Origin: an uncultured Thiotrichales bacterium
Lineage (GTDB): Bacteria; Pseudomonadota; Gammaproteobacteria; UBA4575
DNA length: 64,000 nucleotides
Assembly (NCBI GenBank): GCA_964614915.1
Contig: CAZTNC010000015.1
Coordinates: 19,096 to 83,095, forward strand
Reading direction: 5' to 3'
In this document: piece after piece, positions 1 through 64,000 of the stretch
How positions within the stretch are numbered: the stretch's first letter is position 1
Layout of the letters: every line of letters starts with the position of its first letter
Notes under the pieces: generated by a model
The model's database searches: none
Seen by the model: only the letters and a program-made list of their open reading frames with translations
What the model was told of the DNA's origin: nothing
Position numbers and translations under genes: made by a program

Positions 1-49
1 CCTGGAGGCGCAGCATTCCAGCGCCTTTGGTGACCGTAACTTCAAGTGA

Positions 50-1231
50 TCAGAGCAACTGACCAAAAATCCTGAAGCCCGCCACATACGTCCCGATTGC
101 AGAGCCCAGGGTGCTCAGCACGAATACCAACAGCGTCTTGGCGACGGCGTTTCTGCGCCAGCCCGAAAAGGTCGCTGTATCCTTGCGCAGTTCCCGAAAA
201 TCCTTGACCGTAGGCTTGCGTACGATTAGTTCGACCGCGGCTGTGACCATGCCTGCACCGATCGTGGGATTCAGGGATGTGATCGGGGCGGCGACAAAGG
301 CTGTCCCCACAGTCACCGGGTGAGCACCGGCAATGGCCGCACCGAGCGCAGACAGGCTGCCATTGATGAAGACCCACTGCCAGACGAGTTTCCAGCCCAG
401 TTCCGGGCTTTCCCGGAAACCGAAGTAGAACCCAGTCCCGATCAAGATAACAATGACCCACGGGATGAGTTTGGGCCAGGATTTTTTGGGAGGAACTGTA
501 TCCAGCTCCCGGATGAGCGCGGACGCATCCAGGTCTTTGTCATCCAGGTGTCTTGTCATGCCTTTCAGGTGACCGGCCCCCACAACTGCAAGCATGCTTT
601 TACCTTCGTACACTTCAAGTGCCTGAAGGATTTTTGCCGCCATGTACTGGTCGCGCTCGTCGATCAGCGGGACAGACAGTTCCCGGGTTTGTTCTGCAAA
701 CTGCGTGAACGCGATCTCAAGGACATCCCCGCTTTTTAATTGCTCGATTTCCTCTTCGGACACTTTCTGGTGTGTGAGCGCACCTGCAAACAGTCCGGCC
801 ACCAGGTAAATACGCTTCCAAAACGACATATTCCGGTAGACCCGATTGAGCGTGACCCCGACTTCACGGTCAATCAGCACAACCGGCAGCCCGAGAGCAG
901 AGGCTTCCTCGATCGCAGTCTTCATTTCAAGACCCAATTCCACCCCCAGCTGTTCCGCCATTCTTTGCTGGTAGGCGCCCAGGGCCAGATGCGCCGTCAC
1001 CAGGTTGGCCCGGCCCTGGCGGATCACCGCAAACAGGTCCATTTCGGCCAACTGTTCGGGATGCATCAGCGATTTGCGCCGGCTTTGACACAGCTCGATG
1101 CAGATAACGTCATATTCCTTCGAGCGGATCATTTGACGGACAGCTTCGGCACTCGCTCGTGAGACGTGAGCTGTACCTAGTAGGGTAACTCTGCTTTTGC
1201 CGACCAGCAGGGATTGCAGCGGTTCGCTCAC
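50..1231 (-). CDS. TraB/GumN family protein (pheromone-shutdown TraB-like)
   Basis: 393-aa ORF with N-terminal TraB-type region (GTAHVS...EYDVICIELC) and C-terminal hydrophobic segments; family-level recognition of the translated sequence. Confidence 0.7.
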   Translation of the reverse strand: MSEPLQSLLVGKSRVTLLGTAHVSRASAEAVRQMIRSKEYDVICIELCQSRRKSLMHPEQLAEMDLFAVIRQGRANLVTAHLALGAYQQRMAEQLGVELGLEMKTAIEEASALGLPVVLIDREVGVTLNRVYRNMSFWKRIYLVAGLFAGALTHQKVSEEEIEQLKSGDVLEIAFTQFAEQTRELSVPLIDERDQYMAAKILQALEVYEGKSMLAVVGAGHLKGMTRHLDDKDLDASALIRELDTVPPKKSWPKLIPWVIVILIGTGFYFGFRESPELGWKLVWQWVFINGSLSALGAAIAGAHPVTVGTAFVAAPITSLNPTIGAGMVTAAVELIVRKPTVKDFRELRKDTATFSGWRRNAVAKTLLVFVLSTLGSAIGTYVAGFRIFGQLL

Positions 1232-1294
1232 GTTTTGCAGATCTTCAAAATTACAGGAAATGATCTCATAAAAAGATAGAATATAACGTGATAA

Positions 1295-1651
1295 CTATTT
1301 ATATTCATTATATTTTTTAGAACTCCCTCTCACCTTATCCTCAGGGTAGCGCTGGTGGTTCAAGGCTACCTTCTGACGGGTAGCCTCCACCAGGTTCACG
1401 TCTAGACGGTCAGCCAGGCGAAGCAGGAAAATAAAGACGTCGGCCATTTCAAGGGCCACCGCAGCATGCTTTTCCGGGTCCAGTTGCGCACTTTGCTCTT
1501 CTGTCATCCACTGGAAATGCTCCACCAGTTCAGCGGCTTCGACCGACAGCGCCATCGAGAGGTTTTTGGGACTGTGGAACTGTTCCCAGTCTCGTGCCTT
1601 TGCAAATTCCCGAAGCTCCAGTTTCAGTTCATCCAGGAGTTGCTCGCTCAT
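1295..1651 (-). CDS. MazG-like nucleotide pyrophosphohydrolase (small NTP-PPase family)
   Basis: 118 aa; EAAELVEHFQW ... EMADVFIFLLRLA motifs typical of small MazG-like NTP pyrophosphatases. Confidence 0.65.
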   Translation of the reverse strand: MSEQLLDELKLELREFAKARDWEQFHSPKNLSMALSVEAAELVEHFQWMTEEQSAQLDPEKHAAVALEMADVFIFLLRLADRLDVNLVEATRQKVALNHQRYPEDKVRGSSKKYNEYK

Positions 1652-1717
1652 TTAGGTTTTCCCTCCTACTCAATCCAAATCGTCGCCTGCCCGCGAAGGC
1701 CGGCTGCCCATTCTGCG

Positions 1718-2494
1718 TCAGCAGCTCCGAGCTGCGCACGTTGAACATTGAGGATCCTTGTTTATCTTCACGCTGTGCCATTCCATATTCAGCGCATCTA
1801 CAAGCAGCATCCTGTCCGCAAGCGTTCGGCCCGTATCCAGCAACAGCTTGATTGCTTCGGTCGCCTGGATGCATCCGATCAACCCGGCCACCGAGCCCAG
1901 GATGCCGGTCTCTGCGCAGCCTTCCTCAAATTCTCCCAAATCAGGATACAGGCAGCCGTAGCAGGCACTGGTATCGCGCATGGTAAACACCATCACCTGA
2001 CCTTCAAAGCGGATAGCCGCACCCACCACCAGGGGTGTACCGGTGTTCACGCAGGCCTCATTGATGGCGAAGCGTGCCGTGAAGTTGTCCGTTGCATCCA
2101 GCACGAGGTCCGCTTTCTCAACTTCCTGCCTGAGTCTTGTCCCAGTCAATGCCGCATTGATCGTGCGTACCGTGGTCTGCGCATTCAATGAAGCCAGGGC
2201 CCGGTTGGCCGCTTCGACCTTTTCATCGCCCACATTGTCATTGCGGTAGATGATCTGCCTTTGCAGGTTGGATGCATCGACCCTGTCCGGATCAACCAGT
2301 GTCAGGCTGCCGATGCCGCTGGAGACGAGATACATGGCTGCCGGGGAGCCGATGCCGCCAACTCCGAACAGCAGCACTTGGGAGGCGAGCAGTTTCTGCT
2401 GACCCGCAATATCGATTTGAGGCAGCATGATTTGACGGCTGTAGCGCAGCAGTTCCTGATCACTCAGATCCAGGTTTTGAGCCTCCTCGTCCAC
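1718..2494 (-). CDS. moeB: molybdopterin-synthase adenylyltransferase MoeB (ThiF/HesA family)
   Basis: RYSRQ...GVGGIGSPAAMYL Rossmann/ThiF motif, C-terminal CxxC pair; adjacent divergent mobAB. Confidence 0.85.
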   Translation of the reverse strand: MDEEAQNLDLSDQELLRYSRQIMLPQIDIAGQQKLLASQVLLFGVGGIGSPAAMYLVSSGIGSLTLVDPDRVDASNLQRQIIYRNDNVGDEKVEAANRALASLNAQTTVRTINAALTGTRLRQEVEKADLVLDATDNFTARFAINEACVNTGTPLVVGAAIRFEGQVMVFTMRDTSACYGCLYPDLGEFEEGCAETGILGSVAGLIGCIQATEAIKLLLDTGRTLADRMLLVDALNMEWHSVKINKDPQCSTCAARSC

Positions 2495-2520
2495 GGCAGC
2501 CCTAGCACAACCACGCGATG

Positions 2521-2838
2521 TCAGTTCTTCTCACGCCGTGCCTGGCCTTCGGCAAACGCCTTCTTCTGCTCGGCAGTCGCTTCTTTCTGGTAACGTGATT
2601 TCCATTCAGCATAAGGCATTCCGTAGACCGTTTCCCGGGCTTGGTCATAGTCGATCTCAATTCCTTTTTCCTGCGCTGCCGCCACGTACCATTTCGAGAG
2701 GCAGTTGCGGCAAAAGTCTGCCAGGTTCATCAAATCAATGTTCTGCACTTCGGTTTTTGCACGCAGGTGTTCAACCAGCCTGCGATATACGGCGGCTTCA
2801 ATTTCCAAACGGTCCTGATGACTGACCGGATCACTCAT
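2521..2838 (-). CDS. DUF1244 domain protein
   Basis: ORF 2521-2901; most likely start is the ATG at 2838 (MSDPVSHQD...) preceded by GAGGAGA; CRNCLSKWY core resembles DUF1244. Confidence 0.55.
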   Translation of the reverse strand: MSDPVSHQDRLEIEAAVYRRLVEHLRAKTEVQNIDLMNLADFCRNCLSKWYVAAAQEKGIEIDYDQARETVYGMPYAEWKSRYQKEATAEQKKAFAEGQARREKN

Positions 2839-3040
2839 GCTGCTCTCCTCGATTGTATGAATTCTACAGGCCGTGGATGGTGGGCCCTGCTCTCCCTTCA
2901 ATAGGCGGTCATCCGCATGCGGTCCGGTCCCGTAACAGGTGTCCGTCTGCCGGGAAGCAGATCAGATGATTATGCCCTTTGCTATTATATTTGTAATTCA
3001 TGGAAGGTTTCATGAGATTCTTCAAGACGCAGGGTATACG

Positions 3041-3640
3041 GTGTTGAGCAAGCAGAAAATTACAGGCCTCATCCTCGCAGGGGGTCGCGCAACCCGCATG
3101 GGAGGCCAGGACAAGGGGCTTGTCGAGATCAATCACCAGCCCATGATCGCATACGTCATCCAAGCCCTTCGGCCGCAGGTCTCAGAAATCATGATCAACG
3201 CGAACCGCAACCACAGCAAATACCGGAAGTTCGGGCATCCTCTGGTAGCTGACGAAATTACAGGCTTCCAGGGCCCGCTTGCCGGCATGGCGGCGGCCCT
3301 GAATCAGGTCTCCACCGACTATCTCTTCACCTGCCCCTGCGATGGGCCGCTGCTGCCAGCGGATGTAGTGGCCCGCCTGTATGCGGCCCTGCGCAAACAG
3401 GATGCCGAGATATGCGTAGCGCATGACGGGGACCGTTTGCAACCGGTCTGTGCCCTCATCGACTGTAGGCTGCGGGGCAGCCTACTGGCGTACCTCGGGG
3501 GTGAAGATCGCAAGATCGAACACTGGTATCGCAACCACAGATTTACCCAGGCCGACTTCAGTGATAAAAAACACTGCTTTCAAAACGCCAACAGGCCGCA
3601 GGACCTGGGCATGTTGTCCCAATATCTGAAGGGTCAGTAG
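3041..3640 (+). CDS. mobA: molybdenum cofactor guanylyltransferase MobA
   Basis: ITGLILAGGRATRMGG-DKGL motif; the ORF is open from GTG 2939 (alternative ATGs at 2966/2972), but the GTG at 3041 gives a canonical ~199-aa MobA; start uncertain. Confidence 0.8.
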   Translation: MLSKQKITGLILAGGRATRMGGQDKGLVEINHQPMIAYVIQALRPQVSEIMINANRNHSKYRKFGHPLVADEITGFQGPLAGMAAALNQVSTDYLFTCPCDGPLLPADVVARLYAALRKQDAEICVAHDGDRLQPVCALIDCRLRGSLLAYLGGEDRKIEHWYRNHRFTQADFSDKKHCFQNANRPQDLGMLSQYLKGQ

Positions 3641-3645
3641 CCGTC

Positions 3646-4194
3646 ATGGATGCCATCGAATTTGTGAAACCGGTTATCGGGTTGTGTGCCTACAGTGGTT
3701 CTGGAAAAACCACGCTACTCGAGAGACTCCTGCCCGTACTCTGTGCACGTAAGCTGAACGTCGCGGTCATCAAGCACGCCCATCACTCTTTCGATGTCGA
3801 TCATCCGGACAAGGACAGCTTCAGGATCCGCAAAGCTGGTGCCCGGCAGGTTCTGATCTCTTCACAAAAACGCTGGGCACTCATGCACGAGATTGCTCCG
3901 GATAAGGCGGAACTGACACTTCAGGAGACCCTTGAGCATATCGATCCGAGCCAAATCGATTTCGTTATCGTGGAAGGCTTCAAGTCCGCACCCGTTCACA
4001 AGATCGAGGTTCACCGCCCAGCACTGGGAAAGCCTCTGATTGCTGCAACAGACCGCCATGTCATTGCCATCGCGACCGATCAGCCGGAGAATGTGAAGGC
4101 TTCTCTTCCACTCCTATCCCTGAATGACCCGGCGCAGATTGCGGACTTTATCGGGCAGTTTATCTCCCGCCAGACAAATAAAGACGAAATCTGA
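3646..4194 (+). CDS. mobB: molybdopterin-guanine dinucleotide biosynthesis adapter MobB
   Basis: P-loop GSGKTTL near the N-terminus, 182 aa, immediately downstream of mobA. Confidence 0.85.
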   Translation: MDAIEFVKPVIGLCAYSGSGKTTLLERLLPVLCARKLNVAVIKHAHHSFDVDHPDKDSFRIRKAGARQVLISSQKRWALMHEIAPDKAELTLQETLEHIDPSQIDFVIVEGFKSAPVHKIEVHRPALGKPLIAATDRHVIAIATDQPENVKASLPLLSLNDPAQIADFIGQFISRQTNKDEI

Positions 4195-4208
4195 CTCTCT
4201 CCGAGCCG

Positions 4209-4236
4209 TTATAAATGCTATAATTAGCGTTTATAA
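4209..4236. promoter_or_regulatory. 7-bp-arm palindrome TTATAAA-N14-TTTATAA enclosing TATAAT, about 205 bp upstream of gltA
   Basis: read directly from sequence; candidate promoter or operator for citrate synthase. Confidence 0.3.
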
Positions 4237-4440
4237 GAACAGAACGTTGCTTGCTGTAACAGCGAAGCGCCATAACGACATCTTGTTTGGCAAAAGGCGT
4301 TCAGACGATAGAAGCCAGTCTGTTCGTGTAGTGCCGGGTCCACGCTGAATTTTCTTGCATGAAGACAGAGGCCGTCCCTGTCGCTCATGAATGACTTGCA
4401 CGCAAACACTTTTCGTATAACCACAAGGAACTGACCTCTC

Positions 4441-5751
4441 ATGGCAGAGCGCACTGTTACGGTAACCGACAACACGACCGGAAAGGCGGTCGAATTGCCC
4501 GTATTGGAGGGCACCAACGGCCCTCGCACCATCGATATTGGGAAACTGTACAAGGGCCTGGGCTATTTCACCTATGACCCGGGCTTTGTTTCCACGGCCA
4601 GCTGTGACAGCCGCATCACTTTTATCGACGGCGAACAGGGCCTGCTGCGTTACCGGGGCTATCCGATTGAACAGCTGGCCGAGCACAGTTCCTTCCTAGA
4701 GGTCTGCTACCTGCTCCTGCACGGCGAGCTTCCGAACAAGGACGCCTTCGATGCCTTTGAGGAGCGGCTGAAGATGCATACCCTGCTCGATGAGAAGATG
4801 CGCCGCTTCTACTTGGGTTTTCACAACAACTCGCACCCGATGGCTATGATGGTGGCTACGGTGGGCGCGATGTCCGCCTTCTACCATGACCAGATCGATG
4901 TGCACGATGCCGCTTCCAGGGAAACGGCCGCCTACCGCCTGATTGCCAAAGTACCGACCATGGCCGCCTGGGTCTACAAGTACACGGTGGGCCAACCCTT
5001 CATGTACCCAGACAATCGTCTGGACTATGTGTCGAACTTCCTGTACATGATGTTCGGGGTACCTTCCATGAGTTACCGTCCGAGCCCCTCGTTCGTGCGG
5101 GCCATGGACCTAATACTCATATTGCATGCTGACCACGAGCAGAATGCCTCCACCTCCACCGTACGACTGGCCGGTAGTTCGGGAGCTAACCCCTATGCCG
5201 CCTTATCCGCTGGCATCAGTTCGCTCTGGGGTCCTGCCCACGGCGGGGCGAATGAAGCCGTCATCAACATGCTTGAAGACATTGTGCAGTCCGGCAAGGA
5301 CGTCAACTACTACATCGAACGGGCCAAGGACAAGAACTCCAGGTTCCGGTTAATGGGATTCGGCCACCGAGTCTACAAGAACTATGACCCGCGCGCGAAG
5401 ATCATCCGGGAAGTCTGTCACCAGCTGTTGAGCGAACTTGGCGATGACAATCCCAATCGACCCCTGTTCGATACCGCCATGGAACTCGAGCGCATTGCTC
5501 TGGAGGACGATTACTTCATTCAGCGCAAGCTGTACCCGAATGTGGACTTCTACTCCGGGATCATTTTGCGTGCGATGGGAATCCCGCTGAACATGTTTAC
5601 CGTGATCTTTGCCCTGGCCCGTACGGTCGGCTGGATTTCCCATTGGAAAGAACACATGAGCGACCCGCAGGCCCGCATCGGCCGTCCCCGTCAGCTGTAT
5701 ACGGGAGAGGACCAGCGCGACTACGCGCACATCGACGAGCGCGACGACTAG
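4441..5751 (+). CDS. gltA: citrate synthase (type II, hexameric-type)
   Basis: 436 aa, full-length similarity to GltA including the catalytic His/Asp regions (GFGHRVYK). Confidence 0.92.
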
Positions 5752-6902
5752 CCGATTCCGGTAAAGAATTCCCTCAGTACAGGCGCGAAGTTCGCTTCAT
5801 CGATTAGGAACGAGTCGTGCCCCTGAATGGAGGGCAGGCGCACGAACTTGATGTCGCACCCGGCCTTGTTGATTCCGTTATAGATCTCTTCTTGCTGCTT
5901 GATCGGGAAAAGAATATCCGTCTCGACCCCGACGACCAGCGTCCTGATGGAATGGATCTTGGCGAGCCCTGCATTGACGGACCCCCCATGGTCAGCGACA
6001 TCAAACCAGTCCATGGCCCTTGACAGGTACAGATAGCTGTTGGCATCGAAGGCATCTACAAATTTGTGGGCGTTGTAGTCGAGATAGGATTCGACTTCAA
6101 ACTCGATGCCGAACTTGTTCTTGGCCTTGCGCCCAGAGTCCACCCGCGCACGGTTGAAACGCTGGTTCCATTCTTCACCCGCGCGGTAGGACACAAGGCC
6201 GATCTTCCTGGCCAGGACCATGCCGTCTTTGGGTTCCTTGTCAGGCTGGTAATGGCCGCCTTCCCAAGCGGGGTCACAGCGCACGATTTCACGCTGTATG
6301 GAACGCATGGCGATGGCCAGCGGCAAGGACCGGCAGGCCGAAGAGATCGTTACAAGATTACCCACTTCGTCGGGATACTGCAGCGCATAGGCAAGCGAGG
6401 TCATGCCTCCCATGGAAGATCCAACTACTGCACAAAGATGATCGACCCCCAGTTCCTGGACGGCATGATGGCCAGCCTTGGCAATGTCCTCGATCGAGAG
6501 ATCCGGGAAATCCAGGCCGTATGACCTGCCGGTTCTGGGATTAACCGAACCCGGTCCTGTCGTACCAAAGCAGCCTCCCAGGGAATTGACACACACGACA
6601 AAAAAGCGGTTGGTATCAATCGGCTTGCCTGGCCCGATCATGTACTCCCACCAACCTGGGGACGGGTCCTCACTGGACGAACAGGCATGTGCAGTAGGTG
6701 ATAGGCCGGTAAAGACAAGCACGGCATTGTCCCGCATCTCCGAGAGCTTGCCCCAGGATTCATAAGCCACCACCACCTCGGGCAGGGTCCCGCCACGGTG
6801 CATGTGGAAGTCGGTCGTACCGTAATCGCCGTGCAGTTCCACGAAGCGGGTAGCCGGTGGTGTCCAGCGAGACGTCGGTTCCAATTTTTTTGCTGTACTC
6901 AT
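5748..6902 (-). CDS. metX: homoserine O-acyltransferase MetX (alpha/beta hydrolase)
   Basis: 384 aa; GSSMGG nucleophile elbow and the overall MetX pattern; convergent with gltA and overlapping its stop codon. Confidence 0.85.
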
Positions 6903-6974
6903 TGCATAAATGTACCTTTTTCCATTTCCGGAGGAAACACTACCAAGGGGTATGGTATGGCCTGTCTGGCCGGT

Positions 6975-7463
6975 TTAACGGGGCCTGGACGTAAGAACCA
7001 GCGAGAGTACCAGTAACCCGATGAACAAAATCAGTGTTTGTTGCGGGATGGTCAGTCCTGCGAAGGTCCAGTGCACCTCTGCGCATGAGCCCGAGGCTGT
7101 GAATACCTTCTTGGCGACCTCAAGGACTGGCAAGGTTTCAAGCATGAAATACAGGTCCGGCCCGCATTCGGGTACCTGATCGGCCGGCAGGCCCTGCAAC
7201 CAGACACGTCTTCCAGCAAGCCCGACCCCAGCGAGGCTGAGCGCGGTCGCCAGTGTCCCGTATATTCTTGACAGGAAGGTTTTGGGGTTGGAGATCAGGG
7301 CCAAGGCAAATACGATCCCGAGAGCTACCAGCACGAGGCGGTCCAGAATGCACAGGGGGCAAGGGTCCAGATTCAGCGCGCCCTCAAGATAAATGATTGC
7401 AAACAGCAGCGAAGCGATGCATGCCAGAAATCCATAAAAATTCAGCGCTCGGTAGCCGAACAT
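6975..7463 (-). CDS. dsbB: disulfide bond formation protein B
   Basis: 162 aa with four TM helices, CPLC in the first periplasmic loop and a second Cys pair (C...C) in loop 2. Confidence 0.8.
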   Translation of the reverse strand: MFGYRALNFYGFLACIASLLFAIIYLEGALNLDPCPLCILDRLVLVALGIVFALALISNPKTFLSRIYGTLATALSLAGVGLAGRRVWLQGLPADQVPECGPDLYFMLETLPVLEVAKKVFTASGSCAEVHWTFAGLTIPQQTLILFIGLLVLSLVLTSRPR

Positions 7464-7472
7464 GTCCAGGTC

Positions 7473-8015
7473 TCAGGTCTGTTCCATGCCGTGGAGGATG
7501 GCCGCCAGTCCCCGGTACCAGCCGGTAATGTCCTGTAGCGAGAACGCAGCATTCGCTGGGCTCGGGTTGGGGCTGACAAATACGGCGGAATGCCCGATGG
7601 TGATGGATTGCATACCCCAGTCTATCGGCGCATCGGTATGTCCCGTGTACTTGAAGAAGTTTTTCGCGGCCATTTTGCCGTGAAACCAGCAGATACCCGG
7701 CGCGTACCGCAGGATTTTTTTCTCTAGCACAGGCGCCCATTCCCTGTAGTCCGCAGCCCTCAAAGCCTTCGCGGATGGCGAGGGGCGCTTGACCACATCC
7801 GTGAATCCAATCCGGTGCAACTGGAAGAGCCTCGCCTGGAATTGTGGGCCGGGTATCACCTTTTCCGAGACCAAGCCACTGGCATCCAGCGCTCTCCAGA
7901 ACCGGTTTCTCGGATTGGCAAAGTAAAAGCCCTTCTCGACCGAAATGCTGGAAGGATTGAGTCCGATAGACAGTGCTTTCAGTTCGTGATCAACGTAGTC
8001 AGGGAGTGTGTCCAT
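7473..8015 (-). CDS. mug: G/U mismatch-specific DNA glycosylase (Mug/TDG family)
   Basis: ORF open to 8126, but the likely start is the ATG at 8015 (MDTLPDYV...); GLNPS ... NRFW ... LPNPSP motifs of the Mug family. Confidence 0.75.
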   Translation of the reverse strand: MDTLPDYVDHELKALSIGLNPSSISVEKGFYFANPRNRFWRALDASGLVSEKVIPGPQFQARLFQLHRIGFTDVVKRPSPSAKALRAADYREWAPVLEKKILRYAPGICWFHGKMAAKNFFKYTGHTDAPIDWGMQSITIGHSAVFVSPNPSPANAAFSLQDITGWYRGLAAILHGMEQT

Positions 8016-8142
8016 ACGGTGCCTGCAAGATTGCGGATTGAGGTATCGCAGTGCATTCGATACCCTATACCCTGATTCGAGTATAAAAGTAAACGCCATC
8101 TTGCCCGTGCCTGCCGATCCGACCAATTATTCCATCACCACC

Positions 8143-8838
8143 ATGGAACTGGGGCCGATGGAGAACTTTGTCTACCTGCTCACCGATCACGCCACGCAAA
8201 GTACCGCCGTCGTCGACCCGGCATGGGATGTGCCCGTGATCTTGGATTGTGCCCGCAAGCTGGGTGTCACCATTACCGATATCCTGCTGACCCACAGTCA
8301 CCATGATCATATCAATGGCATTGACCAGTTGCTGGACCAGTGTGATGCCGAAGTACACCTGCTGAAATCCGAGGCGGCCTTCTGGGGTGCCGATCTCGTC
8401 CGCCCGAGTCTCCATCATGGAGGAGACCGTATCAAGATCGGGAAAACCGAAATCGAGATATTGCACACCCCTGGACACACCCCTGGCTCGGCCTGCTACC
8501 GCATCGGCAATGATCTCGTCACGGGCGATACGCTTTTTGTGTTCGGCTGTGGGCGCTGCGATTTGCGAGGCGGCGATCCGGAGCAGATGCACACCACGCT
8601 AAAACGGTTTAGAGATGAACTTCCCGAATCGATCGTCATCTACCCGGGCCATCATTATGCAGAGCAGGCGACCTCAACCCTGGCGGACGAACTCGAGGGC
8701 AATCCCTTCATGCACTTTACCGAGGTGGACCAGTTTGTCCGTTACCGAATGAAAGTCCATGACCAGATTCGGAGCTCGCCCTACGCGGCGGTCACAAAAG
8801 AAGAAATCGAAGTTCTCTCCAGCCAGAAGACACCTTGA
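8143..8838 (+). CDS. MBL-fold metallo-hydrolase (glyoxalase II-like)
   Basis: THSHHDH metal-binding motif; ORF open from 8008, but the ATG at 8143 (MELGPMENFVYLL) avoids overlap with the divergent mug. Confidence 0.7.
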   Translation: MELGPMENFVYLLTDHATQSTAVVDPAWDVPVILDCARKLGVTITDILLTHSHHDHINGIDQLLDQCDAEVHLLKSEAAFWGADLVRPSLHHGGDRIKIGKTEIEILHTPGHTPGSACYRIGNDLVTGDTLFVFGCGRCDLRGGDPEQMHTTLKRFRDELPESIVIYPGHHYAEQATSTLADELEGNPFMHFTEVDQFVRYRMKVHDQIRSSPYAAVTKEEIEVLSSQKTP

Positions 8839-8862
8839 ATAGAGCCAGGCCCTATCCTGGGG

Positions 8863-9231
8863 TCATTCAATCTCTTGGCTCAGACGGGCCAGGATGCCAG
8901 GGATTTCCTTTGCCGCCCCTAGGTAGGGAGTTGACGTGATTCGCACCTGCGGGTATTCCTGCCTGGCTTTCTCAATCTCTGCAGGGATATCCACGCTGAC
9001 ATGCCGACCTGCAGCAAGGAAATAGGGCAGCACCGTAATGTGTTTTGCACCTTTTCGCACACAGCCAAGCACCCCCTCGGAGATGGAGGGTTCGGTGATC
9101 TCCAGGAATGCGAAATCAACCCAGTCGAATTGATTCCCCGGAGTTTGTGCAATTTTTGCAGCCAGTGCCCGGATTTCATCACTGGAACCGGGATGGCGGC
9201 TGCCATGGGCAACCAGCAGCAATGCGTCCAT
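8863..9231 (-). CDS. cbiX: sirohydrochlorin chelatase CbiX (small form)
   Basis: about 120 aa; LLVAHGSR N-terminal motif and overall CbiX-small pattern; ATG at 9231 (TTG at 9237 is an alternative). Confidence 0.7.
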   Translation of the reverse strand: MDALLLVAHGSRHPGSSDEIRALAAKIAQTPGNQFDWVDFAFLEITEPSISEGVLGCVRKGAKHITVLPYFLAAGRHVSVDIPAEIEKARQEYPQVRITSTPYLGAAKEIPGILARLSQEIE

Positions 9232-9373
9232 TCGCAAATCCTAGCATGAACGTCGTGCTGCAGCGTATTTTGGCCGCGCCTGCATGAAGGCAAGGTCGAC
9301 GAGGCCAGCACAGCGGCACTTTGGTTTACTAATGTAGCAATCCTCTGTATAACGCACCCGAACAGAGGTTTTC

Positions 9374-9817
9374 ATGACCGAAATCACGCTAGAAATCGCC
9401 AATACAATCATTGATGCTGCCCTCCGGGAAGGCCGCACGCGCAAGCTGGCACCACTTACAGTTGCCGTACTGGATGCCGGCGGCCACCTCAAGGCTTTGT
9501 CGCGGGCGGATGGCGCAAGCTTCATGCGCCCGATGATGGCCGTAGCAAAGGCCTGGGGCGCGATCGGTGTCGGTGTCTCATCACGCACACTGGGCGAGAT
9601 GGGCGAGCAGCGGCCAATGTTCATGAATGCCCTGGTCCAGGTTGCTGACCAGCGGCTTTTACCCGTGCCCGGAGGCGTGCTCGTCCGAGATTCCGACGAT
9701 GCGATCATTGGTGCAGTCGGCATCTCCGGCGATGTGTCCGACCAGGACGAATCTTGTGCCGTTGCGGGAATCAGTGAGGCCGGGTTGCAGGCGGATACGG
9801 GAAAGCCCCAGGAGTAA
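9374..9817 (+). CDS. GlcG/HbpS-like haem-binding protein (DUF336)
   Basis: 147 aa, ...GAVGISGD... C-terminal motif typical of DUF336/GlcG; last core gene before the AT-rich island. Confidence 0.7.
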   Translation: MTEITLEIANTIIDAALREGRTRKLAPLTVAVLDAGGHLKALSRADGASFMRPMMAVAKAWGAIGVGVSSRTLGEMGEQRPMFMNALVQVADQRLLPVPGGVLVRDSDDAIIGAVGISGDVSDQDESCAVAGISEAGLQADTGKPQE

Positions 9818-9823
9818 ATTTTG
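9815..9823. repeat. left copy of a 9-bp direct repeat TAAATTTTG flanking the AT-rich island (right copy at 13695-13703)
   Basis: exact 9-mer at both GC-content transitions; an inverted TTATGTAG/CTACATAA lies just inside each copy. Confidence 0.3.
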
Positions 9824-9848
9824 GGAATTATGTAGCTAAGTTGACAAA

Positions 9849-10034
9849 ATGAATAAAGCAGAAAAGACAAAAAGAGAATATTTTGCTGAACTTAGTAAAA
9901 ATTATAAAAAACGTAAAGAGTATGAATGTGAATTAAATAATGCCATAACCATGGTTCATAAAACATTTGCTGTTTTAGATAAATTACTTAACGACTACTA
10001 CAAACTGTTTCCTGAACGGAAAAAGCAGAAATAA
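9849..10034 (+). CDS. hypothetical Lys-rich small protein (61 aa)
   Basis: ORF in very AT-rich DNA, where long ORFs are unlikely by chance; no convincing RBS. Confidence 0.2.
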   Translation: MNKAEKTKREYFAELSKNYKKRKEYECELNNAITMVHKTFAVLDKLLNDYYKLFPERKKQK

Positions 10035-10212
10035 GTTTTTCCATTTTCTCTAATTTCTCTATCAACGTTTCCGAAGCGTTTTCTAACTTTACGATTTCTT
10101 TTCTTAGTGATTTTGATAGATGGTGACCAGCTATTGTTTCTGTTTTAACTAATGTCTCTATCAGAACTAGCATCATTATTTCCAGGGCTTCGTAATTCCC
10201 ATTATTTCCCAT
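9988..10212 (-). CDS. hypothetical coiled-coil small protein (74 aa)
   Basis: GAGGGG Shine-Dalgarno 8 nt upstream of the ATG; heptad-like Lys/Glu-rich sequence; overlaps the 3' end of ORF 9849-10034 convergently. Confidence 0.35.
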   Translation of the reverse strand: MGNNGNYEALEIMMLVLIETLVKTETIAGHHLSKSLRKEIVKLENASETLIEKLEKMEKLISAFSVQETVCSSR

Positions 10213-10250
10213 CTTTATCCCCTCATTTTAGTTTTAAATAAATACGAAAC

Positions 10251-10279
10251 TTGACAAAATAATATTATTTCACTAATAT
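10251..10279 (+). promoter_or_regulatory. sigma70-type promoter TTGACA-N17-TAATAT upstream of the IS1595 transposase
   Basis: consensus -35 and near-consensus -10 with 17-bp spacer, about 80 bp upstream of the transposase ATG. Confidence 0.5.
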
Positions 10280-10358
10280 AGTGTTATGTTAATTCGTAAT
10301 GTAACACCTTACAGTGCAGGTTAAAAACAAACCAGTCGTCCTGAGTCTCTACGAAATC

Positions 10359-11246
10359 ATGGATCGATACAAGACCAAGGAAGACGCCATTTGCTACTTT
10401 GAAAAAATGCGATGGGGTGACAAGCCCGTATGCGTCAAGTGTGGTTGTACAGGCAGGATTACGGCACAGAAGAAAGTCGGTGATTACTGGTGTGGAGACT
10501 GCCGGAGTTACTTTAATGCTTTCACTGGCACTCCACTAGAACGCAACAAGGTAGACCCTCGCAAGTGGATTTACGCCACCTACACCCTGATGACTTCACG
10601 GAAAGGTATTTCCAGCCTTCAACTGTCCAAAGAAATTGGTGTGCAGCAGCGCACTGCCTGGTACATGCTGCACCGGCTGCGTCTGGCCTGCGGCGACAAT
10701 ATGGAAGCCTTGCACGGTGAAGTTGAAATGGATGCAACATACATCGGTGGACTTGAAAGGAACAAGCACGCTGACAAAAGGTTGAAGTCCGGCAGAGGTA
10801 CGGTAGGTAAACAGGCTGTGCTCGGTATGAAACAGCGCGAAGGACGGGTAAAGGCCATATCGGTTGAGGGTGAAGACAAGGCAACTATTCACAGTGCTGT
10901 TCTTGCAAATATTGAAGTGGGTACGACTATCTATACAGATGATCATAGGGGCTACAAGAATATCGGCGGGACTATATACAAACATCAAACCGTCAAGCAT
11001 TCGGCAAAGGAATACGTGAATGGCATGGCTCATACCAACAGCGTCGAGTCTGTATGGTCAGTGCTCAAACGCGGCTTCAATGGTGTCTATCACAATTGGA
11101 GCAAAAAGCATTGCCAACAGTACGTGAACGAATTTACCTTTCGGCTGAATGAAGGGAATTGTGATCGAGACACCCAGGACCGGCTCGACGATCTGTTCAA
11201 GGCGATGTCGGGTAAAACGATAACTTATAGAGCGCTGACTTCTTGA
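10359..11246 (+). CDS. IS1595 family transposase (N-terminal zinc ribbon plus DDE_Tnp_IS1595)
   Basis: CVKCGC...CGDC zinc ribbon; IYTDDHRGY, HTNSVESVWSVLKR and YVNEFTFRLN motifs characteristic of IS1595/ISXO2-like transposases; ORF open from 10314, ATG at 10359. Confidence 0.85.
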   Translation: MDRYKTKEDAICYFEKMRWGDKPVCVKCGCTGRITAQKKVGDYWCGDCRSYFNAFTGTPLERNKVDPRKWIYATYTLMTSRKGISSLQLSKEIGVQQRTAWYMLHRLRLACGDNMEALHGEVEMDATYIGGLERNKHADKRLKSGRGTVGKQAVLGMKQREGRVKAISVEGEDKATIHSAVLANIEVGTTIYTDDHRGYKNIGGTIYKHQTVKHSAKEYVNGMAHTNSVESVWSVLKRGFNGVYHNWSKKHCQQYVNEFTFRLNEGNCDRDTQDRLDDLFKAMSGKTITYRALTS

Positions 11247-11279
11247 GCGTAGTCTTGCTGTTATTCAAACAGCGTTCAG

Positions 11280-11813
11280 TTAAGCGGAATTTTCTGCACG
11301 TTTAAAATCTTTTGCAGAAAACCGGTACCAGTTGCGGAACAAATGTTGCCACCACTTTACTGGTTGAAAATCATCTGAGCCAAACCCAAGCGCCTGTGAT
11401 GCGGCATTTCCGCACTCAGCATTAAGAGCGTGATAGATAGCAGGTTCATCCTCATAAACGCTGAGTATTTCTTGACGCCACTTATGTATTTCCTTTTCAT
11501 CAGCTTTATACACGTCGATCATCTTGGCAATTTCATAAAAACGCTTCGCAAGAAATTCATGGTTACGTGCCCTGTCTGCCAGGCCCCACACCATGTTGAT
11601 AGCCCCTATTGTAGTGGGTATAAGCATGATAAACATGGCAACTGCTTTGTTGGCTTCTGCAAGCTGCCACACGGCATAACTGCCTGACAGCAATACTGCT
11701 ACCATCAGCCACCTGTGCCATTTATCAAAAAAAGATCGTCGTGCAGTGTGGTAGCGAGCGCTACGGTCACAATCATGCAGAAAATCTTTTGCTTCCTGTT
11801 GCAGATCAGTCAT
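11280..11813 (-). CDS. two-TM membrane protein with about 100-aa cytoplasmic C-terminal domain (SLATT-like architecture)
   Basis: 177 aa; TM helices at about aa 35-51 and 57-78; start ATG overlaps the stop of the upstream peptide gene (ATGACTGA). Confidence 0.55.
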   Translation of the reverse strand: MTDLQQEAKDFLHDCDRSARYHTARRSFFDKWHRWLMVAVLLSGSYAVWQLAEANKAVAMFIMLIPTTIGAINMVWGLADRARNHEFLAKRFYEIAKMIDVYKADEKEIHKWRQEILSVYEDEPAIYHALNAECGNAASQALGFGSDDFQPVKWWQHLFRNWYRFSAKDFKRAENSA

Positions 11814-11949
11814 TTTTTCTCGGCGGTGTTACATCTCTTGGAGGTTCGTTAGAGTGAGTCTTATCTGGCGAATCATGTGCAGGTATATCTTTAGGTGGCG
11901 GCGGCGGCGGTTGGCGAACAGGTTGCGGCTCTTTTCTATCCTTTGACAT
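11806..11949 (-). CDS. proline-rich small protein (46 aa, MSKDRKEPQPVRQPPPPPPKD...)
   Basis: not in the supplied ORF track (<60 aa); AAGGAG Shine-Dalgarno 6 nt upstream of the ATG at 11949; stop overlaps the start of the downstream 2-TM gene. Confidence 0.35.
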   Translation of the reverse strand: MSKDRKEPQPVRQPPPPPPKDIPAHDSPDKTHSNEPPRDVTPPRKND

Positions 11950-11994
11950 GGTCATCTCCTTAAAAATACTAAGTTTAGTTTAACATTTTTTTAA

Positions 11995-12996
11995 TTATTC
12001 ATGAGGTAGAGGACAATCTATGCAGCCTCCTGGAGGTGGTGTAGCACCTGAATTGGAATTCTTGAAAGCGGCAGTTGACCCATAAAAAGCCCCGACAAAA
12101 CTTACAGGGCCTACATTGGTTATTGTCGCAGAACCTCCATGGGTTCCTGCCACCATGCGAGGGTTGCCATCAGAATCATCTTCAGACGAGAATCGACCAC
12201 CCCAACGTCCTCCCATATTGGCAACACCCAGTTGCGGATTCTGAAGCACCACCTCGCTTCCAGTAAACGAGCCGTCAGCATTGATGCTGGCGTCAATTAG
12301 CTGGAGTACGAATGGAGTCAGCACGTACCGGCCTCCCTGTAGCAATTCTATGTTCGTAATATCCCCGTCAACGGTCATGGCCCCGGTACTGAAGTCTGCT
12401 TCAAGAAACAGGCTGCCCCGGTACTCTCCCGTAGCCGAACCAAGTACGTAGGTGCCACCTGTAATCCCGTTGTAATCGACTTCACCTACGTTTACGGGAA
12501 TTGTCGGCTGTGTAGACGTTGAAAATTCTTCGCCGTCCACAAAAGCCCCGATTTCCACGCTTCCACCCGATGATCTGTAGGACCAGTACCCACCCGCCAG
12601 GTAGTCCGTAGCATCACCCGAATTCCAGTCCACCAACACACCGGCTCTAACGTTGCTTCCAACCAAAGTACCTGTCTGGGACATTCTTCCCGTAACTGAA
12701 CTGGTTTCAGGATTCTGGATGATGGAAGAACCGCTCGTATTCAATGTAAATGAACTACCTCCTGCACGGGCTACCGTGACTTCAAAACTTGATCCGGGTG
12801 TGAAACGTGTACTGATGGTGTCCGAAGCTACTGCCTGGATAATACTTGTCCCAAACACCGGTGGTGACATGGCGGCTCGTTCTGCGGCATCACTGTAGGA
12901 TACGGGTGGGTTGACAGGGGCAGGATCGCTTCCGCCTCCACCTCCGCCTCCACAGGCGGACAGCAGCACTAAGGCTGCACATAGAATTCTTCGCAT
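11995..12996 (-). CDS. surface-lipoprotein-like protein with fHbp/TbpB-type C-terminal beta-barrel signature
   Basis: lipobox LLSAC followed by a GGGGGGGS tether; G-YRG-LF-EADF-TG-M-VDGDI resembles the G.YRG..F...A.F.DF...G.I motif of neisserial fHbp/TbpB barrels; ATG at 12996 with a GAGG Shine-Dalgarno (ORF open from GTG 13035). Confidence 0.6.
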   Translation of the reverse strand: MRRILCAALVLLSACGGGGGGGSDPAPVNPPVSYSDAAERAAMSPPVFGTSIIQAVASDTISTRFTPGSSFEVTVARAGGSSFTLNTSGSSIIQNPETSSVTGRMSQTGTLVGSNVRAGVLVDWNSGDATDYLAGGYWSYRSSGGSVEIGAFVDGEEFSTSTQPTIPVNVGEVDYNGITGGTYVLGSATGEYRGSLFLEADFSTGAMTVDGDITNIELLQGGRYVLTPFVLQLIDASINADGSFTGSEVVLQNPQLGVANMGGRWGGRFSSEDDSDGNPRMVAGTHGGSATITNVGPVSFVGAFYGSTAAFKNSNSGATPPPGGCIDCPLPHE

Positions 12997-13182
12997 GGTT
13001 GCCTCGCGTAAAGTGACGTTTTTTACTTCCGACACAAGGGTGCCGGGCCATTGTCACTGTACGCAAGTATGCGGATAGTTCCTGCCTATTCGCCGTGTGT
13101 CAGATAGCTACTTCTGACACATATATTCGGCTGTTGTATTCAGTAGGTAACCCGACTCTGGATTACTCACGCACAGTGACAG

Positions 13183-13191
13183 TGTTATAAT
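13183..13191 (+). promoter_or_regulatory. extended -10 promoter TGTTATAAT for the small two-gene cassette
   Basis: TGnTATAAT about 30 bp upstream of the AAGGA Shine-Dalgarno and ATG at 13223. Confidence 0.45.
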
Positions 13192-13222
13192 AGGCTTACA
13201 GATTAATCTGCACAAGGACCAA

Positions 13223-13386
13223 TGGATAAGATTCAGGAAAAGATAGACAAGGTTGCTAAAACCTTGTTAAACATGCCTGCTCCACAAGAGCACAAACGCA
13301 CGATTCCCACCAAGAAAGACCTTGAACGCAAGTTTGTCATGCGGGTTGACCGCAAAGGCAAACCATCTGTACGTGAGATCAAATGA
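13223..13386 (+). CDS. hypothetical hydrophilic small protein (54 aa)
   Basis: not in the ORF track (<60 aa); good Shine-Dalgarno; stop overlaps the start of the next gene (ATGA). Confidence 0.35.
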
Positions 13387-13580
13387 TGATTGTAGAATTT
13401 TTAACAATGATCACGGCTGCTGCTGTGATTGTAGGGATGCTTGTAAAATTATATTTTAAAATTGATCGATTAGAAAAAAGACTAGATAAGCTAGGTATTA
13501 CCAAAGTCACATACAGTAAATACCCTGCAGACATTGATCATATGGAAGACGGAGAAATCTGGGTGCAATACGAAAAATAG
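13383..13580 (+). CDS. hypothetical small membrane protein (65 aa, one N-terminal TM helix)
   Basis: translationally coupled to the ORF at 13223-13386. Confidence 0.4.
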   Translation: MMIVEFLTMITAAAVIVGMLVKLYFKIDRLEKRLDKLGITKVTYSKYPADIDHMEDGEIWVQYEK

Positions 13581-13694
13581 CGTTTAAGTTTAAATATTAT
13601 TTTTCACGTATCTTCTGCTTGAATCTCATCATATAAGAACTAAAACTTGGCTAAGGTATCCCCTGTACCCTGCCAAGTTAACTACATAAGTCCC

Positions 13695-13703
13695 TAAATT
13701 TTG
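13695..13703. repeat. right copy of the 9-bp direct repeat TAAATTTTG flanking the AT-rich island
   Basis: exact match to 9815-9823; followed by the hairpin CCGGGC-N9-GCCCGG. Confidence 0.3.
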
Positions 13704-13776
13704 TACCGGGCGGTGATGCTGCCCGGAATCGAACACCAGCAAGATTTTCGTTCCACCGTGTATTTTGGGAGAGACT

Positions 13777-14961
13777 ATGATTAAGCCTCACGGAGCCGAT
13801 GCCTTAAAGCCTTTGTACGTCAGTGATGAGGTGCAGCGCAAGCAGTTCGTACAGGAGGCGGAACACCTGCCCTCCGTACTGTTGAACTCGGCAGCTTCCT
13901 GCAACGTCGTAATGCTCGGAGCCGGCTACTTCACGCCACTTTCCGGGTTCATGAATATCCAGGACTCGATCTCGGTCGCCAATACCATGCATACATGTGA
14001 CGGGCTGTTCTGGCCCGTCCCGATCATGAACCTTGTACAGGACGCATCTTCCATAGAACCCGGCATGCGCATTGCGCTGAAAGACCCGAATATGGATGGG
14101 TTCCCCGTGATTGCGATCCAGGAGGTTGAAGCCGTTGAAGAACTCGGTGAAGACCAGATGGCCACCATCGTGGAGAAAACGTACCGCACCACGGATCAGG
14201 ACCACCCTGGTGTGGCAACCATCATGGCATCGGGGAGGACAGTGATCTCAGGCCCTATCCAGGTGCTCAATTACAGCTATTTCCAGGATGAGTTCCCGGA
14301 AACGTTCCGTACCGCAGTCGAAATCCGTGATGAAATCACCGAGCGAGGCTGGCATACCGTGGTGGGATTCCAGACCCGCAATCCGATGCATCGTGCCCAT
14401 GAAGAGCTGTGCAAGATGGCGCAGCAGGCCACGGGCGCGGACGGTATCCTGGTCCACATGCTGCTGGGGAAGCTGAAACCCGGAGACATCCCAGCCCCCG
14501 TTCGGGATGCCGCGATTCGCAAAATGGTCGAGCTCTATTTCCCGCCCAACAGCGTCATGATTACAGGCTACGGATTCGACATGCTGTATGCCGGCCCGCG
14601 TGAAGCTGTCCTGCATGCGGTCTTTCGCCAGAACTGTGGCTGTACGCATTTCATCATCGGCCGCGACCATGCCGGAGTGGGCGACTACTACGGGGCGTTT
14701 GATGCCCAGGAAATTTTCGATGAGGAAGTGCCCCCGGACGCGCTGGAGATCGAGATCTTTCGTGCCGACCACACGGCCTATTCCAAAAAGCTGAACCAGG
14801 TCGTCATGATGCGTGATGCACCTGACCACCAAAAAGAGGACTTTGTTCTGTTGTCCGGCACGAAGGTCCGTGCCATGCTGGCGGCCGGCGAATCCCTGCC
14901 GAAAGAATTTGCCAGACCGGAAGTCGCCGAAATCCTGATGGATTTCTACCAGAGCGCATAA
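13777..14961 (+). CDS. sat: sulfate adenylyltransferase (ATP sulfurylase, dissimilatory-type Sat)
   Basis: QTRN and GRDHAG motifs; full-length match to homo-oligomeric ATP sulfurylases of sulfur oxidisers; ATG at 13777 after GGGAGAG. Confidence 0.9.
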   Translation: MIKPHGADALKPLYVSDEVQRKQFVQEAEHLPSVLLNSAASCNVVMLGAGYFTPLSGFMNIQDSISVANTMHTCDGLFWPVPIMNLVQDASSIEPGMRIALKDPNMDGFPVIAIQEVEAVEELGEDQMATIVEKTYRTTDQDHPGVATIMASGRTVISGPIQVLNYSYFQDEFPETFRTAVEIRDEITERGWHTVVGFQTRNPMHRAHEELCKMAQQATGADGILVHMLLGKLKPGDIPAPVRDAAIRKMVELYFPPNSVMITGYGFDMLYAGPREAVLHAVFRQNCGCTHFIIGRDHAGVGDYYGAFDAQEIFDEEVPPDALEIEIFRADHTAYSKKLNQVVMMRDAPDHQKEDFVLLSGTKVRAMLAAGESLPKEFARPEVAEILMDFYQSA

Positions 14962-15005
14962 GCTGCTGCGCACCGCCTGCAGACCACGGCGACGTCTGCA
15001 CGCAC

Positions 15006-15839
15006 CTAGTTTCCAGGCGGCATCTCGTCCATGAGCAAGCCGGGATCGAGGCGCTGCTGATGCCAGTTCATCCTCCAGTCCAGATGAGGGCCGGTGACCC
15101 GGCCTGTGGCGCCCACCAGGGCAATGGGCTGCCCCTGCTCCACGTACTCATCCACCTCGACCAGAATCTCCTGCAGGTGCAAAAAGGACGATGACAGGTT
15201 CTGGCCGTGGTCCACAACTAGCGTGCCTCCTGAAAAATACATGTCCTCGGCGTAAGTCACTCGCCCGGAGGCAGGTGCGAGAACCCGTGTCCCGACGGGT
15301 GCGGCAATATCAATACCATAATGGGGCTGGCGCGGCTGGCCGTTGAGAATTCGCTGGCTGCCGTAAATACCCGAAATTCGCCCCCGTACAGGCCATATGA
15401 AGCCTGCTTTGAAATCCATGCGATCCTCATCGAGGCTTCGCGCAGCTGCAATTTCTGCACTTTCCCTGCGAACCCGGCGCATGATCTGTGGCCCCGGATT
15501 CACCTGGGCGTCTGGCAATCCATCGATGCGCTGGATGTCATACTCACGTCCTGCGATCTCAAACGTGTGCGAGCGCACAGCTCCTTCTTTCGTCTGAACG
15601 GTGACGGTTGCCTGGGGAGGGTAGTCCCGGCCAAACCCGAGAATGAATTCGCCGCTCGAGGAAACACGCACGGGACGCCCGTTCGTCCATACCTTCGAGT
15701 TCGGGCTCACTTGCCCAAAAGCCAGTCCACCCTGAATCAGGTTGCCAGTCAGTGAAAGATTTCCCGGTCCGGCATTTGCGAGCAGGAAAATTGTCAACCC
15801 GGCCCACGCGAGCGCAATCCTGGCACAGGCATGCATCAT
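15006..15839 (-). CDS. M23 family metallopeptidase (LytM domain)
   Basis: HYGIDIAAPVGTRV...VDHGQNLSSSFLHL matches the HxxxD / HxH LytM signature; signal peptide from the ATG at 15839. Confidence 0.75.
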   Translation of the reverse strand: MMHACARIALAWAGLTIFLLANAGPGNLSLTGNLIQGGLAFGQVSPNSKVWTNGRPVRVSSSGEFILGFGRDYPPQATVTVQTKEGAVRSHTFEIAGREYDIQRIDGLPDAQVNPGPQIMRRVRRESAEIAAARSLDEDRMDFKAGFIWPVRGRISGIYGSQRILNGQPRQPHYGIDIAAPVGTRVLAPASGRVTYAEDMYFSGGTLVVDHGQNLSSSFLHLQEILVEVDEYVEQGQPIALVGATGRVTGPHLDWRMNWHQQRLDPGLLMDEMPPGN

Positions 15840-15992
15840 CCGGTAATCCAGCACCGAGCCGGTGCCCTGCCCTCTTGCATGGCCTGGTCCTCTAGAAAAT
15901 TTTGTCAATTAATGCCCGACAGACGGGCTGCCCGGTCTTTCAACCGGGCAGAATACTGGCGATTGCCAGAAAATCAGATAGCGAGTGCGCCC

Positions 15993-16694
15993 TCAGGCGG
16001 GTCCGTACTGAAACGCCGAGGACAGCCCGGCCTTGCCGGATTCGTACCAGTCAACGCCGTTGTCATGGTAACGAGCCCGCTTGGACATATGCAACGTGAT
16101 CGGGTTATGCGGCGCAACCGCAAGCGGTGTGTGGGCCAGGATGATGTCCTTGCCGTCTTCCCCTTTGATGGGGTGGATATCAATTTCCCCTGCGCCTTCC
16201 ACGACCAGGTGCTTCCTCTCGGGAGTATCCATGATGCTGATGTTGGCCTTCTCAATACTGAGGACCTCGCTGATCAGGCTCGCGATGATGCCCAGGTGGC
16301 CTCCGCCTCCCCCGGTCCACAATGTCTTCAACGCTTCGAACTGCGCATCGTTCGCCTGATTATCAACGTACAGGGCTGCGCGCCAGTTGCCGTTGAGAAG
16401 ATTCCCGGGGGCATGCAGCCAGACCGACACTTTCATGCCGTCCAGGCTGACATCACCGTAGTGACCCTTGTCGATTTTCCAGCCAACGAGAGCCGTGCAT
16501 GAACCCACGGTCGGGTCATTCAGCAAAAGACAGGGGCATACGTTATCGCAGGTACAGGACTCGAAATAGTTGCCCATCACTTTCCAGTCCACTGCGTTTT
16601 CGGTCGAAGCCTGCGAAAGCCCAAGTCCTGTCGACCCCAAGGCCAACGTGCTTCCGGTAGCTTTTAAAAATTTTCTTCTGTTAAAAATTGACAT
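15993..16694 (-). CDS. DUF1326-like protein, Tat-exported paralogue
   Basis: twin-arginine signal MSIFNRRKFLKATGS...SQA; conserved NYFESCTCDNVCPC core; AGGAGA Shine-Dalgarno; family assignment (DUF1326, PF07040) is from memory. Confidence 0.65.
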   Translation of the reverse strand: MSIFNRRKFLKATGSTLALGSTGLGLSQASTENAVDWKVMGNYFESCTCDNVCPCLLLNDPTVGSCTALVGWKIDKGHYGDVSLDGMKVSVWLHAPGNLLNGNWRAALYVDNQANDAQFEALKTLWTGGGGGHLGIIASLISEVLSIEKANISIMDTPERKHLVVEGAGEIDIHPIKGEDGKDIILAHTPLAVAPHNPITLHMSKRARYHDNGVDWYESGKAGLSSAFQYGPA

Positions 16695-17069
16695 GCTAGT
16701 TTCTCCTGCCATCTCATCTGACATCGCTCCGGTTCGCATGAGCCAAACCGGTCGTCTCAAAAAATAGTCTATCGCATACTATAGCCCAAAATGGCTACTC
16801 TTTAAACATGCCTGTTCGTTTCCGGACCTGCTCGACACCGCATTCCTGGCAGGATCTCGGAATATGAACCGGATCAACAGGTTAGACGGTTCTCCTGTCT
16901 ATCTCCAAATGAGTGGGGCGCTGCCTTGCCAAAAACGGCAGCGGAAGAGAAATGGACGGGGCCCGAGTGGGCCGCGGCATGCCATTCGTGCCGCCTGCGC
17001 ACTGGAACCCGAGCCTGCGAAGGCCCGGATTTCAATGCATGTGCTGTTTATTAGGAGCCTGGACCTGGC

Positions 17070-17678
17070 TTAGCCGGGCCCGTACTGAAATGGTGACGCC
17101 AGACCGGCTTTGCCGGATTCATTCCAGTCGATACCATTATCGCTGTACTGTGCAATCTTGGACTCATGCAGGGTGACCGCATTTCCCGGAGCCACTGCAA
17201 GCGGCATGCCGGATACCATGACAGGCTTGCCCTCTTCTCCTTCCATTGCAACGATCTCGTTTTCCCCGATCCCCTCAATCACCAGGTGCTTCCTTTCCGG
17301 CGTGCTCTCAAAGCTGATGTTTGCTTTCTTGACGCTCAGAACATCGCTGACCAGGCCTGCAATCACCGCCAGGTGACCACCGCCTTCGCCACTCCACAAG
17401 GCGCCGATAGCATCGAACTGTGCATCATCTGCACTCTCATCTACGTACAGCGCCAAACGCCAGTTGCCTGCCGTGAGGTTGCCCGGCGCATGCAGCCAGA
17501 CTGCAACCTTGATTCCGTCCAGACTGACATCGCCATAATGTCCCTTCTCGATGCTCCAGCCGACGAGAGCCGTACATGTACCCACGGTCGGATCTTTCAA
17601 TAATAGACATGGGCATAAATTGTCACAGGTGCAAGACTCGAAATAGTTGCCTTCCACACTCCAGTCTGTCGTCGCCAT
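17070..17678 (-). CDS. DUF1326-like protein, cytoplasmic paralogue
   Basis: about 65% identical to the upstream paralogue, same Cys motif, no signal peptide; GGGAGG Shine-Dalgarno before the ATG at 17678. Confidence 0.65.
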   Translation of the reverse strand: MATTDWSVEGNYFESCTCDNLCPCLLLKDPTVGTCTALVGWSIEKGHYGDVSLDGIKVAVWLHAPGNLTAGNWRLALYVDESADDAQFDAIGALWSGEGGGHLAVIAGLVSDVLSVKKANISFESTPERKHLVIEGIGENEIVAMEGEEGKPVMVSGMPLAVAPGNAVTLHESKIAQYSDNGIDWNESGKAGLASPFQYGPG

Positions 17679-17930
17679 AGCGTCACCTCCCGGCCTTCTG
17701 GATAAATACGAAGCCTGCCAGCAACGCTGGCAGAACTGTGTTTGAGTATAGCCTAAAAAAGTGGGGCTTGAAACACCCCACGGCGGCGGCAATCCTGTGC
17801 TGGACTTTCATGTATACAGGCAATCCAGTATGATCCTGCTGATGATTCTGACTGTTTGTTTGACTCCCGCGACGACACGGTTTGCATGCCCGTAAACCGG
17901 TCATCTGACCGACCCAAGTAAGGCACTCCC

Positions 17931-18728
17931 ATGAACACCCCTCCCCCTGTTGCAGGACTTTCTCCACGAGACAAAAAGATCGTCATCTCAGGACTGATCC
18001 TGGTGGCGGGTGTGAGCTGGCTGTACATAATTTACATGGCTTGGGCGATGGAGAACATGCACCTGGTCGATATGTGGATGCCTCCGATGGGTGGCATGCG
18101 TGCATGGACGGCATGGGACTTCCTCATGCTCTTTCTCATGTGGTACATCATGATGATTGCCATGATGACCCCGAGCGTTTCGCCGATGGTCATGATGTTC
18201 ACCACCGTGAGCCGGCAAAAGAAGCTCAGACAACAGCCCTATGCACCTACCTTCATTTTCCTGGCGGGATACCTGGTCGCCTGGGCTCTGTTCAGTTTTT
18301 TTGCAAGTGCCGTCCAGTGGCCCCTGCATGGAAGCAAACTGCTCGATCCCATGATGTACACCGACAGCTACCTGCTGAGCGGCTCGATCCTGGTGCTGGC
18401 AGGGGTCTACCAAATGACGCCGATGAAAGACGCATGTCTGAACCAGTGCAGAACCCCGCTCGGCTTTTTGATGGCTGCCTGGAAGGATGGCAAGAGCGGA
18501 GCCTTCCAGATGGGCCTGTACCACGGGATGTTCTGTGTGGGTTGCTGTTGGGCACTGATGGCAGTGCTGCTGGCTGTAGGCGTGATGAACATGCTCTGGG
18601 TTTTGCTGATTGCAGTCTTTGTTCTTCTTGAAAAAATTCTTCCATTCTCTGCGACCACGACTCGCATGATCACGGGCGCAGGGCTGATTATCTGGGGCGG
18701 TTACTGGCTGAGCCTTCACCCCTGGTAA
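17931..18728 (+). CDS. DUF2182-like predicted metal-binding integral membrane protein
   Basis: 265 aa, Met/His-rich with multiple TM helices and a CVGCC motif; divergent from the DUF1326-like genes, a pairing I recall as recurrent. Confidence 0.6.
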   Translation: MNTPPPVAGLSPRDKKIVISGLILVAGVSWLYIIYMAWAMENMHLVDMWMPPMGGMRAWTAWDFLMLFLMWYIMMIAMMTPSVSPMVMMFTTVSRQKKLRQQPYAPTFIFLAGYLVAWALFSFFASAVQWPLHGSKLLDPMMYTDSYLLSGSILVLAGVYQMTPMKDACLNQCRTPLGFLMAAWKDGKSGAFQMGLYHGMFCVGCCWALMAVLLAVGVMNMLWVLLIAVFVLLEKILPFSATTTRMITGAGLIIWGGYWLSLHPW

Positions 18729-19009
18729 GAGATCTCTGCTGAAAGTTTTCTGGCATTTCAGTATCCAGTGAAATTCGTATAGCGCACGATCCAGTTCTGG
18801 GCTTTTGCTTCACTCCCAGGGTCCCAGTTCCCCGGTGCATTTTCTAGTACATCAAGTCTGGAATACACACCGTGGCATCAACATCCCTGACAAAACGTTG
18901 ATGGATAAAATCGATGGCAGCCATCATTATTTTCCGATGTTCCGAATCGGCTCTTTACCTAAAATAGGATCATCGTATTTATAAAGGGAATCGACCATAG
19001 GAGCGAATC

Positions 19010-19501
19010 ATGGAACAGGCAACACCATTGCCGATTGACATTGACATCGGCATCCCCGAACTCCAGCGCAAGGAAATTGCAACCGGCCTGAGCCGGCTGC
19101 TTGCGGATACCTATACGCTGTACCTGAAAACCCACAACTACCACTGGAATGTAACCGGGCCCATGTTCACTACCCTGCATACCATGTTTGAGCAACAATA
19201 CCAGGAGCTCGCTCTGGCCGTGGACGAAATCGCTGAGCGAATCCGGGCGCTGGGTATTTTTGCACCCGGTTCCTACAGCAGGTTCAAGGAACTCACCCAG
19301 ATCGATGAGGAAACACGTGTGCCGAGTGCCAAGGAGATGATCCACCAGCTGGTCCTGGGGCAGGAAGCCGTGGTGCGCACCGCTCGGGAGATCTTTCCGG
19401 TCATTGATGCGGCAAACGACGAACCCACTGCCGATTTGGTTACAAATCGCATGCAGACACACGAGAAAACCGCCTGGATGCTGAGAAGTTTGCTGCAATA
19501 A
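19010..19501 (+). CDS. dps: DNA starvation/stationary-phase protection protein Dps
   Basis: ferritin-like HNYHWNVTG...LHTMFEQ ferroxidase-site motifs. Confidence 0.9.
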
Positions 19502-19628
19502 GCAGGGCATCCGGTTGAAGATTTCATGCAGCCCATGCCGTGAAGCGCTATAGTGTGCACTGGTTCTAGATGGCAGGGAATGTCTATGCTTTCATAGCGA
19601 CCCCTACACGATACGAGGAGGTGGATAC

Positions 19629-19961
19629 ATGTTTGGGTTCGGTGGCAAAAAAAATAAGGACTTCAAGGCAACGATTTTGAACACGGGCCAGACCTTTGAT
19701 GTCAAAGGCGGCATAAACCTGCTGCAGGCTGCAAAAAATGCCGGCATTGACTGGCCATGCGACTGCAAGGTCGGTTCATGCGGGACCTGCCGCGCCAAGC
19801 TGGTCAGCGGTAAAGTCAAGGAACTGACGGACTTCACCTACACGCTCGATGGAGAGATGCTGAAAGCGAACTATATCCTGGCCTGCCAGGCCAGGCTGAA
19901 AACAGATGTTGAGGTGGAAGTAGATTTCGACCAGACGGCGGTCAATCCGGAATACATCTGA
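19629..19961 (+). CDS. 2Fe-2S ferredoxin
   Basis: 110 aa with C-x4-C-x2-C and a distal Cys (CDCKVGSCGTC...C). Confidence 0.75.
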   Translation: MFGFGGKKNKDFKATILNTGQTFDVKGGINLLQAAKNAGIDWPCDCKVGSCGTCRAKLVSGKVKELTDFTYTLDGEMLKANYILACQARLKTDVEVEVDFDQTAVNPEYI

Positions 19962-20075
19962 TCGTGGACACCTGCCGGGTAGACCCATACCGGTCATGTG
20001 GTGTGTAGGTCTGCAGACTCCCGGTCCTGTCACTCCTATTGCCAGGTCGCACCGGGCCAGTCCTGACGGCACTAA

Positions 20076-21926
20076 GTGAACTTGCCCGAGGCCAGCCAAC
20101 CGGGTTCAAGCAGCCAGCTCCAGCTGTTGAAGCAGAAACGTTTCTGCCCTTTTTTCCTGACCCAGTTCTTCGGTGCCTTCAACGACAACGTTTTCAAAAA
20201 TTCGCTGATTATCCTGATCGCCTTCCAGAGCAGCTTTTCAGGATCAGACATCTCGAACTACATCATCAATCTCGCCGCACTTCTTTTCATATTGCCGTTT
20301 TTTCTTTTCTCCGCAACTGCCGGACAGATTGCGGACCGTTTTGGCAAGGCCGGACTGATCCGCAAAATCAAGCTGGGTGAGATTGTCATCATGCTGCTGG
20401 CTGGGGCGGGATTCTATCTCGACAGCATTCCCCTATTGTTGCTGTGCCTGTTTCTCATGGGCACTCAGTCGTCCTTTTTTGGCCCGATCAAGTATTCCAT
20501 CATTCCCGAGCACCTCAAGCAAAAGGAGCTTATCGGCGGAAATGCACTGGTAGAATCCGGCACTTTCATGGCCATCCTGCTGGGCACGATGCTGGGCGGG
20601 TTTTTGGTCGGCGTGGCTACTGATGCCCGGGCACTGGTGTCTGTGACCGTGATTGCACTGGCCGGGCTGGGCTATCTGAGTTCCCTGCAGATCCCCCCTA
20701 CTCCGGCAGCGGTTCCCTCGCTCAAGGTACGTTGGAACCCTGCCGTCGAAACTGTCCGCAATGTGGTGGCCCTGAGAAAACATGGCGCGGTGTTCTTCTT
20801 TATCCTGGGTATTTCGTGGTTCTGGTTTCTGGGAGCCACCTATCTTACCCAGTTGCCGAACTTTACCCGGCTGGCACTTGGCGCCAATGCCCAGGTGGTC
20901 ACATTTTTCCTGGCCTTGCTTTGCGTAGGTATCGGCGTGGGCTCGCTATTGTGTGAGCGACTCTCCAACCGGTCGATCGAACTAGGACTGGTCCCGGTTG
21001 GCTCGATCGGGCTGACCGTTTTCGGCATTGATCTATTTTTTGCCACCACAGCACATGTATCAAGTGAGCTCATCGGCCTTCCGGAATTTATCCGCAACCC
21101 GTCCAACTGGAGGCTGTGCTCGGATATCTTCCTGATCGGATTGTTTGGCGGAATTTACATCGTGCCGCTATATGCCACGGTGCAGGCACGTACACGGGCA
21201 CAAGAGCGCGCGCGGGTTATCGCCGGGAACAATATCCTCAATGCCATTGCCATGATTGGATCCTCCCTGTTTGCCATCGCGCTCCTCGGAGCCGGCTTGA
21301 GCATCCCGGGGCTTTTCCTCACGGCCGCCTTGCTGAATGCCGCCGTCGCCCTGTTCATTTTCACACGCGTCCCCGAGTTTTTGGTTCGTCTGATCGTGTG
21401 GGTTTCAATGGCGGCCGTGTACCGAATCAAGAGCGTCGACCTGAAGAATCTGCCCACACAGGGACCCCTGATCCTGTCCGGCAGTCCCGCAGGTTTCCTC
21501 GACATCCTTATTCTGAACTCCTGTCTGGGGCGTCCGGCCCGTTTTTTCATATCCCCCGGGCATCTGGACTCTCCCTTTTCAGCCTTTCTGCTCAAGGCGG
21601 TCAACAATCTCGCCGGCTCCCCGAGCTCCCAGACGCCTGCCCGAGAGACTTCGGTGTACCAGCAAATCGTTTCGGACCTGAACGAGGGAAAGGCGGTGGG
21701 GATTTTTCCAGGTGAAGGTTTAAGGCTGGAAGATCTGGCCGAAGGCGTGCTGCAAGACGGCGGGCAAAAGCAAACTCAGGACCCGGTGACAGTCGTACAT
21801 GTCTCCTTGAGGAGAAGGTGGCCCATGATTGAGATTATCGTGGACAAGCCGACCAGCTTGGGGCCCTGCAATGCAGAATGGTTGCAAAGGGCAATTCCGG
21901 GCACGCTGGTTTCACCCGGCTGCTGA
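20076..21926 (+). CDS. MFS transporter (lysophospholipid transporter LplT-like) fused to a C-terminal PlsC-like acyltransferase domain
   Basis: N-terminal 12-TM MFS region with FGAFNDNVFKN, as in LplT; C-terminal about 200 aa resembles the PlsC/Aas acyltransferase fold but lacks a recognisable HX4D; GTG start at 20076 is uncertain. Confidence 0.65.
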   Translation: MNLPEASQPGSSSQLQLLKQKRFCPFFLTQFFGAFNDNVFKNSLIILIAFQSSFSGSDISNYIINLAALLFILPFFLFSATAGQIADRFGKAGLIRKIKLGEIVIMLLAGAGFYLDSIPLLLLCLFLMGTQSSFFGPIKYSIIPEHLKQKELIGGNALVESGTFMAILLGTMLGGFLVGVATDARALVSVTVIALAGLGYLSSLQIPPTPAAVPSLKVRWNPAVETVRNVVALRKHGAVFFFILGISWFWFLGATYLTQLPNFTRLALGANAQVVTFFLALLCVGIGVGSLLCERLSNRSIELGLVPVGSIGLTVFGIDLFFATTAHVSSELIGLPEFIRNPSNWRLCSDIFLIGLFGGIYIVPLYATVQARTRAQERARVIAGNNILNAIAMIGSSLFAIALLGAGLSIPGLFLTAALLNAAVALFIFTRVPEFLVRLIVWVSMAAVYRIKSVDLKNLPTQGPLILSGSPAGFLDILILNSCLGRPARFFISPGHLDSPFSAFLLKAVNNLAGSPSSQTPARETSVYQQIVSDLNEGKAVGIFPGEGLRLEDLAEGVLQDGGQKQTQDPVTVVHVSLRRRWPMIEIIVDKPTSLGPCNAEWLQRAIPGTLVSPGC

Positions 21927-21957
21927 ACCTTTCAAGAAGTTTTGTCCTGATGCGGGG

Positions 21958-22033
21958 TGGAGCGGGAAACGAGGCTCGAACTCGCGACCTCAACCTTGGC
22001 AAGGTTGCGCTCTACCAACTGAGCTATTCCCGC
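21958..22033 (-). tRNA. tRNA-Gly (anticodon GCC)
   Basis: reverse complement reads GCGGGAATAGCTCAGTTGGTAGAGCGCAACCTTGCCAAGGTTGAGGTCGCGAGTTCGAGCCTCGTTTCCCGCTCCA, almost identical to E. coli tRNA-Gly(GCC). Confidence 0.92.
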
Positions 22034-22084
22034 AGACGATGGATACCCGCCAGCCAGTCAGAAGATGGGGCATGATCGCTGCCC

Positions 22085-22642
22085 CTATCCCCGATACGAC
22101 CGAGCCGCACGGCTAATATAGATCATCATCGACCAAAGTGTAAGTACCACGGCTAGGTACAGCAACCACACCCCGATCTCGAATACGGGGATTCCGAGCA
22201 CGGGATAGTAATAGAGCAGGAAGAACAGTGCCATCATTTGCGCGCCCGTCTTGAGCTTGCCCAGCATCGACACTGCGACGGAATCCCGCTTGCCGAGCTC
22301 GGACATCCATTCACGCAAGCCCGAAACCACCAGTTCCCTGGCAATGATGATCAGCGCCGGAACCAGTATGGACAGCTGTCCATGCCGGTCGACGATGACC
22401 ACAAGGACCGTGACGATGATCAGCTTGTCGGCGATCGGGTCCAGAAAGGCCCCGAGTTTCGAGACCTGATTCAGTCTGCGCGCCAGATATCCGTCCAGCA
22501 AGTCCGTGACGGAGGCCACCCCGAACAGCGCTGCCGCCAGCGGCATGCCCCAGTGTTCGGGCAGGAAATAATACACACCGACCAGAAGTGGTGTAATCAG
22601 AATCCTGATAAATGTCAGTATGTTGGCGACACTATATATCAT
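22085..22642 (-). CDS. pgsA: CDP-diacylglycerol--glycerol-3-phosphate 3-phosphatidyltransferase
   Basis: CDP-alcohol phosphotransferase motif DG..AR....S..GA..D...D; conserved uvrC-pgsA-tRNA-Gly synteny. Confidence 0.9.
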   Translation of the reverse strand: MIYSVANILTFIRILITPLLVGVYYFLPEHWGMPLAAALFGVASVTDLLDGYLARRLNQVSKLGAFLDPIADKLIIVTVLVVIVDRHGQLSILVPALIIIARELVVSGLREWMSELGKRDSVAVSMLGKLKTGAQMMALFFLLYYYPVLGIPVFEIGVWLLYLAVVLTLWSMMIYISRAARSYRG

Positions 22643-22654
22643 ATCCGTTTACAT

Positions 22655-24469
22655 TCAGTGACTGTGGACTTCCTGGTAAATCACCTGGGCAAGATGACGG
22701 CTTACCCCCGGTACCTTCGCGATCTCCTCAACGCCGGCACGCGAGACCCCGCGCATTCCCCCGAAATGTTTCAGCAGGTTTTGCCTGCGTTTCGGGCCCA
22801 ACCCCGCAATGTTCTCCAGCGGCGATGATACCCGCGCACGCGCGCGCCGCTTGCGGTGACCGCCAATGGCAAACCGGTGTGCCTCATCCCGGATCTGCTG
22901 GATCAGCCGCAGGGCCAGCGAATGCGGCGCAAGCCGCACTGGACGCCCTGTATCTGCGATGATGAGTGTCTCCTGCCCGGCTTTCCTCTGCGGCCCTTTC
23001 GCAACCCCAACGATGCAGACCCCTTCGACCTGCAGTTCGGCCAGCGCGTCCCTGGCCTGGGTGACCTGTCCTTTGCCTCCGTCAATCAGCAGCATATCAG
23101 GCAACTTGCCCTCTCCCTTCTTGAGCCGCATGTAGCGGCGGGTCAGCGCCTGGTGCATGGCCGCATAGTCATCGCCGGCCTGAATCCCCTCGATATTGAA
23201 GTAGCGGTAATCCGTTTTGATCGGACCATCCTGCTCGAACACTACGCACGAGGCCACTGTCGCCTCGCCCCGGGTATGGCTGACATCGAAGCATTCGATG
23301 CGCTGGGGTACGAACTCAAGTCCGAGTTCGTCCTGAACGGCCTCGAAACGCTGCATGAGACCCGCTTTTGAGGCCAGTTTGCCCTGCAGGGCTCCGGTCG
23401 CGTTTTTTCTTGCAATGTCCAGCCACCGGGCGCGCCTGCTGCGCGGTGTGCAAACAATCGATACCTTCCTGCCCGCCTGGTTGCTCAGCATCTGCTGCAA
23501 GAGCCCGACTTCCTCCGGGCGGTGGCTGAGTATGATCTCCTCGGGAATCCCGTGAGTAAGGTAGTACTGCCCCAAAAATGCGGCGATGATCTTCTCTTTG
23601 CTTGCGACATCCGGAATTTTAGGGAAATAGCTCTTGTTGCCGAGGTTCACTCCTGCGCGGATATTGAATACCTGCACGCAGGCGACTTCCCCTTCCGATT
23701 CGATGGCGGCAATATCCACATCACCGCCCTCGGCACTGACGTACTGCTGCTCGGAAACCTTGCGCAGCATCTCGATCTTGTTGCGACAGCGCGCGGCCGT
23801 TTCATAATCCAGGTCCGCGGAAGCCTGGTCCATTTCGTTCACGTAGCGGGCAATGAGTGCCTGGCTGTTCCCTTCTAGGAACTCGATGGCCGCGTCGATT
23901 TCATTGCGATAGCTGTCCTCATCGACCAGGCCCACACAGGGCCCGCTGCAGCGGTTGATCTGGTATTGCAGGCAGGGCCGGCTGCGGTGGCTGAAAAAAT
24001 AATCGTCGCACTGGCGAACCTTGAACACCTTTTGCAGCAGGCTCAGGGCGCTGCGGGCCGCACCGGGGCTGGCATAGGGGCCGAAGTACCGTCCCTTCCG
24101 TTCTCGCCTGCCCCGGTAAAAGGTAATCTGCGGGAACTTGTGCTCGGAAGAGATGAAGATGTAGGGATAGCTCTTATCGTCCCGCAACAGTATGTTGTAG
24201 CGTGGGCGATGCCGCTTGATGAGATTGTTCTCGAGCAGCAGGGCTTCGGCCTCCGTATTGGTGACCGTGGTCTCGATGGCCGCTGTTTGTGCGATCATCT
24301 TGGTCAGCCGTGGACCTCGTTTGCCGCGGTTAAAATAGGCTGCGACCCTTTTCTTGAGGTTTTTGGCCTTGCCGACATACAGCAGCTTCCCCTGTGCATC
24401 GAGCATGCGGTACACGCCCGGGTCCAGGCTGAGGGTCTGGATGAACTGCTTGGGATCAAATTCGTTCAT
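22655..24469 (-). CDS. uvrC: excinuclease ABC subunit C
   Basis: 604 aa, GIY-YIG N-terminus (GVYRMLDAQGKLLYVGKAKNLKKR), UvrBC domain, C-terminal HhH. Confidence 0.95.
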   Translation of the reverse strand: MNEFDPKQFIQTLSLDPGVYRMLDAQGKLLYVGKAKNLKKRVAAYFNRGKRGPRLTKMIAQTAAIETTVTNTEAEALLLENNLIKRHRPRYNILLRDDKSYPYIFISSEHKFPQITFYRGRRERKGRYFGPYASPGAARSALSLLQKVFKVRQCDDYFFSHRSRPCLQYQINRCSGPCVGLVDEDSYRNEIDAAIEFLEGNSQALIARYVNEMDQASADLDYETAARCRNKIEMLRKVSEQQYVSAEGGDVDIAAIESEGEVACVQVFNIRAGVNLGNKSYFPKIPDVASKEKIIAAFLGQYYLTHGIPEEIILSHRPEEVGLLQQMLSNQAGRKVSIVCTPRSRRARWLDIARKNATGALQGKLASKAGLMQRFEAVQDELGLEFVPQRIECFDVSHTRGEATVASCVVFEQDGPIKTDYRYFNIEGIQAGDDYAAMHQALTRRYMRLKKGEGKLPDMLLIDGGKGQVTQARDALAELQVEGVCIVGVAKGPQRKAGQETLIIADTGRPVRLAPHSLALRLIQQIRDEAHRFAIGGHRKRRARARVSSPLENIAGLGPKRRQNLLKHFGGMRGVSRAGVEEIAKVPGVSRHLAQVIYQEVHSH

Positions 24470-24486
24470 GTCACCTCAAACCACCG

Positions 24487-25137
24487 TCAGCGGTTATTCA
24501 TCACGGCAACGGCTCTCGAGAAAACCGCCTCGAACTGTTTCCGGGTCAGCCGGCCGGTCTGCGTGTTGTAGCGACTGCAATGGTATGAGTCCAGCAGGCA
24601 CAGCCGGTTCTCGATGCGGTGCAGTTTGCCATGCGCGAATGAACAGTGGTTCAGCTTCATTCCCAGTGCGCGCAACACGGCATCGTGGGCGATTCTGCCC
24701 AGTGCAAGAATCACGCTTTCGGGTCGAAGCGCAAGCAGTTCGTTGCGCAAGTAGGCATTGCAGTTCCTGATTTCCCCGATCGTGGGCTTGTTTGCAGGCG
24801 GCAGGCATTTCACTGCGTTGGTGATCCGGCAATTTTTCAGCTGCAGGCGGTCACCTGTGTTTTCGGAGACAGGACGGGTAGAAAAGCCAAACTTGTGCAG
24901 CGTCCGGTACAGGAGGATGCCTGCATGATCCCCGGTGAAGGGGCGGCCGGTAGCGTTGGCGCCGTGCAGCCCCGGAGCCAGCCCGACGATCAGCAATTGA
25001 GCATCCGGATCACCGAAGGCTGCAACCGGCTTGCAGTGATATTCCGGGTGCAGGGTTTTTCTGAAAGCCAGATTTTTAGCAATGCGGGGGCATCGCCTGC
25101 AGTCTTCCCGGTACGTCAATGAGTGTACGGTAGGCAC
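24487..25137 (-). CDS. uracil-DNA glycosylase family protein (family 4/5 type)
   Basis: GLAPG...GANATGRPFTGD motif of the UDG superfamily; co-directional and 18 bp downstream of uvrC. Confidence 0.7.
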   Translation of the reverse strand: MPTVHSLTYREDCRRCPRIAKNLAFRKTLHPEYHCKPVAAFGDPDAQLLIVGLAPGLHGANATGRPFTGDHAGILLYRTLHKFGFSTRPVSENTGDRLQLKNCRITNAVKCLPPANKPTIGEIRNCNAYLRNELLALRPESVILALGRIAHDAVLRALGMKLNHCSFAHGKLHRIENRLCLLDSYHCSRYNTQTGRLTRKQFEAVFSRAVAVMNNR

Positions 25138-25155
25138 CTGACAGGCCGCACCGGG

Positions 25156-26130
25156 TCAAAATTGCAACAGTGCCGAACCCCATGTAAACCCGCTTCCAAA
25201 GGCTTCAAGCATCAGGGTCTCTCCCTTCTTGATCCGGCCATCCCGCACCGCCGTATCCAAGGCCAGCGGAACGGATGCCGCAGAAGTGTTGCCATGCTCG
25301 GACACCGTCAGGATAACCCGTTCCATGGACATCTTCAGCTTTCGTGCCGTGGCTTCAATGATCCTGCTGTTCGCCTGGTGCGGCACCAGCCAGTCCAGGT
25401 CGCCCTTGCTGACCTGGTTGGCCTCCAGCGCCTCATCCACGATCTCGCCCAGCTTGTTGACCGCCATCTTGAACACGGCATTGCCTTCCATATACACGTA
25501 GGCTTCCCCGGCCTTGAGTTGCTCGTAGCCACTGGAGATGCCGTGCGGTACGTGCAGCAAGTGCTCGTAGCTGCCATCGGCGTGCAGGTGCGTGGACAGG
25601 ATCCCGGGTTCGGTCGATGCCTCAAGCACGACCGCACCGGCTCCGTCACCAAACAGCACACAGGTGCTGCGGTCATTCCAGTCCAGGATGCGGGACAGGG
25701 TCTCCGAGCCCACCACCAGCGCACACTTGGCCTCACCCGCCCGGATGAACTTGTCTGCGATTCCCAGCGCATACACAAAGCCCGTACATACCGCCTGCAC
25801 ATCGAATGCCGGACACCCGTGCACGCCCAGCCTCTTTTGCAAGAGACAGGCCGTGCCCGGGAAGATCTTGTCTGCAGTCGTGGTCGCCAAGATGACCAGA
25901 TCGATATCGGAACTGGACTTGCCGGCCATCTCGATCGCCCGCAGCGCGGCATGGGCTGCAAGATCGCAGGTGGTCTCGTCCTCGGCCGCAATATGGCGCT
26001 GCCGGATGCCGGTCCTCTCCCGAATCCATTCATCTGTGGTGTCGACAAGTTTTTCCATGTCCTTGTTCGTCAGTATTTTCTCCGGCAAATAGCTTCCGGT
26101 ACCGGTGATTTTCGAGTACGTCATGGTCAA
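25156..26130 (-). CDS. fabH: 3-oxoacyl-ACP synthase III
   Basis: active-site Cys in [11 protein letters not shown]; His/Asn in HQANSRI and GNTSAAS. Confidence 0.92.
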
Positions 26131-27146
26131 CGAGTGTGTTTCAGGTAGTCGGCGATGTGGGTGTCGATCATTTGAGGCACCTGCTTGACGGCTTCCAGGC
26201 GTGCTATATCGATTGCGTGCTGGAACGAATAGGCATCCGCCCCGCCGTGGCTTTTTACAACCACGCCCCGCAATCCCAGAAGGCTCGCGCCATTATAGCA
26301 CCGCGGATCGATCCGCCGCCTGAAAGATTTCAGCACCGGCAAAGCCAGCAGCCCGCAGAGTTTGGTGAACAGATTCTTTTTAAATTCCTGCTGGATATAG
26401 TGGGAAATCGTTTTAGCCACCCCCTCGCTGGACTTCAGCGAGACATTGCCGGCAAACCCGTCACACACCACCACGTTGACGTCTCCGCAATAGACATCAT
26501 CTCCCTCGACATAGCCGATGTAGTTCAGCCCGCTTTTCAACAAAATCTCGTGTGCGTGCTTCACCTGGTCATTCCCCTTGATCTCCTCTTCACCGATATT
26601 GAGCAGCCCAACCCTAGGGTTTTCGATCTCGTCGATGGCAGAGGCCAGAACCGTACCCATGACGGCAAACTGCAACAGATGCTCACTGCTGCAGCCTACA
26701 TTGGCACCCAGATCCAGCATGTAGGTCTGGCCCTGGATGGATGGGATCGCACTGGTGATGGCCGGACGGTCAATCCCCGACAGCATCTTGAGCACATACC
26801 GGGCAGTGGCCACGAGTGCACCCGTGTTGCCAGCACTGACACAGGCATGTGCAGTGCCTTCCTTGACCAGGTTCACAGCCACCCGCATCGACGAGTCTTT
26901 TTTACCGCGCAACGCCCGTGAGGGCGATTCGTCCATCTCGATTCGCTGGCTCGCATGATGCACACGCAACCGGTCAGAGGGCCCAGCATGAATGCGGGTG
27001 AGTTCACCCAGAATCTCCTGTTCATCGCCGACCAGAATCAGGGACGTGTCCGAGTGGTCCTTCAGGTAGGCAACGGCGGCTTCAGCCACCACGGTCACCC
27101 CGAAGTCACCGCCCATGGCATCCAGGGATACTGTGTAGCTGGTCAC
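26127..27146 (-). CDS. plsX: phosphate acyltransferase PlsX
   Basis: full-length PlsX similarity; 4-bp overlap with fabH; classic rpmF-plsX-fabH cluster. Confidence 0.9.
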
Positions 27147-27235
27147 GATACGTAAGACTGGGCCCCAAATGCCATATGCGGGTCAGGCAGACAGGCAATC
27201 AGGATTCGCAGATTTGGCTAGAAACCGGGCAGTGG

Positions 27236-27433
27236 CTATTCCTCGTCGTCCTCGTATTCTTCGGGTTTCACGATCACCTGGCGGCCCCGGTAGTAGCCGT
27301 CTTCAGTCACGTGATGGCGCCGATGCCGCTCGCCAGTCGTAGAGTCCACAGACAGGGTGGCAGCGGTGAGCCCGTCATGGGCGCGACGCATGTCTCTTTT
27401 TGAGCGTGTCTTCCTGTTCTTTTGTACCGCCAT
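27236..27433 (-). CDS. rpmF: 50S ribosomal protein L32
   Basis: [21 protein letters not shown]-terminus. Confidence 0.92.
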
Positions 27434-27448
27434 GGGATTCTCCTATCT

Positions 27449-27958
27449 TCACGTGCGTTTCAAAACTGCGAACGGGTTGCGGGCAGGGCCGCACGCCCTG
27501 TCCTTTGAACCCAGCCACGCTATCATACCTTGGTTGCATAGTGAAATATCCTCATGTTTAGGGACCAGAGGCAGCGCGAGCAGCAGTTCGTCCTCCACCA
27601 AGTGCGAAAGCTCCAGGCTGTCACCCTCATATTCATGAAGGTCGTAGCCTTCGGGCATCCCGGTGAAGCCTTCCAGGCTGGAGCGTACTATGAGCCTGAC
27701 GTGCGGACTGACCCGGACATGGACCTCATCCAGGCAGCGCACACAGCGCAGACCCAGCGTGCACTCGATCTTTCCATCTACCCGGAATCCAGCCTGTTCA
27801 CGAACCAGCTCAAGGTCGACGATCACGGCCGAGGCGATCGAGATGACCGCATCCTTCAGGCGCGACATCGAGTCCGCCGACATCTGACCGGCAACGGCCA
27901 GATCACGATTTGCAATGGCCTGGAGATTGAGGCGTTCGGATAGCTGACTGTGCGCCAT
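27449..27958 (-). CDS. yceD: YceD family protein (DUF177)
   Basis: CxRC...C pattern; sits upstream of rpmF as in most bacteria. Confidence 0.8.
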   Translation of the reverse strand: MAHSQLSERLNLQAIANRDLAVAGQMSADSMSRLKDAVISIASAVIVDLELVREQAGFRVDGKIECTLGLRCVRCLDEVHVRVSPHVRLIVRSSLEGFTGMPEGYDLHEYEGDSLELSHLVEDELLLALPLVPKHEDISLCNQGMIAWLGSKDRACGPARNPFAVLKRT

Positions 27959-27991
27959 CTTGGGCGTGGTCTTGTAGACGGTCGCCTGGGC

Positions 27992-28975
27992 TCAGCGAAC
28001 CGTTGGCTGCATGAGGAGTTCGCGAACCGGCTTGACGAGCACGCTTCCCAGTTGCCTTGAAAACCGTTGCAAGACATCCTCGCGGTAGGTGTAATCCTGG
28101 ATGCCCTCGACACCCACCACCTCGCGTGCCACGTAGCCGGCACTGCCAAAGCCGTCCACGAGTCCCATTTCAAATGCCTGTTCCCCGGTCCAGAACAGCC
28201 CGCTGAATACCTTGGCTTCATCAATAAGCCGGTCTCCCCTTCCCTGCCTGACCGCTTCAATGAACTGCTGGTGGATCTCATCGAGCAGTTTCTGCACGTG
28301 TGCCTTCTCGAACGGCTCTTCTGGCGAAAATGGGTCGAGCAGCCCCTTGTGCTCACCGGCGATCATGAGTCGGCGCTCGATGCCAAGCTTCTCCATCGCC
28401 TCGACAAACCCAAAGCCGTCCATCATCACACCGATGGAACCGACGATACTGGCCTTGTCCGCGTAAATCTCGTCTGCGGCCACTGCTGCAAATACTCCAC
28501 CCGAAGCACAGATATCAGTGACCACCGCATACAGGGGCTTGTCGGGATAAAGCTCGCGCAAGCGCGTGATCTCGCGATTGATATAGCCGGCCTGCACGGG
28601 ACTTCCTCCCGGGGAGTTGATCTTCAGGATCACGGCCGCTGAGCGGGGATTCTCGAAAGCTGCCTGCAACCCGGAAATTACATTGCGCGCGCTGGCAGTC
28701 TCGCCATCTGCAATTACGCCTGTCATCTCCACCATCGCCGTGTGCCGTGTGCCGTCAGGAAGCGTGGACAGGTTCCAGTCCATCATGCCGATGAGAAACA
28801 GGCCGAGGTAGGCAAAGCCAAGCGATTTGAAAAATATTCCCCAGCGGCGCGCCCGCTGCTGCTCCCTGAGACCCGCCGAGGCCAGCTTGACGATGGCATC
28901 CTGCTCCCAGGAGGAAACCGTGCGCGCAGGGCGCGAGCGTTCGCCCATTTCTTCCAGATTGATCTCAGGTTCCAT
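27992..28975 (-). CDS. sppA: S49 family signal peptide peptidase SppA (36K type)
   Basis: INSPGGS and ASGG catalytic motifs; N-terminal TM anchor. Confidence 0.8.
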   Translation of the reverse strand: MEPEINLEEMGERSRPARTVSSWEQDAIVKLASAGLREQQRARRWGIFFKSLGFAYLGLFLIGMMDWNLSTLPDGTRHTAMVEMTGVIADGETASARNVISGLQAAFENPRSAAVILKINSPGGSPVQAGYINREITRLRELYPDKPLYAVVTDICASGGVFAAVAADEIYADKASIVGSIGVMMDGFGFVEAMEKLGIERRLMIAGEHKGLLDPFSPEEPFEKAHVQKLLDEIHQQFIEAVRQGRGDRLIDEAKVFSGLFWTGEQAFEMGLVDGFGSAGYVAREVVGVEGIQDYTYREDVLQRFSRQLGSVLVKPVRELLMQPTVR

Positions 28976-29936
28976 ACTCGGTATCCGGCTCGGGACCCCC
29001 GGTCCTTTCCGCGCGCATGAACGCGGGTGCGGTGAGGCATTCCAGGAAGTCGTTCAGTTCGGGACTCAACGGTGCTTTTATAGCATACTTCGCGCCGCTG
29101 CTTCGACACTGGAAGCTGACCTTCGAAGCATGCAGGAACATGCGTCTGAGCCCATCTTTTCGACAGGCGCGGTTGAATGCGAAGTCCCCGTGTTTCGGGT
29201 CCCCTGCCACCGGATGACCGACCTGCGCGGCATGAATGCGGATCTGGTGAGTACGCCCGGTACTGATCCTGATTTTCATCAGGGAGAGACCGGCATATAC
29301 CTGCAGCGGGGAGAAGTGGCTGACGGCTGTCTGGTAGCGTTCACCCGCGGCTGCCCTGTCCGCCTTCTTTTTCAGCGGCACAAGGATTTTTTTCATACCT
29401 TGGTTCCAGGTCCCCTTGACCAGCGCCAGGTACTCCTTCTCGATTTTGCGGTCCCTGAGCAGTGCATGCAGCTCATCAAGCATGGTCTTGTCTTTTGCAA
29501 TCAGCAGGCAGCCGCTCGTGTGGCGGTCCAGCCGGTGGGCGAGCTCCAGAAAAGGTGCCTTCGGACGAGCAGCCCGCAGCACCTCGATCACTCCAAACGG
29601 AGCGAGGTGACCCGGGTGCACGGCGATGCCAGCCGGTTTGTTGATGGCGAGAACCGATGCATCCTCATACAGGATGCAAGACTGGATCCTGGACTTGAGA
29701 TCCTCGGGGATAACCGGGGCACGGACCGGTGCAGTGCGCAGTTGTGGAACCGTCACCGTGTCCTTGTCGACCAGCCGTCGGGTTTGCCGGATGCGCTTGC
29801 CGTTGATTCTGATTTTGCCGGTGCGCAGCAAACGGTAGATCAGGCTTTTGGGAACACCTTTGAGGTTGGCGAACAGGAAGTTGTCGATCCGCTGGCCTTC
29901 CCGGGTGGAGTCAATGACATAGGTGGTCGACTTCAT
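28965..29936 (-). CDS. rluC: 23S rRNA pseudouridine synthase RluC (RluA family)
   Basis: S4 domain then HRLDRHTSG catalytic motif; divergent from rne as in E. coli; ATG at 29936 (MKSTTYVI...). Confidence 0.85.
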   Translation of the reverse strand: MKSTTYVIDSTREGQRIDNFLFANLKGVPKSLIYRLLRTGKIRINGKRIRQTRRLVDKDTVTVPQLRTAPVRAPVIPEDLKSRIQSCILYEDASVLAINKPAGIAVHPGHLAPFGVIEVLRAARPKAPFLELAHRLDRHTSGCLLIAKDKTMLDELHALLRDRKIEKEYLALVKGTWNQGMKKILVPLKKKADRAAAGERYQTAVSHFSPLQVYAGLSLMKIRISTGRTHQIRIHAAQVGHPVAGDPKHGDFAFNRACRKDGLRRMFLHASKVSFQCRSSGAKYAIKAPLSPELNDFLECLTAPAFMRAERTGGPEPDTEYGT

Positions 29937-29963
29937 AATGGAACCACAATGCCCCGGCGGCAT

Positions 29964-30361
29964 TACGATGCGCCGGTTTTCGGGACATCATGTATTACAA
30001 CAGTATATCTTGTTAATTATGGAATAGTTACGTACCATTGCTGTCACGGTGCCAACAATGAATTGCATGATTGATGCAGCACCGTTTAGGGTTAGATTTT
30101 CTGCTTCCACAGCGTTGGGTATTTCTACAACCGCTATGGAAGAAAGCTTGAGCCACGCCGACCGATGTATTCCGACGGAACCACACGCGGGGGCTCATAA
30201 GTAAAAGATGATTGGTTTACTAAGTTTCACAGTCCGCCTTTTCCACGGACCCCATTCCATCGTATCTGCAGGCCAGGCACATCAAGGTCGTGCCGGAATC
30301 ATTATGGAGTGGCAACCAGCATACGCGTCGCGTGGAAAGCGGGCACTACACAGAGTTAGCA
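29964..30361 (+). promoter_or_regulatory. long rne 5' leader / promoter region (candidate autoregulatory UTR)
   Basis: about 400-bp non-coding gap upstream of rne, by analogy with the enterobacterial rne leader; structure not verified. Confidence 0.35.
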
Positions 30362-32332
30362 ATGAAAAGAATTTTGATCAATGCCACACAACAGGAAGAG
30401 TTGCGGGTCGGGATGGTCGATGGACAGCGACTGTACGATCTCGACATAGAACTACCTTCACGAAACCAGAAAAAAGATAACATCTACAAGGGCACCATCA
30501 CCCGAATCCAGCCGAGCCTGGAGGCAGCCTTTGTCAACTACGGCGCCGAGCGCCACGGGTTTCTTCCCTTCAAGGAAATCTCGCGAGATTTCCTGAGCGG
30601 TTCACCAAGCAACAACGGTGAGCGCGTGCCTATCCGCAACCTCATCTCCGAAGGCCAGGAAATCATCGTGCAGGTCGAGCGCGAAGAGCGCGGCAACAAG
30701 GGCGCTGCACTCACCACGTACATCAGCCTGGCCGGGCGCTATCTCGTTCTGATGCCGAACAACCCGCGCGCAAACGGGGTATCCCGGCGCATCGAGGGTG
30801 AAGATCGCGAAGAAATCCGAAGCGTGCTGTCCAAGCTCGAGGTTCCTAAAGGCATGGGAGTCATTGCGCGAACCGCCGGAGTGGGACATTCACCGGAAGA
30901 CCTTCAATGGGATCTCGACTACCTGCAAAAGGTCTATGCTGCCATCAAGGCAGCAGCCGACTCCAAAAACAAACCGTTCCTGATCTACCAGGAAAGCAAT
31001 GTCATCATTCGTGCACTGCGCGATCACCTGCGTGATGACATCAGCGAGATCATCATCGATGACCCGGACGTGTTTCATGAAGCCAAGAAGTTTGTCGAGC
31101 AGGTCATGCCGCACAACCTGAAAAAGCTGAAGCAATACGAAGACCATGTGCCCCTGTTCAACCGTTACCAGATTGAATCCCAGATCGAATCCGCATTCGA
31201 GCGTGAAGTCACCCTGCCCTCCGGCGGGTCAATGGTCATCGATCATACCGAGGCCATGATCTGTATCGACATCAACTCGGCCAGGGCGACCAAGGGCAGC
31301 GACATCGAGGAAACCGCGCTCAACACTAATCTTGAAGCTGCGGACGAGACCGCACGGCAGCTTCGGCTGCGCGACCTCGGCGGGCTGATCATCATCGACT
31401 TCATTGACATGACGCCCGAGAAGAACCGCCGCGAAGTGGAAAAGCGTTTGCGCGAGGCACTCAAGATCGACCGCGCACGCGTGCAGCTCGGGCACATCTC
31501 CCAGTTCGGGCTGCTGGAGATGTCACGCCAGCGGCTGCGGCCTTCTCTGGAGGAGTCGAGCCAGATCGTATGCCCGCGGTGCACCGGCCATGGAACCATT
31601 CGCAGCGTCGAGTCGCTGGCACTCGCAGTCCTTCGCCTGATTGAGGAAGAAGCCATAAAGGAAAGCACCGGCAAGGTCATCGCCAAGCTTCCTGTTGAGG
31701 TCACGAGCTTCCTGCTGAACGAAAAACGCATCGGCATCAGCGAGGTCGAGGCGCGCCATGCCGTGCAACTCGTGATTGTGCCGGACCCGAACCTGGAAAC
31801 TCCGCACTTTTCCGTGGAAAGGGTTCGAAGCCAGGATGCCAAACCCGACCAGAAATCAAGCTACGAGCACATCCCCCAGGAAGAAACCGGACTCACGTCT
31901 TACCAGCGTGCCCCGGTAGTCGCGGAGCAACCGGCTGTGAAATCCATTCATGCGAGCACTCCGGCCCCCTCTTCGAAAACGCAATCCGGCCCCAAGACCG
32001 GGGCCCCTCGCCCACTGAAGACCCTTCTGGGGTGGCTTTCGGGCGGCAACAAGACATCCACGCAGGACGAAGAAGCAGCTACGTCCAAGAGTGCAGAACC
32101 TGCCCGCGAGCAAAGCACCCCGACGCGCGCGCGCAGCGGCCAGCGGCGACGTGGTTCGCGGAATCCCTCACGTGGCGGCCAGCGGCGAAGGGATGGCTCC
32201 AGAAAAACGGATGACCAGCGAAGGGCAGGCTCTGCACGAAAAGGCCCCGGCAACCGGGACCAGGCCAGCAGCAAGCCGACGAACCCGGGCAAGTCTCCGT
32301 CATCGGATTCGGGCAAAACTTCTTCGCAGTAG
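30362..32332 (+). CDS. rne: ribonuclease E (short form, catalytic N-terminal half plus Arg/Ser-rich tail)
   Basis: [31 protein letters not shown]-terminus, S1 domain, DNase-I-like and Zn-link (CPRCTGHG) regions. Confidence 0.9.
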
Positions 32333-32376
32333 ACTGCGAAACAGGCGGTATTCTCCTGGGGGAGCCTGCGTCCGGC

Positions 32377-32910
32377 TTATGCGGGGGTTTCAAGCGCGTG
32401 ATGGGTCTGGATATGTTCCAGCAGTCCGCTGCATGCATCCTCGATCAGGTCCAGGACGGTCTCAAATCCGTTGAGCCCCCCATAATAGGGATCGGGGACT
32501 TCCTCGCGCTCGGTGCGCCGGGCAAAATCCAGCAGCAGGCGCACCTTGTCCTTCCGGGTTTTTGGGCAATGCGCCAACAGGTCCTCGTGATTCTGATGGT
32601 CCATGGCGAGGATGAGGTCGAACGCCATGAAATCCTGGGCTCTGACCTTTCGGGCTCGCAGATGCTCCAGGGAATAACCTCGCTGGGCCGCCACGGCCCG
32701 GGCTCGTGAATCCGGAGGCTCGCCGGTGTGGTAGGCATAGGTGCCCGCAGAATCCACGCCGATGACCTCCTGCAAGGAATGCTTTTCAACCAGGTTTTGG
32801 AAGACGCCATGGGCCATGGGGGAGCGGCAGATGTTTCCCATGCACACGAACAGTATGTTGATGTCCTTGCGCGTCGCCGGATTTTCGGGGAGTTTCAGTT
32901 CGATCTGCAT
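32377..32910 (-). CDS. low-molecular-weight protein-tyrosine phosphatase
   Basis: CMGNICRS P-loop (CX5R) and a distal DPYY general-acid motif. Confidence 0.85.
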   Translation of the reverse strand: MQIELKLPENPATRKDINILFVCMGNICRSPMAHGVFQNLVEKHSLQEVIGVDSAGTYAYHTGEPPDSRARAVAAQRGYSLEHLRARKVRAQDFMAFDLILAMDHQNHEDLLAHCPKTRKDKVRLLLDFARRTEREEVPDPYYGGLNGFETVLDLIEDACSGLLEHIQTHHALETPA

Positions 32911-32968
32911 CCTGTCAGCCCATTGCGATTGGTTTGAGTGTGCAGTTGTAGGCGATCACACACCTCGG

Positions 32969-34306
32969 CTAGCGATCGAATACCAGCGCCTCCCCAAGAA
33001 AAGGCGCCTCCGACAGCCGGCCTTCTTCGAACACTACCTGACCGTTGAGGATGGTGGTGTCGATCGTCGAGCGAAAGGTGTAGCCCGAAAACGGTGACCA
33101 GCCGCACTTGTATAAGACGCTTTCATCGGTGACGGTGCATGGCCTGGATGCATCGATCAATACCAGGTCGGCCCGGTACCCTTCCTCGATAAATCCCCGC
33201 TCGGTGACCGAGAACCGCCTGGCGACATTGTGGCTGGTCTTCTCCACAATTTTCTCCAGGCTCAGGACACCATCATGATAATGCTCCATCAGGCTCAGCA
33301 GGGCATGCTGGACCAGCGGCAGTCCTGCTGGCGACTCCAGGTAGTTGCCGCGCTTTTCCTCAAGCAGGTGCGGGGCGTGATCCGTGGCAATGATGTCGAT
33401 ACGGTCCTCCATCACCGCCCCGAGCAGCCCTTCCCGGTCACGGGCCGTCTTGATCGCCGGATTGCACTTGATCAGCGCACCACGGGTGGCGTAATCCGCG
33501 TCACTGAAGAACAGGTGGTGTACGCAGACCTCCGCTGTGATGGGTTTGCCCTGGACCTCGCCTTCGGTGAACAGCTCCAGTTCCCGTGCCGTCGAGAGAT
33601 GCAGGACGTGCAGCTGGGTGCCGTGTTTTTTCGCCAGGCCGACGACCTTCACCGAGGACTTGTAGCAGGCTTCCTCAGAGCGGATCACAGGATGGTATTC
33701 CACGGGAATGTCGTCCCCGTATTCGCGCTGGAACTTGCGAAGATTCTCGTTGATCATCGGTGTATCCTCGCAATGCGTGATTACCGGTACGGGTGCAAAT
33801 TCGAAGATCCCCTCCAAAGCCTCGTCACGATCGACCAACAGATTCCCGGTCGAGGCTCCCATGAAAACCTTGATGCCGCAGGCCAAGTCTTTGGGTAAAC
33901 GTTTAATCTCTTCAAGGTTGTCATTGCTGGTGCCCATGTAGAAGGCGTAGTTCGCACGCGCGCATTTGGCTGCAATCCGGTACTTGTCCCGGAGCCTGTC
34001 CACAGTCAAGGTCGGAGGAGAGACATTGGGCATGTCCATGAAACTCGTGATGCCACCAGCAATGGCCGCACGTGATTCGGTTGCAATCTCCGCTTTATGG
34101 GTCAGGCCGGGTTCGCGAAAGTGAACCTGGTCATCGATCATCCCGGGGATCAGGAACTTTCCATCGGCATCGATGACGCGTTTTGCTGGTTTGTGCTGCA
34201 GGTCCGCATCGATATGCGCAATCCGCTTGTCCACAACCAGGACATCTTGTTCGGTGATAACGTGATTGTTGACCACGCGTGCATTGGTGATCAAAAGGTC
34301 GTGCAT
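32969..34306 (-). CDS. pyrC: dihydroorotase (class I, cyclic amidohydrolase)
   Basis: DDQVHFREPG and ATDHAPH metal-site motifs; 445 aa. Confidence 0.8.
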   Translation of the reverse strand: MHDLLITNARVVNNHVITEQDVLVVDKRIAHIDADLQHKPAKRVIDADGKFLIPGMIDDQVHFREPGLTHKAEIATESRAAIAGGITSFMDMPNVSPPTLTVDRLRDKYRIAAKCARANYAFYMGTSNDNLEEIKRLPKDLACGIKVFMGASTGNLLVDRDEALEGIFEFAPVPVITHCEDTPMINENLRKFQREYGDDIPVEYHPVIRSEEACYKSSVKVVGLAKKHGTQLHVLHLSTARELELFTEGEVQGKPITAEVCVHHLFFSDADYATRGALIKCNPAIKTARDREGLLGAVMEDRIDIIATDHAPHLLEEKRGNYLESPAGLPLVQHALLSLMEHYHDGVLSLEKIVEKTSHNVARRFSVTERGFIEEGYRADLVLIDASRPCTVTDESVLYKCGWSPFSGYTFRSTIDTTILNGQVVFEEGRLSEAPFLGEALVFDR

Positions 34307-34366
34307 AAGACTACTTTTCCAACATCCATTAGAAACAAGCGAGCCGCGTGGCCGCGGTAAGATCCC

Positions 34367-34558
34367 TCACTCCAGCCGGTTCACCAGCCGGTACACGGCA
34401 ATCAGAATTCCAAAGCCCACATACATTCCCAGCAGGCAGATCAGCATCAAAATCCCTAGGCCGGGCTCAATGACACCGGATCGAACCAGTGCGAACACCC
34501 CAATTGCTATGCCGATGAATGCAGAGACAGCACCTGCTGTAACAAGTATTTTTGTCAT
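34367..34558 (-). CDS. hypothetical small membrane protein (63 aa, two TM helices)
   Basis: AGGA Shine-Dalgarno; strongly hydrophobic. Confidence 0.3.
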   Translation of the reverse strand: MTKILVTAGAVSAFIGIAIGVFALVRSGVIEPGLGILMLICLLGMYVGFGILIAVYRLVNRLE

Positions 34559-34707
34559 GAAATCCTGTGTGAATTTCTCGCACCCAAAGTATCAGTGCCA
34601 CCTTACACGAAAATACCCCGGGATTCATGAATCTCCTGATTCGCTGTCTGCAGAATGAACCCCGCATGATTTCAGCTACAGATGGCAATCTCTGATTAGA
34701 GCTCAGC

Positions 34708-34795
34708 TGGCGGAGAGGGAGGGATTCGAACCCCCGGACCCTTTCGAGTCAACGGTTTTCAAGACCGCCGCATTCGACCACTCTGCCACCTCTCC
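34708..34795 (-). tRNA. tRNA-Ser (anticodon UGA)
   Basis: reverse complement reads GGAGAGGTGGCAGAGTGGTCGAATGCGGCGGTCTTGAAAACCG...GGTTCGAATCCCTCCCTCTCCGCCA; long variable arm, anticodon TGA. Confidence 0.9.
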
Positions 34796-34939
34796 GGTCA
34801 AGCTGGGAAGAATACCCGAATAGAGCCGGGAACTACCAGCACTGATGTTGTCTAAAAAGTAGTGAAGATGACTTGAATTCGTCTAGAAAACCATTATGTT
34901 AGAAACATCAAACATTTTTATTCTGGAGAACAAGCAAAT

Positions 34940-35611
34940 ATGAGCGATCCAAGACTGCAAATGGGTAGTGTAAGCCAGGCTAGTGTCTTAGCCACCAACA
35001 AGGTGCTGCGCAATACCTATGCACTTCTTTCAGCTACCCTGATTTTCAGTGCACTGATGGCTGCCTTGTCGACCGTATTGCATGTCGGTCACGGTACCAG
35101 TCTGATCTGTTCCTTTGCCGCCCTTGCGCTGATCTGGTTCGTGCTGCCCCGTACGGCTGAATCTGCGACCGGCATTGCCGTTGTATTTGCCTTCACGGGC
35201 CTGCTGGGCTTCGGGCTTGGACCAGTACTGAATTTCTACCTGAACATGACGCACGGCGCACAAGCAATTGCGACGTCCCTGGGGGGTACTGCAGTCGTGT
35301 TCATCGGACTTTCAGGCTATGCCCTGGCTACGCAACGTGACTTCAGCTTCCTGGGAGGATTCCTGTTTTCCGGGCTGATGGTGGTGTTGCTGGCTGCGCT
35401 GGCCGGAATTTTCCTCAACATGCCGGGCCTGTGGCTGGCCATCAATGCTGCGGTAATCCTGATATTCAGTGGTTTCATCCTGTTTGATACGAGCCGCATC
35501 ATCAATGGCGGGGTCACCAACTATGTCATTGCCACAACCTCGATCTACCTGAGCATATACAACATATTCATTTCCCTGTTGCACTTGGTGGGTTTCGCAG
35601 GCAACGACTAG
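34940..35611 (+). CDS. Bax inhibitor-1/YccA family membrane protein
   Basis: seven TM helices, typical BI-1 length and pattern. Confidence 0.8.
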   Translation: MSDPRLQMGSVSQASVLATNKVLRNTYALLSATLIFSALMAALSTVLHVGHGTSLICSFAALALIWFVLPRTAESATGIAVVFAFTGLLGFGLGPVLNFYLNMTHGAQAIATSLGGTAVVFIGLSGYALATQRDFSFLGGFLFSGLMVVLLAALAGIFLNMPGLWLAINAAVILIFSGFILFDTSRIINGGVTNYVIATTSIYLSIYNIFISLLHLVGFAGND

Positions 35612-35623
35612 ACCGGGTCGTCG

Positions 35624-35809
35624 ATGGATTGGATGAAGTTTGCCTACGCGGCGCTGGTCGTCGCCCTGCTCATCTTCATTTTTCCTGCGGCAAAGTACTG
35701 GCTGAAAAACAGCCCGAAGGCCGAACGAGGTGACTGGCAGGCATTCCTGCTGCCGATCAGCCTGGTGGTACTGTTTGTCGCTGGCCTGATGTGGATCGTA
35801 AGCCAGTAG
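35624..35809 (+). CDS. hypothetical small membrane protein (61 aa)
   Basis: two hydrophobic helices; weak RBS. Confidence 0.3.
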   Translation: MDWMKFAYAALVVALLIFIFPAAKYWLKNSPKAERGDWQAFLLPISLVVLFVAGLMWIVSQ

Positions 35810-35858
35810 AGGCGGATTCCTGATTCACGAGGTTGCTGAGTCTTCGCGCTCGGCAGCC

Positions 35859-36341
35859 TCAATCCCTGAAATTATCGAACTGCACTGGGATGCCCAGCTT
35901 GGCGTCCCGGAGCATGCCCATGACCTTCTGCAGATCGTCGCGCTTTTTCCCGGAAACACGGACCTTGTCCCCCTGGATCGCGGTCTGGACTTTGATCTTG
36001 GAATCCTTGATGAGTTTGACCACCTTCTTGGCAGTGGCCTGGTCAATTCCCTGCCGTACCGCCAAAACCTGTCGCGCACGCATATTGGCCTCCTCCACTT
36101 CGCCCCTTTCCAGACAGCCCACGTCAATTCCTCGCTTGGCCATTTTCTGAATGAGAATGTCATAGATCTGGTCGATCTGGAATTCGGATTGCGCCTCGAT
36201 GCGCAAGGCGGAGTCTACCTGATGGACCTTCGCATCCGATCCCCTGAAATCGTACCGGTTGGAGATTTCCCGGTTTGCCTGATCTAGTGCGTTGGTCAGC
36301 TCGTGAGCATCCACTTCGGATACCGCATCAAATGAAGGCAT
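35859..36341 (-). CDS. yajQ: YajQ family cyclic-di-GMP-binding protein (UPF0234)
   Basis: MPSFDVVSE N-terminus and overall YajQ pattern. Confidence 0.85.
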   Translation of the reverse strand: MPSFDAVSEVDAHELTNALDQANREISNRYDFRGSDAKVHQVDSALRIEAQSEFQIDQIYDILIQKMAKRGIDVGCLERGEVEEANMRARQVLAVRQGIDQATAKKVVKLIKDSKIKVQTAIQGDKVRVSGKKRDDLQKVMGMLRDAKLGIPVQFDNFRD

Positions 36342-36391
36342 GGTTCAGTATCCTCCTGTTTGGACGGGTTGAAAGCAGATAGAATTATACA

Positions 36392-36766
36392 ATGTCCCGA
36401 CTGGCCATCCTCCTCGGTTCCGGCAATGCCGCGCTAGCGATTGCACTGAGCGCCTATGCGGCTCACGCACTGCGCCCTGCCTGGTCGGAGCACAGGTATT
36501 CGATTTTCCAGATCGCGGTGGATTATCACCTGTATCATGCGCTAGGTCTGGTGGTGGTTGGGACCCTGATTGCCCAGCATGCCGACCGGGGGCTGCTCAA
36601 GGCCGCCGCTGCAGTCATGCTGGCTGGAATGACTCTCTTTTGTGGAAGTCTCTACTTCCTCAGCCTGACTGAACTTGCCTGGTCAGGCAGGGTCACCCCG
36701 TTTGGCGGGGTGGCGTTCATCGTCTCATGGGGCCTGGTGATGATCGCCTATTTCAGGAAAAGCTGA
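36392..36766 (+). CDS. DUF423 domain membrane protein (YgdD-like)
   Basis: 124 aa, four TM helices, DYHLYHAL motif. Confidence 0.7.
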   Translation: MSRLAILLGSGNAALAIALSAYAAHALRPAWSEHRYSIFQIAVDYHLYHALGLVVVGTLIAQHADRGLLKAAAAVMLAGMTLFCGSLYFLSLTELAWSGRVTPFGGVAFIVSWGLVMIAYFRKS

Positions 36767-36807
36767 CTGAGAGTGAGACGGCAGGCTGAAGCTAGGCCGG
36801 CTTGGGG

Positions 36808-37296
36808 TTAGCAGCTGGCTCCCCCCAATACCCTGACCTCATCACCAACCGCGATTCTCCCGCCTGTCTGCACCGATGCTGTGACACCTCCATGGTTCCA
36901 CATGGCATTGAACCCACCGTACCCCAGGGCCTTTTCCATTTTGGCGCAGGGCACGCAATCTCCCGTCACCTGGAGCACCGCATCGTTGATCCCGATCTCA
37001 AGATCCTTGCAGAGCCCGAGATTGATGCCCGATACCACGATGTTGCGTCTGAGCACTTCTGGGAAAACGGCTTCCTTGCCCAGCAAGGCGGCAACCACCG
37101 GAAGGTATTCAGCCTGAATCAGGGTTACCTGACGGTGGCTTCCTGTACGCTGGCCTGCCTTGTCCCCCTCGAGTCCATGGTCTTGAAGCAGCGTGGCGGC
37201 ATCCACGACATCCATGGCCTCACCCGAAGCCTTTCTGAGTCCGATCCACTCGATCTTGCCGCTTTGGGGAAAGTGGTCCTTGAGTCCGGCAGTCAT
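36808..37296 (-). CDS. MOSC domain-containing protein
   Basis: conserved Cys near the C-terminus (GDCVPC) and a beta-barrel-like MOSC pattern; ATG at 37296 avoids overlap with serS (ORF open to 37383). Confidence 0.65.
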   Translation of the reverse strand: MTAGLKDHFPQSGKIEWIGLRKASGEAMDVVDAATLLQDHGLEGDKAGQRTGSHRQVTLIQAEYLPVVAALLGKEAVFPEVLRRNIVVSGINLGLCKDLEIGINDAVLQVTGDCVPCAKMEKALGYGGFNAMWNHGGVTASVQTGGRIAVGDEVRVLGGASC

Positions 37297-37318
37297 CGGT
37301 AGCGGTCCTTTGGCATCT

Positions 37319-38599
37319 TTATGGGGAAGCAATGATTTCAAGCCCGCCCATATAGGGCTGCAGAACGTCGGGAACACGGACACGTGCCTGGTCGTCCTGG
37401 TAGTTTTCCAGGATCGCGACCAGCGTTCGGCCTGCAGCCAGACCTGAACCGTTCAGCGTATGCAAGAGTTCGGTTTTCCCGGTCGCGGGGTTTTTCCAGC
37501 GGGCCTTGAGCCTTCTGGCTTGGAAATCCACAAAATTGCTGCAGGAGGAAATCTCGCGATAGCGGCCTTCGCCTGGCAGCCAGACTTCGATATCGTAGGT
37601 CTTGGCTGCAGCAAACCCCAGATCACCCGTGCACAGGGTCACAACCCGGTAGGGCAATCCGAGTTTTTGCAGGATGATTTCTGCATGCTGCGTGAGTTCT
37701 TCAAGCGCGCGCCAGGATGCTTCGGGCTTGACGAGCTGTACGAGTTCGACCTTTTCAAACTGATGCTGGCGGATCATGCCCCGCGTGTCCTTGCCATACG
37801 AGCCGGCTTCCGAGCGAAAGCAGGGTGTGTGGCAGACATATTTGACGGGTAGCTCACTTTCTTTGGCAATGTGATCGCGCCAAAGGTTGGTCACCGGCAC
37901 TTCCGCGGTTGGAATCAGGTAATACGGATTGTCGGTGGCCAGCTTGAACAAATCAGCTTCGAATTTAGGCAACTGGCCGGTGCAGGTCAGGCTTTTGTCA
38001 TTGACAATGTACGGGACGTACACTTCCTGGTAATCGTGTTCCGAGACATGGGTGTCCAGCATGAACTGGATCAGTGCGCGGTGCAGCCGGGCTACCTGGC
38101 CCTGCATGGTGACGAACCGGCTGCCGGTGATGCTAGCGGACTTTCCAAAATCAAGTCCTCCGATGCGCTCTCCAATCTCCACGTGACCGAGTACCGGGAA
38201 ATCAAATTCCGGAGTCTCGCCCCACGTCCGCACCACTGCATTGTCCGCCTCGGTGTCACCATCCGGAACACTCTCGTGGGGAAGATTAGGCAGAGTCAGC
38301 ATCCATGCATGAATTTCCGATTGCAGCTGCTCGAGTTCGGCTTTTCCTGCTTCAAGTTCCGCGTTGACCGTTTTCATCTCATCCATCAGGCCCGAGATGT
38401 CCTCACCCGAGGATTTGCCCTGCGCGATCCGCCTGGAATTCGTGTTGCGCTGGTTCTGCAGGCTTTCCGCATCCGTTTGCAACTGCTTGCGTTTTTGCTC
38501 CCGAGTGACAAACCAGTCCTGGTCAATCGTCAGTGTGCGACGCCCGAGCTGCCTGGCCACCTCATCCAGTTCGGTTCGCAACATCTTGGGATCCAGCAT
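37319..38599 (-). CDS. serS: serine--tRNA ligase
   Basis: 426 aa, N-terminal coiled coil and class II aaRS motifs. Confidence 0.95.
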
Positions 38600-38616
38600 G
38601 AGTTATACCCCTGCCT

Positions 38617-38988
38617 TCAAAAGGCACGCGCCAAGGTCATGCCAAGATAGCAGGCTCCCAGGCACAAGACGATACTGGCCGTGACATTGACCGCTGCACC
38701 CAGCACACTGCCCTGCTGGAGCAGATGCAGGGTTTCTATCGAAAAGGCCGAGAAAGTGGTGAATCCCCCAAGAAGCCCCACCAAGAGCGCCAGCCGGATT
38801 TCGTCCACCACAACCCAGCGCTCCAGCAACACGATCGACAGCACACCGATCAGCAAGGACCCCGTGACATTGACAAGCAGCGTTCCAAAAGGGAATTTGC
38901 AGCCCCACCAGTGTGTGCACTGCACCTGAATCAGGTATCTCAGCACCGAGCCCAGCGCTCCTCCTACAGCAATGCTTGCCAGCGTCAA
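38617..38988 (-). CDS. crcB: fluoride efflux channel CrcB/FluC
   Basis: four TM helices, GxxGGxTTFSTF-like motif (GGFTTFSAFS); TTG start with an AGGAGA Shine-Dalgarno. Confidence 0.85.
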   Translation of the reverse strand: MTLASIAVGGALGSVLRYLIQVQCTHWWGCKFPFGTLLVNVTGSLLIGVLSIVLLERWVVVDEIRLALLVGLLGGFTTFSAFSIETLHLLQQGSVLGAAVNVTASIVLCLGACYLGMTLARAF

Positions 38989-39165
38989 ATCAGGTCTCCT
39001 TCTTACACCTAGCGGTCAATTACAAGCTGGTTTGATCAGTGGTATATTGGCTTGACGCCAATAATGGTACCGCAAGTTGGCGCATCCATGACGAAACTCT
39101 TGGCGATGGCGCCCTGGTGCAAGACAGGGATGGTCAGCAGCCGGTAAGCGCAAAGCTCTGTTGGT

Positions 39166-40632
39166 ATGAAAATGCGAGCCAGTCTATCAGAATTGACAAA
39201 GCGATTTCACCAGGTCCTGCCGGAGGATGCGGTCCTGGTCAAACATGAACAGCTGGCTCCCTATGAATGCGATGGCCTGACGGCGTACCGCCAGATTCCC
39301 CGTGTGGCCCTGCTGCCTGCCACCAGCGAACAGGTCCAGGCTGCAGTGGCGCTCTGCAGGGAGCTGGAGCTTCCAATCGTGGCCCGGGGCGCCGGTACCA
39401 GCCTGTCCGGGGGTGCACTGCCACATCCGGAAGGAGTCTTGCTCAACTTTGCCCGGCTTAACCGGGTGCTGGAAATCGACCCGCACAACCGCACGGCCAC
39501 CGTCGAGCCTGGAGTGCGTAACCTCGCGATCTCGGAAGCCGCCAGACCGTATGGTCTTTACTATGCTCCGGATCCCTCCTCGCAGATTGCGTGCACCATC
39601 GGCGGCAACATCGCGGAGAACTCAGGCGGCATCCATTGCCTGAAATACGGGCTCACCGTGCACAACATCCAGGCGTTGAAGGTCTTGACCGCCGACGGCG
39701 AGATCCTCGAGCTGGGTGGAAAACACCTGGAGTCCCCCGGCTTCGACCTGCTAGCGCTGATGAACGGCTCGGAAGGCATGCTGGGGGTGGTATTGCAGGC
39801 GACGGTGAAGCTGTTGCCCCAACCGCATGCGCGCAAGGTGCTGCTGGCAGCCTTCTCTGACGTGCGGGATGCGGGAAATGCCGTCGCTGCAGTCATTTCC
39901 CATGGAATCATCCCTGCCGGCCTTGAGATGATGGACCATTTCACCATCCAGGCCACGGAGCAGTACTGCAGTCCCGGGTACCCGAAAGATGCCGCAGCTA
40001 TCCTGATCTGTGAGCTGGATGGCTATGAGGAAGAGCTGGCAAATCAAACAGAACGTGCCAGACAGCTACTCGAACAGCACAAGGCCACACAAGTGCGCCT
40101 AGCAAGCAACGAGCAGGAGGCGGAGGTACTGTGGCAAGGACGCAAGGCGGCCTTCCCTGCACTTGGCAACCTGACTCCCGACTACTATTGCATGGATGGC
40201 ACCATCCCGCGCAAGCATCTGGCTGAAGTCCTTGAGGAAATTTATGCACTCTCAGGAAAGTTCGGACTTCGTGTCGCCAACGTATTCCACGCCGGGGACG
40301 GCAACCTGCACCCGCTCATTCTCTATGATGCCAACGAGCAAGGTCAGCTCGAGAAGGCAGAAGAATTCGGGAGCGAGATCCTGCAGCTGTGTGTCAGGAT
40401 GGGAGGCACCATCACCGGTGAGCATGGCGTAGGCGTGGAAAAACTCAACCAGATGTGCGTGCAGTTCAACTCAAAGGAACTGCAGACCTTCTATGCCATC
40501 AAGTCCGCCTTTGACGAGCATGGGTTGCTAAACCCGGGCAAGGCCATCCCGACCCTGCACCGCTGTGCCGAGTTCGGTGCCATGCATGTACACGAGGGGA
40601 AGCTGCCCCATGCTGACCTGCCCCGTTTTTGA
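39166..40632 (+). CDS. glcD: glycolate oxidase subunit GlcD (FAD-linked oxidase)
   Basis: FAD-binding PCMH domain; followed by glcE and glcF. Confidence 0.9.
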   Translation: MKMRASLSELTKRFHQVLPEDAVLVKHEQLAPYECDGLTAYRQIPRVALLPATSEQVQAAVALCRELELPIVARGAGTSLSGGALPHPEGVLLNFARLNRVLEIDPHNRTATVEPGVRNLAISEAARPYGLYYAPDPSSQIACTIGGNIAENSGGIHCLKYGLTVHNIQALKVLTADGEILELGGKHLESPGFDLLALMNGSEGMLGVVLQATVKLLPQPHARKVLLAAFSDVRDAGNAVAAVISHGIIPAGLEMMDHFTIQATEQYCSPGYPKDAAAILICELDGYEEELANQTERARQLLEQHKATQVRLASNEQEAEVLWQGRKAAFPALGNLTPDYYCMDGTIPRKHLAEVLEEIYALSGKFGLRVANVFHAGDGNLHPLILYDANEQGQLEKAEEFGSEILQLCVRMGGTITGEHGVGVEKLNQMCVQFNSKELQTFYAIKSAFDEHGLLNPGKAIPTLHRCAEFGAMHVHEGKLPHADLPRF

Positions 40633-40647
40633 CGACCGGCCCGGAAT

Positions 40648-41703
40648 GTGACGGATACCAAGGAAACCATCGCAACCCGGATCCGGGATGCGGCCAGACA
40701 CAAGACCGCCTTGCAACTTCTGGGCGGGAACACGAAGGCCTTCTACGGCCGAAGCATCCAAGCCACGCCCTTGTGTCTTGCCGACTACTCGGGAGTTGTC
40801 GAATACGAGCCCTCCGAACTCTATATCACCGCACGCTGCGGCACACCCCTGACCGCGATCGAGCAAGTCATCGAAGAAGAAAACCAGATGCTCCCGTTTG
40901 AGCCACCACACTTCGGGGCAGCAGCCACTCTGGGCGGTGCCATTGCCGCGGGACTGGCGGGTCCCGGGCGTGTAGGCAATGGGAGCGTACGCGACAGCAT
41001 GCTTGGCGCAGAAATCATCAACGGAAAGGGTGAGTACCTGTGTTTTGGCGGCAAGGTCATGAAAAATGTCGCCGGCTATGATGTTTCGCGCCTGATGTGC
41101 GGCGCTTTGGGAACATTGGGCGTTCTGATGTCAGCCACGCTGCGCCTGCTGCCCAGGCCACCGTGCGAACAAACGCTGGTCATTGCAGATGCGCCCGCCG
41201 ATGCGATCCACAAGATGAATGCATGGGCGCTCACACCGATGCCGATCACGGCAACCTTTCACGACGGAAAAAACCTCTATGTCCGCTTGACCGGCTCTTC
41301 ATCCACGGTTGAAAAATGCCAGAATGAAATCGGCGGCGAGCGCATCGAGCAAAGCGAGCTCTTCTGGACCCGAGTCCGCGAACAAACCCATGAAGCATTT
41401 ACGCCTGATGCACCCTTGTGGAGGATTCGAGTACCCCCCTCCACTGACCCTCTCGACATTACAGGCCCATGTGCAATGGAATGGAACGGCGCCCTTCGCT
41501 GGCATGCCACCCACACCGATGCCTCCACGATCCGTGAGGTCGCCCGTCGGGCTGGCGGGCAGGCCTGCCAGTTTCGAGGACCAGCCATCGAGCATGTGTT
41601 CAACCCCCTGCCATCCGCGCTGCTCAAAATCCATCAACGGCTCAAACATGCCTTCGATCCCGAGGGGATCCTCAATCCCGGCAGGATGTATCCGCAGTTC
41701 TGA
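40648..41703 (+). CDS. glcE: glycolate oxidase FAD-binding subunit GlcE
   Basis: FAD_binding_4 domain; operon position. Confidence 0.85.
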   Translation: MTDTKETIATRIRDAARHKTALQLLGGNTKAFYGRSIQATPLCLADYSGVVEYEPSELYITARCGTPLTAIEQVIEEENQMLPFEPPHFGAAATLGGAIAAGLAGPGRVGNGSVRDSMLGAEIINGKGEYLCFGGKVMKNVAGYDVSRLMCGALGTLGVLMSATLRLLPRPPCEQTLVIADAPADAIHKMNAWALTPMPITATFHDGKNLYVRLTGSSSTVEKCQNEIGGERIEQSELFWTRVREQTHEAFTPDAPLWRIRVPPSTDPLDITGPCAMEWNGALRWHATHTDASTIREVARRAGGQACQFRGPAIEHVFNPLPSALLKIHQRLKHAFDPEGILNPGRMYPQF

Positions 41704-41708
41704 GATCC

Positions 41709-42908
41709 ATGCAAACCTCTCTCCCGGACAGTTTCCTGCAAACAGCAGAAGGCCACCAGGCAGACAAAATACTGCGCAAATGCGTACATTGTGGCCTTTG
41801 CAATGCGACCTGCCCGACCTATCAGTTGACCGGAAATGAACTGGATGGACCGCGGGGTCGAATCTATCTGATCAAGAACTACCTGGAGGGCAAAACCGAC
41901 GGCAACGTTGGGCTCAGGCATCTGGACAGGTGCCTGACCTGCCTGTCCTGCGAGACAACCTGCCCTTCCAGTGTCCGGTTCGGTACTCTTCTCGACACCG
42001 GGCGCAAACACATGAATGAGACTGTAAACCGTTCACTGATCAGCACGATCAAGCGCTACCTGATCATTCGCATATTTTCCAAGCCGTACAGAGTCAGGAT
42101 GGTTCTCGCGCTGGGACGTCTCGCAAAACCATTTTTGCCCAAAAAGCTGGCAAGCAAGATGCCTGTTCAGGCCACCGGTGGGTCAAAAGCGGCAAAGGCG
42201 AATCCAGCTCTGCCCAAAATGCTCACCATCCGGGGCTGCGTACAATCGGTGGTCGCCCCGCAAATCAACAGTGCGGCCGTGAAAGTGCTGGAGAGATCCG
42301 GTATTTGCCTTGAAGAGGCGAAAGGCGACTGCTGCGGCGCCCTTGCCTATCACCTGGGCGATCTCAAGAGCGCGGAGAAGACCATCGGCCAGAATATCGA
42401 CAACTGGTACCAAGGTCTGAAAAATAAATACGAATTTTTAGTTGTTACATCAAGTGGTTGCAGCAGTTTCATAAAGCAATATGGGGAAGTAATGCAGGCC
42501 AGCCCGAACTATGCGGGTCGTGCAGAATTCATCAGCGAGCGGTGCAGGGATCTCTCCGAACTAGACATCGGGCCGAAGACACGCCCTGCCGGGGAGACCT
42601 GCACAGTGGCTTTCCACAGCCCATGCACACTACAGCATGGCCAAAAGGTGCATGGCAAAATCGAGGCGCAGTTGCAAAATCGGGGTTACAGACTTGTCCC
42701 GACCCTAGACCCGCATTTGTGCTGCGGCTCTGCAGGCAGCTACTCCCTGCTCGAAACCGAGCTGTCGGCAAAACTGCTGGAAAACAAGCTGGCTTGCCTT
42801 GAGCACGCCCGGCCCGATGTGATCAGTACAGCCAACATCGGTTGCCTGATGCACCTGCAGTCAGGCACCGAAAGGCCCGTCAAACACTGGATTGAGCTGC
42901 TCGTATAG
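41709..42908 (+). CDS. glcF: glycolate oxidase iron-sulfur subunit GlcF
   Basis: two 4Fe-4S CxxCxxC...CP motifs followed by two CCG domains. Confidence 0.9.
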   Translation: MQTSLPDSFLQTAEGHQADKILRKCVHCGLCNATCPTYQLTGNELDGPRGRIYLIKNYLEGKTDGNVGLRHLDRCLTCLSCETTCPSSVRFGTLLDTGRKHMNETVNRSLISTIKRYLIIRIFSKPYRVRMVLALGRLAKPFLPKKLASKMPVQATGGSKAAKANPALPKMLTIRGCVQSVVAPQINSAAVKVLERSGICLEEAKGDCCGALAYHLGDLKSAEKTIGQNIDNWYQGLKNKYEFLVVTSSGCSSFIKQYGEVMQASPNYAGRAEFISERCRDLSELDIGPKTRPAGETCTVAFHSPCTLQHGQKVHGKIEAQLQNRGYRLVPTLDPHLCCGSAGSYSLLETELSAKLLENKLACLEHARPDVISTANIGCLMHLQSGTERPVKHWIELLV

Positions 42909-43006
42909 CCGGATATCGGTCAACAACCCTGTAAAGCGGCAATTGCGATTCCTCGCCATTCCCTTCCTGCGGGAGTCTGGATGGAAAAATGCCCGTGGAA
43001 TCGGGA

Positions 43007-43291
43007 TCAGGGATCTCCAGGTTTCCAGATCCCGAACGCCTCGCCTTTTGGACGAATGCTGGCTTGTCTTTGCCGTGTGATGTCCTCATAGACATATTTT
43101 GCAAAGGCAACAATCTCATTCATGATCTCATTTTTTTCACCTGTCGGCAGATCATGATTCCCTATGACGAACCCTGTGATGGCAGCCAAGTATTGACCCG
43201 CCAGTATTGGATTGGCAGCACGCTCGTCTGCTTCAATGAGTACTTTCTGAATTTCCTCGATAAGTTCCCTTGACAGTTTCAGCTGGTCCAT
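43007..43291 (-). CDS. hypothetical protein (94 aa)
   Basis: ORF with a GAGG Shine-Dalgarno immediately downstream of rarA; no recognisable family. Confidence 0.35.
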   Translation of the reverse strand: MDQLKLSRELIEEIQKVLIEADERAANPILAGQYLAAITGFVIGNHDLPTGEKNEIMNEIVAFAKYVYEDITRQRQASIRPKGEAFGIWKPGDP

Positions 43292-43312
43292 GTTGAGCGC
43301 CTCAATTTGTAT

Positions 43313-44584
43313 TCAATTCTGGTTTTCGGTTTTATTCCGGAGCCTGCGCATACGCTCCCTGATCTTGATCTCAAGACCTCGATCTACGGGTTCGTAATAG
43401 CGTGTCCCTCGCAGTATTTCGGGAAAGTAGCATTCACCCTGCGCATAGGCATCAGGTTCATCATGAGCATAACGATAGTCCCGTCCGTAGCCAAGGTCTT
43501 TCATCAGCTTGGTGGGTGCGTTTCTCAGATGCATCGGTACTTCCTGGCTGCCATGGGTTTTGGCATCTTTCATTGCCAGGCCATATGCACGGTACGTGGC
43601 ATTGCTCTTTGGCACGCAGGCCAGATACACGATGGCCTGTGCAATGGCCAGTTCACCTTCCGGTGAACCCAGGCGCTCATAGGTATCCCAGGCACTCACT
43701 GCGATCTGCAGGCCACGGGGATCTGCGTTTCCAATATCCTCAACGGCCATCCGCAGTACGCGACGCGCAACGTAATAGGGATCACAGCCTCCATCGATCA
43801 TCCTGCAAAACCAGTACAGGGCGGCATCGGGATCGGATCCGCGCACGGACTTGTGCAACGCGGAAATCTGGTCATAGAAATACTCGCCTCTCTTATCAAA
43901 GCGCCGAATACCCTGCGCGGTGACTTCCTTGACGATTTCGCAAGTGATTGTATTTTCCGCTGCACTCTCGCCAATCCAGTCCGCGGCAATTTCCAGAAAG
44001 TTCAATGCACGCCGCGCATCACCGTCCGCTACAGATGCAAGCAGGTCCCTGGCTTCGGGATCGACCTCGATCTGCCGGTGGCCCAGACCACGCTCGCTAT
44101 CCTGCAGGGCATTGTCGATGCACTGGCCGACATCCTGTTCAGTCAGCCTTTTCAGGACGTAAATCCGGGCCCTGGACAGCAGTGCATTGTTGAGTTCAAA
44201 AGAGGGATTTTCCGTCGTGGCACCAATAAAATAGAACGTGCCGTTCTCGATGTGCGGCAAAAATGCATCCTGCTGTGCCTTGTTGAATCGATGTACTTCA
44301 TCAACAAACAGCACGGTACTAGAGGCGTGTTCCTGGCTGTGCAGCCTGGCCTGTTCGATTGCCTGGCGGATCTCCTTGACTCCGGACAGCACCGCGGACA
44401 AAGAAAGAAACTGTGCATGTGAAGTATTGGAGATGATGCGTGCCAGCGTAGTCTTGCCTGTACCTGGAGGCCCCCAGAAAACCATGGAATGCAGCCTGCC
44501 CTGCTCGATTGCCTGGCGTAATGGCTTGTCACCGGACAGCAGGTGCGCCTGACCCACGAACTCGGACAGGGTGACAGGACGCAT
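43313..44584 (-). CDS. rarA: replication-associated recombination protein A (AAA+ ATPase)
   Basis: Walker A GPPGTGKTT, then MgsA-specific C-terminal domains. Confidence 0.9.
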   Translation of the reverse strand: MRPVTLSEFVGQAHLLSGDKPLRQAIEQGRLHSMVFWGPPGTGKTTLARIISNTSHAQFLSLSAVLSGVKEIRQAIEQARLHSQEHASSTVLFVDEVHRFNKAQQDAFLPHIENGTFYFIGATTENPSFELNNALLSRARIYVLKRLTEQDVGQCIDNALQDSERGLGHRQIEVDPEARDLLASVADGDARRALNFLEIAADWIGESAAENTITCEIVKEVTAQGIRRFDKRGEYFYDQISALHKSVRGSDPDAALYWFCRMIDGGCDPYYVARRVLRMAVEDIGNADPRGLQIAVSAWDTYERLGSPEGELAIAQAIVYLACVPKSNATYRAYGLAMKDAKTHGSQEVPMHLRNAPTKLMKDLGYGRDYRYAHDEPDAYAQGECYFPEILRGTRYYEPVDRGLEIKIRERMRRLRNKTENQN

Positions 44585-44757
44585 GCGGTCTGCCAGTGGG
44601 CGATAGCCATCCGTGCGATCTAGCAGGTCGGTGTTCTGGTTGGCAGGTGCGCTCGAAATGACTGTCTCCTCACATGTGCAGATGTCGGCAACTCAAGTTG
44701 CCCGGGGCTGCCCGGCAGATACCAGGTGTGAGCAGCAAGCCCGTACGCTAGCCTTGC

Positions 44758-45423
44758 TCACTGCGCTGGGTAACCCACGACATCCACTCCTTGAGGTGCC
44801 TTGAACACAAAATATCCCGTCGGGAAGTTCACGTTCAGCTCGAGGTGCCTGAATTCAACAACGGTCTTTTGCGAAAACTGATCATGCAACTCCATTTTTC
44901 GGATCCCTTTTTCATCGAGACCGATCTGTACGCTGCGAAACTCGGTGTCCTGAACGTGAGGAACCAGCTCCACCCAGTTGAGATCATCTCGATCCGGAGC
45001 TGAAAAAATCTCAAAATCGTCCTGCAGGACGCGGGCATTCATCAGCAGCATGATTGGCGCACTGCCCAATGCCTCCATGATGGGCCTTGCAACAGCCTGC
45101 TGTAATTGCTCGTCGTAGACCCACAGGTACTTGCCATCCGCAAGGATGAGTTGCCTGTGGGGTTGTGCATATTGAAAGCGAAACTTGCCGGGTCGGCTCA
45201 GGGCGACGGACCCTCTTGCCGTCTGAACCAGCCTGCCATCTTCTCCCCAGACGGTTTGCAGAAAGCTTCCCTGAAAAGAGCGTACCTCCGCAAAAAATGT
45301 ATTCAGCAAGCCCACAGCCTCACTGCCCGAACAGGCCAATGAAAACGACAGCAGCACGCTGCCCAAAAATGATTTCCAGATCCGTATCACTCGCTGCCCT
45401 ATCCGAACTCTCTGGCTAGACAA
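44758..45423 (-). CDS. lolA: outer-membrane lipoprotein carrier protein LolA
   Basis: signal peptide plus LolA pattern; ftsK-lolA-rarA synteny. Confidence 0.8.
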   Translation of the reverse strand: MSSQRVRIGQRVIRIWKSFLGSVLLSFSLACSGSEAVGLLNTFFAEVRSFQGSFLQTVWGEDGRLVQTARGSVALSRPGKFRFQYAQPHRQLILADGKYLWVYDEQLQQAVARPIMEALGSAPIMLLMNARVLQDDFEIFSAPDRDDLNWVELVPHVQDTEFRSVQIGLDEKGIRKMELHDQFSQKTVVEFRHLELNVNFPTGYFVFKAPQGVDVVGYPAQ

Positions 45424-45485
45424 ATTTGATGGTGCCCGGCGATGCTCAATCTTGCATTACGCCGGTTCCGGCACAGTCTGTGTGA

Positions 45486-47768
45486 TTATACCGGTGGCGG
45501 GGCAATGACTTCTCGACTGCCATTGGACAAAACAGCACTGACAACACCACTGTTTTCCATCTCTTCTATGATTCTTGCGGCGCGGTTGTAGCCAATTTTC
45601 AATCTTCGCTGCAAATAGGAAATCGAGGCTTTGCGGGTTTCTGTAACGATTGCAATCGCTTCATCATAAAGCGGATCGAGTTCGCCGTCTTGACCATCAA
45701 TGGGTTCCAGTCCAGGTATTACATCCCTGCCATCCTCGGGATCCTGGGTGACCTCATCCAGGTAAGCCGGGGCCCCTTTTTGCTTCAGGAAGGCAACCAC
45801 CTTGTGCACCTCTTCATCCGAGACAAACGCACCATGAATACGATCGGGAAGGGAGGTCCCCGGAGGCAGGTACAACATGTCGCCATGGCCCAGCAACTGC
45901 TCGGCACCCATTTGATCCAGGATGGTTCGCGAATCGACTTTCGAAGACACCTGGAAGGCAATCCTGGAAGGGATGTTCGCCTTGATAAGGCCAGTGATGA
46001 CATCCACCGAGGGACGTTGGGTGGCCAGGATCAGGTGAATTCCGGCCGCCCTGGCCTTTTGCGCAATTCGTGCAATCAGCTCTTCGACCTTCTTGCCGAC
46101 AACCATCATCATGTCCGCAAGCTCGTCTACTATGATGACGATGCTTGGCAATGGGTTCAGTGTTTCAACCGGGCTGCCCTCCAGCTCGCCACCCTCTTGC
46201 GGACTGGCAAAAGGATCAGGCAAGGGGCTGCCTTTGTCGATAGCCTGCTTCACCTTCGTGTTGTAGCTCTGGATACTGCGAACCCCGAGCGCCGACATCA
46301 ACTGATACCGTCTTTCCATCTCGGCCACGCACCAGCGAAAGGCGTTGGCCGCCTCTCTCAAATCGGTGACGACCGGAGAAAGCAGGTGCGGAATCCCTTC
46401 ATACACTGCAAATTCCAAAATCTTGGGATCGATCAGGATGATGCGCACCTGCTGTGGTGTGGCTTTATACAATATGCTCAGCAGCATTGCGTTCAAGGCT
46501 ACCGACTTGCCGGATCCGGTGGTGCCTGCAACCAGCAGGTGGGGCATTTTTGCGAGATCCACCACGATCGGGCGCCCGCTGATATCCTTGCCCAAGGCCA
46601 GGGTCAGGATGGATGAGGACTCATCGTAGGTCTCAGAGCGCAGAATATCGCTGAGCACGACCAGCTCCCGGTACTCATTGGGAATTTCAAGCCCAACGTG
46701 GGATTTGCCTGGAATCACCTCGACAATCCGCACACTCACCACAGAAAGAGCGCGGGCAAGATCCTTGGCCAGGTTTGAGACCTTGCTCACCTTGATCCCT
46801 GCTGCAAGCTGTAATTCAAAGCGGGTGATCACAGGACCTGGATGGACTTCAACCACCGCGGCATCGATTCCGAAATCGAGCAATTTCAGTTCTACCTGGC
46901 GCGACATGGCCTCCAGCGCATCGTCCGAATATCCCTTGGTGTCATCGGCAACGTTGTCCAGCATGGAGGTCGGAGGCAAGGCGGTTTCCACTGAATCGAA
47001 CAGCGGGATCTGGCGTTCCCGTTCCGCCCGCTTGCTTGGCGTGATCTCTTCCACGGTCGGCTCGATGCGGGGCGGGGATTTCTGGATCTTCACCTTTTTG
47101 GCCTTGACCACCTTTTCACGGGCAGTTCTCGCCTGTTTGCCCAGGTGCCTCTCTCTTAGCAGGCTGATCAGTCTCCAAAGCCATGAACTGATCTTCAGGA
47201 TGTATTTCCCGGTTGTGTCCAAAAGCCATAACAATGAGAAATGCGAGAACACCGTGATACCGGCAAAAAACAGTGCCAGCAGCAGCAAAGTGGCACCGAC
47301 AAAATTGAAGACGGCAAGGAAGCCCGTACCGACAATGTCGCCCAGAACACCGCCTGCCGTGTGCGGAAGAAAGCCTGGCTGAAAATGCAAAGCCGCCAGT
47401 CCACAGCCTGCCGCCAAAGTCAGCAAGAAGCCGGCCCAGCGTACTCCCAGTGTCCGGTAATCGACAGCTTGCGTATCCGTTCCACCCCGGTACAACAGCC
47501 ATCCACTGTAGGCCACCATGATGGGGGCAAGGTAAGACAGGTAGCCAAATAGGAAAAAAAACAGGTCCGCAAACCAGGCGCCGGCCCTGCCGCCAAGATT
47601 GTTTGCAACCAGGTCATGGCCCGCCTGGGTCCAGCGGGGGTCCGACTGCTGATACGTAAGCAGCGCCAGCATCAGATAAGCACCCAGTGCAGCCAGTATC
47701 AGTAGAACGCTTTCACGCAGGCCCCTAGGCAAGGAAGCCCGATCACTGGATTTCGATGGCTTTTTCAA
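45486..47768 (-). CDS. ftsK: DNA translocase FtsK
   Basis: N-terminal TM domain, Pro-rich linker, FtsK/SpoIIIE motor (GTTGSGKS), gamma domain. Confidence 0.95.
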
Positions 47769-47815
47769 GACGGCTCAGCCAATCTGATCGCTTACTCTCA
47801 AATTATCTACTTAAG

Positions 47816-47847
47816 ATATTGAATTAATTAAAACTATAATTCAATAT
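47816..47847. repeat. perfect 11-bp-arm inverted repeat ATATTGAATTA-N10-TAATTCAATAT in the ftsK/trxB divergent region
   Basis: read directly from sequence; AT-rich region between two divergent promoters. Confidence 0.4.
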
Positions 47848-48023
47848 TTCTGTATAACGTGATTTGCTCAAACCCCATCATCGGACTTCTATTGTACAGC
47901 AATACTGCCCCAACTCATGTAAAATTCGCCCCCATGAATCCTGCAGCAATGCTGCCGGATCAACTTCCGAGTATAGCAAGGGGATTATGTAGCAAAATCT
48001 ACATTTGCCGGATGGATTGTTAG

Positions 48024-50229
<2,206 letters not shown>

Positions 50230-50250
50230 AACGATTTTCATTGTGATGAA

Positions 50251-50979
50251 ATGGATATTCACTGGCTAGACCCCTCCAATAGCAACGCCCCATTTCCTGA
50301 CGTCGAGAAAGCCCTGCAAAACCCTGATGGCCTACTTGCGGCGGGAGGAGACCTGAGCGTTACACGACTGCTGAACGCATACCGTAAAGGGATCTTTCCC
50401 TGGTATGAAGATGGCCAACCGATTCTGTGGTGGTCTCCAAACCCGAGAGGCGTTTTGTATACGCAAAAATTCAGAATTTCTTCCAGCTTGAGAAAAACCT
50501 TGCGCAAGCATGAATGGACAGTCACATTTGATGGTGATTTCAAAAAAACGGTTACTGCATGCGCTGCACCTCGAAGTTACGCGAGGGGCACATGGATTAC
50601 CAACGAAATGACAGAGGCCTATACAGCCTTGCATCAACTTGGCTGTGCACATTCGGTTGAATTGTGGGACTGCCAGGAACGTTTAATTGGTGGCGTGTAC
50701 GGGGTCATGATTGGAAAAATGTTTTTTGGCGAATCCATGTTCAGCTTTCAGACGAACGCCTCCAAAATTGCCCTCACTTACATTGTCAGTCATTTATACA
50801 ACTGGGGCTGCCCGTTGCTGGACTGCCAGCTGCCCTCGTCCCACTTGTTGAGCCTTGGTGCAGAGGCCATATCAAGAAGGGACTACATCAGCACAATGAC
50901 ACCTCTGTGTGATGAAAAACTGACCGACTTCACATGGGAACTGGATAACAGCATCGACATCGCCAACTGGAAGTCGTAG
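50251..50979 (+). CDS. aat: leucyl/phenylalanyl-tRNA--protein transferase
   Basis: GIFPW and WWSPNPR motifs. Confidence 0.85.
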   Translation: MDIHWLDPSNSNAPFPDVEKALQNPDGLLAAGGDLSVTRLLNAYRKGIFPWYEDGQPILWWSPNPRGVLYTQKFRISSSLRKTLRKHEWTVTFDGDFKKTVTACAAPRSYARGTWITNEMTEAYTALHQLGCAHSVELWDCQERLIGGVYGVMIGKMFFGESMFSFQTNASKIALTYIVSHLYNWGCPLLDCQLPSSHLLSLGAEAISRRDYISTMTPLCDEKLTDFTWELDNSIDIANWKS

Positions 50980-51180
50980 CAAGGAATCTTTCCGAAAAAC
51001 ATGGATATACGCCCAATGATCTCTATGACCCCGAGCATTCTTCGGTCTGCGTGCAAACATGTATCTGACAGCTAAAACGTACGCTGCTAGAATTACCCAC
51101 AAAAATCATGCCGGTGGTCTGGGGAAACACTGGACGGGCCGCTGTATACAGCTTGCTGGTGTATTGACCGGAGAATCTTT

Positions 51181-52359
51181 GTGGTGAAAATGCAGCCATC
51201 GCCCTCGGCCTATACTGAAGGCTATGTCTCTGCACGTCTGCATGACCTTGCCACTGCTGACAACTACATCAAGCATACCTGCATAGGTGATCCTGAGTTG
51301 GACCCTGCGATGGAAGAGATCTCCTCTCTTCCCAGTGAAGAGCTGCACCGGTTCATCGCTGCCGGAATTGAACAACAGACGGACGTCTTGCGTACCGCAC
51401 CACAAGCATTACGTGATGCTTTTGAGCGCATCAACGAACCCCCTTCCTGGCTTGACTACAAGGCCTTTGACCCAGCCATCCAGGCGTTCTACACCAAGGC
51501 AAACGACATACTGCTAGCACTGGTTACCGGAGTTCTGATCGAAGGCTTTTCGACGTTGATGAGTAAGCCGTTTGGCATTACGGGCCGTATGTTGCAAGAA
51601 ACAGATGTGAGCATCCGGCAATTGAAGCAAGTCAACCGGCATCTGCTTGAAATATTTTTCCCCGGCGGCCTGCTGAGAAAAGGTGACGGATGGAAGTTGT
51701 CCGTGCGCATCCGCTTCATTCATGCACGGGTGAGACAGTTGATGAAAGCTGCGGACGAGTGGGACACAAAGGCTTGGGGTACACCGATAAGTGCGGCACA
51801 CATGGGTTTTTCGACCGCCTTGTTTTCACATAGGCTGCTGGAACACTCGACGTCAGTAGGTGCCAACTATAACCGGGATGAGAAAGACAGCATCTTCGAG
51901 TTATGGCGCTACGTGGGTCATCTCATGGGTGTACCCGAAACAATCCTGTTCAACAGCCAGCAAGATGCGCGCAAGCTGTTCAAGATCGGCTTCCTGTGCG
52001 AGCCCGCTCCGGATGCCGACGCCGCAACCATATCCAATGCCCTGATACAGTCGATCCCCCTGGTTGCCGGATTGACAGACAGGGATGAGCAGGACTCCAT
52101 GAGGAACCTGGCCTACCGTATTTCAAGAGCACTGGTCGGAAGCCAGCTTGCCAACCAGTTGAAGTTCCCGAAAGGCAGCAGCACGGGCGTCCTGCAGGTG
52201 TACCGCGCCAAGCAACTCAGCGAACGGCTGATCAAGGATGTGCAACTGATCAAATCGGAAAACTTCCTGCAGCTCCTGAATGCTTCCCAATACGACGAGG
52301 TCGGCGTGAGCTATAAGATGCCCGACCATGTACATGCATCAAAATCAAGCGAGTGGTGA
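51181..52359 (+). CDS. MpaB-like oxygenase family protein (DUF2236)
   Basis: about 390 aa with the internal arginine-rich helix region (RIRFIHARVRQ) that I associate with DUF2236; GTG at 51181 or ATG at 51190. Confidence 0.5.
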   Translation: MVKMQPSPSAYTEGYVSARLHDLATADNYIKHTCIGDPELDPAMEEISSLPSEELHRFIAAGIEQQTDVLRTAPQALRDAFERINEPPSWLDYKAFDPAIQAFYTKANDILLALVTGVLIEGFSTLMSKPFGITGRMLQETDVSIRQLKQVNRHLLEIFFPGGLLRKGDGWKLSVRIRFIHARVRQLMKAADEWDTKAWGTPISAAHMGFSTALFSHRLLEHSTSVGANYNRDEKDSIFELWRYVGHLMGVPETILFNSQQDARKLFKIGFLCEPAPDADAATISNALIQSIPLVAGLTDRDEQDSMRNLAYRISRALVGSQLANQLKFPKGSSTGVLQVYRAKQLSERLIKDVQLIKSENFLQLLNASQYDEVGVSYKMPDHVHASKSSEW

Positions 52360-52498
52360 AACCAGCCTACCTGATTGTGATATTTGACATCGCTATGCTA
52401 CGGTTAATGAACATTTCGCGCTTCCCCGCACCCTGCAGGGCTGAAAATGATTGCCGCGCACACAATGTATCACTGACTGTGCTCTATTGGAGGAACTC

Positions 52499-53320
52499 AT
52501 GACTGGCGTTCACCCTCACCTGCGATCAGTGTTGCGACTGGCTGTCCTCTACCTGGTCCTGTCCGCCTTTTACGGAACGCCTGTGTATTCGGAGTCCCTG
52601 ACTCCGGAGGAAACAGGTTTGAAAATTGCGCGTGATACCCAAGCACGCGACCAGGGGTTTGGCAATCTAACGGCCCAGCAAACCATGACGCTTCGCAATA
52701 AGCAGGGGCAAGAGAGCCTGCGCCAACTCCGGGTAAAGGTCCTGGAAGTACCTGACGACGGGGACAAAAGCCTGTTTGTTTTTGATAACCCCCGCGACGT
52801 CCAAGGGACTGCACTGCTTATCCACGGTCACAAGGATACCCCGGACGACCAGTGGCTCTATTTACCTGCCTTGAAGCGGGTAAAACGCATCAGTTCTTCG
52901 AACCAATCCGGTTCTTTCATGGGGAGCGAGTTCGCCTATGAAGACATGAGCAGCCCGGAGGTAGAAAAATTCACGTACCGGTACCTGCGCGATGAGCCTT
53001 GTGGAGATTTGACCTGTACGGTCATGGAAAGGTACCCGGTCAATAAAAAATCGAGTTACAGTCGTCAAGTGATCTGGCAAGACAAAGACGCCTTGCGAGC
53101 ACAGAAAATCGAGTACTACGATCGCAAAAACGCGCACCTGAAAACACTTACCCTGACAGGCTACGAGCTGCATCTGGATCATTACTGGCGTGCCAGCCAG
53201 ATGACGATGGTGAATCATTTGACTGGGAAAAGTACAGTGATCACTTGGACAGATTATCAGTTTCAAACCGACCTCGATGATCGTGACTTTACGAAAACAG
53301 GGCTGAGACGAATACGTTGA
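52499..53320 (+). CDS. outer-membrane lipoprotein-sorting protein (LolA-like fold)
   Basis: signal peptide from the ATG at 52499 (GGAGG Shine-Dalgarno); DDQWLYLPALKRVKRISS...GSxFxYEDM pattern of the LolA_like family. Confidence 0.6.
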   Translation: MTGVHPHLRSVLRLAVLYLVLSAFYGTPVYSESLTPEETGLKIARDTQARDQGFGNLTAQQTMTLRNKQGQESLRQLRVKVLEVPDDGDKSLFVFDNPRDVQGTALLIHGHKDTPDDQWLYLPALKRVKRISSSNQSGSFMGSEFAYEDMSSPEVEKFTYRYLRDEPCGDLTCTVMERYPVNKKSSYSRQVIWQDKDALRAQKIEYYDRKNAHLKTLTLTGYELHLDHYWRASQMTMVNHLTGKSTVITWTDYQFQTDLDDRDFTKTGLRRIR

Positions 53321-53324
53321 TGTC

Positions 53325-54581
53325 GTGCAGCGCAGTCCCCTGCAAGTCCTGACCCGCGCGGCCTGGCTTTTGGCCATGGCCTTGGGTGCACAAGTATGTG
53401 CAGGCAGTGAAATTGACTACGAGGTCTTCGGGCACGTCGGGGTCGAAAATCGCTGGTACCCTGAAAATGCTGCCTATCCAGGTCAACCAGACCTTGCCAG
53501 CGGAATCGTTCTGGAACCGGAATTCTATTTTGAGAGTGTCGAGGGCTGGAGTTTCACCCTAATCCCATTCTTGCGTCATGACAGCGCTGATCCGGATCGC
53601 AGCCACGCAGACTTGCGGGAAGCGTATTTCCTGCTGCTCGGTGAAATTGGAGATGGCGAGTGGGAATTGCGCCTCGGCATGGACCGGGTGTTCTGGGGAG
53701 TTGTTGAGTCACATCACCTGGTGGATATCATAAATCAGACCGATTTGATTGAGCACCCTGATGAAGAGGTCGAACTGGGCCAACTCATGGCACATGCCAC
53801 CTGGTCCGGGAATTGGGGCGCAGCTGAGCTGTTTATCCTCCCACATCATCGGGAGCGTACCTTTCCAGGCCGCAAGGGTCGCCTGCGTTCATCACTTGTC
53901 GTGGAGGACGACGATCCTACCTACGAAAGTGGCGCGAAGGAATGGCACATGGATTTTGCGGTCCGGTACAGCCAGAACTTCGGGCCTTTTGATATAGGCG
54001 TGAGTTTTTTTAACGGCACCGGCAGGGACCCTCTTCTGCGACCTCAGGTCAGTGAACGACGCAACGGGGAACTGGTCTTAGTCCCGCATTATGAGCAAAT
54101 ACGCCAGTTTGGTATCGATGCACAGCTTACTACTGATGAGTGGCTGTTCAAGCTTGAAGCCATTCACCGCGCCGATTCCCAGAATTTGCGCTATGTGGAG
54201 GAGGACTATGCCGCATTTGTGATCGGTGCAGAGTACACGTTTTATTCTATACTCGGGACCGCTGCTGATTTTGGAGTCCTTGGCGAGTGGTGTTACGATG
54301 AGCGAGGCAAGGACGCAACGAACATTTTCGACGATGATCTACTCATCGGCATACGCGTAGCATTCAATGACATCCAGAATACAGAGATTTTCTCCAGCCT
54401 TCTGAAAGATCGGGACTATTCCACCAGTGCCTTTGTGATCGAGTTCAACCGCCGGATTTCTGACCGGTGGTCCGCAAATCTTGAACTTTTCTCACTGTTC
54501 AATGTAGAAAAAAAAGATACTCAGTTTGACCCTATCCGACGCGATAGCTTTTTGGAATTTCGCCTGAACTACAACTTTTAA
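53325..54581 (+). CDS. putative outer-membrane beta-barrel protein
   Basis: signal peptide, alternating amphipathic strands, C-terminal ...LNYNF with terminal Phe; 4 bp downstream of the LolA-like gene; GTG start. Confidence 0.5.
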   Translation: MQRSPLQVLTRAAWLLAMALGAQVCAGSEIDYEVFGHVGVENRWYPENAAYPGQPDLASGIVLEPEFYFESVEGWSFTLIPFLRHDSADPDRSHADLREAYFLLLGEIGDGEWELRLGMDRVFWGVVESHHLVDIINQTDLIEHPDEEVELGQLMAHATWSGNWGAAELFILPHHRERTFPGRKGRLRSSLVVEDDDPTYESGAKEWHMDFAVRYSQNFGPFDIGVSFFNGTGRDPLLRPQVSERRNGELVLVPHYEQIRQFGIDAQLTTDEWLFKLEAIHRADSQNLRYVEEDYAAFVIGAEYTFYSILGTAADFGVLGEWCYDERGKDATNIFDDDLLIGIRVAFNDIQNTEIFSSLLKDRDYSTSAFVIEFNRRISDRWSANLELFSLFNVEKKDTQFDPIRRDSFLEFRLNYNF

Positions 54582-54667
54582 CCAGGCTTGCGGCCAAGGC
54601 TTGGAAGTGCAAAACCAAAGAACTGCCACGGTCCCGGATGGTCGCGACGAAACACCCAGATACCTGG

Positions 54668-55663
54668 TTATCCAGCCTGGATGACGTTCCGCAAGGAGGG
54701 TGGAAGGCCAAAGCGAACATTCTCGACAATACCATCCATATTCGAGATTTCCAGGTCAGCAAACTCCCTCAGCTTGCCAATCAACTCCTGCACCAGTTCT
54801 TCAGGCGTCGATGCACCTGCCGTGATTCCAACGGCCTCAACTCCCTGTAACAACAGAGGATCAATTTTTGCCGGGTCTTCGACCAGGTGACTCGGGGTGC
54901 CGCTGTCATTGCTGACTTCACATAAGCGATTTGAATTGGAGCTGTTATGGGCCCCTACCACCAGCATCAGATCAACCTGAGCGGCAAGAGCACGGACAGC
55001 GGCCTGTCGATTCTGGGTTGCATAGCAGATGTCCTTGGTATTTGGACCTGCAATGTTAGGAAACTTCTGCTTCAATGCCTTGATGATATCCCGTGTATCA
55101 TCGACCGATAGGGTAGTCTGGGTCACATAGGCTACCTTGTCCGGGTCACCCACTTCCAACATCTCTACATCTTTTGTGTTGCTGACTAGATGGACAGGCC
55201 CTGGGATTTGACCCAGTGTGCCTTCAACCTCAGGATGATTCTCGTGACCTATCAAGATTACATCGTAGCCTTTTGCAGCATAACGCTGGCCTTCCTTGTG
55301 CACCTTGGAAACCAACGGGCATGTAGCATCAAGTGACTCAAGGCCGCGCTCCGATGCATCTTGCTGAACCTTTTTTGACACACCATGAGCGCTGAACACG
55401 GCAATTGCATTGTCTGGAATCTGGTGAATTTCTTCTACAAACCGCACGCCCTTCGCTTTCAGGTTTTCCACAACCCTTCGGTTGTGGACGATTTCGTGCC
55501 GTACGTATACGGGAGGCTCATAAAGTTTTAGTGCTCCTTCTGCAATTGCAATCGCACGGTCTACGCCAGCACAAAAGCCACGTGGCTGAGCCAAAATCAC
55601 ACGTATTTTCTGTCTCTCCCGATCTGGACTATCAGGGGAGTTCACTTGTGGTAATCCATCCAT
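54668..55663 (-). CDS. ispH: 4-hydroxy-3-methylbut-2-enyl diphosphate reductase
   Basis: three conserved Cys regions (GFCAGV...) and full-length IspH/LytB similarity. Confidence 0.9.
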   Translation of the reverse strand: MDGLPQVNSPDSPDRERQKIRVILAQPRGFCAGVDRAIAIAEGALKLYEPPVYVRHEIVHNRRVVENLKAKGVRFVEEIHQIPDNAIAVFSAHGVSKKVQQDASERGLESLDATCPLVSKVHKEGQRYAAKGYDVILIGHENHPEVEGTLGQIPGPVHLVSNTKDVEMLEVGDPDKVAYVTQTTLSVDDTRDIIKALKQKFPNIAGPNTKDICYATQNRQAAVRALAAQVDLMLVVGAHNSSNSNRLCEVSNDSGTPSHLVEDPAKIDPLLLQGVEAVGITAGASTPEELVQELIGKLREFADLEISNMDGIVENVRFGLPPSLRNVIQAG

Positions 55664-55737
55664 GAGTATGTTCTCAACTGGTTTTGCTCACAGTTCTGTA
55701 AAAATCGTGGCCAAAAATTTCATCACTGCCATGCATT

Positions 55738-56802
55738 TTAAGACCTTGCCTGCTCAAGGTGCCTTCCCTCAACTCGTGGAAGATTGTAAGTTAATATCCC
55801 GAATAGCAACTTCAAAGCCAGATTTGACCGCACCACGGCACTAGTCACGATAGTGACCATCCACACGCTGCGACGTGAAATCTTCACCTCTTGACCACTC
55901 TTGAATCCAGGTGTCGCATGGATACGACGCAGGGTCAATATGGCCATCCCCAGCGCCCACAGGCAATGAAGGCGAATGCCGGTTTCGCGAGGAGGGATAA
56001 TCATTATAAATCGTAATGCATTCGAAAGATGATGCCGGGCGATGGCTACCAACTCAAACAGCCCCTTGGTAAAGCCAGGATCGCGCTGCGCGGTAGACAG
56101 GGAACTCAACTCGAAACCTGCTGCAAGAAAAATATCCTGTGGCAGCCAGCATGCTCCACGGCGTCGGTCATCCCATATATCTTTCAGTATATTTGTCATC
56201 TGTAGACCTTGGCCAAAAGAAACTGAAAGCGCAAGCAATTCCTCACGTCGCTCATTGATTTTTTCAGAATAATCGCAGAACAACTCGGTGAGCATCTCGC
56301 CTACGACCCCGGCAACGTAATAACAGTATTGATCAAGGTCAGGCAGGTCATTCAGGCCCTTTACTGTTGCCCTTTGCTGAAATTCTGCCATCCCTCGCGA
56401 CATGATTTTCACGCAGCGCTCAAGTGCATTGCGCTGAGCATCACTAAATCCCCTCGTGATACGAATCACTCGAGCAGTATGTGCAATCAGATCATGTTCA
56501 CTTTTTGTCGTTGACGAAGACAACAGCTCACCGAGATCGTGCGCAAAGGGATCAGGCTCCTGCCGACCTGCAACAATCTCGGCAAAGCGCTCAGAGAACT
56601 CACGTTTTTGTTCTGCAGAAAGTGCGGGTTCGTCTTCGATAGTATCCGTGATCCGGCATAAAAGATATGCGTTGCCTACGACATCACATAATCCATCCGG
56701 AAGCTGCGGAATGGTCAAGGCAAATGTGCGAGATACCCCTTGCAAAGCCTCTGCCTGATAGGCAAAGTCATCGTTCGTCAACCCACTCAAGGCGGACACC
56801 AT
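55738..56802 (-). CDS. squalene/phytoene synthase family protein (HpnC/HpnD-like)
   Basis: two Asp-rich regions and YCYYVAGVVGEM of trans-isoprenyl diphosphate synthase head-to-head enzymes. Confidence 0.75.
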   Translation of the reverse strand: MVSALSGLTNDDFAYQAEALQGVSRTFALTIPQLPDGLCDVVGNAYLLCRITDTIEDEPALSAEQKREFSERFAEIVAGRQEPDPFAHDLGELLSSSTTKSEHDLIAHTARVIRITRGFSDAQRNALERCVKIMSRGMAEFQQRATVKGLNDLPDLDQYCYYVAGVVGEMLTELFCDYSEKINERREELLALSVSFGQGLQMTNILKDIWDDRRRGACWLPQDIFLAAGFELSSLSTAQRDPGFTKGLFELVAIARHHLSNALRFIMIIPPRETGIRLHCLWALGMAILTLRRIHATPGFKSGQEVKISRRSVWMVTIVTSAVVRSNLALKLLFGILTYNLPRVEGRHLEQARS

Positions 56803-57447
56803 TAGCTTAATCTCTATTTCGCTTCACAGTATGAGTTGCATTGTACACTCGCACTGGTTAATAGGAAATTGGGATAAACTTCAACGCAAAGTTTGAGTGA
56901 AAAATCTTCCAGGCATCCGGAATACGAATTACTCAGCAATCTTTCGGAAATCCTCGCAGAGCCGATCTGAATTTGAGCGTTTCCTGTTTCCTGAATCACA
57001 GAACTGCATGACCCGGATTCCAGAAGACTGACCCTGGAATTGGCTCTCTTTTCATGCGATTCATCATTATGCAGTCGCTTGATGCAAAGCATGGTTCACC
57101 CAAGCTTAGCCAAACAGGGATTAAGCCAGAAACAACATTCATGGGGTTTGGATAGGGCCTCCCTCGTCCCGGTATATCGCTACTTGACGTTTACTCAAAA
57201 GCCCTTGCCTGCCAGGTAGTTGAAGGGCACTAAAGGAAGCTGCCAGCCTTCTCCGGCCCGCATTTGACCTGATTCAGCCACGCCAAGAGTCTTGGCTCTC
57301 TGACCTCGGGTACTGGCACCTGTTTTGTAGCCGGGAGGGGACATTCAGACATAGTGAAAGTTTAGTAGATAAGGTACAATAAATTTTGTATAGTCTCTGC
57401 CAAACCAATCTCTCTGGAGAAGTACCATTCAAAATCATCAGGTAGAA

Positions 57448-57783
57448 TTGCAGGTCGATCAGGTTGAGGGAACCGCACTGATCATAAGCGTGACAGGCCG
57501 TATCGACGGTGTGAATGCTCAGGAATTTTACAACAACCTCAACAAGGAAATTGATGGTTCTGACAATCCGGTAGTACTGGATCTTGAAAATCTGTCCTAC
57601 ATCAGTAGTGCAGGTTTGCGTTCGATCCTGCTTATTGCAAAAACCCTCAAGGGTAAAAATACAAAATTCATGCTCTGCTCCCTGCCCGAGCCGATAAAAG
57701 AAATTGTTGAGATAGCAGGTTTTGACAAGATTATCGATGTGCTTCAATCCCGAACTGCAGCAGTAGAAGCCATAAAGGGTTAA
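57448..57783 (+). CDS. STAS-domain anti-sigma-factor antagonist (SpoIIAA/RsbV-like)
   Basis: DLxxLSYISSAGLRSIL with a phosphorylatable Ser; TTG start. Confidence 0.75.
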   Translation: MQVDQVEGTALIISVTGRIDGVNAQEFYNNLNKEIDGSDNPVVLDLENLSYISSAGLRSILLIAKTLKGKNTKFMLCSLPEPIKEIVEIAGFDKIIDVLQSRTAAVEAIKG

Positions 57784-58005
57784 CACACTTACAGAAAAGC
57801 CAGTGCGACGGCCCTGCAGTCATCCCCCTCCTGAATAGAACTACCAAGCTGCTGATAGCACACTAGGTTGAGAAGCCTCGTGAAGTATAAGCAGCACATG
57901 CCGGCATCACCAGTTCAGCCAAAGGCCTGTCTGGTGTTACAGGATTAAACTTCCCGCATCAGAGAAATTTTCGTTGTGGCCCAAGAACTGAACCTAACGG
58001 ATGAA

Positions 58006-58326
58006 ATGACTGATGGTGTCCTGGTCATCCATGTAGGCGGCCGTGTTGACGGTGTCAATGCACAGGAATTTCAGGGGGAACTTGACCTGAGAGTCCAGGG
58101 CACTGATGGGCCTGTTATTCTGGATTTCAAGAACCTTACCTACATCAGTAGTGCAGGTTTGCGTTCAATCTTGCTGGTTGCAAAAGTGTTCAGGGACAAA
58201 AATACGAAATTTGTGTTGTGTTCGCTGCCAGAAACAGCCCTGCAAGTCATACGGATTTCCGGCTTCGACAAAATCATCGAAATACAAGAGTCCCGCTCTT
58301 TGGCCATGGCTGCTGCCACAAATTGA
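58006..58326 (+). CDS. STAS-domain anti-sigma-factor antagonist, paralogue 2
   Basis: same DFKNLTYISSAGLRSILL motif; about 55% identical to the paralogue at 57448-57783; ATG at 58006 (GTG at 57976 is an alternative). Confidence 0.7.
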   Translation: MTDGVLVIHVGGRVDGVNAQEFQGELDLRVQGTDGPVILDFKNLTYISSAGLRSILLVAKVFRDKNTKFVLCSLPETALQVIRISGFDKIIEIQESRSLAMAAATN

Positions 58327-58330
58327 CTCC

Positions 58331-60535
58331 TCATGAAGGTGCAGCGGCTACACCCTCTCCATCAGCAGATTCTCCAGCAGTATCCTTTGTCTCATGGAAG
58401 ACCGGTTCCACCGGTAACACGACAATCATGTCCGTGTACTCACCTTCCTTAGTATCCACACGGATCTCTCCACCATGCTCCCGCATGATGTCGTTGGACA
58501 GAGACAGACCCAGGCCTGTTCCCTTATCAGGCGGCTTCGTTGTATAGAATGGATTGAAAATACGTTCCAACGCCGATTCGGGAATACCGTTGCCATTGTC
58601 CCGGACATGAACCTCTACATGGTCCCCGACCTGCAGGGTGCTCAACTTGAGTATCGGTTGATATTCCTTCCCGGCATCACCGCCTTCCTCTAGCAGATTT
58701 TTTCTTTTCTCATCAGTGGCATAGCAGGCATTTGTCACCAAATTCAGGAACACACGACCGAGATCTTGTGGACGAACCATGATCTCCCGCAGCCCTTCCT
58801 CGTAGTCTTCCTGGATTTCCAGTTGAAATTCCGTGTCAGCAGCACGGGCACTATGGAATGCAAGCAGCGCATGATCGTTCAACAGTACGTTCAGATCGGT
58901 TTCCTGCCAGTCCCCGCCACCACGACCCATTTTCAGCATGTCCATCACAATCCTGTTTGCACGCTTACCATGCTCATGAATGCGTTGCAGATTTCCTGTA
59001 AGGTCGCCGGCCACCTCCTCGACGAATTCCGGATCGTATTCATCTTCTCCATTTCCTTCCCCAGCTCTGCTTTTGGCCACTTCTTCCAACAGCTCTTCCA
59101 GCAGTTCTTGCGAGACCTCCGAAAAGTTCATGATGAAGTTCATTGGATTCTTGATTTCATGGGCAACCCCTGCCGTTAACTGGCCAAGTGCAGCAAGCTT
59201 CTCGCGCATCACAATCTGATCCTGTGCACGCTCCAATTCCTCATTGGTTTTTGCCAGTTCCTCGTTTTTCCCTTTCAACTCTTCGGCGAGCGTTTCCACC
59301 AGGTTAAGACGTTGTACTTCAAGCGCATTATTCCTGAACACATCCAGTGCCTTGGCCAGCTGTGCAATCTCATCGCGGCCATCAACGTCAATGGCAACTT
59401 CCAGATCGCCGCCAGCCATTTGCTGCATCTGATTCGAAATTCTATCCAGACGCTTGATCAAGCGGCGCTGTACGAGCAGCCAGACAAACAGGAATGCGCC
59501 TGTGATACTCACGAGATTGACAATCAGCAGTACCGTTGTGCTGGTGGCCGTTGCCGTGGTTGCCTTGTCGGCCATCTCCCCTGCAGCCATGCTGGAGTCA
59601 TCCACAAAGCTCTCTACCTGTGCAACAACGTCAATTCCCAGGATCTGGCTGTCATTGAGCAGATCAACCAGTTCCTCATCAACTGAGAGCTCCCTGAAAC
59701 GCAAATCAAAGCCGTTGTTCTCCCTTCTGCCAACCGATAACAGCTCAACAAAAGCCGTAGATAACCGGCCGTGGACTGCTGTATTTTTAAGCGCATCAAG
59801 CGACCGTTCGGCAAGGCCGACGGTCGCTTCAAACTGTTCTCGCAAAGGCTCCAGCAACGCTTTATCGGTCACGGTAAACGCAGTTGCCAGCAACTGTGTG
59901 GCGATGGCAGCCGCTTCACGCAATTCAACCAGTCGGCGATACGTTTGAAATTCCTGTTCTGAAAAATGAACGGAAGCTGGTGACCGTGCCTCATCGAGAG
60001 ATCTGTAGCCTGTCATCGTGTAGAACATCTGATCATCAATCTCTTCGATCAAAATCGCTGTCAATTTGCCTTGGACCACATGGAGTTCATCTCTGAGATC
60101 GATAATATGCTGGCGAACATCGAAGCGTTCCCTGACAAGCAGCTTGACCTCGCCAATATTTCGCACAATGCCAGCCCCGCCGGACTGAATCTGTTGTGCC
60201 CTTGCGTCTTTTCCCTGGTTTGCCAGCATGATTGAAAGCTGCGCCTCGAACTCATCTGCCTGCCAACCTGTTGTTGCGGCAATAGTTTCAAACTCTTCTG
60301 GTGTGGCTACTGTCGTAAGACGTGGCACTGCTGCAACAAGCGATGCTGTTTGCTGGGCAATCGCAAACGCGGACGTCATCTCCGGGACACTTTTCTCGCT
60401 GACGTTTTGCTGGATTTTTCCGATGTAGTCGAGAATGAAAAGAGCAAGCAGGCTAATTACGATGATCAGCGCAACGGCGCCACCGAAACCCACATAAAGC
60501 TGTGTAGAAATTCGACTCCAAAGTTTTGCAGGCAT
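58331..60535 (-). CDS. sensor histidine kinase with large periplasmic sensor domain (HAMP-HisKA-HATPase_c)
   Basis: TM, about 320-aa periplasmic region, TM, HAMP, coiled coil, H-box AGVAHEIKNPMNF, G-boxes (GTGLGLSL). Confidence 0.85.
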   Translation of the reverse strand: MPAKLWSRISTQLYVGFGGAVALIIVISLLALFILDYIGKIQQNVSEKSVPEMTSAFAIAQQTASLVAAVPRLTTVATPEEFETIAATTGWQADEFEAQLSIMLANQGKDARAQQIQSGGAGIVRNIGEVKLLVRERFDVRQHIIDLRDELHVVQGKLTAILIEEIDDQMFYTMTGYRSLDEARSPASVHFSEQEFQTYRRLVELREAAAIATQLLATAFTVTDKALLEPLREQFEATVGLAERSLDALKNTAVHGRLSTAFVELLSVGRRENNGFDLRFRELSVDEELVDLLNDSQILGIDVVAQVESFVDDSSMAAGEMADKATTATATSTTVLLIVNLVSITGAFLFVWLLVQRRLIKRLDRISNQMQQMAGGDLEVAIDVDGRDEIAQLAKALDVFRNNALEVQRLNLVETLAEELKGKNEELAKTNEELERAQDQIVMREKLAALGQLTAGVAHEIKNPMNFIMNFSEVSQELLEELLEEVAKSRAGEGNGEDEYDPEFVEEVAGDLTGNLQRIHEHGKRANRIVMDMLKMGRGGGDWQETDLNVLLNDHALLAFHSARAADTEFQLEIQEDYEEGLREIMVRPQDLGRVFLNLVTNACYATDEKRKNLLEEGGDAGKEYQPILKLSTLQVGDHVEVHVRDNGNGIPESALERIFNPFYTTKPPDKGTGLGLSLSNDIMREHGGEIRVDTKEGEYTDMIVVLPVEPVFHETKDTAGESADGEGVAAAPS

Positions 60536-60551
60536 TGCGCTTCTCTCAAAT

Positions 60552-61778
60552 TTATTGCGAATGCGAGGCCCCGGTCTGCGATACAACAGAGGTCAGGGAT
60601 GTCACGGGTGAATACTCGCCATTGGCGCCAATTGCCGTCAGGAAAACGCTGTCCGACCCCTGGTTGTCGTCCTTTCCATAACGCAGTTTGAACCCATCCA
60701 GACTGATGCTGTCACCGGTTCGCAGCACTGAATCGATACAGCCGCGATTAATCCGCTTGTCACATTGAGAGACTACGTAAGCCGCCAGGCGTCCTGCCAA
60801 ATACCCTTCGAACGATATAAAACCCGGTTCAATGGCTGGATCATATGCTTTAAGTGCCGAGCGGTACGAAGCCGATGCGTTTATCGTATCCCCTGTCGGA
60901 AAGGGTACAACCTGCGTCACCAAAACACCTGACCCCCCGGCACCCAGTTCCTTTGCCAGGGCATTGCTGCCCACGAAAGACAGGGTCATGAAAATTGGGT
61001 CCATCCCGAGACGTCGCGCCCACATGATAAAGGTTGCAGTCGGTTTATAGGGGCCCACAATGATCACGGCCTGTGGTTCAATCGCGCGCAGGTCGAGAAG
61101 TGCCGTCTTCACCGCAACCGTGTTCCTGGGAAACACACCCGTGCCAACAGCGGAAAGCTCCCGACGCTCAAGGGCCAGAAGAACACCCTGCAGTCCCGCA
61201 AGCCCGAAGGAGTCATCCTGGTAGAGGATGGCAATGCGATCGTAGCCCATGTCAGTGGTCAACCGCTCGACCATCTCCTCGGTTTCCTGATAGTACGAGG
61301 CCCGAAGGTTGATGACAGTGTGACGGGCATTGTCACGCAGGTATTCTGCACCTGTCATAGGCGCTATGTAAGGCACATCGTTTGTCTCAGTGACCGGGAC
61401 AGCCGACTGGGAAGTAGGTGTGCCTACTGCACCTATAAGGGCAAAAACACCCTCTTCGATCAGCTGCTGCGTATTTGAGACGGCCGCCTCTGGCTCATAC
61501 GCATCGTCCAGTGAGCGCAATTCCAGGCGGCGTCCATTAACGCCACCTTTGTCATTGACCTCTTTGAAGGCGGCAAGAATTCCTGCCCTCATGCTTTTAC
61601 CAAGTTCACCTGCAGGGCCGCTGAAAGCAGCAGATTGCCCAAACAGAATGCGTTCGCTGTTTACACCAGGGGTAGTGATTATGCTGTCCTCAACCTCACT
61701 CACCGCAACACTTGCAAATATCGCAGCAAAAAGTGTGGTAAAGGCTTTTCCGAGAGATAGTCCGCGCAGAGCCTGCAC
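60552..61778 (-). CDS. periplasmic ligand-binding protein (LivJ/Peripla_BP_6-like ABC-type substrate-binding fold)
   Basis: signal peptide; type I PBP pattern; directly upstream of the sensor kinase in the same operon. Confidence 0.7.
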   Translation of the reverse strand: MQALRGLSLGKAFTTLFAAIFASVAVSEVEDSIITTPGVNSERILFGQSAAFSGPAGELGKSMRAGILAAFKEVNDKGGVNGRRLELRSLDDAYEPEAAVSNTQQLIEEGVFALIGAVGTPTSQSAVPVTETNDVPYIAPMTGAEYLRDNARHTVINLRASYYQETEEMVERLTTDMGYDRIAILYQDDSFGLAGLQGVLLALERRELSAVGTGVFPRNTVAVKTALLDLRAIEPQAVIIVGPYKPTATFIMWARRLGMDPIFMTLSFVGSNALAKELGAGGSGVLVTQVVPFPTGDTINASASYRSALKAYDPAIEPGFISFEGYLAGRLAAYVVSQCDKRINRGCIDSVLRTGDSISLDGFKLRYGKDDNQGSDSVFLTAIGANGEYSPVTSLTSVVSQTGASHSQ

Positions 61779-61782
61779 TTTA

Positions 61783-62202
61783 TTAGATCTTCTTAACCAT
61801 GGTTAAATGGTTGCGCTCACTGTTGCGCTGGTAACGCAATTCCGTCATCAACTGCTTGGCCAGCCGGATACCGGCGCCACCAATGCTGCGTTCTTCAAGT
61901 GAACTTTCGATATCCAGGTCGGGTGCATCATGCAATGGATCAAAGGGGCACCCATCATCCATGATCTCGACGGTGATGGTTTCACCCTCCCTTGAGAGCT
62001 TGATCTCAACTTCATGCTCCAGATCATCGTCATGGGCATAACTGACTACATTCGTAAAGAGTTCCTCCAGAGCAAGCTGGATCTGAAGCAATGCATCCAT
62101 GGGAAATCCGTGCTGCTCGCCAAATTCCTCCAGCGCGGCCTCGATCGTGCGGATCTCCTCCATTCGATTGACAACAGTCAGTGTGCGTGAAGCTTGCATC
62201 AT
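61783..62202 (-). CDS. anti-sigma regulatory factor (RsbW/SpoIIAB-like Ser/Thr kinase, HATPase_c)
   Basis: 139 aa, N-box EELFTNVVSYA and G-box GGAGIRL. Confidence 0.7.
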   Translation of the reverse strand: MMQASRTLTVVNRMEEIRTIEAALEEFGEQHGFPMDALLQIQLALEELFTNVVSYAHDDDLEHEVEIKLSREGETITVEIMDDGCPFDPLHDAPDLDIESSLEERSIGGAGIRLAKQLMTELRYQRNSERNHLTMVKKI

Positions 62203-62217
62203 TCTACTCCAGCTTTT

Positions 62218-63375
62218 TCAGGTGACCCGCAGAACAAGGCAAGTGATATCGTCGGATTGGGGGGTTTCTCCTGCAAACTCCCTGACCGACTGGAACACCG
62301 TATCGGTAACATCCTTGGCACTCCCGAATGAACTGTTTCGAAAAACCTCGAAAAACCTGTCCATCTCGAACAATTCACCATCGCCCTTCTCTGCTTCCGA
62401 AACCCCGTCTGTATAAAACACAATCATGGAGCCAGATTCCAGAGAAACTGTTTTTTCCTGATACTCCAAATCCGGCATAACGCCCAGCGCAGTTCCTTCC
62501 GTTGATTCCAGCAGCTCAATGGTCTTGTCCGGCTTGACTACCACAGGCAGGTTATGTCCGCCGTTCGAATACACAAGCTCTTTGGTCTGCGGATCATAAA
62601 TACCGTATAACAGGGTTACAAAAGTCATGTCGGCATTATTATCTGCCAGCATCCCATTCACTTGCTTTAGGACATTGGCCGGGGAGCTGGAAGTCGCAGC
62701 ACAGGCCTTCAACAGCGTACGGCTGGCCATCATGAACATTGCAGCCGGCACCCCCTTGTCAGACACATCTGCAATCACTACACCGATCCTGCCATCAGAG
62801 AATTCGTACACATCAAAAAAATCGCCGCCCACAGAGCGTGCCGGCACCATACTTGCGTAGAGATTGAATTCCTCAGAAGAGGGAAACGACATGGGGAGAA
62901 TGCTCTGCTGCATCTTCCTGGCTACATCGAGCTCGTTTTGAAGTGCAACCAGCTTGTCGCGTGTGCTCAGCGCCTGTCGCCATAGCGTGAGATTTTCAAT
63001 CGTGCGCTCGATGGTGACCTTCAGATCCGTGAAATCAATGGGTTTGGTGACAAAATCAAATGCACCCCGATTCATTGCAGTCCTGATATTCTCCATGTCT
63101 CCGTATGCAGAAACCATGACTGCACGTATATCAGGATCGACGTCCGGTATTTGTGCCAACAGGGTTAGCCCGTCCATGACAGGCATATTGATATCAGACA
63201 GCACGATGTCATACTTGCCATTTTCGCGCAGGAGCTTCAGGGCTTCAGCACCGTTGTGTGCAAACTCAAAAATGTAACGACCGCGGCGAACTTCCCGCCT
63301 CATTTTCTGCAGCATAAGCTGCTCTAAGTCCACCTCGTCATCGACAACGAGTATCCGGACATGATCATCGCTCAC
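62218..63375 (-). CDS. response regulator receiver fused to PP2C/SpoIIE-type serine phosphatase (RsbU-like)
   Basis: REC domain with a phospho-acceptor Asp (VLSDINMP), then PP2C metal-binding Asp motifs (GGDFFDV...DVSDKG...DG). Confidence 0.85.
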   Translation of the reverse strand: MSDDHVRILVVDDEVDLEQLMLQKMRREVRRGRYIFEFAHNGAEALKLLRENGKYDIVLSDINMPVMDGLTLLAQIPDVDPDIRAVMVSAYGDMENIRTAMNRGAFDFVTKPIDFTDLKVTIERTIENLTLWRQALSTRDKLVALQNELDVARKMQQSILPMSFPSSEEFNLYASMVPARSVGGDFFDVYEFSDGRIGVVIADVSDKGVPAAMFMMASRTLLKACAATSSSPANVLKQVNGMLADNNADMTFVTLLYGIYDPQTKELVYSNGGHNLPVVVKPDKTIELLESTEGTALGVMPDLEYQEKTVSLESGSMIVFYTDGVSEAEKGDGELFEMDRFFEVFRNSSFGSAKDVTDTVFQSVREFAGETPQSDDITCLVLRVT

Positions 63376-63785
63376 TTACTACCCCATTTCACAATTTGGA
63401 TACCCAAGCTGGCATCAATCAGTTACACGCGCTGTTGATCCACCTGTATTGAAAAACCCTCAAGAAATCTTGCATGCATGACTTCCATCAAACCACGCGG
63501 ATTATATCAGTAAAACCGACCACAGGGAGATAGAAACAGCCAATACCCGAGTTTGTTCGCAGTTTGATTTGCAATCCACTTTTTGTGCAGACACATACTT
63601 TTGATAACTTGCCCTGCCAAACAAGCCTTGCGAGGCTGTCCTGCCCACTCTTAATCCGCTTGCGTTTATCGCTTACCGCGGGTAATCATTAATCTACGGG
63701 AAGTCATTCCAGATATCCTATGTATTTTGTGCGGCTATGTATTTCATGCAGCCCATGAAGCATTTGCATGTACCGGAGAAATGTT

Positions 63786-64000
63786 ATGGGAAACCGAACT
63801 CGGTTCTATATCGGTGGTGAGTGGGTCAAACCCTCGGCAAGTCAAACCTCAGACGTCATCAATCCTGCTACAGAAGAGGTCATTGGCTGTGTACCAATGG
63901 GCAGTCAAGAAGATCTGGACAAGGCAGTTGCCGCCGCCAAGGCGGCTTTCGTCTCCTATTCCCAAACAACACGGAAGGAAAAGGTTGAACTGCTGGAAGA
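63786..64000 (+). CDS. aldehyde dehydrogenase family protein (5' partial, runs off the window)
   Basis: N-terminus FYIGGEWV...VINPATEEVIG typical of NAD(P)-dependent aldehyde dehydrogenases. Confidence 0.65.
   Translation, partial: MGNRTRFYIGGEWVKPSASQTSDVINPATEEVIGCVPMGSQEDLDKAVAAAKAAFVSYSQTTRKEKVELLE

Follow-up and report, generated by a model that had tools for sequence, protein, structure and literature searches.

A passenger-carrying IS1595-family element, probably a transporter IS, between a GlcG/HbpS-like gene and sat

The window analysed here is a 64-kb stretch of DNA (64,000 nt), in which an AT-rich segment separates two housekeeping genes, a GlcG/HbpS-like gene and sat. The following features were located in and beside this segment.

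9815–9822, no strand: left copy of the target-site duplication, TAAATTTT, whose TAA terminates the GlcG/HbpS-like gene.
9823–9846, plus strand: left terminal inverted repeat (IRL), GGGAATTATGTAGCTAAGTTGACA; the consensus also bounds nine related elements.
9849–10034, plus strand: orf61, a putative Lys/Glu-rich ORF of 61 aa in the AT-rich left cargo slot (27% GC).
9988–10212, minus strand: orf74, a putative ORF of 74 aa, convergent and overlapping with orf61.
10251–10279, plus strand: promoter-like site for the transposase, TTGACA-17-TAATAT.
10314–11246, plus strand: intact IS1595-family transposase of 310 aa, with a Zn ribbon and a DDE domain.
11280–11813, minus strand: SLATT-like two-transmembrane (2TM) membrane protein of 177 aa (phrog_11791, 1e-32).
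11806–11955, minus strand: putative Pro-rich ORF of 49 aa, overlapping the start of the SLATT-like gene by 8 bp.
11995–12996, minus strand: lipoprotein of 333 aa; it has lipobox LLSAC, and its predicted fold is that of an all-beta surface lipoprotein.
13049–13184, no strand: conserved structured non-coding element between cargo and orf54, with a 12-bp closing stem and three hairpins.
13222–13386, plus strand: orf54, a conserved basic protein of 54 aa (tblastn and profile search).
13383–13580, plus strand: orf65 (34% GC), 65 aa, occupying the right cargo slot, with a transmembrane helix at its N terminus.
13671–13694, minus strand: right terminal inverted repeat (IRR), reverse complement GGGACTTATGTAGTTAACTTGGCA, pairing with IRL.
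13695–13702, no strand: right copy of the target-site duplication, TAAATTTT, matching the left copy at 8/8 positions.
13706–13726, plus strand: hairpin CCGGGC-N9-GCCCGG in host DNA outside the element; the closest relative (L002) has homologous sequence downstream of its GlcG-like stop codon.

The 24-bp terminal inverted repeats are imperfect (20/24 identical) and lie directly inside a perfect 8-bp direct repeat; synteny with related genomes breaks off at their ends. An inverted match of 19/24 is expected by chance only about 0.005 times per window. IRR differs at 1 of its 24 positions from the right inverted repeat common to four related elements (L083, L084, L104 and L105). An earlier note on this DNA had described a 9-bp direct repeat, TAAATTTTG, which is indeed found at 9815–9823 and 13695–13703, but only 8 bp (TAAATTTT) are duplicated. 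The ninth base, a G, is the first base of IRL on the left side and native flank on the right, so that its match is a coincidence. The inverted 8-mers reported just inside the repeat copies, TTATGTAG (9828–9835) and CTACATAA (13682–13689), are also present, as part of the longer 24-bp repeats. The 9-mer TAAATTTTG occurs three times in the 64-kb window against an expectation of 0.34; the third copy, at 57380, is unrelated to the element.

The empty site can be seen directly in related genomes. In an alignment with the six closest relatives (Sat 89–98% identical), window position 9820 joins position 13705; all six lack the element and have the GlcG-like gene directly adjacent to sat, as the earlier note had predicted. 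The closest relative carries a single homologous copy of the target, TAAGTTCT. The element was acquired horizontally, and its insertion duplicated the target site; of the two kinds of duplication proposed earlier, that of an att site is discarded. The hairpin noted beyond the right copy is confirmed as native intergenic DNA, and no T-run follows it.

The description of the region as AT-rich also stands. The element has 45.0% GC compared with 54.8 ± 2.8% in equal-size windows elsewhere (z = −3.5), where the minimum is 48.6%. The low GC is not evenly spread but mosaic, with 30% GC in the left 418 bp, 49% in the transposase gene, 53% in the lipoprotein gene and 34% in orf65. Third-position GC (GC3) is 0.23–0.54 in the genes of the element versus 0.56–0.70 in flanking genes, and by both measures the element is foreign.

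The transposase matches the Pfam domains DDE_Tnp_IS1595 (PF12762, 1e-42) and Zn_ribbon_IS1595 (PF12760, 1e-6) and the NCBIfam model transpos_IS1595 (NF033547, 7e-55). In an alignment of 25 sequences the Zn ribbon residues (C40, C43, C60 and C63) and the residues of the DDE domain (D140, D209, E245 and K252) are invariant. A total of 4,420 homologues were found; in a plasmid collection the nearest annotated proteins reach no more than 41% identity and are named only "IS1595 family transposase". Homology with the related L083 element starts at about 10241. Members of the IS1595 family produce 8-bp duplications and have a DDE domain and an N-terminal Zn finger, the latter missing only in the IS1016 group (PMC8101967). 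The window element shows the DDE_Tnp_IS1595 domain with its acidic triad, the N-terminal Zn ribbon, an 8-bp duplication and terminal inverted repeats. The earlier statement that no integrase or recombinase is adjacent is correct for tyrosine and serine recombinase domains, but the IS1595 transposase is itself the recombinase.

Elements with the same ends but different 8-bp duplications were found at other loci, with transposases 53–87% identical to that of the window and lengths of 1.9–5.9 kb. Mobility is shown for related units. The 87%-identical transposase belongs to a unit of 3,982 bp, of which a single 2.5-Mb contig has two copies (L083 and L084); they are 99.97% identical and have common ends but different duplications, AAATTAAA and GAAACTTG. 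An end consensus, GGGAATTATGTAnnTAAnTTGACA, is common to the further elements of 1.9–5.9 kb, and at eight other independent insertion sites of relatives the 8-bp duplication is perfect and differs in sequence. Of the 10 tabulated loci, 8 have a perfect duplication, as does L105; those without a clean duplication are L089 (3/8) and L097 (6/8, or 8/8 after a one-base shift of the boundary). The element itself occurs once in the 64-kb window, and its sole other public occurrence is this same insertion (L001), so we infer its mobility from its duplication, the empty sites and its relatives, not from multiple copies. Whether this copy is active at present is uncertain, because its two inverted repeats mismatch at 4 of 24 positions.

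Going towards the right end, the final gene in 8 of 11 distinct related elements is the small orf54. It was detected by tblastn in L083/L084, L085, L086, L089, L096 and L097, and is also carried by the L104 and L105 elements; none was found by tblastn in L098/L099. Its product has an invariant motif, PTKKDLERKFVMRVDRKG, and 20 of the 24 nucleotide differences from the L083 copy fall at third codon positions. A profile search recovered 80 representative clusters, while searches of Pfam and of PDB folds gave no match. The gene had previously been regarded as the first of a two-gene coupled cassette, and the start of orf65 does overlap its stop codon (ATGA), but orf54 is a conserved core gene of the IS lineage and not cargo. 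In the structured non-coding element upstream, 56 nt show no difference between the window, L083 and L104, against an identity of only 79% between the window and L083 transposase genes. It shows six compensatory pairs in one hairpin and folding z-scores of −3.7 (minus strand) and −2.1 (plus strand), matches no Rfam family, and is followed by a TATAAT box (13186–13191). The core of the lineage is IRL, the promoter and transposase, orf54 and IRR. Variable cargo occupies mainly the slot between transposase and orf54, and also those between IRL and the transposase promoter and between orf54 and IRR.

The gene content was as the earlier note had listed it (an IS1595 transposase, an operon, a coupled cassette and tiny ORFs). 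The cargo consists of the SLATT-like 2TM protein, the Pro-rich peptide, the HpuA/fHbp-like surface lipoprotein and small AT-rich ORFs. The only strong match of the 177-aa protein, phrog_11791, is a family of unknown function; weaker matches were to a PADLOC 2TM effector (3e-4) and to NCBIfam SLATT_4 (3e-4, at 20.5 bits below the cut-off of 55), and the protein is SLATT-like rather than a demonstrated SLATT member. The related L082 element carries a 50%-identical homologue in its left slot. Neither the 49-aa Pro-rich ORF nor orf61 has a match in family searches, Pfam and NCBIfam included, and orf61 and orf65 have no homologues among the related loci. The other left-slot ORF, orf74, contains a 14-mer resembling the inverted repeats (10187–10200). 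The lipoprotein has 133 homologues, none informatively named (one is labelled 'hypothetical protein'), and these are stand-alone genes in other genomic contexts. Its AlphaFold2 model (pLDDT 88.6) matched HpuA in a Foldseek search of the PDB (E = 2e-5), and fHbp and the barrel of NHBA with a probability of 1.0.

Insertion sequence-like elements that carry passenger genes have been termed transporter IS, or tIS (10.1101/2021.05.26.445724), and are known in the IS1595 and IS66 families (10.1101/2021.05.26.445724; PMC11891212). All of the cargo (the SLATT-like, Pro-rich and lipoprotein genes and the small ORFs) lies inside 9823–13694, and we consider it highly probable (about 0.92) that this interval is one 3,872-bp IS1595-family tIS. 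The terminal inverted repeats, the 8-bp duplication and the intact Zn-ribbon and DDE transposase together define this single unit. The element is real, sharply bounded and of an ordinary type. The earlier picture of a heterogeneous island with an unclear mobility mechanism can be set aside, as the exact ends are IS1595 inverted repeats and the recombinase lies inside: a tIS brings its own transposase. In the proposed mechanism, the 310-aa transposase would recognise both 24-bp inverted repeats and insert the complete element into AT-rich DNA; at this locus the target comprised the GlcG/HbpS-like stop codon and the 3′ flank of that gene, 74 bp upstream of sat. Repair of cuts staggered by 8 bp would leave the flanking TAAATTTT duplication. 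These catalytic steps are what we infer, as are the functions of orf54 and the cargo.

A genomic island moved by site-specific recombination, with the direct repeat as a duplicated att core, was the leading idea of the earlier note and would fit a direct repeat at both boundaries, foreign composition and accessory genes. It is nevertheless very improbable, given that the element contains no tyrosine or serine recombinase, no tRNA gene occurs within 5000–20000 (the lack of an adjacent one had been recorded correctly), and inverted repeats of the kind seen in DDE elements directly abut the direct repeat. In addition, the 8-bp repeat of related elements differs at every site, with no common TAAATTTTG core, which indicates target duplication and not a fixed att. 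An integrase-mobilised island or integrative element was rejected on the same absence of a recombinase domain and tRNA and on the flanking repeats differing per site, and a composite (compound) transposon on the single transposase gene and the absence from the window of a second copy of any element part.

Successive events might instead have placed a small, transposase-only IS1595 element in or beside an unrelated AT-rich insert, the outer inverted repeats belonging to only a part; one version takes 9823–10200 as a separate miniature element. The strongly mosaic composition (30% to 53% GC), the inverted orientation of the 14-mer at 10187–10200 (12/14) and the break at 10164 of the public contig carrying the same insertion all lean this way. 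However, no inverted-repeat pair closely surrounds the transposase, the perfect 8-bp duplication is found only at the outermost ends, the right end beside orf54 is a conserved arrangement in relatives, and those relatives move as whole units, cargo included. Mosaic GC would be expected anyway if one tIS captured cargo from several sources, and the reading by successive events is unlikely, if less so than an att-flanked island. Least probable of all is an ancestral region lost by deletion in the relatives, with direct and inverted repeats arising by chance. Presence and absence alone give no direction, and that is its sole support. The element is missing in six relatives at several levels of divergence, and L002 keeps a single target copy; the breakpoints correspond to the inverted-repeat ends to the base, GC3 is foreign, and inverted (20/24) and direct (8/8) repeats exactly at the junctions are implausible by chance.

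As a tIS in the sense of ISfinder and TnCentral, the window element combines an IS structure with genes unrelated to transposition and does not differ in kind. The usual tIS cargo is regulators, methyltransferases and resistance genes (PMC11891212), whereas here it is a SLATT-like 2TM protein and a surface lipoprotein. The metagenomic elements L083/L084, L085, L089, L096, L097, L098/L099 and L105 resemble it in inverted-repeat consensus and AT-rich 8-bp duplications. In those compared (all but L105) the transposases are 62–87% identical to that of the window, and all except L098/L099 have orf54 as the last gene. Their cargo differs from that of the element studied here and is often linked to defence, with type II restriction-modification in L089 and L096, MTase-HNH in L085, PDC-S42 in L098/L099 and HEC-09/NYN in L083/L084. 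A strong defence signature is absent from the window cargo. The 333-aa lipoprotein appears, from its model, to be like the neisserial HpuA, fHbp and NHBA in its lipobox, all-beta architecture and C-terminal barrel (Foldseek E = 2e-5 to 1e-3, probability about 1.0), although whole-chain TM-scores are low (0.25–0.37). It has no significant sequence similarity to these proteins and no PDB sequence match, its NCBIfam slam_lipo score (18 bits) is below the cut-off of 80, and no Slam translocon gene lies inside the element.

Siguier, Gagnevin and Chandler (2009) reportedly described the IS1595 family, with an ISNwi1 subgroup whose passenger-carrying members are listed as "ISNwi1+" in ISfinder. We take the end consensus of this subgroup to be ggnnatTAT and the size of its passenger-carrying members to be 1.75–4.75 kb. 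The element ends read GGGAATTAT and GGGACTTAT with a length of 3,872 bp, and by their fit to this consensus and size they appear to resemble ISNwi1-subgroup ends. Like that subgroup, the window element has one Zn-ribbon and DDE transposase, an 8-bp duplication and passengers inside its inverted repeats. We know of no description of either orf54 or the structured non-coding element for the IS1595 family. The window lineage differs from the ISNwi1 subgroup in having this conserved second small gene at its right end and, in one sub-clade, the structured non-coding element upstream of it.

The longest inverted repeat of the region joins the two edges of the AT-rich island that lies between the gene for a GlcG/HbpS-like protein and sat. 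Once its near-palindromic flank was trimmed, a 24-bp imperfect terminal inverted repeat remained, the left and right arms of which (IRL and IRR) match at 20 of 24 positions. An 8-bp target-site duplication, TAAATTTT, stands directly outside both arms. The 9-bp direct repeat TAAATTTTG described in the earlier note is present at 9815–9823 and 13695–13703, but only 8 bp of it are duplicated target; the ninth matching base, a G, opens IRL at the left end and belongs to native flank at the right. With 24-bp inverted repeats abutted by an 8-bp direct repeat, the inserted unit is thus 9823–13694, or 3,872 bp, and it is a transporter IS (tIS) of the IS1595 family.

Features of the insertion (positions in the window)
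9823–9846, IRL, GGGAATTATGTAGCTAAGTTGACA
10251–10279, strong promoter-like site, TTGACA-17-TAATAT
10314–11246, transposase ORF, 310 aa
11280–11813, minus strand, SLATT-like protein of 177 aa with two predicted transmembrane helices
overlapping the start of the 177-aa gene, proline-rich ORF of 49 aa
11995–12996, minus strand, protein of 333 aa with lipobox LLSAC
13049–13191, structured block upstream of orf54
13186–13191, TATAAT box 3′ of the structured element
13222–13386, orf54, basic protein of 54 aa
13671–13694, IRR, reverse complement GGGACTTATGTAGTTAACTTGGCA

The inverted 8-mers TTATGTAG and CTACATAA just inside the two repeat copies, and the hairpin CCGGGC-N9-GCCCGG after the right copy (13706–13726), were found as first described, and no tRNA gene was found in 5000–20000, in line with the reported absence of an adjacent one. 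The drop in GC was also borne out: the element has 45.0%, the lowest of all, against a mean of 54.8% (SD 2.8, minimum 48.6%) in equal-size windows elsewhere. It is itself a mosaic, with 30% in the left 418 bp, 49% in the transposase gene, 53% in the lipoprotein gene and 34% in orf65, a small ORF near the right end, and the GC3 of its genes is 0.23–0.54, compared with 0.56–0.70 for six flanking genes. Reduced GC (0.47–0.51 against about 0.56) is also seen in the composition profile at 34000–35500, 49000–51000 and 55500–58500. The last of these stretches contains, at 57380, a third copy of TAAATTTTG, which has three copies in the 64-kb window against 0.34 expected. Elsewhere, a 24-mer at 47980–48003 (GGGGATTATGTAGCAAAATCTACA) matches IRL at 19 of 24 positions (about 0.005 such matches expected per window); it stands without a partner end, about 60 bp upstream of a trxB-like ORF, and by its sequence may be an orphan IS end. 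A shorter IR-like 14-mer (GGGAATTACGAAGC, 12/14) lies in inverted orientation on the minus strand at 10187–10200, 365 bp inside the left end and within the small ORF orf74. The match may be accidental, or may be what is left of a nested miniature element or of a repeat. The sole other public contig with the insertion (L001) begins at window position 10164, 23 bp before this 14-mer.

When Sat was used to scan one genome per species, the matches were MAGs of uncultured Gammaproteobacteria, and several of the more distant ones are labelled Candidatus Porisulfidus, sponge-associated sulfur oxidisers. The expectation that the GlcG-like gene and sat would be adjacent in relatives was confirmed: in all six of the closest (Sat 89–98% identical) the alignment runs to about 9820 and continues directly from about 13705. 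The junction in the closest relative of the host locus (L002) is GGAGTAAGTTCTAGACCGGGCG, compared with GGAGTAAATTTTGTACCGGGCG for the reconstructed empty site of the window, and consists of one target copy followed by the same hairpin region. The empty site in six relatives and the single target copy in L002 support an insertion, and a deletion in the relatives is rejected on the same grounds. The mobility mechanism, previously considered unclear, can be specified, as the island is driven by the transposase that it contains and has the inverted repeats of that transposase for its edges. An att/integrase island is rejected, since the flanking 8-mers of related elements differ from site to site, and so is a compound transposon, there being a single transposase gene and no second copy of the element in the window.

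The transposase matches Pfam DDE_Tnp_IS1595 (1e-42) and Zn_ribbon_IS1595 (1e-6), and NCBIfam transpos_IS1595 (7e-55). In an alignment with 24 homologues (58–88% identity), residues D140, D209, E245 and K252 and the four cysteines of the Zn-ribbon are invariant, and the length is typical; judged from its sequence, the gene looks intact.

Exact-protein look-ups with the transposase and the lipoprotein returned only one other public contig (Logan), with the same insertion next to sat, and no second genomic site for the exact element; a scan of metagenomes for the transposase yielded only 11 loci. One 2.5-Mb contig encodes, at two places, a transposase (P0002) that is 87% identical to the one in the window. 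These loci, L083 and L084, have exactly 3,985 bp in common at 99.97% identity, bounded by GGGACTTATGTATTTAACTTGACA and TGTCAAGTTAACTACATAAGTCCC, and their 8-bp duplications differ (AAATTAAA and GAAACTTG, respectively). In this relative the whole unit, cargo included, has thus moved, and the exact element, which is present once in the window, would move likewise. Further elements, from 1,936 to 5,894 bp in length, end in the same inverted-repeat consensus, and the A+T content of the target duplications is 80%.

Related elements: length, flanking 8-mer, orf54 homologue and defence-related cargo (positions in each locus)
L083/L084: 3,982 bp; AAATTAAA / GAAACTTG; orf54 at L083 9173–9331; HEC-09, NYN domain (6e-41), at L083 7247–7867
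L085: 3,053 bp; CAAAAATG; orf54 at 7400–7552; methyltransferase-HNH fusion at 5907–7382
L086: orf54 at 3097–3246
L087: 1,936 bp; AAACTTCC
L088: 2,349 bp; CTGGAAAG
L089: 2,782 bp; clean duplication absent (3/8); orf54 at 3494–3643; C5 methyltransferase and type II restriction enzyme (4.5e-29) at 1876–3485
L096: orf54 at 10066–10215; methyltransferase and HinfI-type endonuclease at 7960–9921
L097: 2,857 bp; duplication 6/8, or 8/8 with the boundary moved one base; orf54 at 9544–9681
L098/L099: 2,594 / 2,637 bp; TTTTCTTT; PDC-S42, PADLOC candidate (3e-100), at L098 8361–9287
L104: orf54 at 6001–6165
L105: 5,894 bp (141–6034); ATAATTTA; orf54 at 5612–5773

The relatives listed with a length all carry cargo, and none comes down to the length of a bare IS. 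The largest member seen, L105, has perfect 24-bp inverted repeats and carries unknown proteins of 536 and 102 aa.

The window and L083 are homologous in four parts only: both inverted repeats, the promoter with the transposase (79% nucleotide identity, from window position 10241), and a block at 13033–13390 (82%) that includes orf54. By tblastn, orf54 homologues were located in the related elements of L083/L084, L085, L086, L089, L096 and L097, and in every one orf54 is the last gene before IRR and co-oriented with the transposase. With L104 and L105 included, the family holds this last position in 8 of 11 distinct related elements. Its members are about 52–57 aa long, with the motif PTKKDLERKFVMRVDRKG invariant in ten close sequences. 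Between the window and L083, 20 of 24 nucleotide differences in orf54 are at third codon positions, and the codon changes are 16 synonymous and 5 non-synonymous; on such sequence comparison, the family is under purifying selection. A profile search of 1.8 billion representatives gave 80 clusters, nearly all of 50–60 aa, while no family match was found in Pfam, NCBIfam, PADLOC or PHROG. The AlphaFold model (pLDDT 77) has a helix, a short helix and a β-hairpin, and found no match among PDB folds (best E = 2.6). We conclude that orf54 is a real conserved core gene of the IS lineage and not cargo; a role as a DNA-binding or regulatory accessory in transposition would be a guess. The main cargo slot lies between the transposase and orf54, and some members have further slots between IRL and the transposase promoter (window 9847–10240) and between orf54 and IRR (orf65 in the window).

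The 190 bp upstream of orf54 are conserved above the level of the coding regions: the window, L083 and L104 share an identical run of 56 bases, whereas the transposase genes of the window and L083 are only 79% identical. From these three sequences, RNAalifold predicts a 12-bp closing stem (13049–13060 with 13173–13184) around three hairpins, one of which shows compensatory changes at six pairs, among only three sequences. For folding, the minus strand has a z-score of −3.7 and the plus strand one of −2.1. In all three elements that have the block, cargo lies on the opposite strand, so that the block may be a divergent promoter/leader region, or else a small RNA; three sequences do not suffice to choose. 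An Rfam search of 9300–14000, this block included, gave nothing credible, and its invariant core was not found in a scan of viral contigs.

In the cargo of this copy, the 177-aa protein matches phrog_11791 (1e-32), which has no assigned function, and weakly resembles SLATT_4 and the PADLOC "2TM effector" (3e-4 each, below cut-off). A homologue (50% identical) occupies the left slot of the related element in L082. The 333-aa lipoprotein has 133 homologues, mostly from ENA metagenome assemblies and none informatively named; its profile found no relative among PDB sequences. Two homologues stand alone in unrelated contexts, one of them between his genes: in the histidine-biosynthesis cluster of another MAG (L102), a 57%-identical homologue (3833–4846) lies with small HTH genes between two His_biosynth-family (PF00977) genes, and appears to be an accessory insertion there also. 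The confident AlphaFold model of the 333-aa protein (pLDDT 88.6, pTM 0.85) resembles neisserial surface lipoproteins (HpuA, E = 2e-5; fHbp and the C-terminal barrel of NHBA, probability about 1.0), with low whole-chain TM-scores and no membership at the sequence level. On this model, "surface-lipoprotein-like β-barrel protein" describes it best. The AT-rich putative genes orf61, orf74 and orf65 had no homologues by tblastn in the related loci compared.

Relatives frequently carry cargo connected with defence, including type II restriction-modification systems in L089 and L096. The IS1595 lineage might be a dedicated cargo vehicle with a conserved right-end module, composed of orf54 and, in a sub-clade, the structured element (13049–13191, about 135 nt), which would contain divergent promoters. 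The task of such a module would be to regulate transposition, or else to promote and control the expression of whichever cargo occupies the slot, and the SLATT-like, proline-rich and lipoprotein trio would possibly form an undescribed membrane-acting defence or exclusion module. This proposal is unlikely as it stands, at roughly one chance in five.

At the host locus, the GlcG/HbpS-like gene (Pfam HbpS-like, 5e-30) ends at the TAA of the duplicated target, which serves as its stop codon and leaves its ORF intact, and sat (TIGR00339, 8e-121) starts 74 bp past the right copy of the duplication. The native hairpin that followed the GlcG-like gene is now 3.9 kb away. As the two genes are only about 70–150 bp apart in relatives, the insertion, which now separates sat from what preceded it, may have deprived sat of transcription entering from upstream. 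Only orf54 and orf65 are oriented towards sat. No terminator-like site was found between them and sat (13580–13777), and sat may depend on read-through from the element. In annotations, all 3.9 kb should be masked, or be given a name as a single mobile element.

Together these elements make up a clade of transporter ISs of the IS1595 family in uncultured Gammaproteobacteria, with 1–5 kb of cargo, often defence genes, and a common uncharacterised small protein, offering a modest but concrete lead for IS biology and the mobility of defence systems. The term tIS denotes IS-like elements with passenger genes, known from the IS1595 and IS66 families (10.1101/2021.05.26.445724; also the part of PMC11891212 that cites Siguier et al. 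2009). The best matches in a plasmid search with the transposase were at most 41% identical and labelled only "IS1595 family transposase", and gave no subgroup name. In the ISfinder family table, members of the ISNwi1 subgroup have ends of the form ggnnatTAT, and those that carry passengers are 1.75–4.75 kb long. The ends of the element, GGGAATTAT and GGGACTTAT, fit this consensus, and the element, which inserted with its customary 8-bp duplication, is probably of the ISNwi1 type. The presence of orf54, the structured element and the defence-rich cargo of the clade is of specialist interest and does not warrant a new category; L105, at 5,894 bp, exceeds the size range of passenger elements of the ISNwi1 type.

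Follow-up and report, generated by a model that had tools for sequence, protein, structure and literature searches.

The 333-aa ORF on the minus strand of the window, the 64-kb stretch of DNA analysed here, encodes a genuine lipoprotein that belongs to a large unnamed family and whose mature part, by fold comparison, consists of a handle domain and an eight-stranded barrel. Taken jointly, the results make it probable that this is a surface lipoprotein of the Slam-cargo type with its own RNA leader, and that the two genes downstream form an unrelated mobile module brought next to it by the assembly of an islet.

The lipoprotein gene (11995..12996, minus strand) is read from an ATG at 12996 with a ribosome binding site, GAGG, 6 nt ahead; an alternative GTG start at 13035, giving 346 aa, would extend into the leader hairpin described below. 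The N-terminus, MRRILCAALVLLSAC followed by GGGGGGGSDPAPVNPPVSY, divides into n-region, h-region, lipobox (LSAC) and Gly/Pro linker. Signal peptide and lipobox occupy residues 1-15 (MRRILCAALVLLSAC, 12952..12996, minus strand) and the linker residues ~16-33, with a helix at residues 34-43. Positions +2 to +8 after the lipobox Cys are all Gly (GGGGGGGS), so the protein lacks an Asp inner-membrane retention signal. The handle domain, made of beta strands, spans residues ~51-155 and contains the family motif DYLAGGYW at residues 131-138; the barrel spans residues ~172-307, and the C-terminal tail ends in GGCIDCP. Sequence and fold comparison place the motif GEYRGSLFLEADFSTGAMTVDGDITNIEL (residues 190-218; 12343..12429, minus strand), which corresponds to the family consensus GEFxGxxxLTADFxxxTISG, in barrel strands 2-3. 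The sequence-only reading had described a lipobox LLSAC, a GGGGGGGS stretch and a Pro-rich tether, all present as stated. It had also described the barrel motif, which is indeed there, in the C-terminal half of the protein and not in its C-terminal third.

Searches detected 133 homologues of the lipoprotein, nearly all of which begin the mature protein with the same lipobox and poly-Gly arrangement (L-x-[AS]-C-GGGG), and the ORF therefore represents a real gene family. Its hosts are uncultured Gamma- and Alphaproteobacteria, plus bins assigned to Nitrospirales, Binatia and Rhodothermales, whose members share the L-x-[AS]-C-GGGG start; sponge or coral holobiont names are common among them. The window itself derives from a gammaproteobacterium with a small genome. 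The closest relatives include P0003 (57% identity) and P0004 (42% identity). No curated HMM from Pfam or NCBIfam reaches its threshold for the lipoprotein: the query has no Pfam match at E<=1, PF01298 and PF08794 included, and the NCBIfam model NF041636 (slam_lipo) scores 18.5 bits (E 0.0019), below its cutoff of 80 bits. Weak matches to Pfam TbpB_B_D appear in 19 of 70 relatives (best 2.1e-5) and matches to FHBP_C in three of the 70. The family profile finds nothing among PDB sequences at E<=1, and the tie to TbpB and fHbp is one of fold comparison only. The proposed resemblance to the fHbp/TbpB barrel holds at the level of fold and, weakly, in the relatives' Pfam matches, while the query itself stays without one. 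Structural comparison finds a C-terminal eight-stranded soluble beta-barrel of the TbpB_B_D or Lipoprotein C type, preceded by the N-terminal beta handle (strands at residues 51-155), and the two-domain structures of hemophilin, fHbp and HpuA align with the lipoprotein over 179-193 residues. Handle plus barrel is the architecture of the cargo of Slam (type 11 secretion), as seen in TbpB, fHbp, HpuA, NHBA and hemophilin.

The lipoprotein gene has its own predicted structured 5' leader RNA of ~165 nt (13023..13184, minus strand), a divergent relative of sRNA-Xcc1 supported by nhmmer, covariation and Rfam searches. The sequence-only reading had missed this element, and it is described here as new. 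Its parts, all on the minus strand, are a long-range stem P1 (13164-13184 with 13049-13069), a helix formed by b, GUCGGGU (13150-13156), and b', GCCCGGC (13042-13048), an inner stem P2 (13143-13147 with 13081-13085), the conserved loops UGAAUACAACAGC (13130-13142) and GAAUAG, a variable hairpin P3 (13093-13129) and a 3' hairpin (13029-13046) that competes for b'. By nhmmer, the leader stands upstream of homologues of the gene in L175, L176 and a further 20 genome loci. In L049, L050 and L173, genes with a leader are likewise found close to the 2-TM gene. Of the 120 loci that a scan of metagenomes with GCAAYGGCCCGGCACC brought up, only four have the full leader, the rest being chance 16-mer matches. 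Covariation is strong: 93.1% of cells in the aligned instances are paired, whereas shuffles give 70.2% (0/500), and 12 of 12 P1 pairs and 5 of 5 P2 pairs show double changes. Pairing is possible in 98.8% of cells for b-b' and in 95.7% for P2. The mean energy of cognate P1 duplexes is -27.5 kcal/mol, as compared with -12.5 kcal/mol for non-cognate ones.

The best Rfam match of the leader is sRNA-Xcc1 (RF02221), at 21-32.6 bits and short of the gathering score of 53: the window leader scores 21.0 bits, that of L049 24.1 bits and that of L015 32.6 bits (E 2.6e-4 in a 191-nt search). It is nevertheless the only consistent Rfam match for these three independent copies, extends over the full model, and in the full-length model alignments brings with it the outer and inner helices with the AAUACAA and GAAUA loops. 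The hexamer TATTAT (13187..13192, minus strand), found from the aligned leader instances, ends 2 nt upstream of the first P1 base and is a candidate -10 box; a strict sigma-70 scan does not call it, and comparable A/T-rich hexamers stand at similar, not identical, distances in other instances. Because the invariant b' can pair either with the upstream b or with the downstream hairpin strand, two alternative partners, we infer that the leader is a putative cis-regulatory switch. An integron attC site or other DNA hairpin was considered, since P1 is almost purely Watson-Crick and equally stable on both strands. That identity was rejected because the interior is conserved in sequence, because the U:G pairs that occur in b-b' and P2 would turn into A-C mismatches in the opposite strand, and because the leader always stands between an A/T-rich -10-like hexamer and the ribosome binding site of the downstream gene. 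For a tie to IS110 bridge RNA or seekRNA, a literature search found no support.

Downstream of the lipoprotein gene lie a polyproline upstream ORF (11806..11955, minus strand) and a SLATT-like two-TM (2-TM) protein of 177 aa (11280..11813, minus strand), the latter present as first described. The Pro-rich ORF had been given as 46 aa; it is 49 aa from the first ATG, or 47 aa from a second ATG that is properly spaced from an AAGGAG ribosome binding site. It contains 14 Pro, including PPPPPP, and its C-terminus reads EPPRDVTPPRKND. Its stop is overlapped by the 2-TM ORF for 8 nt (AATGACTGA), a stretch that covers the 2-TM start codon. The 2-TM protein is a member of phrog_11791 (E 1.3e-32, residues 2-166 on profile positions 4-169 of 173), which all 21 of its 21 homologues match as well. 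NCBIfam SLATT_4 finds weak matches in 16 of the 21 (best 7.7e-9) and gives the window protein 20.5 bits, below the cutoff of 55, so that membership in that family is not called; the protein and its relatives also match SLATT_1 weakly, and the PADLOC 2TM effector model matches the window protein at E 3.3e-4. In the AF2 model (pLDDT 82) the protein forms a long helical hairpin, and it has two hydrophobic segments.

Each 2-TM homologue examined, at six loci, is preceded by a homologous ORF with the motif (E/S)PPRDV(T/P)PPR(K/E). In five of the six this ORF is in another frame and either overlaps the 2-TM ATG or abuts it, whereas its end in L050 is ~57 nt upstream. Targeted literature searches found no description of a polyproline upstream ORF before such 2-TM proteins. 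Public gene calls for the 2-TM family are often in the wrong frame, and the N-terminal extensions of called homologues, considered as a fused domain, proved to be the polyproline ORF read in the wrong frame. In L049, a 279-aa protein encoded downstream of the 2-TM gene looks TbpB-barrel-like by eye and was set aside, as hhalign finds no significant relation to the family (E 0.096); it has no Pfam or PHROG match. The six loci, none of which has a family lipoprotein with the pair, comprise two prophage regions, three in which the 2-TM gene adjoins an IS1595 transposase gene (L050, L173 and L174), and L049, with an IS1595 transposase ~5.5 kb away. The pair, then, travels with prophages and IS1595 transposases.

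The same kind of adjacency is found in the window, where the gene for a 310-aa IS1595-family transposase (10314..11246, plus strand) is convergent with the 2-TM gene. Its assignment follows from Pfam DDE_Tnp_IS1595 (9.8e-43) together with an N-terminal Zn ribbon (1.1e-6), and from NCBIfam transpos_IS1595 (7.4e-55; 186 bits, cutoff 75). Transposase, pair and lipoprotein all lie in a 3.9-kb islet of 45% GC (the window as a whole has 54%, the flanking genes 57-61%), located between a gene for an HbpS-like protein and an ATP sulfurylase gene. A repeat search found an imperfect 40-nt inverted repeat (left arm 9807..9846, right arm 13671..13710; 78% complementary) that brackets this low-GC segment exactly. 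We infer that the adjacency of lipoprotein gene and pair arose during assembly of this inverted-repeat-bounded islet at the HbpS-like/ATP sulfurylase site.

The same repeat could instead mark the whole 3.9-kb segment as one IS1595-derived transposon, whose passengers (the lipoprotein with its leader, the Pro-rich ORF with the 2-TM gene, and small ORFs) move together, the adjacency being that of a selected set of mobile cargo. Some IS1595 subgroups do carry passenger genes; an IS1595 transposase is encoded within 10 kb of the lipoprotein in nine other loci and within 10 kb of the 2-TM gene in four; and the leader-bearing genes near the 2-TM gene noted above would fit such cargo. Against this, no target-site duplication (direct repeat) flanks the inverted repeat, and specifically no 8-bp duplication. 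The repeat is absent at the other IS1595 copies, save for one weak match in L174, a weakly similar sequence ~790 nt downstream of the 2-TM gene, and L050, L173 and L174 have no inverted repeats of comparable length and position. Neither an empty site nor a second copy of the islet was found: the only other contig with the HbpS-like protein, from the same run, breaks inside the islet, and the sister-genome locus L008 is not syntenic. Transposases are abundant in symbiont genomes, so the co-occurrence with IS1595 may be background. On balance we give the single-transposon explanation a minority chance of being right.

The claim that no Slam translocon lies near the lipoprotein gene was borne out. 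No Slam (DUF560) gene was found in the 64-kb window, in a scan of 20 ORFs of at least 351 aa, a set without shadow ORFs and the already identified ATP sulfurylase; the scanned ORFs gave other Pfam families or none. In L015 and L048, Slam genes lie 240 nt (SlipAM E 3.8e-28) and 160 nt (E 3.5e-15) downstream of the family lipoprotein, and in L176 one lies 3.8 kb upstream, while in 45 of the family's 47 genome loci no Slam lies less than 10 kb away. The sequence-only reading had offered two options, a Slam-dependent substrate whose Slam is encoded elsewhere and a new surface-display or effector module. With Slam beside or less than 4 kb from three relatives, the former is the better of the two. 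The reading's premise that such lipoproteins normally sit beside Slam was too strong: fHbp and NHBA are not known to be Slam-adjacent. Among 353 curated Slam genes, ~52% have a lipoprotein gene as direct neighbour (PMC5449769). In the mechanism we favor, the lipoprotein would be exported by Sec and then lipidated, Lol would sort it, by virtue of the Gly at +2, to the outer membrane, a Slam whose gene lies at another place in the genome would flip it to the cell surface, and the variable handle domain would bind a ligand there. It is unlikely that the protein is instead an ordinary periplasm-facing outer-membrane lipoprotein, neither surface-exposed nor Slam-dependent, which shares only the barrel fold. 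Since Slam has been described from Proteobacteria only (PMC5449769, PMC12282271), the family members in Nitrospirales, Binatia and Rhodothermales imply another export route there, unrecognised Slams, or misbinned contigs.

No TonB-dependent receptor, TonB or haem oxygenase is found among the recurrent neighbours in the 47 family loci, and with no such receptor or haem gene linked, binding of a host factor, in the manner of fHbp or PmSLP, seems as likely as nutrient capture, if not more so. That the protein is a haemophore or nutrient co-receptor of the HphA or TbpB kind, paired with a TonB-dependent receptor whose gene lies elsewhere, is quite improbable, given those neighbours, a family alignment without any invariant His, Cys or Met and hence without a conserved haem-ligand residue, the lipidation of the protein where hemophilins are soluble (PMC12282271), and the position of the HbpS-like neighbour gene outside the islet.

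The first claim made for the three genes was that their spacing marks one transcription unit, and the spacing stands: all three are on the same strand and within one low-GC islet, with a gap of 39 nt from the lipoprotein stop to the Pro-rich ORF, no terminator-like site in it, and then the 8-nt overlap. With such a gap the downstream pair may still be co-transcribed with the lipoprotein gene by read-through. A functional operon is another matter, as the trio is not conserved. Neither downstream ORF is found within 10 kb of the family lipoprotein in any of the 47 genome loci, nor beside any of 49 relatives, P0003 and P0004 (two of the three closest) included, and the pair occurs without the lipoprotein in all six of its other loci. 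Sequence comparison thus presents the Pro-rich ORF and the 2-TM gene as a self-contained conserved pair, and not as partners of the lipoprotein. That the three genes form a new module for surface display or an effector role, with the 2-TM protein substituting for Slam or acting jointly with the lipoprotein, is very improbable and appears largely refuted by this lack of conservation; moreover, a promoter-like TTTACA-17-TATGAT, read from the sequence, precedes the Pro-rich ORF in L049, and we know of no role for an inner-membrane helical hairpin in crossing the outer membrane.

Nearly all work on Slam (type 11) cargo has dealt with animal pathogens, and the cargo has been found by searching beside Slam genes. 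The family described here is a large unannotated branch of the Slam-cargo fold in uncultured marine-holobiont bacteria, mostly orphans, and reaches phyla without a known Slam, which makes two questions directly testable, how far the export route extends and what symbionts display on their surface towards the host. The conserved leader provides a handle on the regulation of the family's genes. The leader also suggests that RNAs of the sRNA-Xcc1 type may be cis-acting leaders of mobile genes and not only trans-acting sRNAs. The polyproline upstream ORF with its SLATT-like membrane protein is a compact, recurrent module of phages and IS elements, an arrangement that suggests possible regulation by translation stalling. 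A bolder proposal, which we regard as speculative and doubtful, is that the leader is a ligand- or signal-responsive switch marking horizontally exchanged genes for exported or surface proteins among sponge and coral symbionts of several phyla, and that in Nitrospirota, Binatota and Rhodothermales some translocon different from the proteobacterial Slam brings the handle-barrel proteins to the surface. If true, this would be a mobile, cross-phylum symbiosis surface-protein cassette with its own RNA regulator, and the handle-barrel lipoprotein family would be the genes that the leader most often controls.

The closest known system to the lipoprotein is Slam cargo, that is TbpB, LbpB, HpuA, fHbp, NHBA and PmSLP (Hooda et al. 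2017, PMC5449769; Grossman et al. 2025, PMC12282271). In contrast to it, most members of the present family are orphans with no Slam or TonB-dependent receptor nearby, the hosts are uncultured marine symbionts rather than mucosal pathogens, the family reaches Nitrospirales, Binatia and Rhodothermales bins, and the lipoprotein reaches no curated HMM threshold. Hemophilin/HphA (PDB 7re4, 8gm3, 6om5) is soluble and secreted and is encoded with Slam and a TonB-dependent receptor, whereas the window protein is lipidated, has no such neighbours and comes from a family lacking a conserved haem ligand. With SLATT and CBASS-type 2TM effectors, the 2-TM protein shares weak matches and the hairpin; unlike them it has no companion of that kind, SMODS, SLOG and cyclase genes being absent from all seven 2-TM contexts, and is always preceded by the polyproline upstream ORF. 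The islet has in common with IS1595 elements the transposase with DDE_Tnp_IS1595 and Zn ribbon domains, and the terminal inverted repeat of 40 nt may represent the ends of such an element; compared with a simple IS it is far larger (3.9 kb, with several passenger genes), and no 8-bp target duplication was detected. Finally, sRNA-Xcc1 (RF02221) is an RNA of integron cassettes and genomic islands found upstream of symE (bioRxiv 10.1101/2025.06.18.660453), and like the leader it thus precedes a gene in mobile DNA. The two have in common the outer helix GNCNGG...CCNGNC, the AAUACAA and GAAUA loops and a CACCC tail. At one place the Rfam model of sRNA-Xcc1 has a local hairpin, whereas the leader has there a long-range P1 stem of 15-21 bp that crosses the outer helix; it also differs in its P3, which is large and variable, and in its competing 3' hairpin. 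It is the 5' leader of genes for exported proteins rather than a free-standing sRNA.

The lipoprotein (11995..12996, minus strand, 333 aa, N-terminus MRRILCAALVLLSAC-GGGGGGGSDPAPVNPPVSY) is followed after 39 nt by a proline-rich ORF (11806..11955, minus strand, 49 aa, 14 prolines), whose stop codon overlaps the ATG of a 177-aa ORF with two hydrophobic segments (11280..11813, minus strand). A terminator scan found no terminator-like site between these three genes. An IS1595 transposase gene (10314..11246, plus strand) converges on the last of them. The sequence-only reading had described the lipoprotein, the proline-rich peptide and the 2-TM protein together with the barrel motif GEYRGSLFLEADFSTGAMTVDGDITNIEL, and the observation is confirmed with two small corrections: the motif occupies residues 190-218, in the C-terminal half of the protein rather than its last third, and the proline-rich peptide is 49 or 47 residues long, not 46. 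Its report that no gene for a Slam translocon lies nearby also stands for the window, since all 20 of the 20 scanned ORFs of at least 351 aa belong to other Pfam families or to none; the remainder of the window is housekeeping in character (citrate synthase, SerRS, FtsK, UvrC, RNase E/G). An ORF of 418 aa (53325-54581, plus strand) that carries a signal peptide and ends in ...LNYNF resembles an outer-membrane beta-barrel. It was rejected as a Slam; DUF1302 was its sole family match, and a weak one (E 0.005).

No Pfam model matched the lipoprotein itself, and its score to the NCBIfam model slam_lipo was 18.5 bits against a cutoff of 80. The proposed likeness to fHbp and TbpB barrels was nevertheless found, by structure and by HMM: alignments to two-domain targets cover 171-194 residues, Foldseek concurs, and among 70 family members weak Pfam matches were seen to TbpB_B_D in 19 and to FHBP_C in 3. 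On these alignments the predicted fold assignment is correct. We collected 133 unnamed homologues with lengths of about 350-400 aa, and a profile built from 70 of these, searched against 1.84 billion representatives, returned 359 clusters (50% identity) at E<=1e-30 and 986 at E<=1e-10. Nearly all members open with a lipobox followed by poly-Gly, and the family shares the motifs DYLAGGYW, GAFVDGPE, GTATYxGxAxGLY, LTADFxxxTISG, GSWGGRFS, PRLVAGTxGG and FVGAFYG. The C-terminal tail ...NSNSGATPPPGGCIDCPLPHE (residues ~308-333; 11995-12075, minus strand) contains a C-x-D-C motif, common to the window protein and its closest homologue P0002 (GGGCVDCPPTGG) and absent from the remaining family. Some genomes hold several copies: a Nitrospira bin has four paralogues inside 11 kb (L006, 6339-8601 and 14751-16999), two copies stand at each of three further loci (L002, L003, L005), and a Paracoccaceae chromosome carries the family at three separate sites (L027, L042, L047). 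Two long homologues, P0263 (699 aa) and P0393 (1519 aa, with six matched stretches), look like tandem fusions.

A scan of the genome collection found 47 family loci, with taxa taken from record titles: 25 in Alphaproteobacteria (Defluviicoccus, Paracoccaceae, Rhodospirillaceae and others), eight in Gammaproteobacteria, including Arenicellales and Ca. Poriferihabitaceae, nine in Nitrospirales or Nitrospira, two in Binatia, one in Rhodothermales and two unclassified. Many bins have names (Spongia_Bin9, SB0662, RHO, APA, Poriferihabitaceae, Plut) that suggest sponge or coral holobionts. Clustering of neighbouring ORFs across the family loci revealed no conserved partner gene; what recurs nearby are genes for tyrosine recombinases at 13 loci, for IS1595 transposases at 10 (the window included), for further transposases and for a hybrid histidine kinase. 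Filtering for ORFs that look like outer-membrane proteins did surface Slam genes. True Slams lie directly downstream of the homologues at L015 (SlipAM E 3.8e-28, plus TPR_Slam) and L048 (E 3.5e-15), and a SlipAM gene lies 3.8 kb upstream of P0004, a homologue 42% identical to the window protein. Queried with these Slams, jackhmmer turned up no further one within 10 kb at the other genome loci, nor any in the window. In published work, a lipoprotein adjoins about half of the curated Slams (PMC5449769), and what defines Slam cargo is a variable N-terminal domain together with an 8-stranded barrel (PMC12282271). Slam is plausible in the lineage of the window's host, a gammaproteobacterium; the reading of the family as Slam cargo is less secure for the non-proteobacterial members. 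As a carrier of the Slam/T11SS cargo fold, the lipoprotein represents a new member or branch, so far unannotated, of a known kind.

The suggestion that the three genes form a functional module fared less well. By phmmer, the 177-aa and 49-aa proteins have no match in any of the 47 lipoprotein loci, and both are absent beside P0003 (57% identity) and P0004, two of the three closest relatives of the lipoprotein: a three-gene module as a functional unit does not exist. The 2-TM family occurs in prophage early regions at L171 and L172 (RecT, YqaJ, SSB, DnaB, S24 repressor), directly adjoins an IS1595 transposase in the window, L050, L173 and L174, and at L049 lies ~5.5 kb from one. Three-frame translation at six loci placed a polyproline ORF upstream of every SLATT-like 2-TM homologue examined (L049 ~5868-6003; L050 ~5779-5943; L173 ~4890-5010; L174 ~4875-5008; L171 and L172 immediately 5' of position 5001-5200), in five of the six in a different frame that overlaps or abuts the 2-TM ATG, and with a common C-terminal motif, (E/S)PPRDV(T/P)PPR(K/E). 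The pair is therefore real and conserved, and it is borne by mobile elements rather than tied to the lipoprotein. Several database 2-TM homologues have long, low-complexity "extensions" at the N-terminus, which are the polyproline ORF read in the wrong frame; the same appears to hold for public gene calls of 220-236 aa (e.g. P0129-P0134). Runs of proline codons may stall ribosomes at the upstream ORF, and the overlapping stop and start could couple translation of the 2-TM protein to ribosome passage through it. At L049, a 279-aa protein encoded directly 3' of the 2-TM homologue (6613-7452, plus strand) shows TbpB-barrel-like motifs by eye (GSATWEG..., ...GGFGATRQ), and profile, Pfam and PHROG searches gave it no significant match.

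In the window, the lipoprotein, the two ORFs that follow it and the transposase lie in a low-GC islet (9847-13670, 45% GC versus 54% for the window), flanked by HbpS-like and ATP sulfurylase genes of 57-61% GC and bracketed by an imperfect 40-nt inverted repeat, 78% complementary (9807-9846 and 13671-13710), over 3.9 kb. Besides the transposase, the 2-TM pair and the lipoprotein, it contains four small AT-rich ORFs (13222-13386 and 13383-13580, plus strand; 9849-10034, plus strand; 9988-10212, minus strand), none matched in family searches; the 54-aa and 65-aa ORFs overlap by ATGA, and the latter has an N-terminal hydrophobic helix. Searches turned up neither a target-site duplication nor an empty site for the islet, so movement of the islet as one piece is hypothetical.

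Short-word BLAST showed the region upstream of the lipoprotein to be ~93% identical to the same position of several homologues, the proteins behind these regions being only ~35% identical. The conserved element is a structured 5' leader of ~165 nt (13023-13184, minus strand). It comprises, in order, an A/T-rich -10-like hexamer, the P1 5' strand, CCCG, GUCGGGU (b), the P2 5' strand, UGAAUACAACAGC, a variable hairpin P3 (loop often GUAGCU or UUUGGCC), GAAUAG with the P2 3' strand, the P1 3' strand, GGCCCGGCACC (b'), a strand that hairpins with b', ~20-40 nt, an RBS and AUG. About 60 nt before the leader begins, a hairpin and T tract resembling a terminator (13247-13267, minus strand) would shield the leader's promoter from transcription arriving from upstream. 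By nhmmer, the leader precedes family members at 20 of the 47 loci, none of them in Nitrospirales, plus L175 and L176 (the contexts of P0003 and P0004), and also unrelated small signal-peptide proteins at L049 (twice), L050, L164 and L064; L173 has a further copy. Leader loci are L002-L004, L011-L013, L015, L016, L019-L021, L023, L025, L026, L028, L030, L033, L043, L045, L046, L049, L050, L055, L064, L159, L164, L173, L175 and L176. At L045, which comes from a Binatia MAG, the leader falls into two parts (8002-8066 and 9783-9869), interrupted within P3 by a ~1.7 kb insertion with inverted ends (..GGAGTCTGTAG / CTACAGACTCC..), probably an IS.

Each lineage has its own P1 sequence, and the pairing is kept in all of them; across 27 instances, cognate duplexes averaged -27.5 +/- 4.9 kcal/mol versus -12.5 +/- 5.1 for non-cognate ones. 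For 23 instances, with the P1 register of each sequence set by that sequence's predicted duplex, paired cells reached 93.1% versus 70.2% in shuffles (0/500), and the covariation score was 0.660 versus 0.205, slid controls giving 35-44%; double changes occur in 12 of 12 P1 pairs and five of five P2 pairs. P1 by itself does not show which strand is RNA, but the strand is revealed by U:G pairs in b-b' and P2 and by fixed spacing to the promoter-like hexamer and RBS. The b-b' helix crosses P1, and b' (invariant GCCCGGC) has two mutually exclusive partners, b and the strand downstream of it, as would suit a switch.

Three features raise this region above the ordinary: a cross-phylum, mobile, symbiont-associated lipoprotein family, the pair of polyproline upstream ORF and SLATT-like protein, and the covarying sRNA-Xcc1-like leader. 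No Rfam family matched the leader at gathering level; for three independent copies the best match was RF02221, sRNA-Xcc1 (21.0, 24.1 and 32.6 bits, aligned over the full model). On these sub-threshold matches, the leader is classed as a putative divergent variant, acting in cis, of sRNA-Xcc1, a mobile RNA found upstream of symE in integron cassettes and genomic islands.

Follow-up and report, generated by a model that had tools for sequence, protein, structure and literature searches.

A distantly SLATT-related two-transmembrane protein and a proline-rich micro-protein encoded as a conserved cassette within an IS1595-family transposon

Prophage immunity regions encode membrane systems for superinfection exclusion or abortive infection, such as RexA/RexB of phage lambda and SieB of P22. 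SLATT proteins consist of a cytoplasmic basic N-terminal helix, a tight transmembrane (TM) hairpin and subsequent cytoplasmic helices, and occur as stand-alone proteins of approximately 170–200 aa on phages and other mobile elements. Their partners in the described systems are a nucleotide cyclase, SLOG, TIR or reverse transcriptase. PHROG 11791, the phage protein family that includes BcepMu gp19, is carried by transposable Mu-like phages. Its members are all annotated as "hypothetical", and no literature on the function of BcepMu gp19 was found. In BcepMu-like phages, genes for a cI-like repressor and a membrane protein lie before the family gene, and the lysis cassette lies after it. Among insertion sequences, ISfinder places IS1595 members with passenger genes in the subgroups ISNwi1+ and ISPna2+, and the ends of ISNwi1 read "ggnnatTAT". 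The IS1595 family is characterized by an 8-bp target duplication and a transposase with Zn-finger and DDE domains (PMC8101967).

The window, i.e., the whole stretch of DNA that we analyzed, comprises 64,000 nucleotides of contig CAZTNC010000015.1 from an uncultured Thiotrichales bacterium. It contains a single intact IS1595-family transposon with passenger genes at positions 9823–13694. A lipoprotein gene, a gene for a 47-aa micro-protein and a gene for a 177-aa two-TM (2-TM) protein follow one another on the minus strand in an operon-like arrangement, all as passengers of this element. We hereafter designate the micro-protein gene and the 2-TM gene as the cassette, and related loci are referred to by our own numbers (L001, L002 and so on). 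The features of the element and its edges are as follows.

9815–9822, no strand: left copy of the target-site duplication, TAAATTTT, just outside the repeats and identical to 13695–13702 in 8/8 positions
9823–9846, plus strand: left terminal inverted repeat, GGGAATTATGTAGCTAAGTTGACA, from local alignment against the right arm
9849–10212, both strands: two small overlapping cargo ORFs of 61 aa (9849–10034, plus) and 74 aa (9988–10212, minus), from the ORF list; 29–34% GC
10251–10279, plus strand: sigma-70-like promoter match upstream of the transposase gene, TTGACA-17-TAATAT (10/12 positions; a consensus match only)
10314–11246, plus strand: IS1595-family transposase, 310 aa, from Pfam and NCBIfam profiles
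11280–11813, minus strand: gene for the 2-TM membrane protein, 177 aa, from phrog_11791 and SLATT_4 matches, Foldseek, topology and conservation
11806–11949, minus strand: ORF for the Pro-rich, hydrophilic micro-protein, 47 aa, from sequence reading, homologous small ORFs and codon-position bias
11956–11961, minus strand: Shine-Dalgarno sequence AAGGAG, read directly
11995–13035, minus strand: predicted lipoprotein, 346 aa, with the lipobox LLSACGGGGGGGS followed by a poly-Gly linker, from the ORF and a weak slam_lipo match
13033–13580, plus strand: right arm with the lipoprotein upstream region and ORFs of 54 aa (13222–13386) and 65 aa (13383–13580), from the L024 comparison and the ORF list
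13671–13694, minus strand: right terminal inverted repeat, reverse complement GGGACTTATGTAGTTAACTTGGCA, 20/24 against the left arm
13695–13702, no strand: right copy of the target-site duplication, TAAATTTT, a perfect 8-bp match to the left copy

The translation of the 2-TM gene begins with MTDLQQEAKDF. Hydropathy and positive-inside analysis predicts TM1 at approximately residues 35–53 and TM2 at approximately residues 57–77, connected by the loop AEANKA and flanked on both sides by Arg/Lys-rich segments, in an N-in/C-in orientation. The AF2 model (pLDDT 83) contains helices at residues 3–51, 56–98, 106–121 and 128–141, the first two of which form the TM hairpin. Both analyses agree with the two-TM architecture and soluble C-terminal part that had been proposed by a sequence-only reading of this DNA. 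Tyr21, His22, His85 and Asn136 are invariant throughout the family, and Glu123-Pro124 is nearly so. The 21 homologues compared end at the same position; therefore, the C-terminus is intact and full length, and the truncation considered in the earlier reading is not borne out.

By profile comparison, the predicted 2-TM protein is a member of PHROG 11791 (E = 1.3e-32, residues 2–166 on profile positions 4–169 of 173). A tblastn search matched BcepMu gp19 and phiE255 gp49 at 1e-23, and the gp19 match spans 99% of the query with 33% identity. A profile search gave 1,948 cluster representatives at E <= 1e-3, with lengths of 101–288 aa among the 150 matches listed. The family comprises approximately 1,100–1,900 clusters at 50% identity. 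In Proteobacteria and Acidobacteria, it occurs on chromosomes as well as in phages, plasmids and insertion sequences. The PHROG 11791 phages likewise have a small upstream ORF that overlaps the 2-TM start, which is annotated only in phiE255 (gp48). These phages are transposable and Mu-like, whereas the window cassette is carried by an insertion sequence.

The NCBIfam model SLATT_4 matched the window protein with 20.5 bits (E = 3.4e-4), which does not reach the curated cut-off of 55 bits. This model matched 32 of the 69 family members (best 9.2e-8) and none of 36 reversed-sequence controls, whereas SLATT_1 was less specific (19/69 members versus 2/36 controls). The Pfam SLATT models gave no match to the window protein and matched one of the 69 relatives, and a PDB sequence-profile search gave no match. 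Weak matches were obtained with the PADLOC models for the CBASS 2TM effector and RT-SLATT. In a Foldseek search of BFVD, ten of the best 26 matches, which make up most of the functionally named ones, are SLATT-annotated (probability ~1.0, TM-score 0.5–0.6). Judged from its sequence and predicted structure, the 2-TM protein is a distant relative of the SLATT superfamily with a SLATT-type fold, below the curated cut-off. The SLATT-type designation in the sequence-only reading is thus retained at the superfamily level, where the order-specific SLATT_4 signal, PADLOC and Foldseek point, and not at the level of the curated HMM.

The predicted protein shares with SLATT proteins the basic cytoplasmic N-terminal helix, the tight hairpin, the following cytoplasmic helices, the stand-alone size and the occurrence on mobile elements. 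It differs in an additional C-terminal helical region, which holds the invariant Asn136 and the near-invariant Glu123-Pro124. SLATT genes often overlap the stop or start codon of the partner gene (DRT10 preprint, 10.64898/2026.04.29.721553), as is the case here. However, the partner is a Pro-rich micro-protein, which is 31–66 aa in the homologous loci, and not one of the partners described for SLATT systems. No SMODS, SLOG, TIR or reverse transcriptase partner is present within 6–8 kb in the window or at any related locus examined.

Two candidate ATG codons for the micro-ORF are located at 11955 and 11949 on the minus strand, and the ORF ends at 11806. The AAGGAG sequence (11961→11956) touches the ATG at 11955 and is located 6 nt upstream of that at 11949. 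Because of this spacing, the product is likely the micro-protein MSKDRKEPQPVRQPPPPPPKD...PPRDVTPPRKND, which has 47 aa (14 Pro) instead of the 46 aa first reported; the other attributes given to the peptide, including the AAGGAG sequence and the coupling to the 2-TM gene, stand. The stop and start codons overlap in ATGACTGA, in which the ATG of the 2-TM gene occupies 11813–11811 and the TGA of the micro-ORF occupies 11808–11806. The 2-TM gene itself has a weak Shine-Dalgarno sequence.

The conservation of the small ORF, which had been put forward as a check, was confirmed: a micro-ORF lies upstream of the 2-TM gene in all distinct loci checked except L025, where the only trace is a C-terminal remnant that lacks an ATG. 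Its stop overlaps or abuts the 2-TM start at most of these loci, and a 57-nt gap separates the two genes in L002. The micro-ORF is mostly unannotated or mis-called in homologous loci, and gene callers often miss it and instead extend the 2-TM protein at its N-terminus by a spurious T/A/E/G-rich stretch. Two Acidobacteria loci (L005 and L006) have CTGA instead of ATGA and no canonical start there, the next in-frame TTG being 10 codons downstream; the CTGA in both loci argues for reinitiation. Between BcepMu and phiE255, substitutions in the micro-ORF number 3/1/7 by codon position. The C-terminal motif of the window micro-protein, PPRDVTPP, is conserved, and its counterpart in the PHROG 11791 phages is VVNTLPPPPP. 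In the alignment, the non-Pro residues of PPRDV are kept across phyla, and phages of enterobacteria and Burkholderia keep those of N[TS]FAPP. Outside the BcepMu-like group, all 12 loci counted have a PP or PPP tract 1–8 codons before the micro-ORF stop; within that group, the distance is 13–18 codons. On this comparative evidence, the predicted micro-protein is conserved, translationally coupled to the 2-TM gene and real beyond chance. The 2-TM gene and the micro-ORF are, by the same comparison, a widely conserved, self-contained two-gene cassette composed of PHROG 11791 and a largely unannotated partner.

The element that carries the cassette in the window is 3,872 bp long and is bounded by inverted repeats with 20/24 identity that begin GGGAnTTAT. 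Their local-alignment score is 37, compared with 22.3 ± 2.5 in shuffled sequences (0/200 reach 37). The flanking GlcG-like gene ends within the left copy of the target duplication, which includes its TAA stop, and the insertion site is intergenic, between this gene and a sulfate adenylyltransferase gene. The GC fraction falls from ~0.6 to ~0.3 at the left repeat, and the element coincides exactly with a low-GC islet. The true ends emerged when the repeat search was widened to the entire islet; smaller units, i.e., a transposase-only insertion sequence or the transposase with the 2-TM protein and the peptide, were discarded because the nearby inverted repeats did not exceed shuffled controls in the window or in L002. 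The transposase matches the N-terminal Zn-ribbon PF12760 (Zn_ribbon_IS1595, 1.1e-6), the DDE domain PF12762 (DDE_Tnp_IS1595, 9.8e-43) over its full length (profile positions 2–153 of 153), and NCBIfam NF033547 (transpos_IS1595, 7.4e-55). Both the predicted transposase domains and the repeats with their 8-bp duplication place the element in the IS1595 family. In common with IS1595 members that have passenger genes, it encodes a transposase with Zn-ribbon and DDE_Tnp_IS1595 domains in a single gene and has GG-initial repeats and an 8-bp duplication, and the sizes of 2.25–5.3 kb with additional genes are also alike. The window holds only one copy of the element. No account of a SLATT-like cassette or a lipoprotein as described IS1595 cargo was found in the literature.

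Because the repeats and the perfect duplication enclose the operon, the whole operon resides inside the intact 3,872-bp element. This bears on an earlier proposal that IS1595 inserted beside the 2-TM gene, with a terminal repeat lying over the 3′ end of the gene and with recent disruption or regulation of the operon. The sequence-only reading had correctly recorded that the convergent transposase gene ends 33 bp from the 2-TM stop codon, and this spacing is the sole observation in favor of such an insertion. The actual repeats lie ~1.4 kb to one side and ~1.9 kb to the other, and a transposase-only element has no above-chance inverted repeat. L002 and L020 show the convergent layout within their own bounded elements as well, and the 2-TM protein is full length as judged from its homologues. 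Insertion beside the gene is thus scarcely credible, and the operon is a passenger rather than a disrupted neighbor.

In two further bounded elements, the cassette is likewise accompanied by a convergent transposase gene. That of L002 is 5,275 bp with 24/24 repeats and the duplication ATTTAAAA; that of L020 is 2,250 bp with a repeat score of 40 versus 18.2 ± 2.2 (0/300) and the duplication TAATTTTT. A pair of repeats plus duplication was searched for in L019, L001, L021 and L025, and none was found. Of the 13 closest-clade loci examined, five (the window, L002, L019, L020 and L025) have an IS1595 transposase gene beside the cassette. A sibling element without the cassette, L024, is located at another site in another genome; its transposase gene is 77–78% identical to that of the window, the segment corresponding to 13033–13365 is 82% identical, and the right repeat is nearly identical. 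Among the sequences available for comparison, there was neither an identical second copy of the window element nor an empty GlcG–sat site. Because the same backbone carries different cargo in L024, the cassette is a swappable passenger. Co-descent of transposase and cassette was also considered and rejected: the transposases are 36–55% identical and the 2-TM proteins 62–73%, and the identities do not track each other. The association with insertion sequences is therefore due to recurrent capture or exchange.

Outside insertion sequences, the cassette is found in BcepMu-like transposable phages and prophages of Burkholderia, E. coli, Hafnia and Klebsiella, and in Pseudomonas phage TC7, where it is directly downstream of the repressor gene. 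Further carriers are a Rhizobium plasmid and a lambdoid prophage, and in Bauldia the cassette forms a solitary insertion flanked by housekeeping genes. A scan of genome_contigs gave only three loci, and a scan of viral_contigs and metagenome_contigs with the alignment A1 gave no confirmed relatives.

We tentatively favor the interpretation that the cassette is a membrane-effector module carried by mobile elements, most likely for superinfection exclusion or abortive infection. The micro-protein, the first product, would be cytoplasmic and probably disordered, and synthesis of the 2-TM protein would rely on ribosomes that complete the micro-ORF (termination–reinitiation). The putative effector would oligomerize in the inner membrane and permeabilize or depolarize it, and the micro-protein may restrain or gate it through the conserved C-terminal PPRD-x-PP / xAPP motif. 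Mobile elements would keep the cassette because it benefits the element or its host, most likely against incoming phages. This arrangement resembles RexA/RexB and SieB in its location by the prophage repressor gene (TC7 and BcepMu) and in the combination of a small membrane protein with a cytoplasmic partner, for which membrane depolarization is a plausible mode. No sequence or fold relationship with these systems was detected, and the analogy concerns only function and gene position.

Several observations weigh against this interpretation: the SLATT_4 score falls far short of its cut-off, a signalling or reverse-transcriptase partner is absent from all loci, the neighbors of the element in the window are not defence genes, housekeeping genes flank the cassette in Bauldia, and the cassette of BcepMu-like phages directly precedes the lysis genes. 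The last of these might instead point to a lysis-timing component of phages (a holin, an antiholin or a regulator of lysis) that strayed onto other elements. The holin, SLT endolysin and Rz genes follow the cassette at a distance of 1–3 genes in BcepMu, phiE255 and enterobacterial prophages, and class II holins share the N-in/C-in hairpin topology. However, a separate holin (Holin_2-3) is already annotated in those phages, lysis genes are not linked to the cassette in TC7, L003, the IS elements, the plasmid or the chromosomal loci, and the AF2 model contains ~135 residues of structured cytoplasmic helices that are not found in small holins. A lysis-timing role is thus very improbable. The holin-like alternative of the sequence-only reading is likewise disfavored, as the window element has no endolysin and the holin of BcepMu-like phages is a separate nearby gene. 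Addiction is unlikely, although it deserves more weight: the 2-TM protein would be a membrane toxin and the labile, disordered micro-protein its antitoxin, and the pair would stabilize the carrier insertion sequence, prophage or plasmid instead of acting against phages. The compact coupled layout with the small gene first, the diverse mobile carriers (including a 2.25-kb insertion sequence and plasmids) and the absence of a sensor enzyme from all loci are consistent with such a pair. Against it, neither gene product matches known toxin or antitoxin families, the post-repressor position in TC7 and BcepMu is typical of lysogen-expressed exclusion genes, and post-segregational killing would be of little gain to chromosomal IS copies. 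A non-conflict membrane or envelope function, e.g., as a partner or insertion factor of a surface lipoprotein or as a stress-response protein carried by chance, is rather improbable. A lipoprotein gene immediately precedes the cassette in the window and immediately follows it in L001, L024 carries one as well, and the Bauldia cassette lies amid housekeeping genes. Nevertheless, only these two cassette loci have a lipoprotein neighbor, no lipoprotein partner is present at the phage and prophage loci, and L024 has its lipoprotein without the cassette. A conserved functional link between lipoprotein and cassette was set aside, as the lipoproteins encoded in the window, in L001 and in L024 have only the signal peptide and the poly-Gly linker in common and are otherwise unrelated.

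The Pro-Pro tracts near the micro-ORF stop may also be explained by a regulatory leader, in which ribosomes pause over the 2-TM start until relieved by EF-P and the peptide itself has no role. Their position in the 12 loci counted outside the BcepMu-like group, the common stop–start overlaps, the CTGA in place of ATGA in L005 and L006, and the weak Shine-Dalgarno sequence of the 2-TM gene agree with this idea. Nevertheless, non-Pro residues are conserved across phyla, and the substitution pattern of the micro-ORF fits purifying selection on the protein. The more distant tracts of the BcepMu-like group and the intergenic gap in L002 do not fit pausing over the start, and near-end PP is expected fairly often in peptides with ~30% Pro. 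We therefore regard a leader without a functional peptide as improbable. A related reading, which we consider a long shot, combines pausing with exclusion: the cassette would be a minimal exclusion or abortive-infection system that senses translation status, with a terminal PP(P) pause over the start of a SLATT-like pore and with EF-P availability or phage-altered translation setting the pore level. If the cassette senses translation in this way, its compactness would explain its hitch-hiking on the smallest elements (2.25-kb IS1595 derivatives) and on transposable and lambdoid phages. The non-canonical CTG start of some lineages would be reachable by reinitiation alone.

A large 2-TM family without an assigned function thus has a partner micro-gene that is almost never annotated. 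Reading the pair as one cassette corrects these annotations and yields a small candidate for a new exclusion, abortive-infection or addiction module. The pairing of a SLATT-like effector with a micro-protein rather than a signalling enzyme bears on how SLATT effectors are controlled. In addition, IS1595-family elements of 2–5 kb that carry and exchange such cargo widen the range of elements spreading conflict-type genes.

Regarding the remaining cargo of the window element, the lipoprotein gene has the same orientation as the peptide gene and stops 45 nt before it. The minus strand between them shows neither a promoter-like nor a terminator-like site; the two are probably co-transcribed. The slam_lipo match of the lipoprotein is weak (E = 0.002). 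The two ORFs at 9849–10212 match no Pfam or NCBIfam family, and this segment is absent from L024. No Rfam family was found in 9500–14000, and no defence genes are present among the neighbors in the window. The 65-aa ORF of the right arm is predicted to have one TM helix. Elsewhere, the window contains chromosomal genes of proteobacterial type, including uvrC, rne, ftsK and glcD.

The cassette in the window consists of two genes on the reverse strand, which are convergent with a transposase gene (the first two features are from the ORF list and the sequence, and the third is from a domain search).

11280..11813, reverse strand: 2-TM protein, 177 aa
11806..11949, reverse strand: micro-ORF, product MSKDRKEPQPVRQPPPPPPKDIPAHDSPDKTHSNEPPRDVTPPRKND, 47 aa including 14 Pro
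[quoted passage not shown] The sequence-only reading had listed both ORFs, their overlap, the AAGGAG motif, and the 33-bp spacing, and the ORF list and sequence confirm each of them. Its 46-aa peptide stands as a small ORF but not in its length. In the window sequence, AAGGAG (11961->11956) leaves no spacer to the ATG at 11955 and one of 6 nt to the ATG at 11949, and therefore the product is likely the 47-aa peptide starting at 11949. Hydropathy places TM1 at approximately residues 35–53 and TM2 at 57–77, connected by the loop AEANKA, in agreement with the topology proposed earlier. Because Arg/Lys-rich segments flank the pair on both sides, the sequence indicates an N-in/C-in hairpin. In an AF2 model based on 22 homologues (pLDDT 83), residues 3–51 and 56–98 form long helices, followed by helices at 106–121 and 128–141. 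The 45-nt spacer between the upstream lipoprotein gene and the micro-ORF contains no terminator-like or promoter-like site on the reverse strand, and thus the cassette is probably co-transcribed with the lipoprotein gene.

The operon had been suspected of disruption by the IS. Close to the transposase gene, no repeats exceeded shuffled controls, and the ends were found after the search was widened beyond its vicinity. The left terminal repeat GGGAATTATGTAGCTAAGTTGACA (9823–9846) pairs with 13671–13694 at 20/24 identity (score 37 vs 22.3 ± 2.5 in shuffles, reached by 0 of 200), and the 8-bp duplication TAAATTTT at 9815–9822 recurs at 13695–13702. These repeats and duplications enclose the whole operon. 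The 3,872-bp element exactly matches an islet of low GC (0.29–0.50, against about 0.57 in the flanking DNA), which is bordered by a GlcG-like gene and a sulfate adenylyltransferase gene. The TAA stop of the former belongs to the duplicated octamer. The operon is thus cargo inside an intact IS1595-family transposon rather than a neighbour of an IS, and this description replaces the disruption model, which is refuted. The C-terminal truncation that the earlier reading had suggested checking for is absent, because the 21 close homologues stop at the same position (...RFSAKDFP..., 175–185 aa). ISfinder assigns GGnnatTAT ends, and subgroups that have passenger genes, to the ISNwi1/ISNwi1+ group. 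An IS1595-family element characteristically has one transposase gene, a Zn finger, and a duplication of 8 bp (PMC8101967). The carrier is a genuine IS1595-family element, and it carries passenger genes.

Convergent IS1595 transposase genes also follow the 2-TM gene in diverged loci elsewhere: just after it in locus L002 (30-bp gap), via a 65-aa ORF and a P63C passenger gene in L019, and via a DUF2513 passenger gene in L020; in L025 the transposase gene is divergent, 122 bp upstream. A 25-nt alignment in L020 (23/25 identical; score 40 vs 18.2 ± 2.2, 0 of 300 shuffles) holds the ~22-nt terminal repeat. The repeats, flanked by the 8-bp duplication TAATTTTT, bound a 2,250-bp element containing the micro-ORF and the 2-TM, DUF2513, and transposase genes. 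A motif-guided scan bounded a 5,275-bp element in L002 (repeats 24/24, duplication ATTTAAAA), which brings the bounded IS1595-family transposons carrying the cassette to three (window, L002, and L020). The cassette-adjacent transposases are 36–55% identical to each other vs 62–73% for the 2-TM proteins, and the two values are uncorrelated, which rules out simple co-descent; as judged from these sequences, the association is recurrent. In both L020 (1403–2586) and L019 (4929–6808), the transposase gene overlaps the downstream passenger gene by 4 nt, and the two passengers, a DUF2513 winged-helix protein and a P63C-domain protein, respectively, belong to phage-associated families. The L020 micro-ORF (~638–815) is apparently split by a frameshift in a T6/C7 homopolymer region of a 3x-coverage contig. 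Dropping one T gives a single micro-ORF with EPPRDYAPP, and the frameshift is probably an assembly indel rather than biology.

A sibling of the window IS lies in another genome (L024; ENA ERZ25067264, 484-kb contig, 5927–11377). Its transposase gene, split by an IS3-family insertion, is 77–78% identical to that of the window, the right arm is 82% identical, and the right repeat is the same. In place of the lipoprotein, peptide, and 2-TM genes, it carries a different lipoprotein (465 aa), a 100-aa Cys-rich secreted protein, and a 78-aa ORF, and this sequence comparison shows that the cargo is exchangeable.

Nearly all of the distinct loci examined have a hydrophilic ORF of 31–66 aa whose stop falls at or inside the 2-TM start, a finding that supports the micro-protein of the sequence-only reading. 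It occurs in the close clade (window, L001–L006, L019, L021, L025, and L026), in Bauldia (L012), the Rhizobium plasmid (L023), TC7 (L018), BcepMu and phiE255 (L016 and L017), and in BcepMu-like prophages of E. coli, Hafnia, and Klebsiella (L007, L008, and L022); L025 retains only a C-terminal remnant without an ATG. The Pro content is 26–47% outside the BcepMu-like group vs 6–15% within it. In the alignment, the close clade, with members in Gamma- and Alphaproteobacteria and in Acidobacteria, has the motif PPRD[VAE]xPP. Bauldia has RDVP, TC7 has PVPPPPRRDP, and the BcepMu-like group has VVNTLPPPPP and N[TS]FAPP. In most loci, stop and start overlap (ATGA, ATGnnTGA, or 11–26 nt) or are at most 2 nt apart, with the exceptions of L002 (57-nt gap) and L021 (9-nt gap); the Bauldia junction is unclear. 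In two Vicinamibacterales MAGs (L005 ~8001 and L006 ~7983), the 2-TM frame has CTG, and the junction is CTGA where ATGA is usual. Because these junctions have no canonical start, and the next in-frame TTG is 10 codons downstream, they are best explained by termination-reinitiation, and the sequences suggest that it would be obligatory there, at a non-canonical start. Substitutions between BcepMu and phiE255 by codon position (3/1/7 in the micro-ORF and 8/7/45 in the 2-TM gene) are consistent with the micro-ORF being a protein-coding gene.

The micro-ORF is annotated only in phiE255 (gp48). Its BcepMu counterpart is an unannotated 62-aa ORF, MTNPKNNSNSDSTNKGVPTRDS...VVNTLPPPPPLPTRDNSNGNDQS (L016 3832–4020; NC_005882 ~10494–10682), which overlaps the gp19 start by 20 nt. 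Many database entries of the family (205–290 aa; including P0006–P0014, P0019, P0022–P0033, L003 7983–8708, L012 8001–8675, and TC7_041 of L018) have a T/A/E/G/S-rich N-terminal extension of 40–120 aa from gene callers. In L003, L012, and L018, where the DNA was checked, it is the Pro-codon micro-ORF region in the wrong frame, with the real micro-ORF unannotated.

A Pfam search with the 2-TM protein gave nothing significant. NCBIfam SLATT_4 matched residues 7–116 with 20.5 bits (E = 3.4e-4; cut-off 55), and PADLOC gave weak matches to the CBASS '2TM' effector models. Close relatives in the 90%-cluster database number only 21, and a profile search of 1.84 billion representatives found 1,948 clusters at E <= 1e-3, of which 1,123 also pass E <= 1e-10, with lengths of 101–288 aa among the 150 matches listed. 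Y21, H22, H85, and N136 are invariant family-wide, and R25, L88, E123, and P124 are nearly so. SLATT_4 matches 32 of 69 diverse members (best 9.2e-8) and SLATT_1 matches 19, none of the 69 reaching the curated cut-off. When 36 reversed sequences were scanned to control for biases of composition and TM content, SLATT_4 matched none and SLATT_1 two; therefore, the SLATT_4 signal is order-specific. Some members also match PADLOC RT-SLATT models. In a Foldseek search of the AF2 model against viral predicted structures, 10 of the best 26 matches are annotated as SLATT domain proteins, and most of the others in that range are unnamed (probabilities ~1.0, TM-scores 0.5–0.6). The best family assignment by sequence is PHROG 11791 ('unknown function'; E = 1.3e-32, full length), which includes BcepMu gp19, phiE255 gp49, and Pseudomonas phage TC7_041. 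The proposed SLATT-like character is thus upheld as remote homology and fold similarity, whereas the matches stay below the curated threshold and the genomic association that defines SLATT is lacking. Sequence and model support a distant relative of the SLATT superfamily, not a member of SLATT_1–6.

Carriers of the cassette are diverse. BcepMu-like transposable phages and prophages share the order cI-like repressor, membrane protein, micro-ORF, gp19, gp20, holin, SLT endolysin, and Rz. The cassette directly follows 'repressor protein C' in phage TC7 and lies between recombination genes and the S24 repressor gene in a lambdoid prophage; such immunity-region positions suggest expression in lysogens. 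It is also found near a caspase-family gene on the conjugative Rhizobium plasmid (L023 4436–5434), in regions with integrases, IS fragments, DUF499, and DUF3800, and, in Bauldia, as a lone two-gene insertion between housekeeping genes. DUF499 and DUF3800 in L021 (175–5209) and the caspase-family protein of the plasmid are neighbours typical of defence islands. Since the loci examined share no third conserved gene and have no linked cyclase, SLOG, TIR, or reverse transcriptase, the cassette is self-contained and is spread by many kinds of mobile element.

As the likeliest mechanism, we tentatively infer that the 2-TM protein is a SLATT-like effector that would perturb the membrane, with its synthesis and activity tied to the co-translated micro-protein, and that the cassette may serve superinfection exclusion or abortive infection. 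The protein would then work like a SLATT/2TM effector or a prophage exclusion membrane protein. An addiction (toxin-antitoxin-like) module is an unlikely but serious alternative, and an envelope role unrelated to conflict is rather improbable. We give a still smaller chance to a reading in which the micro-ORF is above all a poly-Pro translational gate, which is compatible with the effector reading. A role in lysis timing is highly improbable, and practically no weight is left for disruption by the IS. Three features appear to be new: the Pro-rich micro-protein as a constant partner, reinitiation as the means of its coupling, and the recurrent carriage by IS1595-family transposons. A literature search found nothing on any of them.

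Three lipoprotein genes lie on or beside the elements (window 11995–13035, reverse strand; L001 8535–9452; L024 9049–10446). The stretch of signal peptide, lipobox, and poly-Gly linker, LL[ST][AG]CGGGGGGG[ST], is nearly identical in all three, and the mature domains bear no relation to each other (BLASTP E > 1). The window lipoprotein weakly matches slam_lipo (Slam-dependent surface lipoprotein; E = 0.002), and the set looks like cargo in which the surface lipoprotein varies and the export cassette is conserved. Immediately to the left of the L024 element is a SocA_Panacea gene. The very AT-rich left arm of the window IS (9849–10212, GC 0.29–0.34), missing from L024, contains two overlapping, opposed small ORFs of 61 and 74 aa without a family match. 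Just upstream of the lipoprotein start, a 21-nt inverted repeat (13049–13184, 81% complementary, 94 nt between the arms) in a region conserved with L024 may have a regulatory role for the cargo operon.

Follow-up and report, generated by a model that had tools for sequence, protein, structure and literature searches.

Two small overlapping genes preceded by nested inverted repeats, in an upstream region that is divergent and, as the first-pass annotation had recognized, common to a lipoprotein operon, raise the question of whether they act as a unit of their own or belong to something larger within the window (the whole 64,000-nucleotide stretch of DNA analysed). The annotation had proposed a toxin/regulator or phage-derived pair, and its suggestion of a mobile setting was borne out, as both genes and their control region lie in the right-hand part of a seemingly intact, cargo-carrying transporter IS of the IS1595 family, ~3.9 kb long (window 9823-13694). 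Our overall explanation, which we consider probable, is that the first gene (ORF1) would be the terminal gene of this IS module, the second (ORF2) a passenger, and the control region a minus-strand RNA switch of the lipoprotein gene. The element is bounded by a left terminal inverted repeat of 24 bp (IRL; 9823..9846, plus strand, GGGAATTATGTAGCTAAGTTGACA) and a right one (IRR; 13671..13694, minus strand, with GGGACTTATGTAGTTAACTTGGCA as its reverse complement), and IRL matches the reverse complement of IRR at 20 of 24 positions. Directly outside the inverted repeats, the same octamer, TAAATTTT, stands at 9815..9822 and at 13695..13702, forming the left and right copies of an 8-bp target-site duplication that carries no strand. 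The element is present as a single copy within the 64-kb window, and its GC content is 45%, against 55-56% in the flanks. At 10314..11246 (plus strand), it encodes an apparently intact DDE transposase of 310 aa belonging to the IS1595 family, which matches the full PF12762 model (positions 2-153 of 153, E = 9.8e-43), carries an N-terminal zinc ribbon (PF12760, E = 1.1e-6) and scores above the model cut-off of NF033547 (E = 7.4e-55). The transposase is followed by a passenger gene on the minus strand (11280..11813) for a 177-aa, two-TM SLATT-like protein, which matches phrog_11791 at 1.3e-32, with further matches to SLATT_4 and to a PADLOC 2TM effector (3e-4 each) that both fall under the curated cut-offs.

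Comparison with related loci (given here as L numbers) placed this element in a mobile lineage. Terminal repeats like those of the window bound nine other elements among these loci; the window-type inverted repeat is found at the ends of the L002/L003 repeat and of the elements in L006, L007, L013, L019, and L021, and complete copies with target duplications of their own were recognized in L006, L007, L013, L019, L021, L010, and L011. The 8-bp target duplications of related elements include AAATTAAA, GAAACTTG, ATTTAAAT, CAAATAAT, and ATAATTTA, as well as AAGCTTTC, TTTATTTA, CAATTTAA, and AAATTCGA. Mobility within the lineage is indicated by L002 and L003, two copies of ~3,982-3,985 bp on one 2.5-Mb contig that are 99.975% identical and lie between unrelated flanks with different target duplications, that is, identical copies at different sites. 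The window transposase is 87% identical to that of L002/L003 and 64-71% identical to those of L006, L007, L009, and L021. The hosts of the related elements are uncultured bacteria of several phyla; among PLSDB plasmids, no ORF1 relative was found by tblastn, and the nearest plasmid transposase was only 40% identical. In PMC3129680, the transporter IS (tIS) concept is credited to the IS1595 family paper. Like the ISNwi1-like group of IS1595 tIS, the present lineage combines a DDE transposase bearing an N-terminal zinc ribbon (PF12760 + PF12762) with terminal inverted repeats of ~24 bp (GGG..TTAT at their start) that enclose cargo having no part in transposition, and with target duplications of 8 bp. 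For the ISNwi1 subgroup, we take the ISfinder/TnPedia repeat consensus to be 'ggnnatTAT', and the window IRL (GGGAATTAT) agrees with it. Unlike that group, the lineage keeps ORF1 as another conserved gene, placed last before IRR, and it has three separate cargo slots (IRL-transposase, transposase-ORF1, and ORF1-IRR) filled mainly with defence-like or surface cargo, comprising SLATT-like, NYN, and PIN-like proteins, an EcoRI-like restriction-modification pair, a methyltransferase, and lipoproteins.

ORF1 (13222..13386, plus strand), a gene for a basic protein of 54 aa, is the hallmark terminal gene of this lineage, as indicated by its homologue clusters, codon pattern, and linkage to IRR; the annotation had found the reading frame correctly and had set its start one position late, at 13223. 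Its homologues comprise 9 close and 84 distant cluster representatives, and the family of 84 clusters, found across phyla, consists of unnamed, basic proteins, nearly all of 50-60 aa, among which dozens of clusters, some as little as ~35% identical, preserve the frame and a length of 52-58 aa. When ORF1 was compared with its counterpart in L006, changes at the first, second, and third codon positions numbered 12/6/38, and the codon differences were 27 synonymous and 14 non-synonymous. Moreover, a KFVMR core is invariant in the protein and is encoded by different synonymous codons in distant elements; this variation among synonymous codons also ruled out the idea that the KFVMR-coding DNA is a copy of an inverted repeat. 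On this codon pattern, ORF1 reads as a genuine protein-coding gene under purifying selection. Its conservation could instead reflect cis-acting DNA of the transposon end, such as sub-terminal binding sites for the transposase, as ORF1 always adjoins the right inverted repeat and is kept in at least one transposase-less derivative (it is intact in L017, and a C-terminal remnant is all that is left in L010). However, the excess of third-position substitutions, the recoded KFVMR core, and the maintained frame and length are hard to reconcile with non-coding conservation, which we therefore regard as extremely improbable. In ~18 related loci, no conserved gene lies closer to the right inverted repeat than ORF1, which stands 12-48 nt from IRR except where a passenger intervenes. 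In the most distant relative examined (L024, 33% identity), neither IS1595 ends nor a transposase was found.

The signals that had been proposed for the expression of ORF1 held up. The extended -10 element TGTTATAAT at 13183-13191 is invariant as TGYTATAAT in five loci, namely the window and four other distinct homologous loci, and the AAGGA Shine-Dalgarno sequence lies at 13214-13218, only 3 nt 5' of the ATG. ORF1, the element's own terminal gene, would be read outward to the right inverted repeat from this conserved extended -10. Its product is basic, as claimed (pI 10.2; K+R 16 vs D+E 8), and AlphaFold2 modelled it as a helix, a linker, and a beta-hairpin (pLDDT 88, pTM 0.35). As regards the earlier statement that neither product of the gene pair is recognisable, it holds for the curated libraries: ORF1 had no significant match in Pfam, NCBIfam, PHROGs, or PADLOC, and a Pfam search with 60 family members was also blank. 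A PDB sequence profile search reached a best E of 0.16, a Foldseek search of the model against the PDB returned no structural neighbour (best E 2.1), and a scan of viral contigs yielded no confirmed ORF1 relative. The small basic proteins InsA of IS1 and OrfA of IS3/IS911 offer a parallel, since their genes likewise lie between the inverted repeats, are inherited together with the transposase, and evolve under purifying selection. Those genes, however, are located upstream of or overlap the transposase gene, and their products share the DNA-binding domain of the transposase and often arise by frameshifting, whereas ORF1 stands by itself at the other end of the element, and its product has no zinc finger or helix-turn-helix and resembles neither the transposase nor any known fold to a detectable degree. 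Our literature search, which ran outside the founding paper of the family, retrieved the general transporter IS concept only, with no description of a second conserved terminal gene in an IS1595 lineage. On the basis of its linkage to the element only, we infer that ORF1 most likely acts as an accessory factor on the nearby transposon end or on the transposase. It might also be the small DNA-binding regulator that the annotation had suggested, although no fold or family match points to this.

ORF2 (13383..13580, plus strand) presented a different picture. Its ATG (13383-13385) overlaps the ORF1 stop codon (13384-13386) in the ATGA arrangement originally described, and its product is, as described, a 65-aa protein with a single N-terminal TM helix, the Kyte-Doolittle 19-residue maximum being 2.35 at residue 3 and AlphaFold2 predicting one long helix over residues 3-37, followed by a low-confidence tail (pLDDT ~50 or lower). 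The gene has a GC content of 34%, and its product had no significant match in Pfam, NCBIfam, PADLOC, or PHROG. The annotation had named a lack of conservation of either ORF as an outcome that would undo its proposal, and the two parted ways here: ORF1 is conserved, whereas ORF2 matched only itself among 5.8 billion proteins, and a search for the gene pair elsewhere found no conserved pairing. Under the pair reading, ORF1 and ORF2 would be regulator and effector, or antitoxin and toxin, with ORF1 binding the inverted repeats and controlling a membrane-active ORF2; the order of the genes (small basic protein first, single-pass membrane protein second), the ATGA overlap, and a long inverted repeat with one arm abutting the -10 element all speak for it, as does the presence of a small membrane or Cys-rich protein close behind ORF1 in five related elements. 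However, nothing lies behind the conserved ORF1 in most elements (8 or more: L006, L007, L008, L010, L012, L019, L020, and L021), and where the slot is filled elsewhere, it holds mutually unrelated proteins (76-aa Cys-rich, ~170-aa multi-pass membrane, 55-aa membrane, and 58-aa Cys-rich), so that five different occupants of the ORF1-IRR slot are seen among elements whose ORF1 proteins are 80-91% identical. Further points against the pair are that the repeat stems vary at most positions at this level of ORF1 identity, a poor fit to operator half-sites, that the repeats track the lipoprotein gene and not ORF1, and that no toxin-antitoxin or defence model matches either ORF. Type II toxin-antitoxin operons share with this locus two small overlapping genes, the upstream one basic, on a mobile element, and differ from it in their conserved pairing and in matching toxin or antitoxin families. 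We accordingly consider a functional pair very unlikely. To judge from the turnover of the slot and the lone self-match, ORF2 is best seen as an orphan passenger and not a partner of ORF1: the current occupant of a rapidly changing cargo slot, specific to its lineage, which may share a transcript with ORF1 and, by way of the ATGA overlap, be coupled to it in translation. Only its position and the start/stop overlap suggest that ORF2 is a real gene.

The inverted repeats upstream of ORF1 had been taken for features of the gene cassette, and a fold of the control region placed them in another context. A domain of ~144 nt at 13045..13188 folds beyond chance (z = -5.2 and -3.7 for the minus and plus strands, respectively), and none of 200 shuffles folded as well. 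In the consensus fold (minus strand), it consists of a closing helix, P1, around three hairpins. P1 pairs 13049-13069 with 13164-13184 (21 nt, 81% complementarity, 17 bp) and corresponds to the long-range inverted pair noted before, whose existence was correct and whose coordinates (off by 1-2 nt) and length were not. P2 is the hairpin GUAAUCC/GGGUUAC, and P4 is a small hairpin within the same domain. P3 (13096-13121) is the repeat originally given as TGTCAGA-N8-TCTGACA, again real; it reaches 9 bp, TGTGTCAGA/TCTGACACA (13096-13104/13113-13121), is extended by GCCG/CGGC, and has the conserved loop UAGCUA. A covariance model recovered diverged copies of the RNA in L004, L019, and L013. In the pair counts, 97.8% of cells were paired and 7 pairs showed double changes, a result matched by none of 500 shuffles; only 8 distinct copies were available, 5 of them close relatives, and the 3 diverged ones were aligned by fitting to the model. 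P3 shows compensatory double changes in 5 of its 9 pairs. MAFFT misaligned this hairpin in L019 and L004, for which the covariance-model alignment was used. In L013, L019, and L004, the sequence of P1 is wholly replaced and its pairing kept over 16-17 bp, with the unpaired junction nucleotides conserved, and independent MFE folds of these three copies gave the same long closing helix around internal hairpins (z = -3.6 to -6.8). The helices are thus supported by covariation across loci. A small GC-rich hairpin, P5 (13029..13046, minus strand), is predicted between the structured domain and the segment preceding the lipoprotein gene; it is present in L013, L019, and L004 and has one compensatory pair. 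A cmscan of positions 9000-15000 on both strands against 4,227 Rfam families gave 0 matches at E <= 1, and a scan of viral contigs for the RNA motif also found none. Compensatory stem changes run through two small ORFs of the control region (a plus-strand one of 31 aa and a minus-strand one of 35 aa), which were dropped for that reason, and an intrinsic terminator was rejected for want of a U-tract behind the hairpins, whichever strand is read. Taken as a whole, 13045-13188 most likely represents a previously uncatalogued structured RNA, and the minus strand appears to be the one transcribed.

Back-to-back -10 elements overlap at 13183..13193, where the plus-strand element of ORF1 (13183-13191) faces a predicted minus-strand element, TATTAT/TATAAC (13193-13184), for the leader and the lipoprotein gene; TGYTATAC precedes P1 by 7-10 nt on the minus strand of L013, L019, and L004. 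The structure could alternatively lie in a long 5' leader of ORF1-ORF2, transcribed on the plus strand from an upstream promoter such as the promoter-like site TTGTCA-17-GATAGT at 13051-13079. The folding energies of the two strands are similar, the plus-strand fold is significant as well, and the L005 copy folds better on the plus strand, its minus strand having A-C mismatches. However, a transcript from 13051-13079 would miss the 5' arm of P1, and the conserved extended -10 of ORF1 lies downstream of the structure. In each of the four lineages tested, the minus strand has the more negative z-score, and wobble pairs compatible with the minus strand only occupy 26 cells, compared with 7 for the plus strand only, although this count is biased because alignment and structure were derived from the minus strand. 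In addition, 325 nt and a tRNA gene lie between the RNA and ORF1 in L013, yet the RNA abuts the lipoprotein gene there, and L006, L007, L020, and L021 carry ORF1 with the RNA absent. We therefore hold a plus-strand leader to be quite unlikely, and we infer the minus strand as the transcribed one, with the leader starting at the predicted minus-strand promoter. An outer helix between the ORF1 anti-Shine-Dalgarno and the lipoprotein Shine-Dalgarno was set aside because it would lie upstream of the likely start site.

The minus-strand reading connects the RNA to the passenger gene at 11995..12996 (minus strand), which encodes a 333-aa lipoprotein with a lipobox in its translation (MRRILCAALVLLSAC-GGGGGGG...). 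This protein has no Pfam match and is 45% identical to the lipoprotein encoded behind the RNA copy in L004; the lipobox is present and the Slam-dependent lipoprotein model NF041636 scores 18-19 bits for the window and L004 proteins, against a cut-off of 80. A lipoprotein gene stands directly 3' of the RNA on the minus strand in 7 of the 8 distinct loci, L017 being the exception, and the distance from the RNA to the lipoprotein start codon is ~50-65 nt in the window, L002 (a pseudogene), L005, L014, L013, L019, and L004. Assuming the predicted minus-strand promoter, the RNA domain would open the divergent lipoprotein mRNA as part of its 5' UTR. Between the RNA and the gene lies segment A (13002..13018, minus strand, CGUCACUUUACGCGAGG), a putative expression platform whose 3' end is the lipoprotein Shine-Dalgarno GAGG (13002-13005). 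Segment A can pair with the 3' strand of P1 (13049-13069) at -22.2 kcal/mol in RNAduplex (z = -5.7 vs shuffles), and in L013, an alternative helix of different sequence reaches -22.4 kcal/mol (z = -5.6), so that two sequence lineages independent of each other give z values of roughly -5 to -6; the helix is weaker in L019 and absent from the decayed copy in L004. As segment A changes along with P1 and always ends in the Shine-Dalgarno, the alternative helix predicted to hide this site covaries, and computational support for it comes from these comparisons. These features suggest a riboswitch-like translational switch of the lipoprotein gene, in which formation of P1 between 13164-13184 and 13049-13069 would leave the lipoprotein Shine-Dalgarno free (ON), and pairing of the 3' strand of P1 with 13002-13018 instead would hide it (OFF). 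The direction of switching is the one implied by these predicted pairings. The 17-bp P1 is predicted to dominate over the alternative helix, and the full-leader MFE fold leaves the Shine-Dalgarno region weakly structured. The leader could just as well serve a plain stabilising role or be bound by a protein or an antisense RNA, and a switch could equally be driven by temperature, RNA processing, a protein, or an antisense transcript.

The same repeats might also act as DNA, whether as binding sites for the transposase or a regulator or as a MITE-like remnant with the arms of P1 as its termini and segments A and C as direct repeats. A motif of ~15 nt does occur three times (13003-13017, 13053-13067, and 13166-13180), segments A (13002-13018) and C (13164-13184) are direct repeats 163 nt apart, both strands fold about equally well, and the region overlaps two promoters. 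Replacement of the P1 arms with complementarity kept over 16-17 bp and a conserved junction is, however, the opposite of the pattern expected from a MITE or an operator; the five compensatory pairs and conserved loop of P3, the covariation of segment A with P1, and the constant place of the structure 5' of the lipoprotein gene also weigh against this reading, which we consider unlikely. The original view of the repeats as operators of the cassette is not supported either, since the stems change while the pairing stays, the structure travels with the lipoprotein gene, not with ORF1, and one of its strands can pair with the lipoprotein Shine-Dalgarno region instead. As an RNA leader, the domain resembles translational riboswitches (thiM TPP, SAM-II-type) in being a structured 5'-leader domain closed by a P1, with covarying stems, conserved junction and loop nucleotides, a 3' strand of P1 that can pair with the Shine-Dalgarno, and a constant association with one class of gene. 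It differs from them in its P1 of 16-17 bp, far longer than usual, in lacking an Rfam match, in controlling, as proposed, a transposon-borne lipoprotein, and in being represented by only 8 distinct examples. The stronger combined proposal, that the leader is a new class of riboswitch or RNA switch carried on a transposon with its lipoprotein gene and that ORF1 is an unrecognised IS1595 transposition cofactor marking a cargo-carrying lineage that takes defence and surface genes across phyla, is one that we offer tentatively and regard, taken whole, as less likely than not.

For annotation, the locus provides a lesson, as a 'toxin/regulator pair' called from a single sequence was overturned by the comparison of related loci. 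To our knowledge, transporter ISs are the smallest vehicles that move genes unrelated to transposition, and in the present lineage, the cargo taken between distant phyla, mostly in uncultured bacteria, is of the defence and surface-protein type. Whether transposases of the IS1595/Merlin type use a helper is a question that ORF1 makes easy to approach, and the leader is a candidate RNA switch absent from Rfam that offers clear mutational tests. The lipoprotein appears to travel with its own regulatory RNA, which would make its regulation independent of the transcription factors of a new host.

The GC content drops to 30-50% across ~9700-13700, against 55-60% in the flanks, and domain-model matches placed an intact IS1595-family transposase gene at 10314-11246. 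Comparison of L002 and L003, two related loci on a single 2.5-Mb contig, returned a 3,985-bp match of 99.975% identity, inside which the element proper measures 3,982 bp and ends in 24-bp inverted repeats (GGGACTTATGTATTTAACTTGACA); the 8-bp duplications flanking the two copies differ. The same ends were found in the window as a left (IRL, 9823-9846) and a right (IRR, 13671-13694) terminal inverted repeat, flanked by the target duplication TAAATTTT (9815-9822 and 13695-13702), and the window element therefore spans 9823-13694 (3,872 bp). Complete elements, each with its own 8-bp duplication, were also recovered at L006, L007, L013, L019, and L021, together with transposase-less derivatives bearing the same inverted repeats, namely L010 (4154-6119) and L011 (920-6163), both with an exact 8-bp duplication, and L017 (2439-3507), whose flanking octamers match at 6/8 positions. 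L011 also has a large N6-methyltransferase-like gene and bears the insertion of an unrelated IS. Among the metagenome-assembled hosts assigned to these relatives are Opitutales, Nitrosomonadaceae, Gammaproteobacteria, 'Porisulfidus', and Thermodesulfobacteriota. Insertion sequences with passenger genes are known as transporter IS and were first described in the IS1595 family (PMC3129680), and the window element agrees with this class on every testable criterion.

Contigs with close homologues of the 54-aa ORF (ORF1) share the order transposase, variable genes, ORF1. Conservation at the DNA level between the window and its relatives is confined to two blocks: the transposase block and 13033-13390, which comprises ORF1 and its upstream control region. 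An 8-bp perfect inverted repeat, AACTTGGC/GCCAAGTT (13644-13651 and 13672-13679), has one arm within IRR and may represent a sub-terminal duplicate of the transposase-binding site. The insertion point lies ~70 nt upstream of sat, the ATP sulfurylase gene (13765/13777-14961, +), which has the same orientation as ORF1 and the 65-aa ORF that follows it (ORF2). No terminator was predicted between the transposon end and sat (13694-13777), and read-through from the outward ORF1 promoter into sat could occur.

The first-pass annotation had described ORF1 and ORF2 as a translationally coupled two-gene cassette, and its individual features were reproduced. The ORF listing and a reading of 12800-13800 place ORF1 at 13222-13386, with the start moved from 13223, preceded by the extended -10 TGTTATAAT (13183-13191) and the AAGGA Shine-Dalgarno sequence (13214-13218); its TGA stop and the ORF2 (13383-13580) ATG overlap, as reported. 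The ORF1 product is indeed basic (pI 10.2), ORF2 has a single N-terminal hydrophobic helix, and neither protein matched Pfam, NCBIfam, PHROGs, or PADLOC. Close ORF1 homologues are 57-91% identical. Between ORF1 and its L006 counterpart, codon positions 1/2/3 carry 12/6/38 differences, 27 of the codon changes being synonymous and 14 non-synonymous, and synonymous codons differ among distant elements within the invariant core PTKKDLERKFVMRVDRKG; these substitution patterns mark ORF1 as a genuine coding gene. Searching 1.8 billion representative proteins with a profile delineated a family of 84 clusters, nearly all of 50-60 aa, annotated without exception as "hypothetical" in their sources and with no Pfam domain found.

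At every locus with identifiable ends, no conserved gene lies closer to IRR on its inner side than ORF1; at L024, among the most distant family members, no such ends were found. Its stop lies 12-48 nt from IRR in L006, L007, L008, L010, L012, L019, L020, and L021, and larger spacings are confined to elements with an additional gene in between. Among the transposase-less derivatives, ORF1 is intact in L017, persists as a C-terminal remnant in L010, and is matched over residues 15-54 in L011, while P0035, a metagenomic protein cluster (199 aa), joins the N-terminal zinc-ribbon/HTH region of the transposase to an ORF1-like C-terminus and presumably arose by internal deletion within such an element. 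The ORF1 copies kept in these derivatives and the fusion fit a link between ORF1 and the element. At L020 (289-3645), two tandem right ends each consist of an ORF1 copy followed by IRR. An AlphaFold2 model built from a 60-sequence alignment (pLDDT 88, pTM 0.35) comprises a helix (2-16), a Pro-rich basic linker, a short helix (31-34), and a beta-hairpin (37-53); the pTM suggests a non-globular, partner-binding protein. Neither Foldseek nor a sequence profile search found relatives in the PDB. From its strict linkage, position, and basic character, our best proposal is that ORF1 may serve as an accessory factor for the transposase or for the transposon end beside it, which we hold tentatively and at somewhat less than even confidence.

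The two products had also been said to resemble a toxin/regulator or phage-derived pair. No ORF2 homologue beyond the self-match was detected among 5.8 billion proteins. The slot between ORF1 and IRR is empty in most elements and otherwise variably filled, with a 76-aa Cys-rich protein (L002 and L013), a ~170-aa multi-pass membrane protein (L005), a 55-aa membrane protein (L014), or a 58-aa Cys-rich protein (L017), all on the ORF1 strand and starting 4-19 nt past its stop, and ORF1 remains 80-91% identical among elements with differing occupants. A type II toxin-antitoxin system is defined by conserved pairing of both genes, and with no such pairing here this reading fails. Given the lone self-match and the varied slot contents, ORF2 (GC 34%), predicted as a gene from its position alone, is a passenger occupying a cargo slot whose contents turn over fast and not a conserved partner of ORF1, with which it is probably co-transcribed and translationally coupled. 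The slot ORFs of L005 (6165-6697) and L014 (2158-2349) enter IRR and stop (…LSS*) at its TAA.

Further cargo was observed elsewhere in these elements. The product of a passenger gene at 11280-11813 (-) is a SLATT-like protein of 177 aa with two TM segments, which matches phrog_11791 at 1.3e-32 and, weakly, SLATT_4 and a PADLOC 2TM effector; the gene is preceded and overlapped by a 49-aa proline-rich ORF (11806-11955, -). The protein may act on its own as the membrane effector of a transposon-carried defence system. Between IRL and the conserved transposase leader, ~400 nt of 30% GC (9847-10240), not present in related elements, contain a 61-aa basic coiled-coil-like ORF (9849-10034, +) overlapped by a 74-aa ORF (9988-10212, -) and look like a third cargo slot. 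L020 carries an N6-adenine methyltransferase and an EcoRI-like restriction endonuclease.

The control region between ORF1 and the divergent lipoprotein gene had been credited with nested inverted repeats serving the cassette. Both repeats exist in larger form: the hairpin has a 9-bp stem instead of 7 bp (TGTGTCAGA-N8-TCTGACACA, 13096-13121), and the long-range pair extends over 21 nt with 81% complementarity (13049-13069 and 13164-13184). Positions 13040-13095 are identical in 3/5 close copies (window, L002/L003, and L005), nearly identical in L014 and L017, and better conserved than ORF1, and the adjoining hairpin varies on both arms. From five of the eight distinct copies available, RNAalifold predicted a multi-helix junction, consisting of a closing helix P1 (13164-13184 paired to 13049-13069), hairpin P2 (GUAAUCC/GGGUUAC), the covarying hairpin P3 (13096-13121; extension GCCR/YGGC, loop UAGCUA), and a small hairpin P4. 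In the close copies, 97.8% of cells are paired and seven pairs show double changes, five among the nine of P3; 0/500 shuffles reached this level, and slid controls were only 20-42% paired. A covariance model from the close copies led to three diverged ones (L004, L019, and L013), in which the P1 arms are wholly different in sequence and still form 16-17 bp, with compensatory changes at almost every pair. Their independent MFE folds display the same long closing helix around internal hairpins (z -3.6 to -6.8), and the unpaired stretches GUCGGGUUACCU, GAAUACAAYAG, UAGCUA (the P3 loop), CAGGAACU, and AUGGCCC are kept. Replacement of the P1 arms while pairing and unpaired stretches persist bears the signature of a functional RNA, and not that of operators or a MITE. 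The RNA domain has no match in Rfam, and on computational criteria it qualifies as a putative cis-regulatory switch outside all Rfam families.

We favour the minus strand for this RNA. The z-scores are more negative on that strand in 4/4 lineages tested, and wobble pairs compatible with the minus strand only outnumber those compatible with the plus strand only (26 vs 7 cells), a count biased by derivation of the structure on the minus strand. A lipoprotein gene on the minus strand lies directly 3' of the RNA in the window, L002 (decayed), L005, L014, L013, L019, and L004, the transposase-less L017 being the sole exception. In L013, 325 nt and a tRNA-Asn gene stand between the RNA and ORF1. This tRNA-Asn(GTT) gene (5455-5530, +) is carried as cargo, and a second tRNA-Asn occurs elsewhere on the contig. 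L006, L007, L020, and L021 have ORF1, and no such RNA was found in them. On the minus strand, P1 is preceded by a -10-like element with the sequence TATTAT/TATAAC in the window group, replaced by TGYTATAC in L013, L019, and L004; in the window group it is the same DNA as the extended -10 of ORF1, and two candidate promoters therefore appear to lie back-to-back with overlapping -10 elements. The RNA-linked lipoproteins (window 11995-12996, -; L004 4583-5722; L005 4369-5766; L013 3473-5083; L019 2593-4503) have in common a lipobox with a poly-Gly/Ser tract behind it and, C-terminally, a G.F.G...GAFGA-type motif. They otherwise fall into at least three families barely related by BLAST, the L004 protein being 45% identical to that of the window, and resemble Slam-dependent surface lipoproteins weakly, below the threshold. 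They could be diversifying surface proteins.

The P1 3' strand has a second possible partner, a segment immediately before the lipoprotein start codon (13002-18, CGUCACUUUACGCGAGG), whose 3' end is the lipoprotein Shine-Dalgarno sequence. This alternative helix reaches -22 to -23 kcal/mol in the window, L002, L005, and L014 (z -5 to -6 vs shuffled sequence), -22.4 kcal/mol in L013 (z = -5.6), and -14.5 kcal/mol in L019 (z = -2.1); by duplex energy it is absent from the decayed copy L004. Since P1 and the segment both differ in sequence in L013, this second pairing covaries with P1. In the MFE structure of the complete 210-nt leader, P1 is formed and the Shine-Dalgarno region is mostly open. 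The simplest reading of these predictions is a two-state model in which lipoprotein translation would be ON when P1 is formed and OFF when its 3' strand is captured by the Shine-Dalgarno segment, the same logic as that of a translational riboswitch. The trigger might be a junction ligand, a protein, a plus-strand antisense transcript, 5' processing, or temperature. Because P1 is unusually long, the RNA may instead be a constitutive stabilising leader. Beyond the two-state model, a true riboswitch for the leader or a cofactor role for ORF1, weighed jointly, seems to us unlikely. Within what was searched, three aspects of this lineage appear to be new: a conserved terminal small protein, ORF1, that defines it; an arrangement of cargo, defence-like and surface, in three slots; and the mobilisation of a lipoprotein gene along with the RNA leader that would regulate it.
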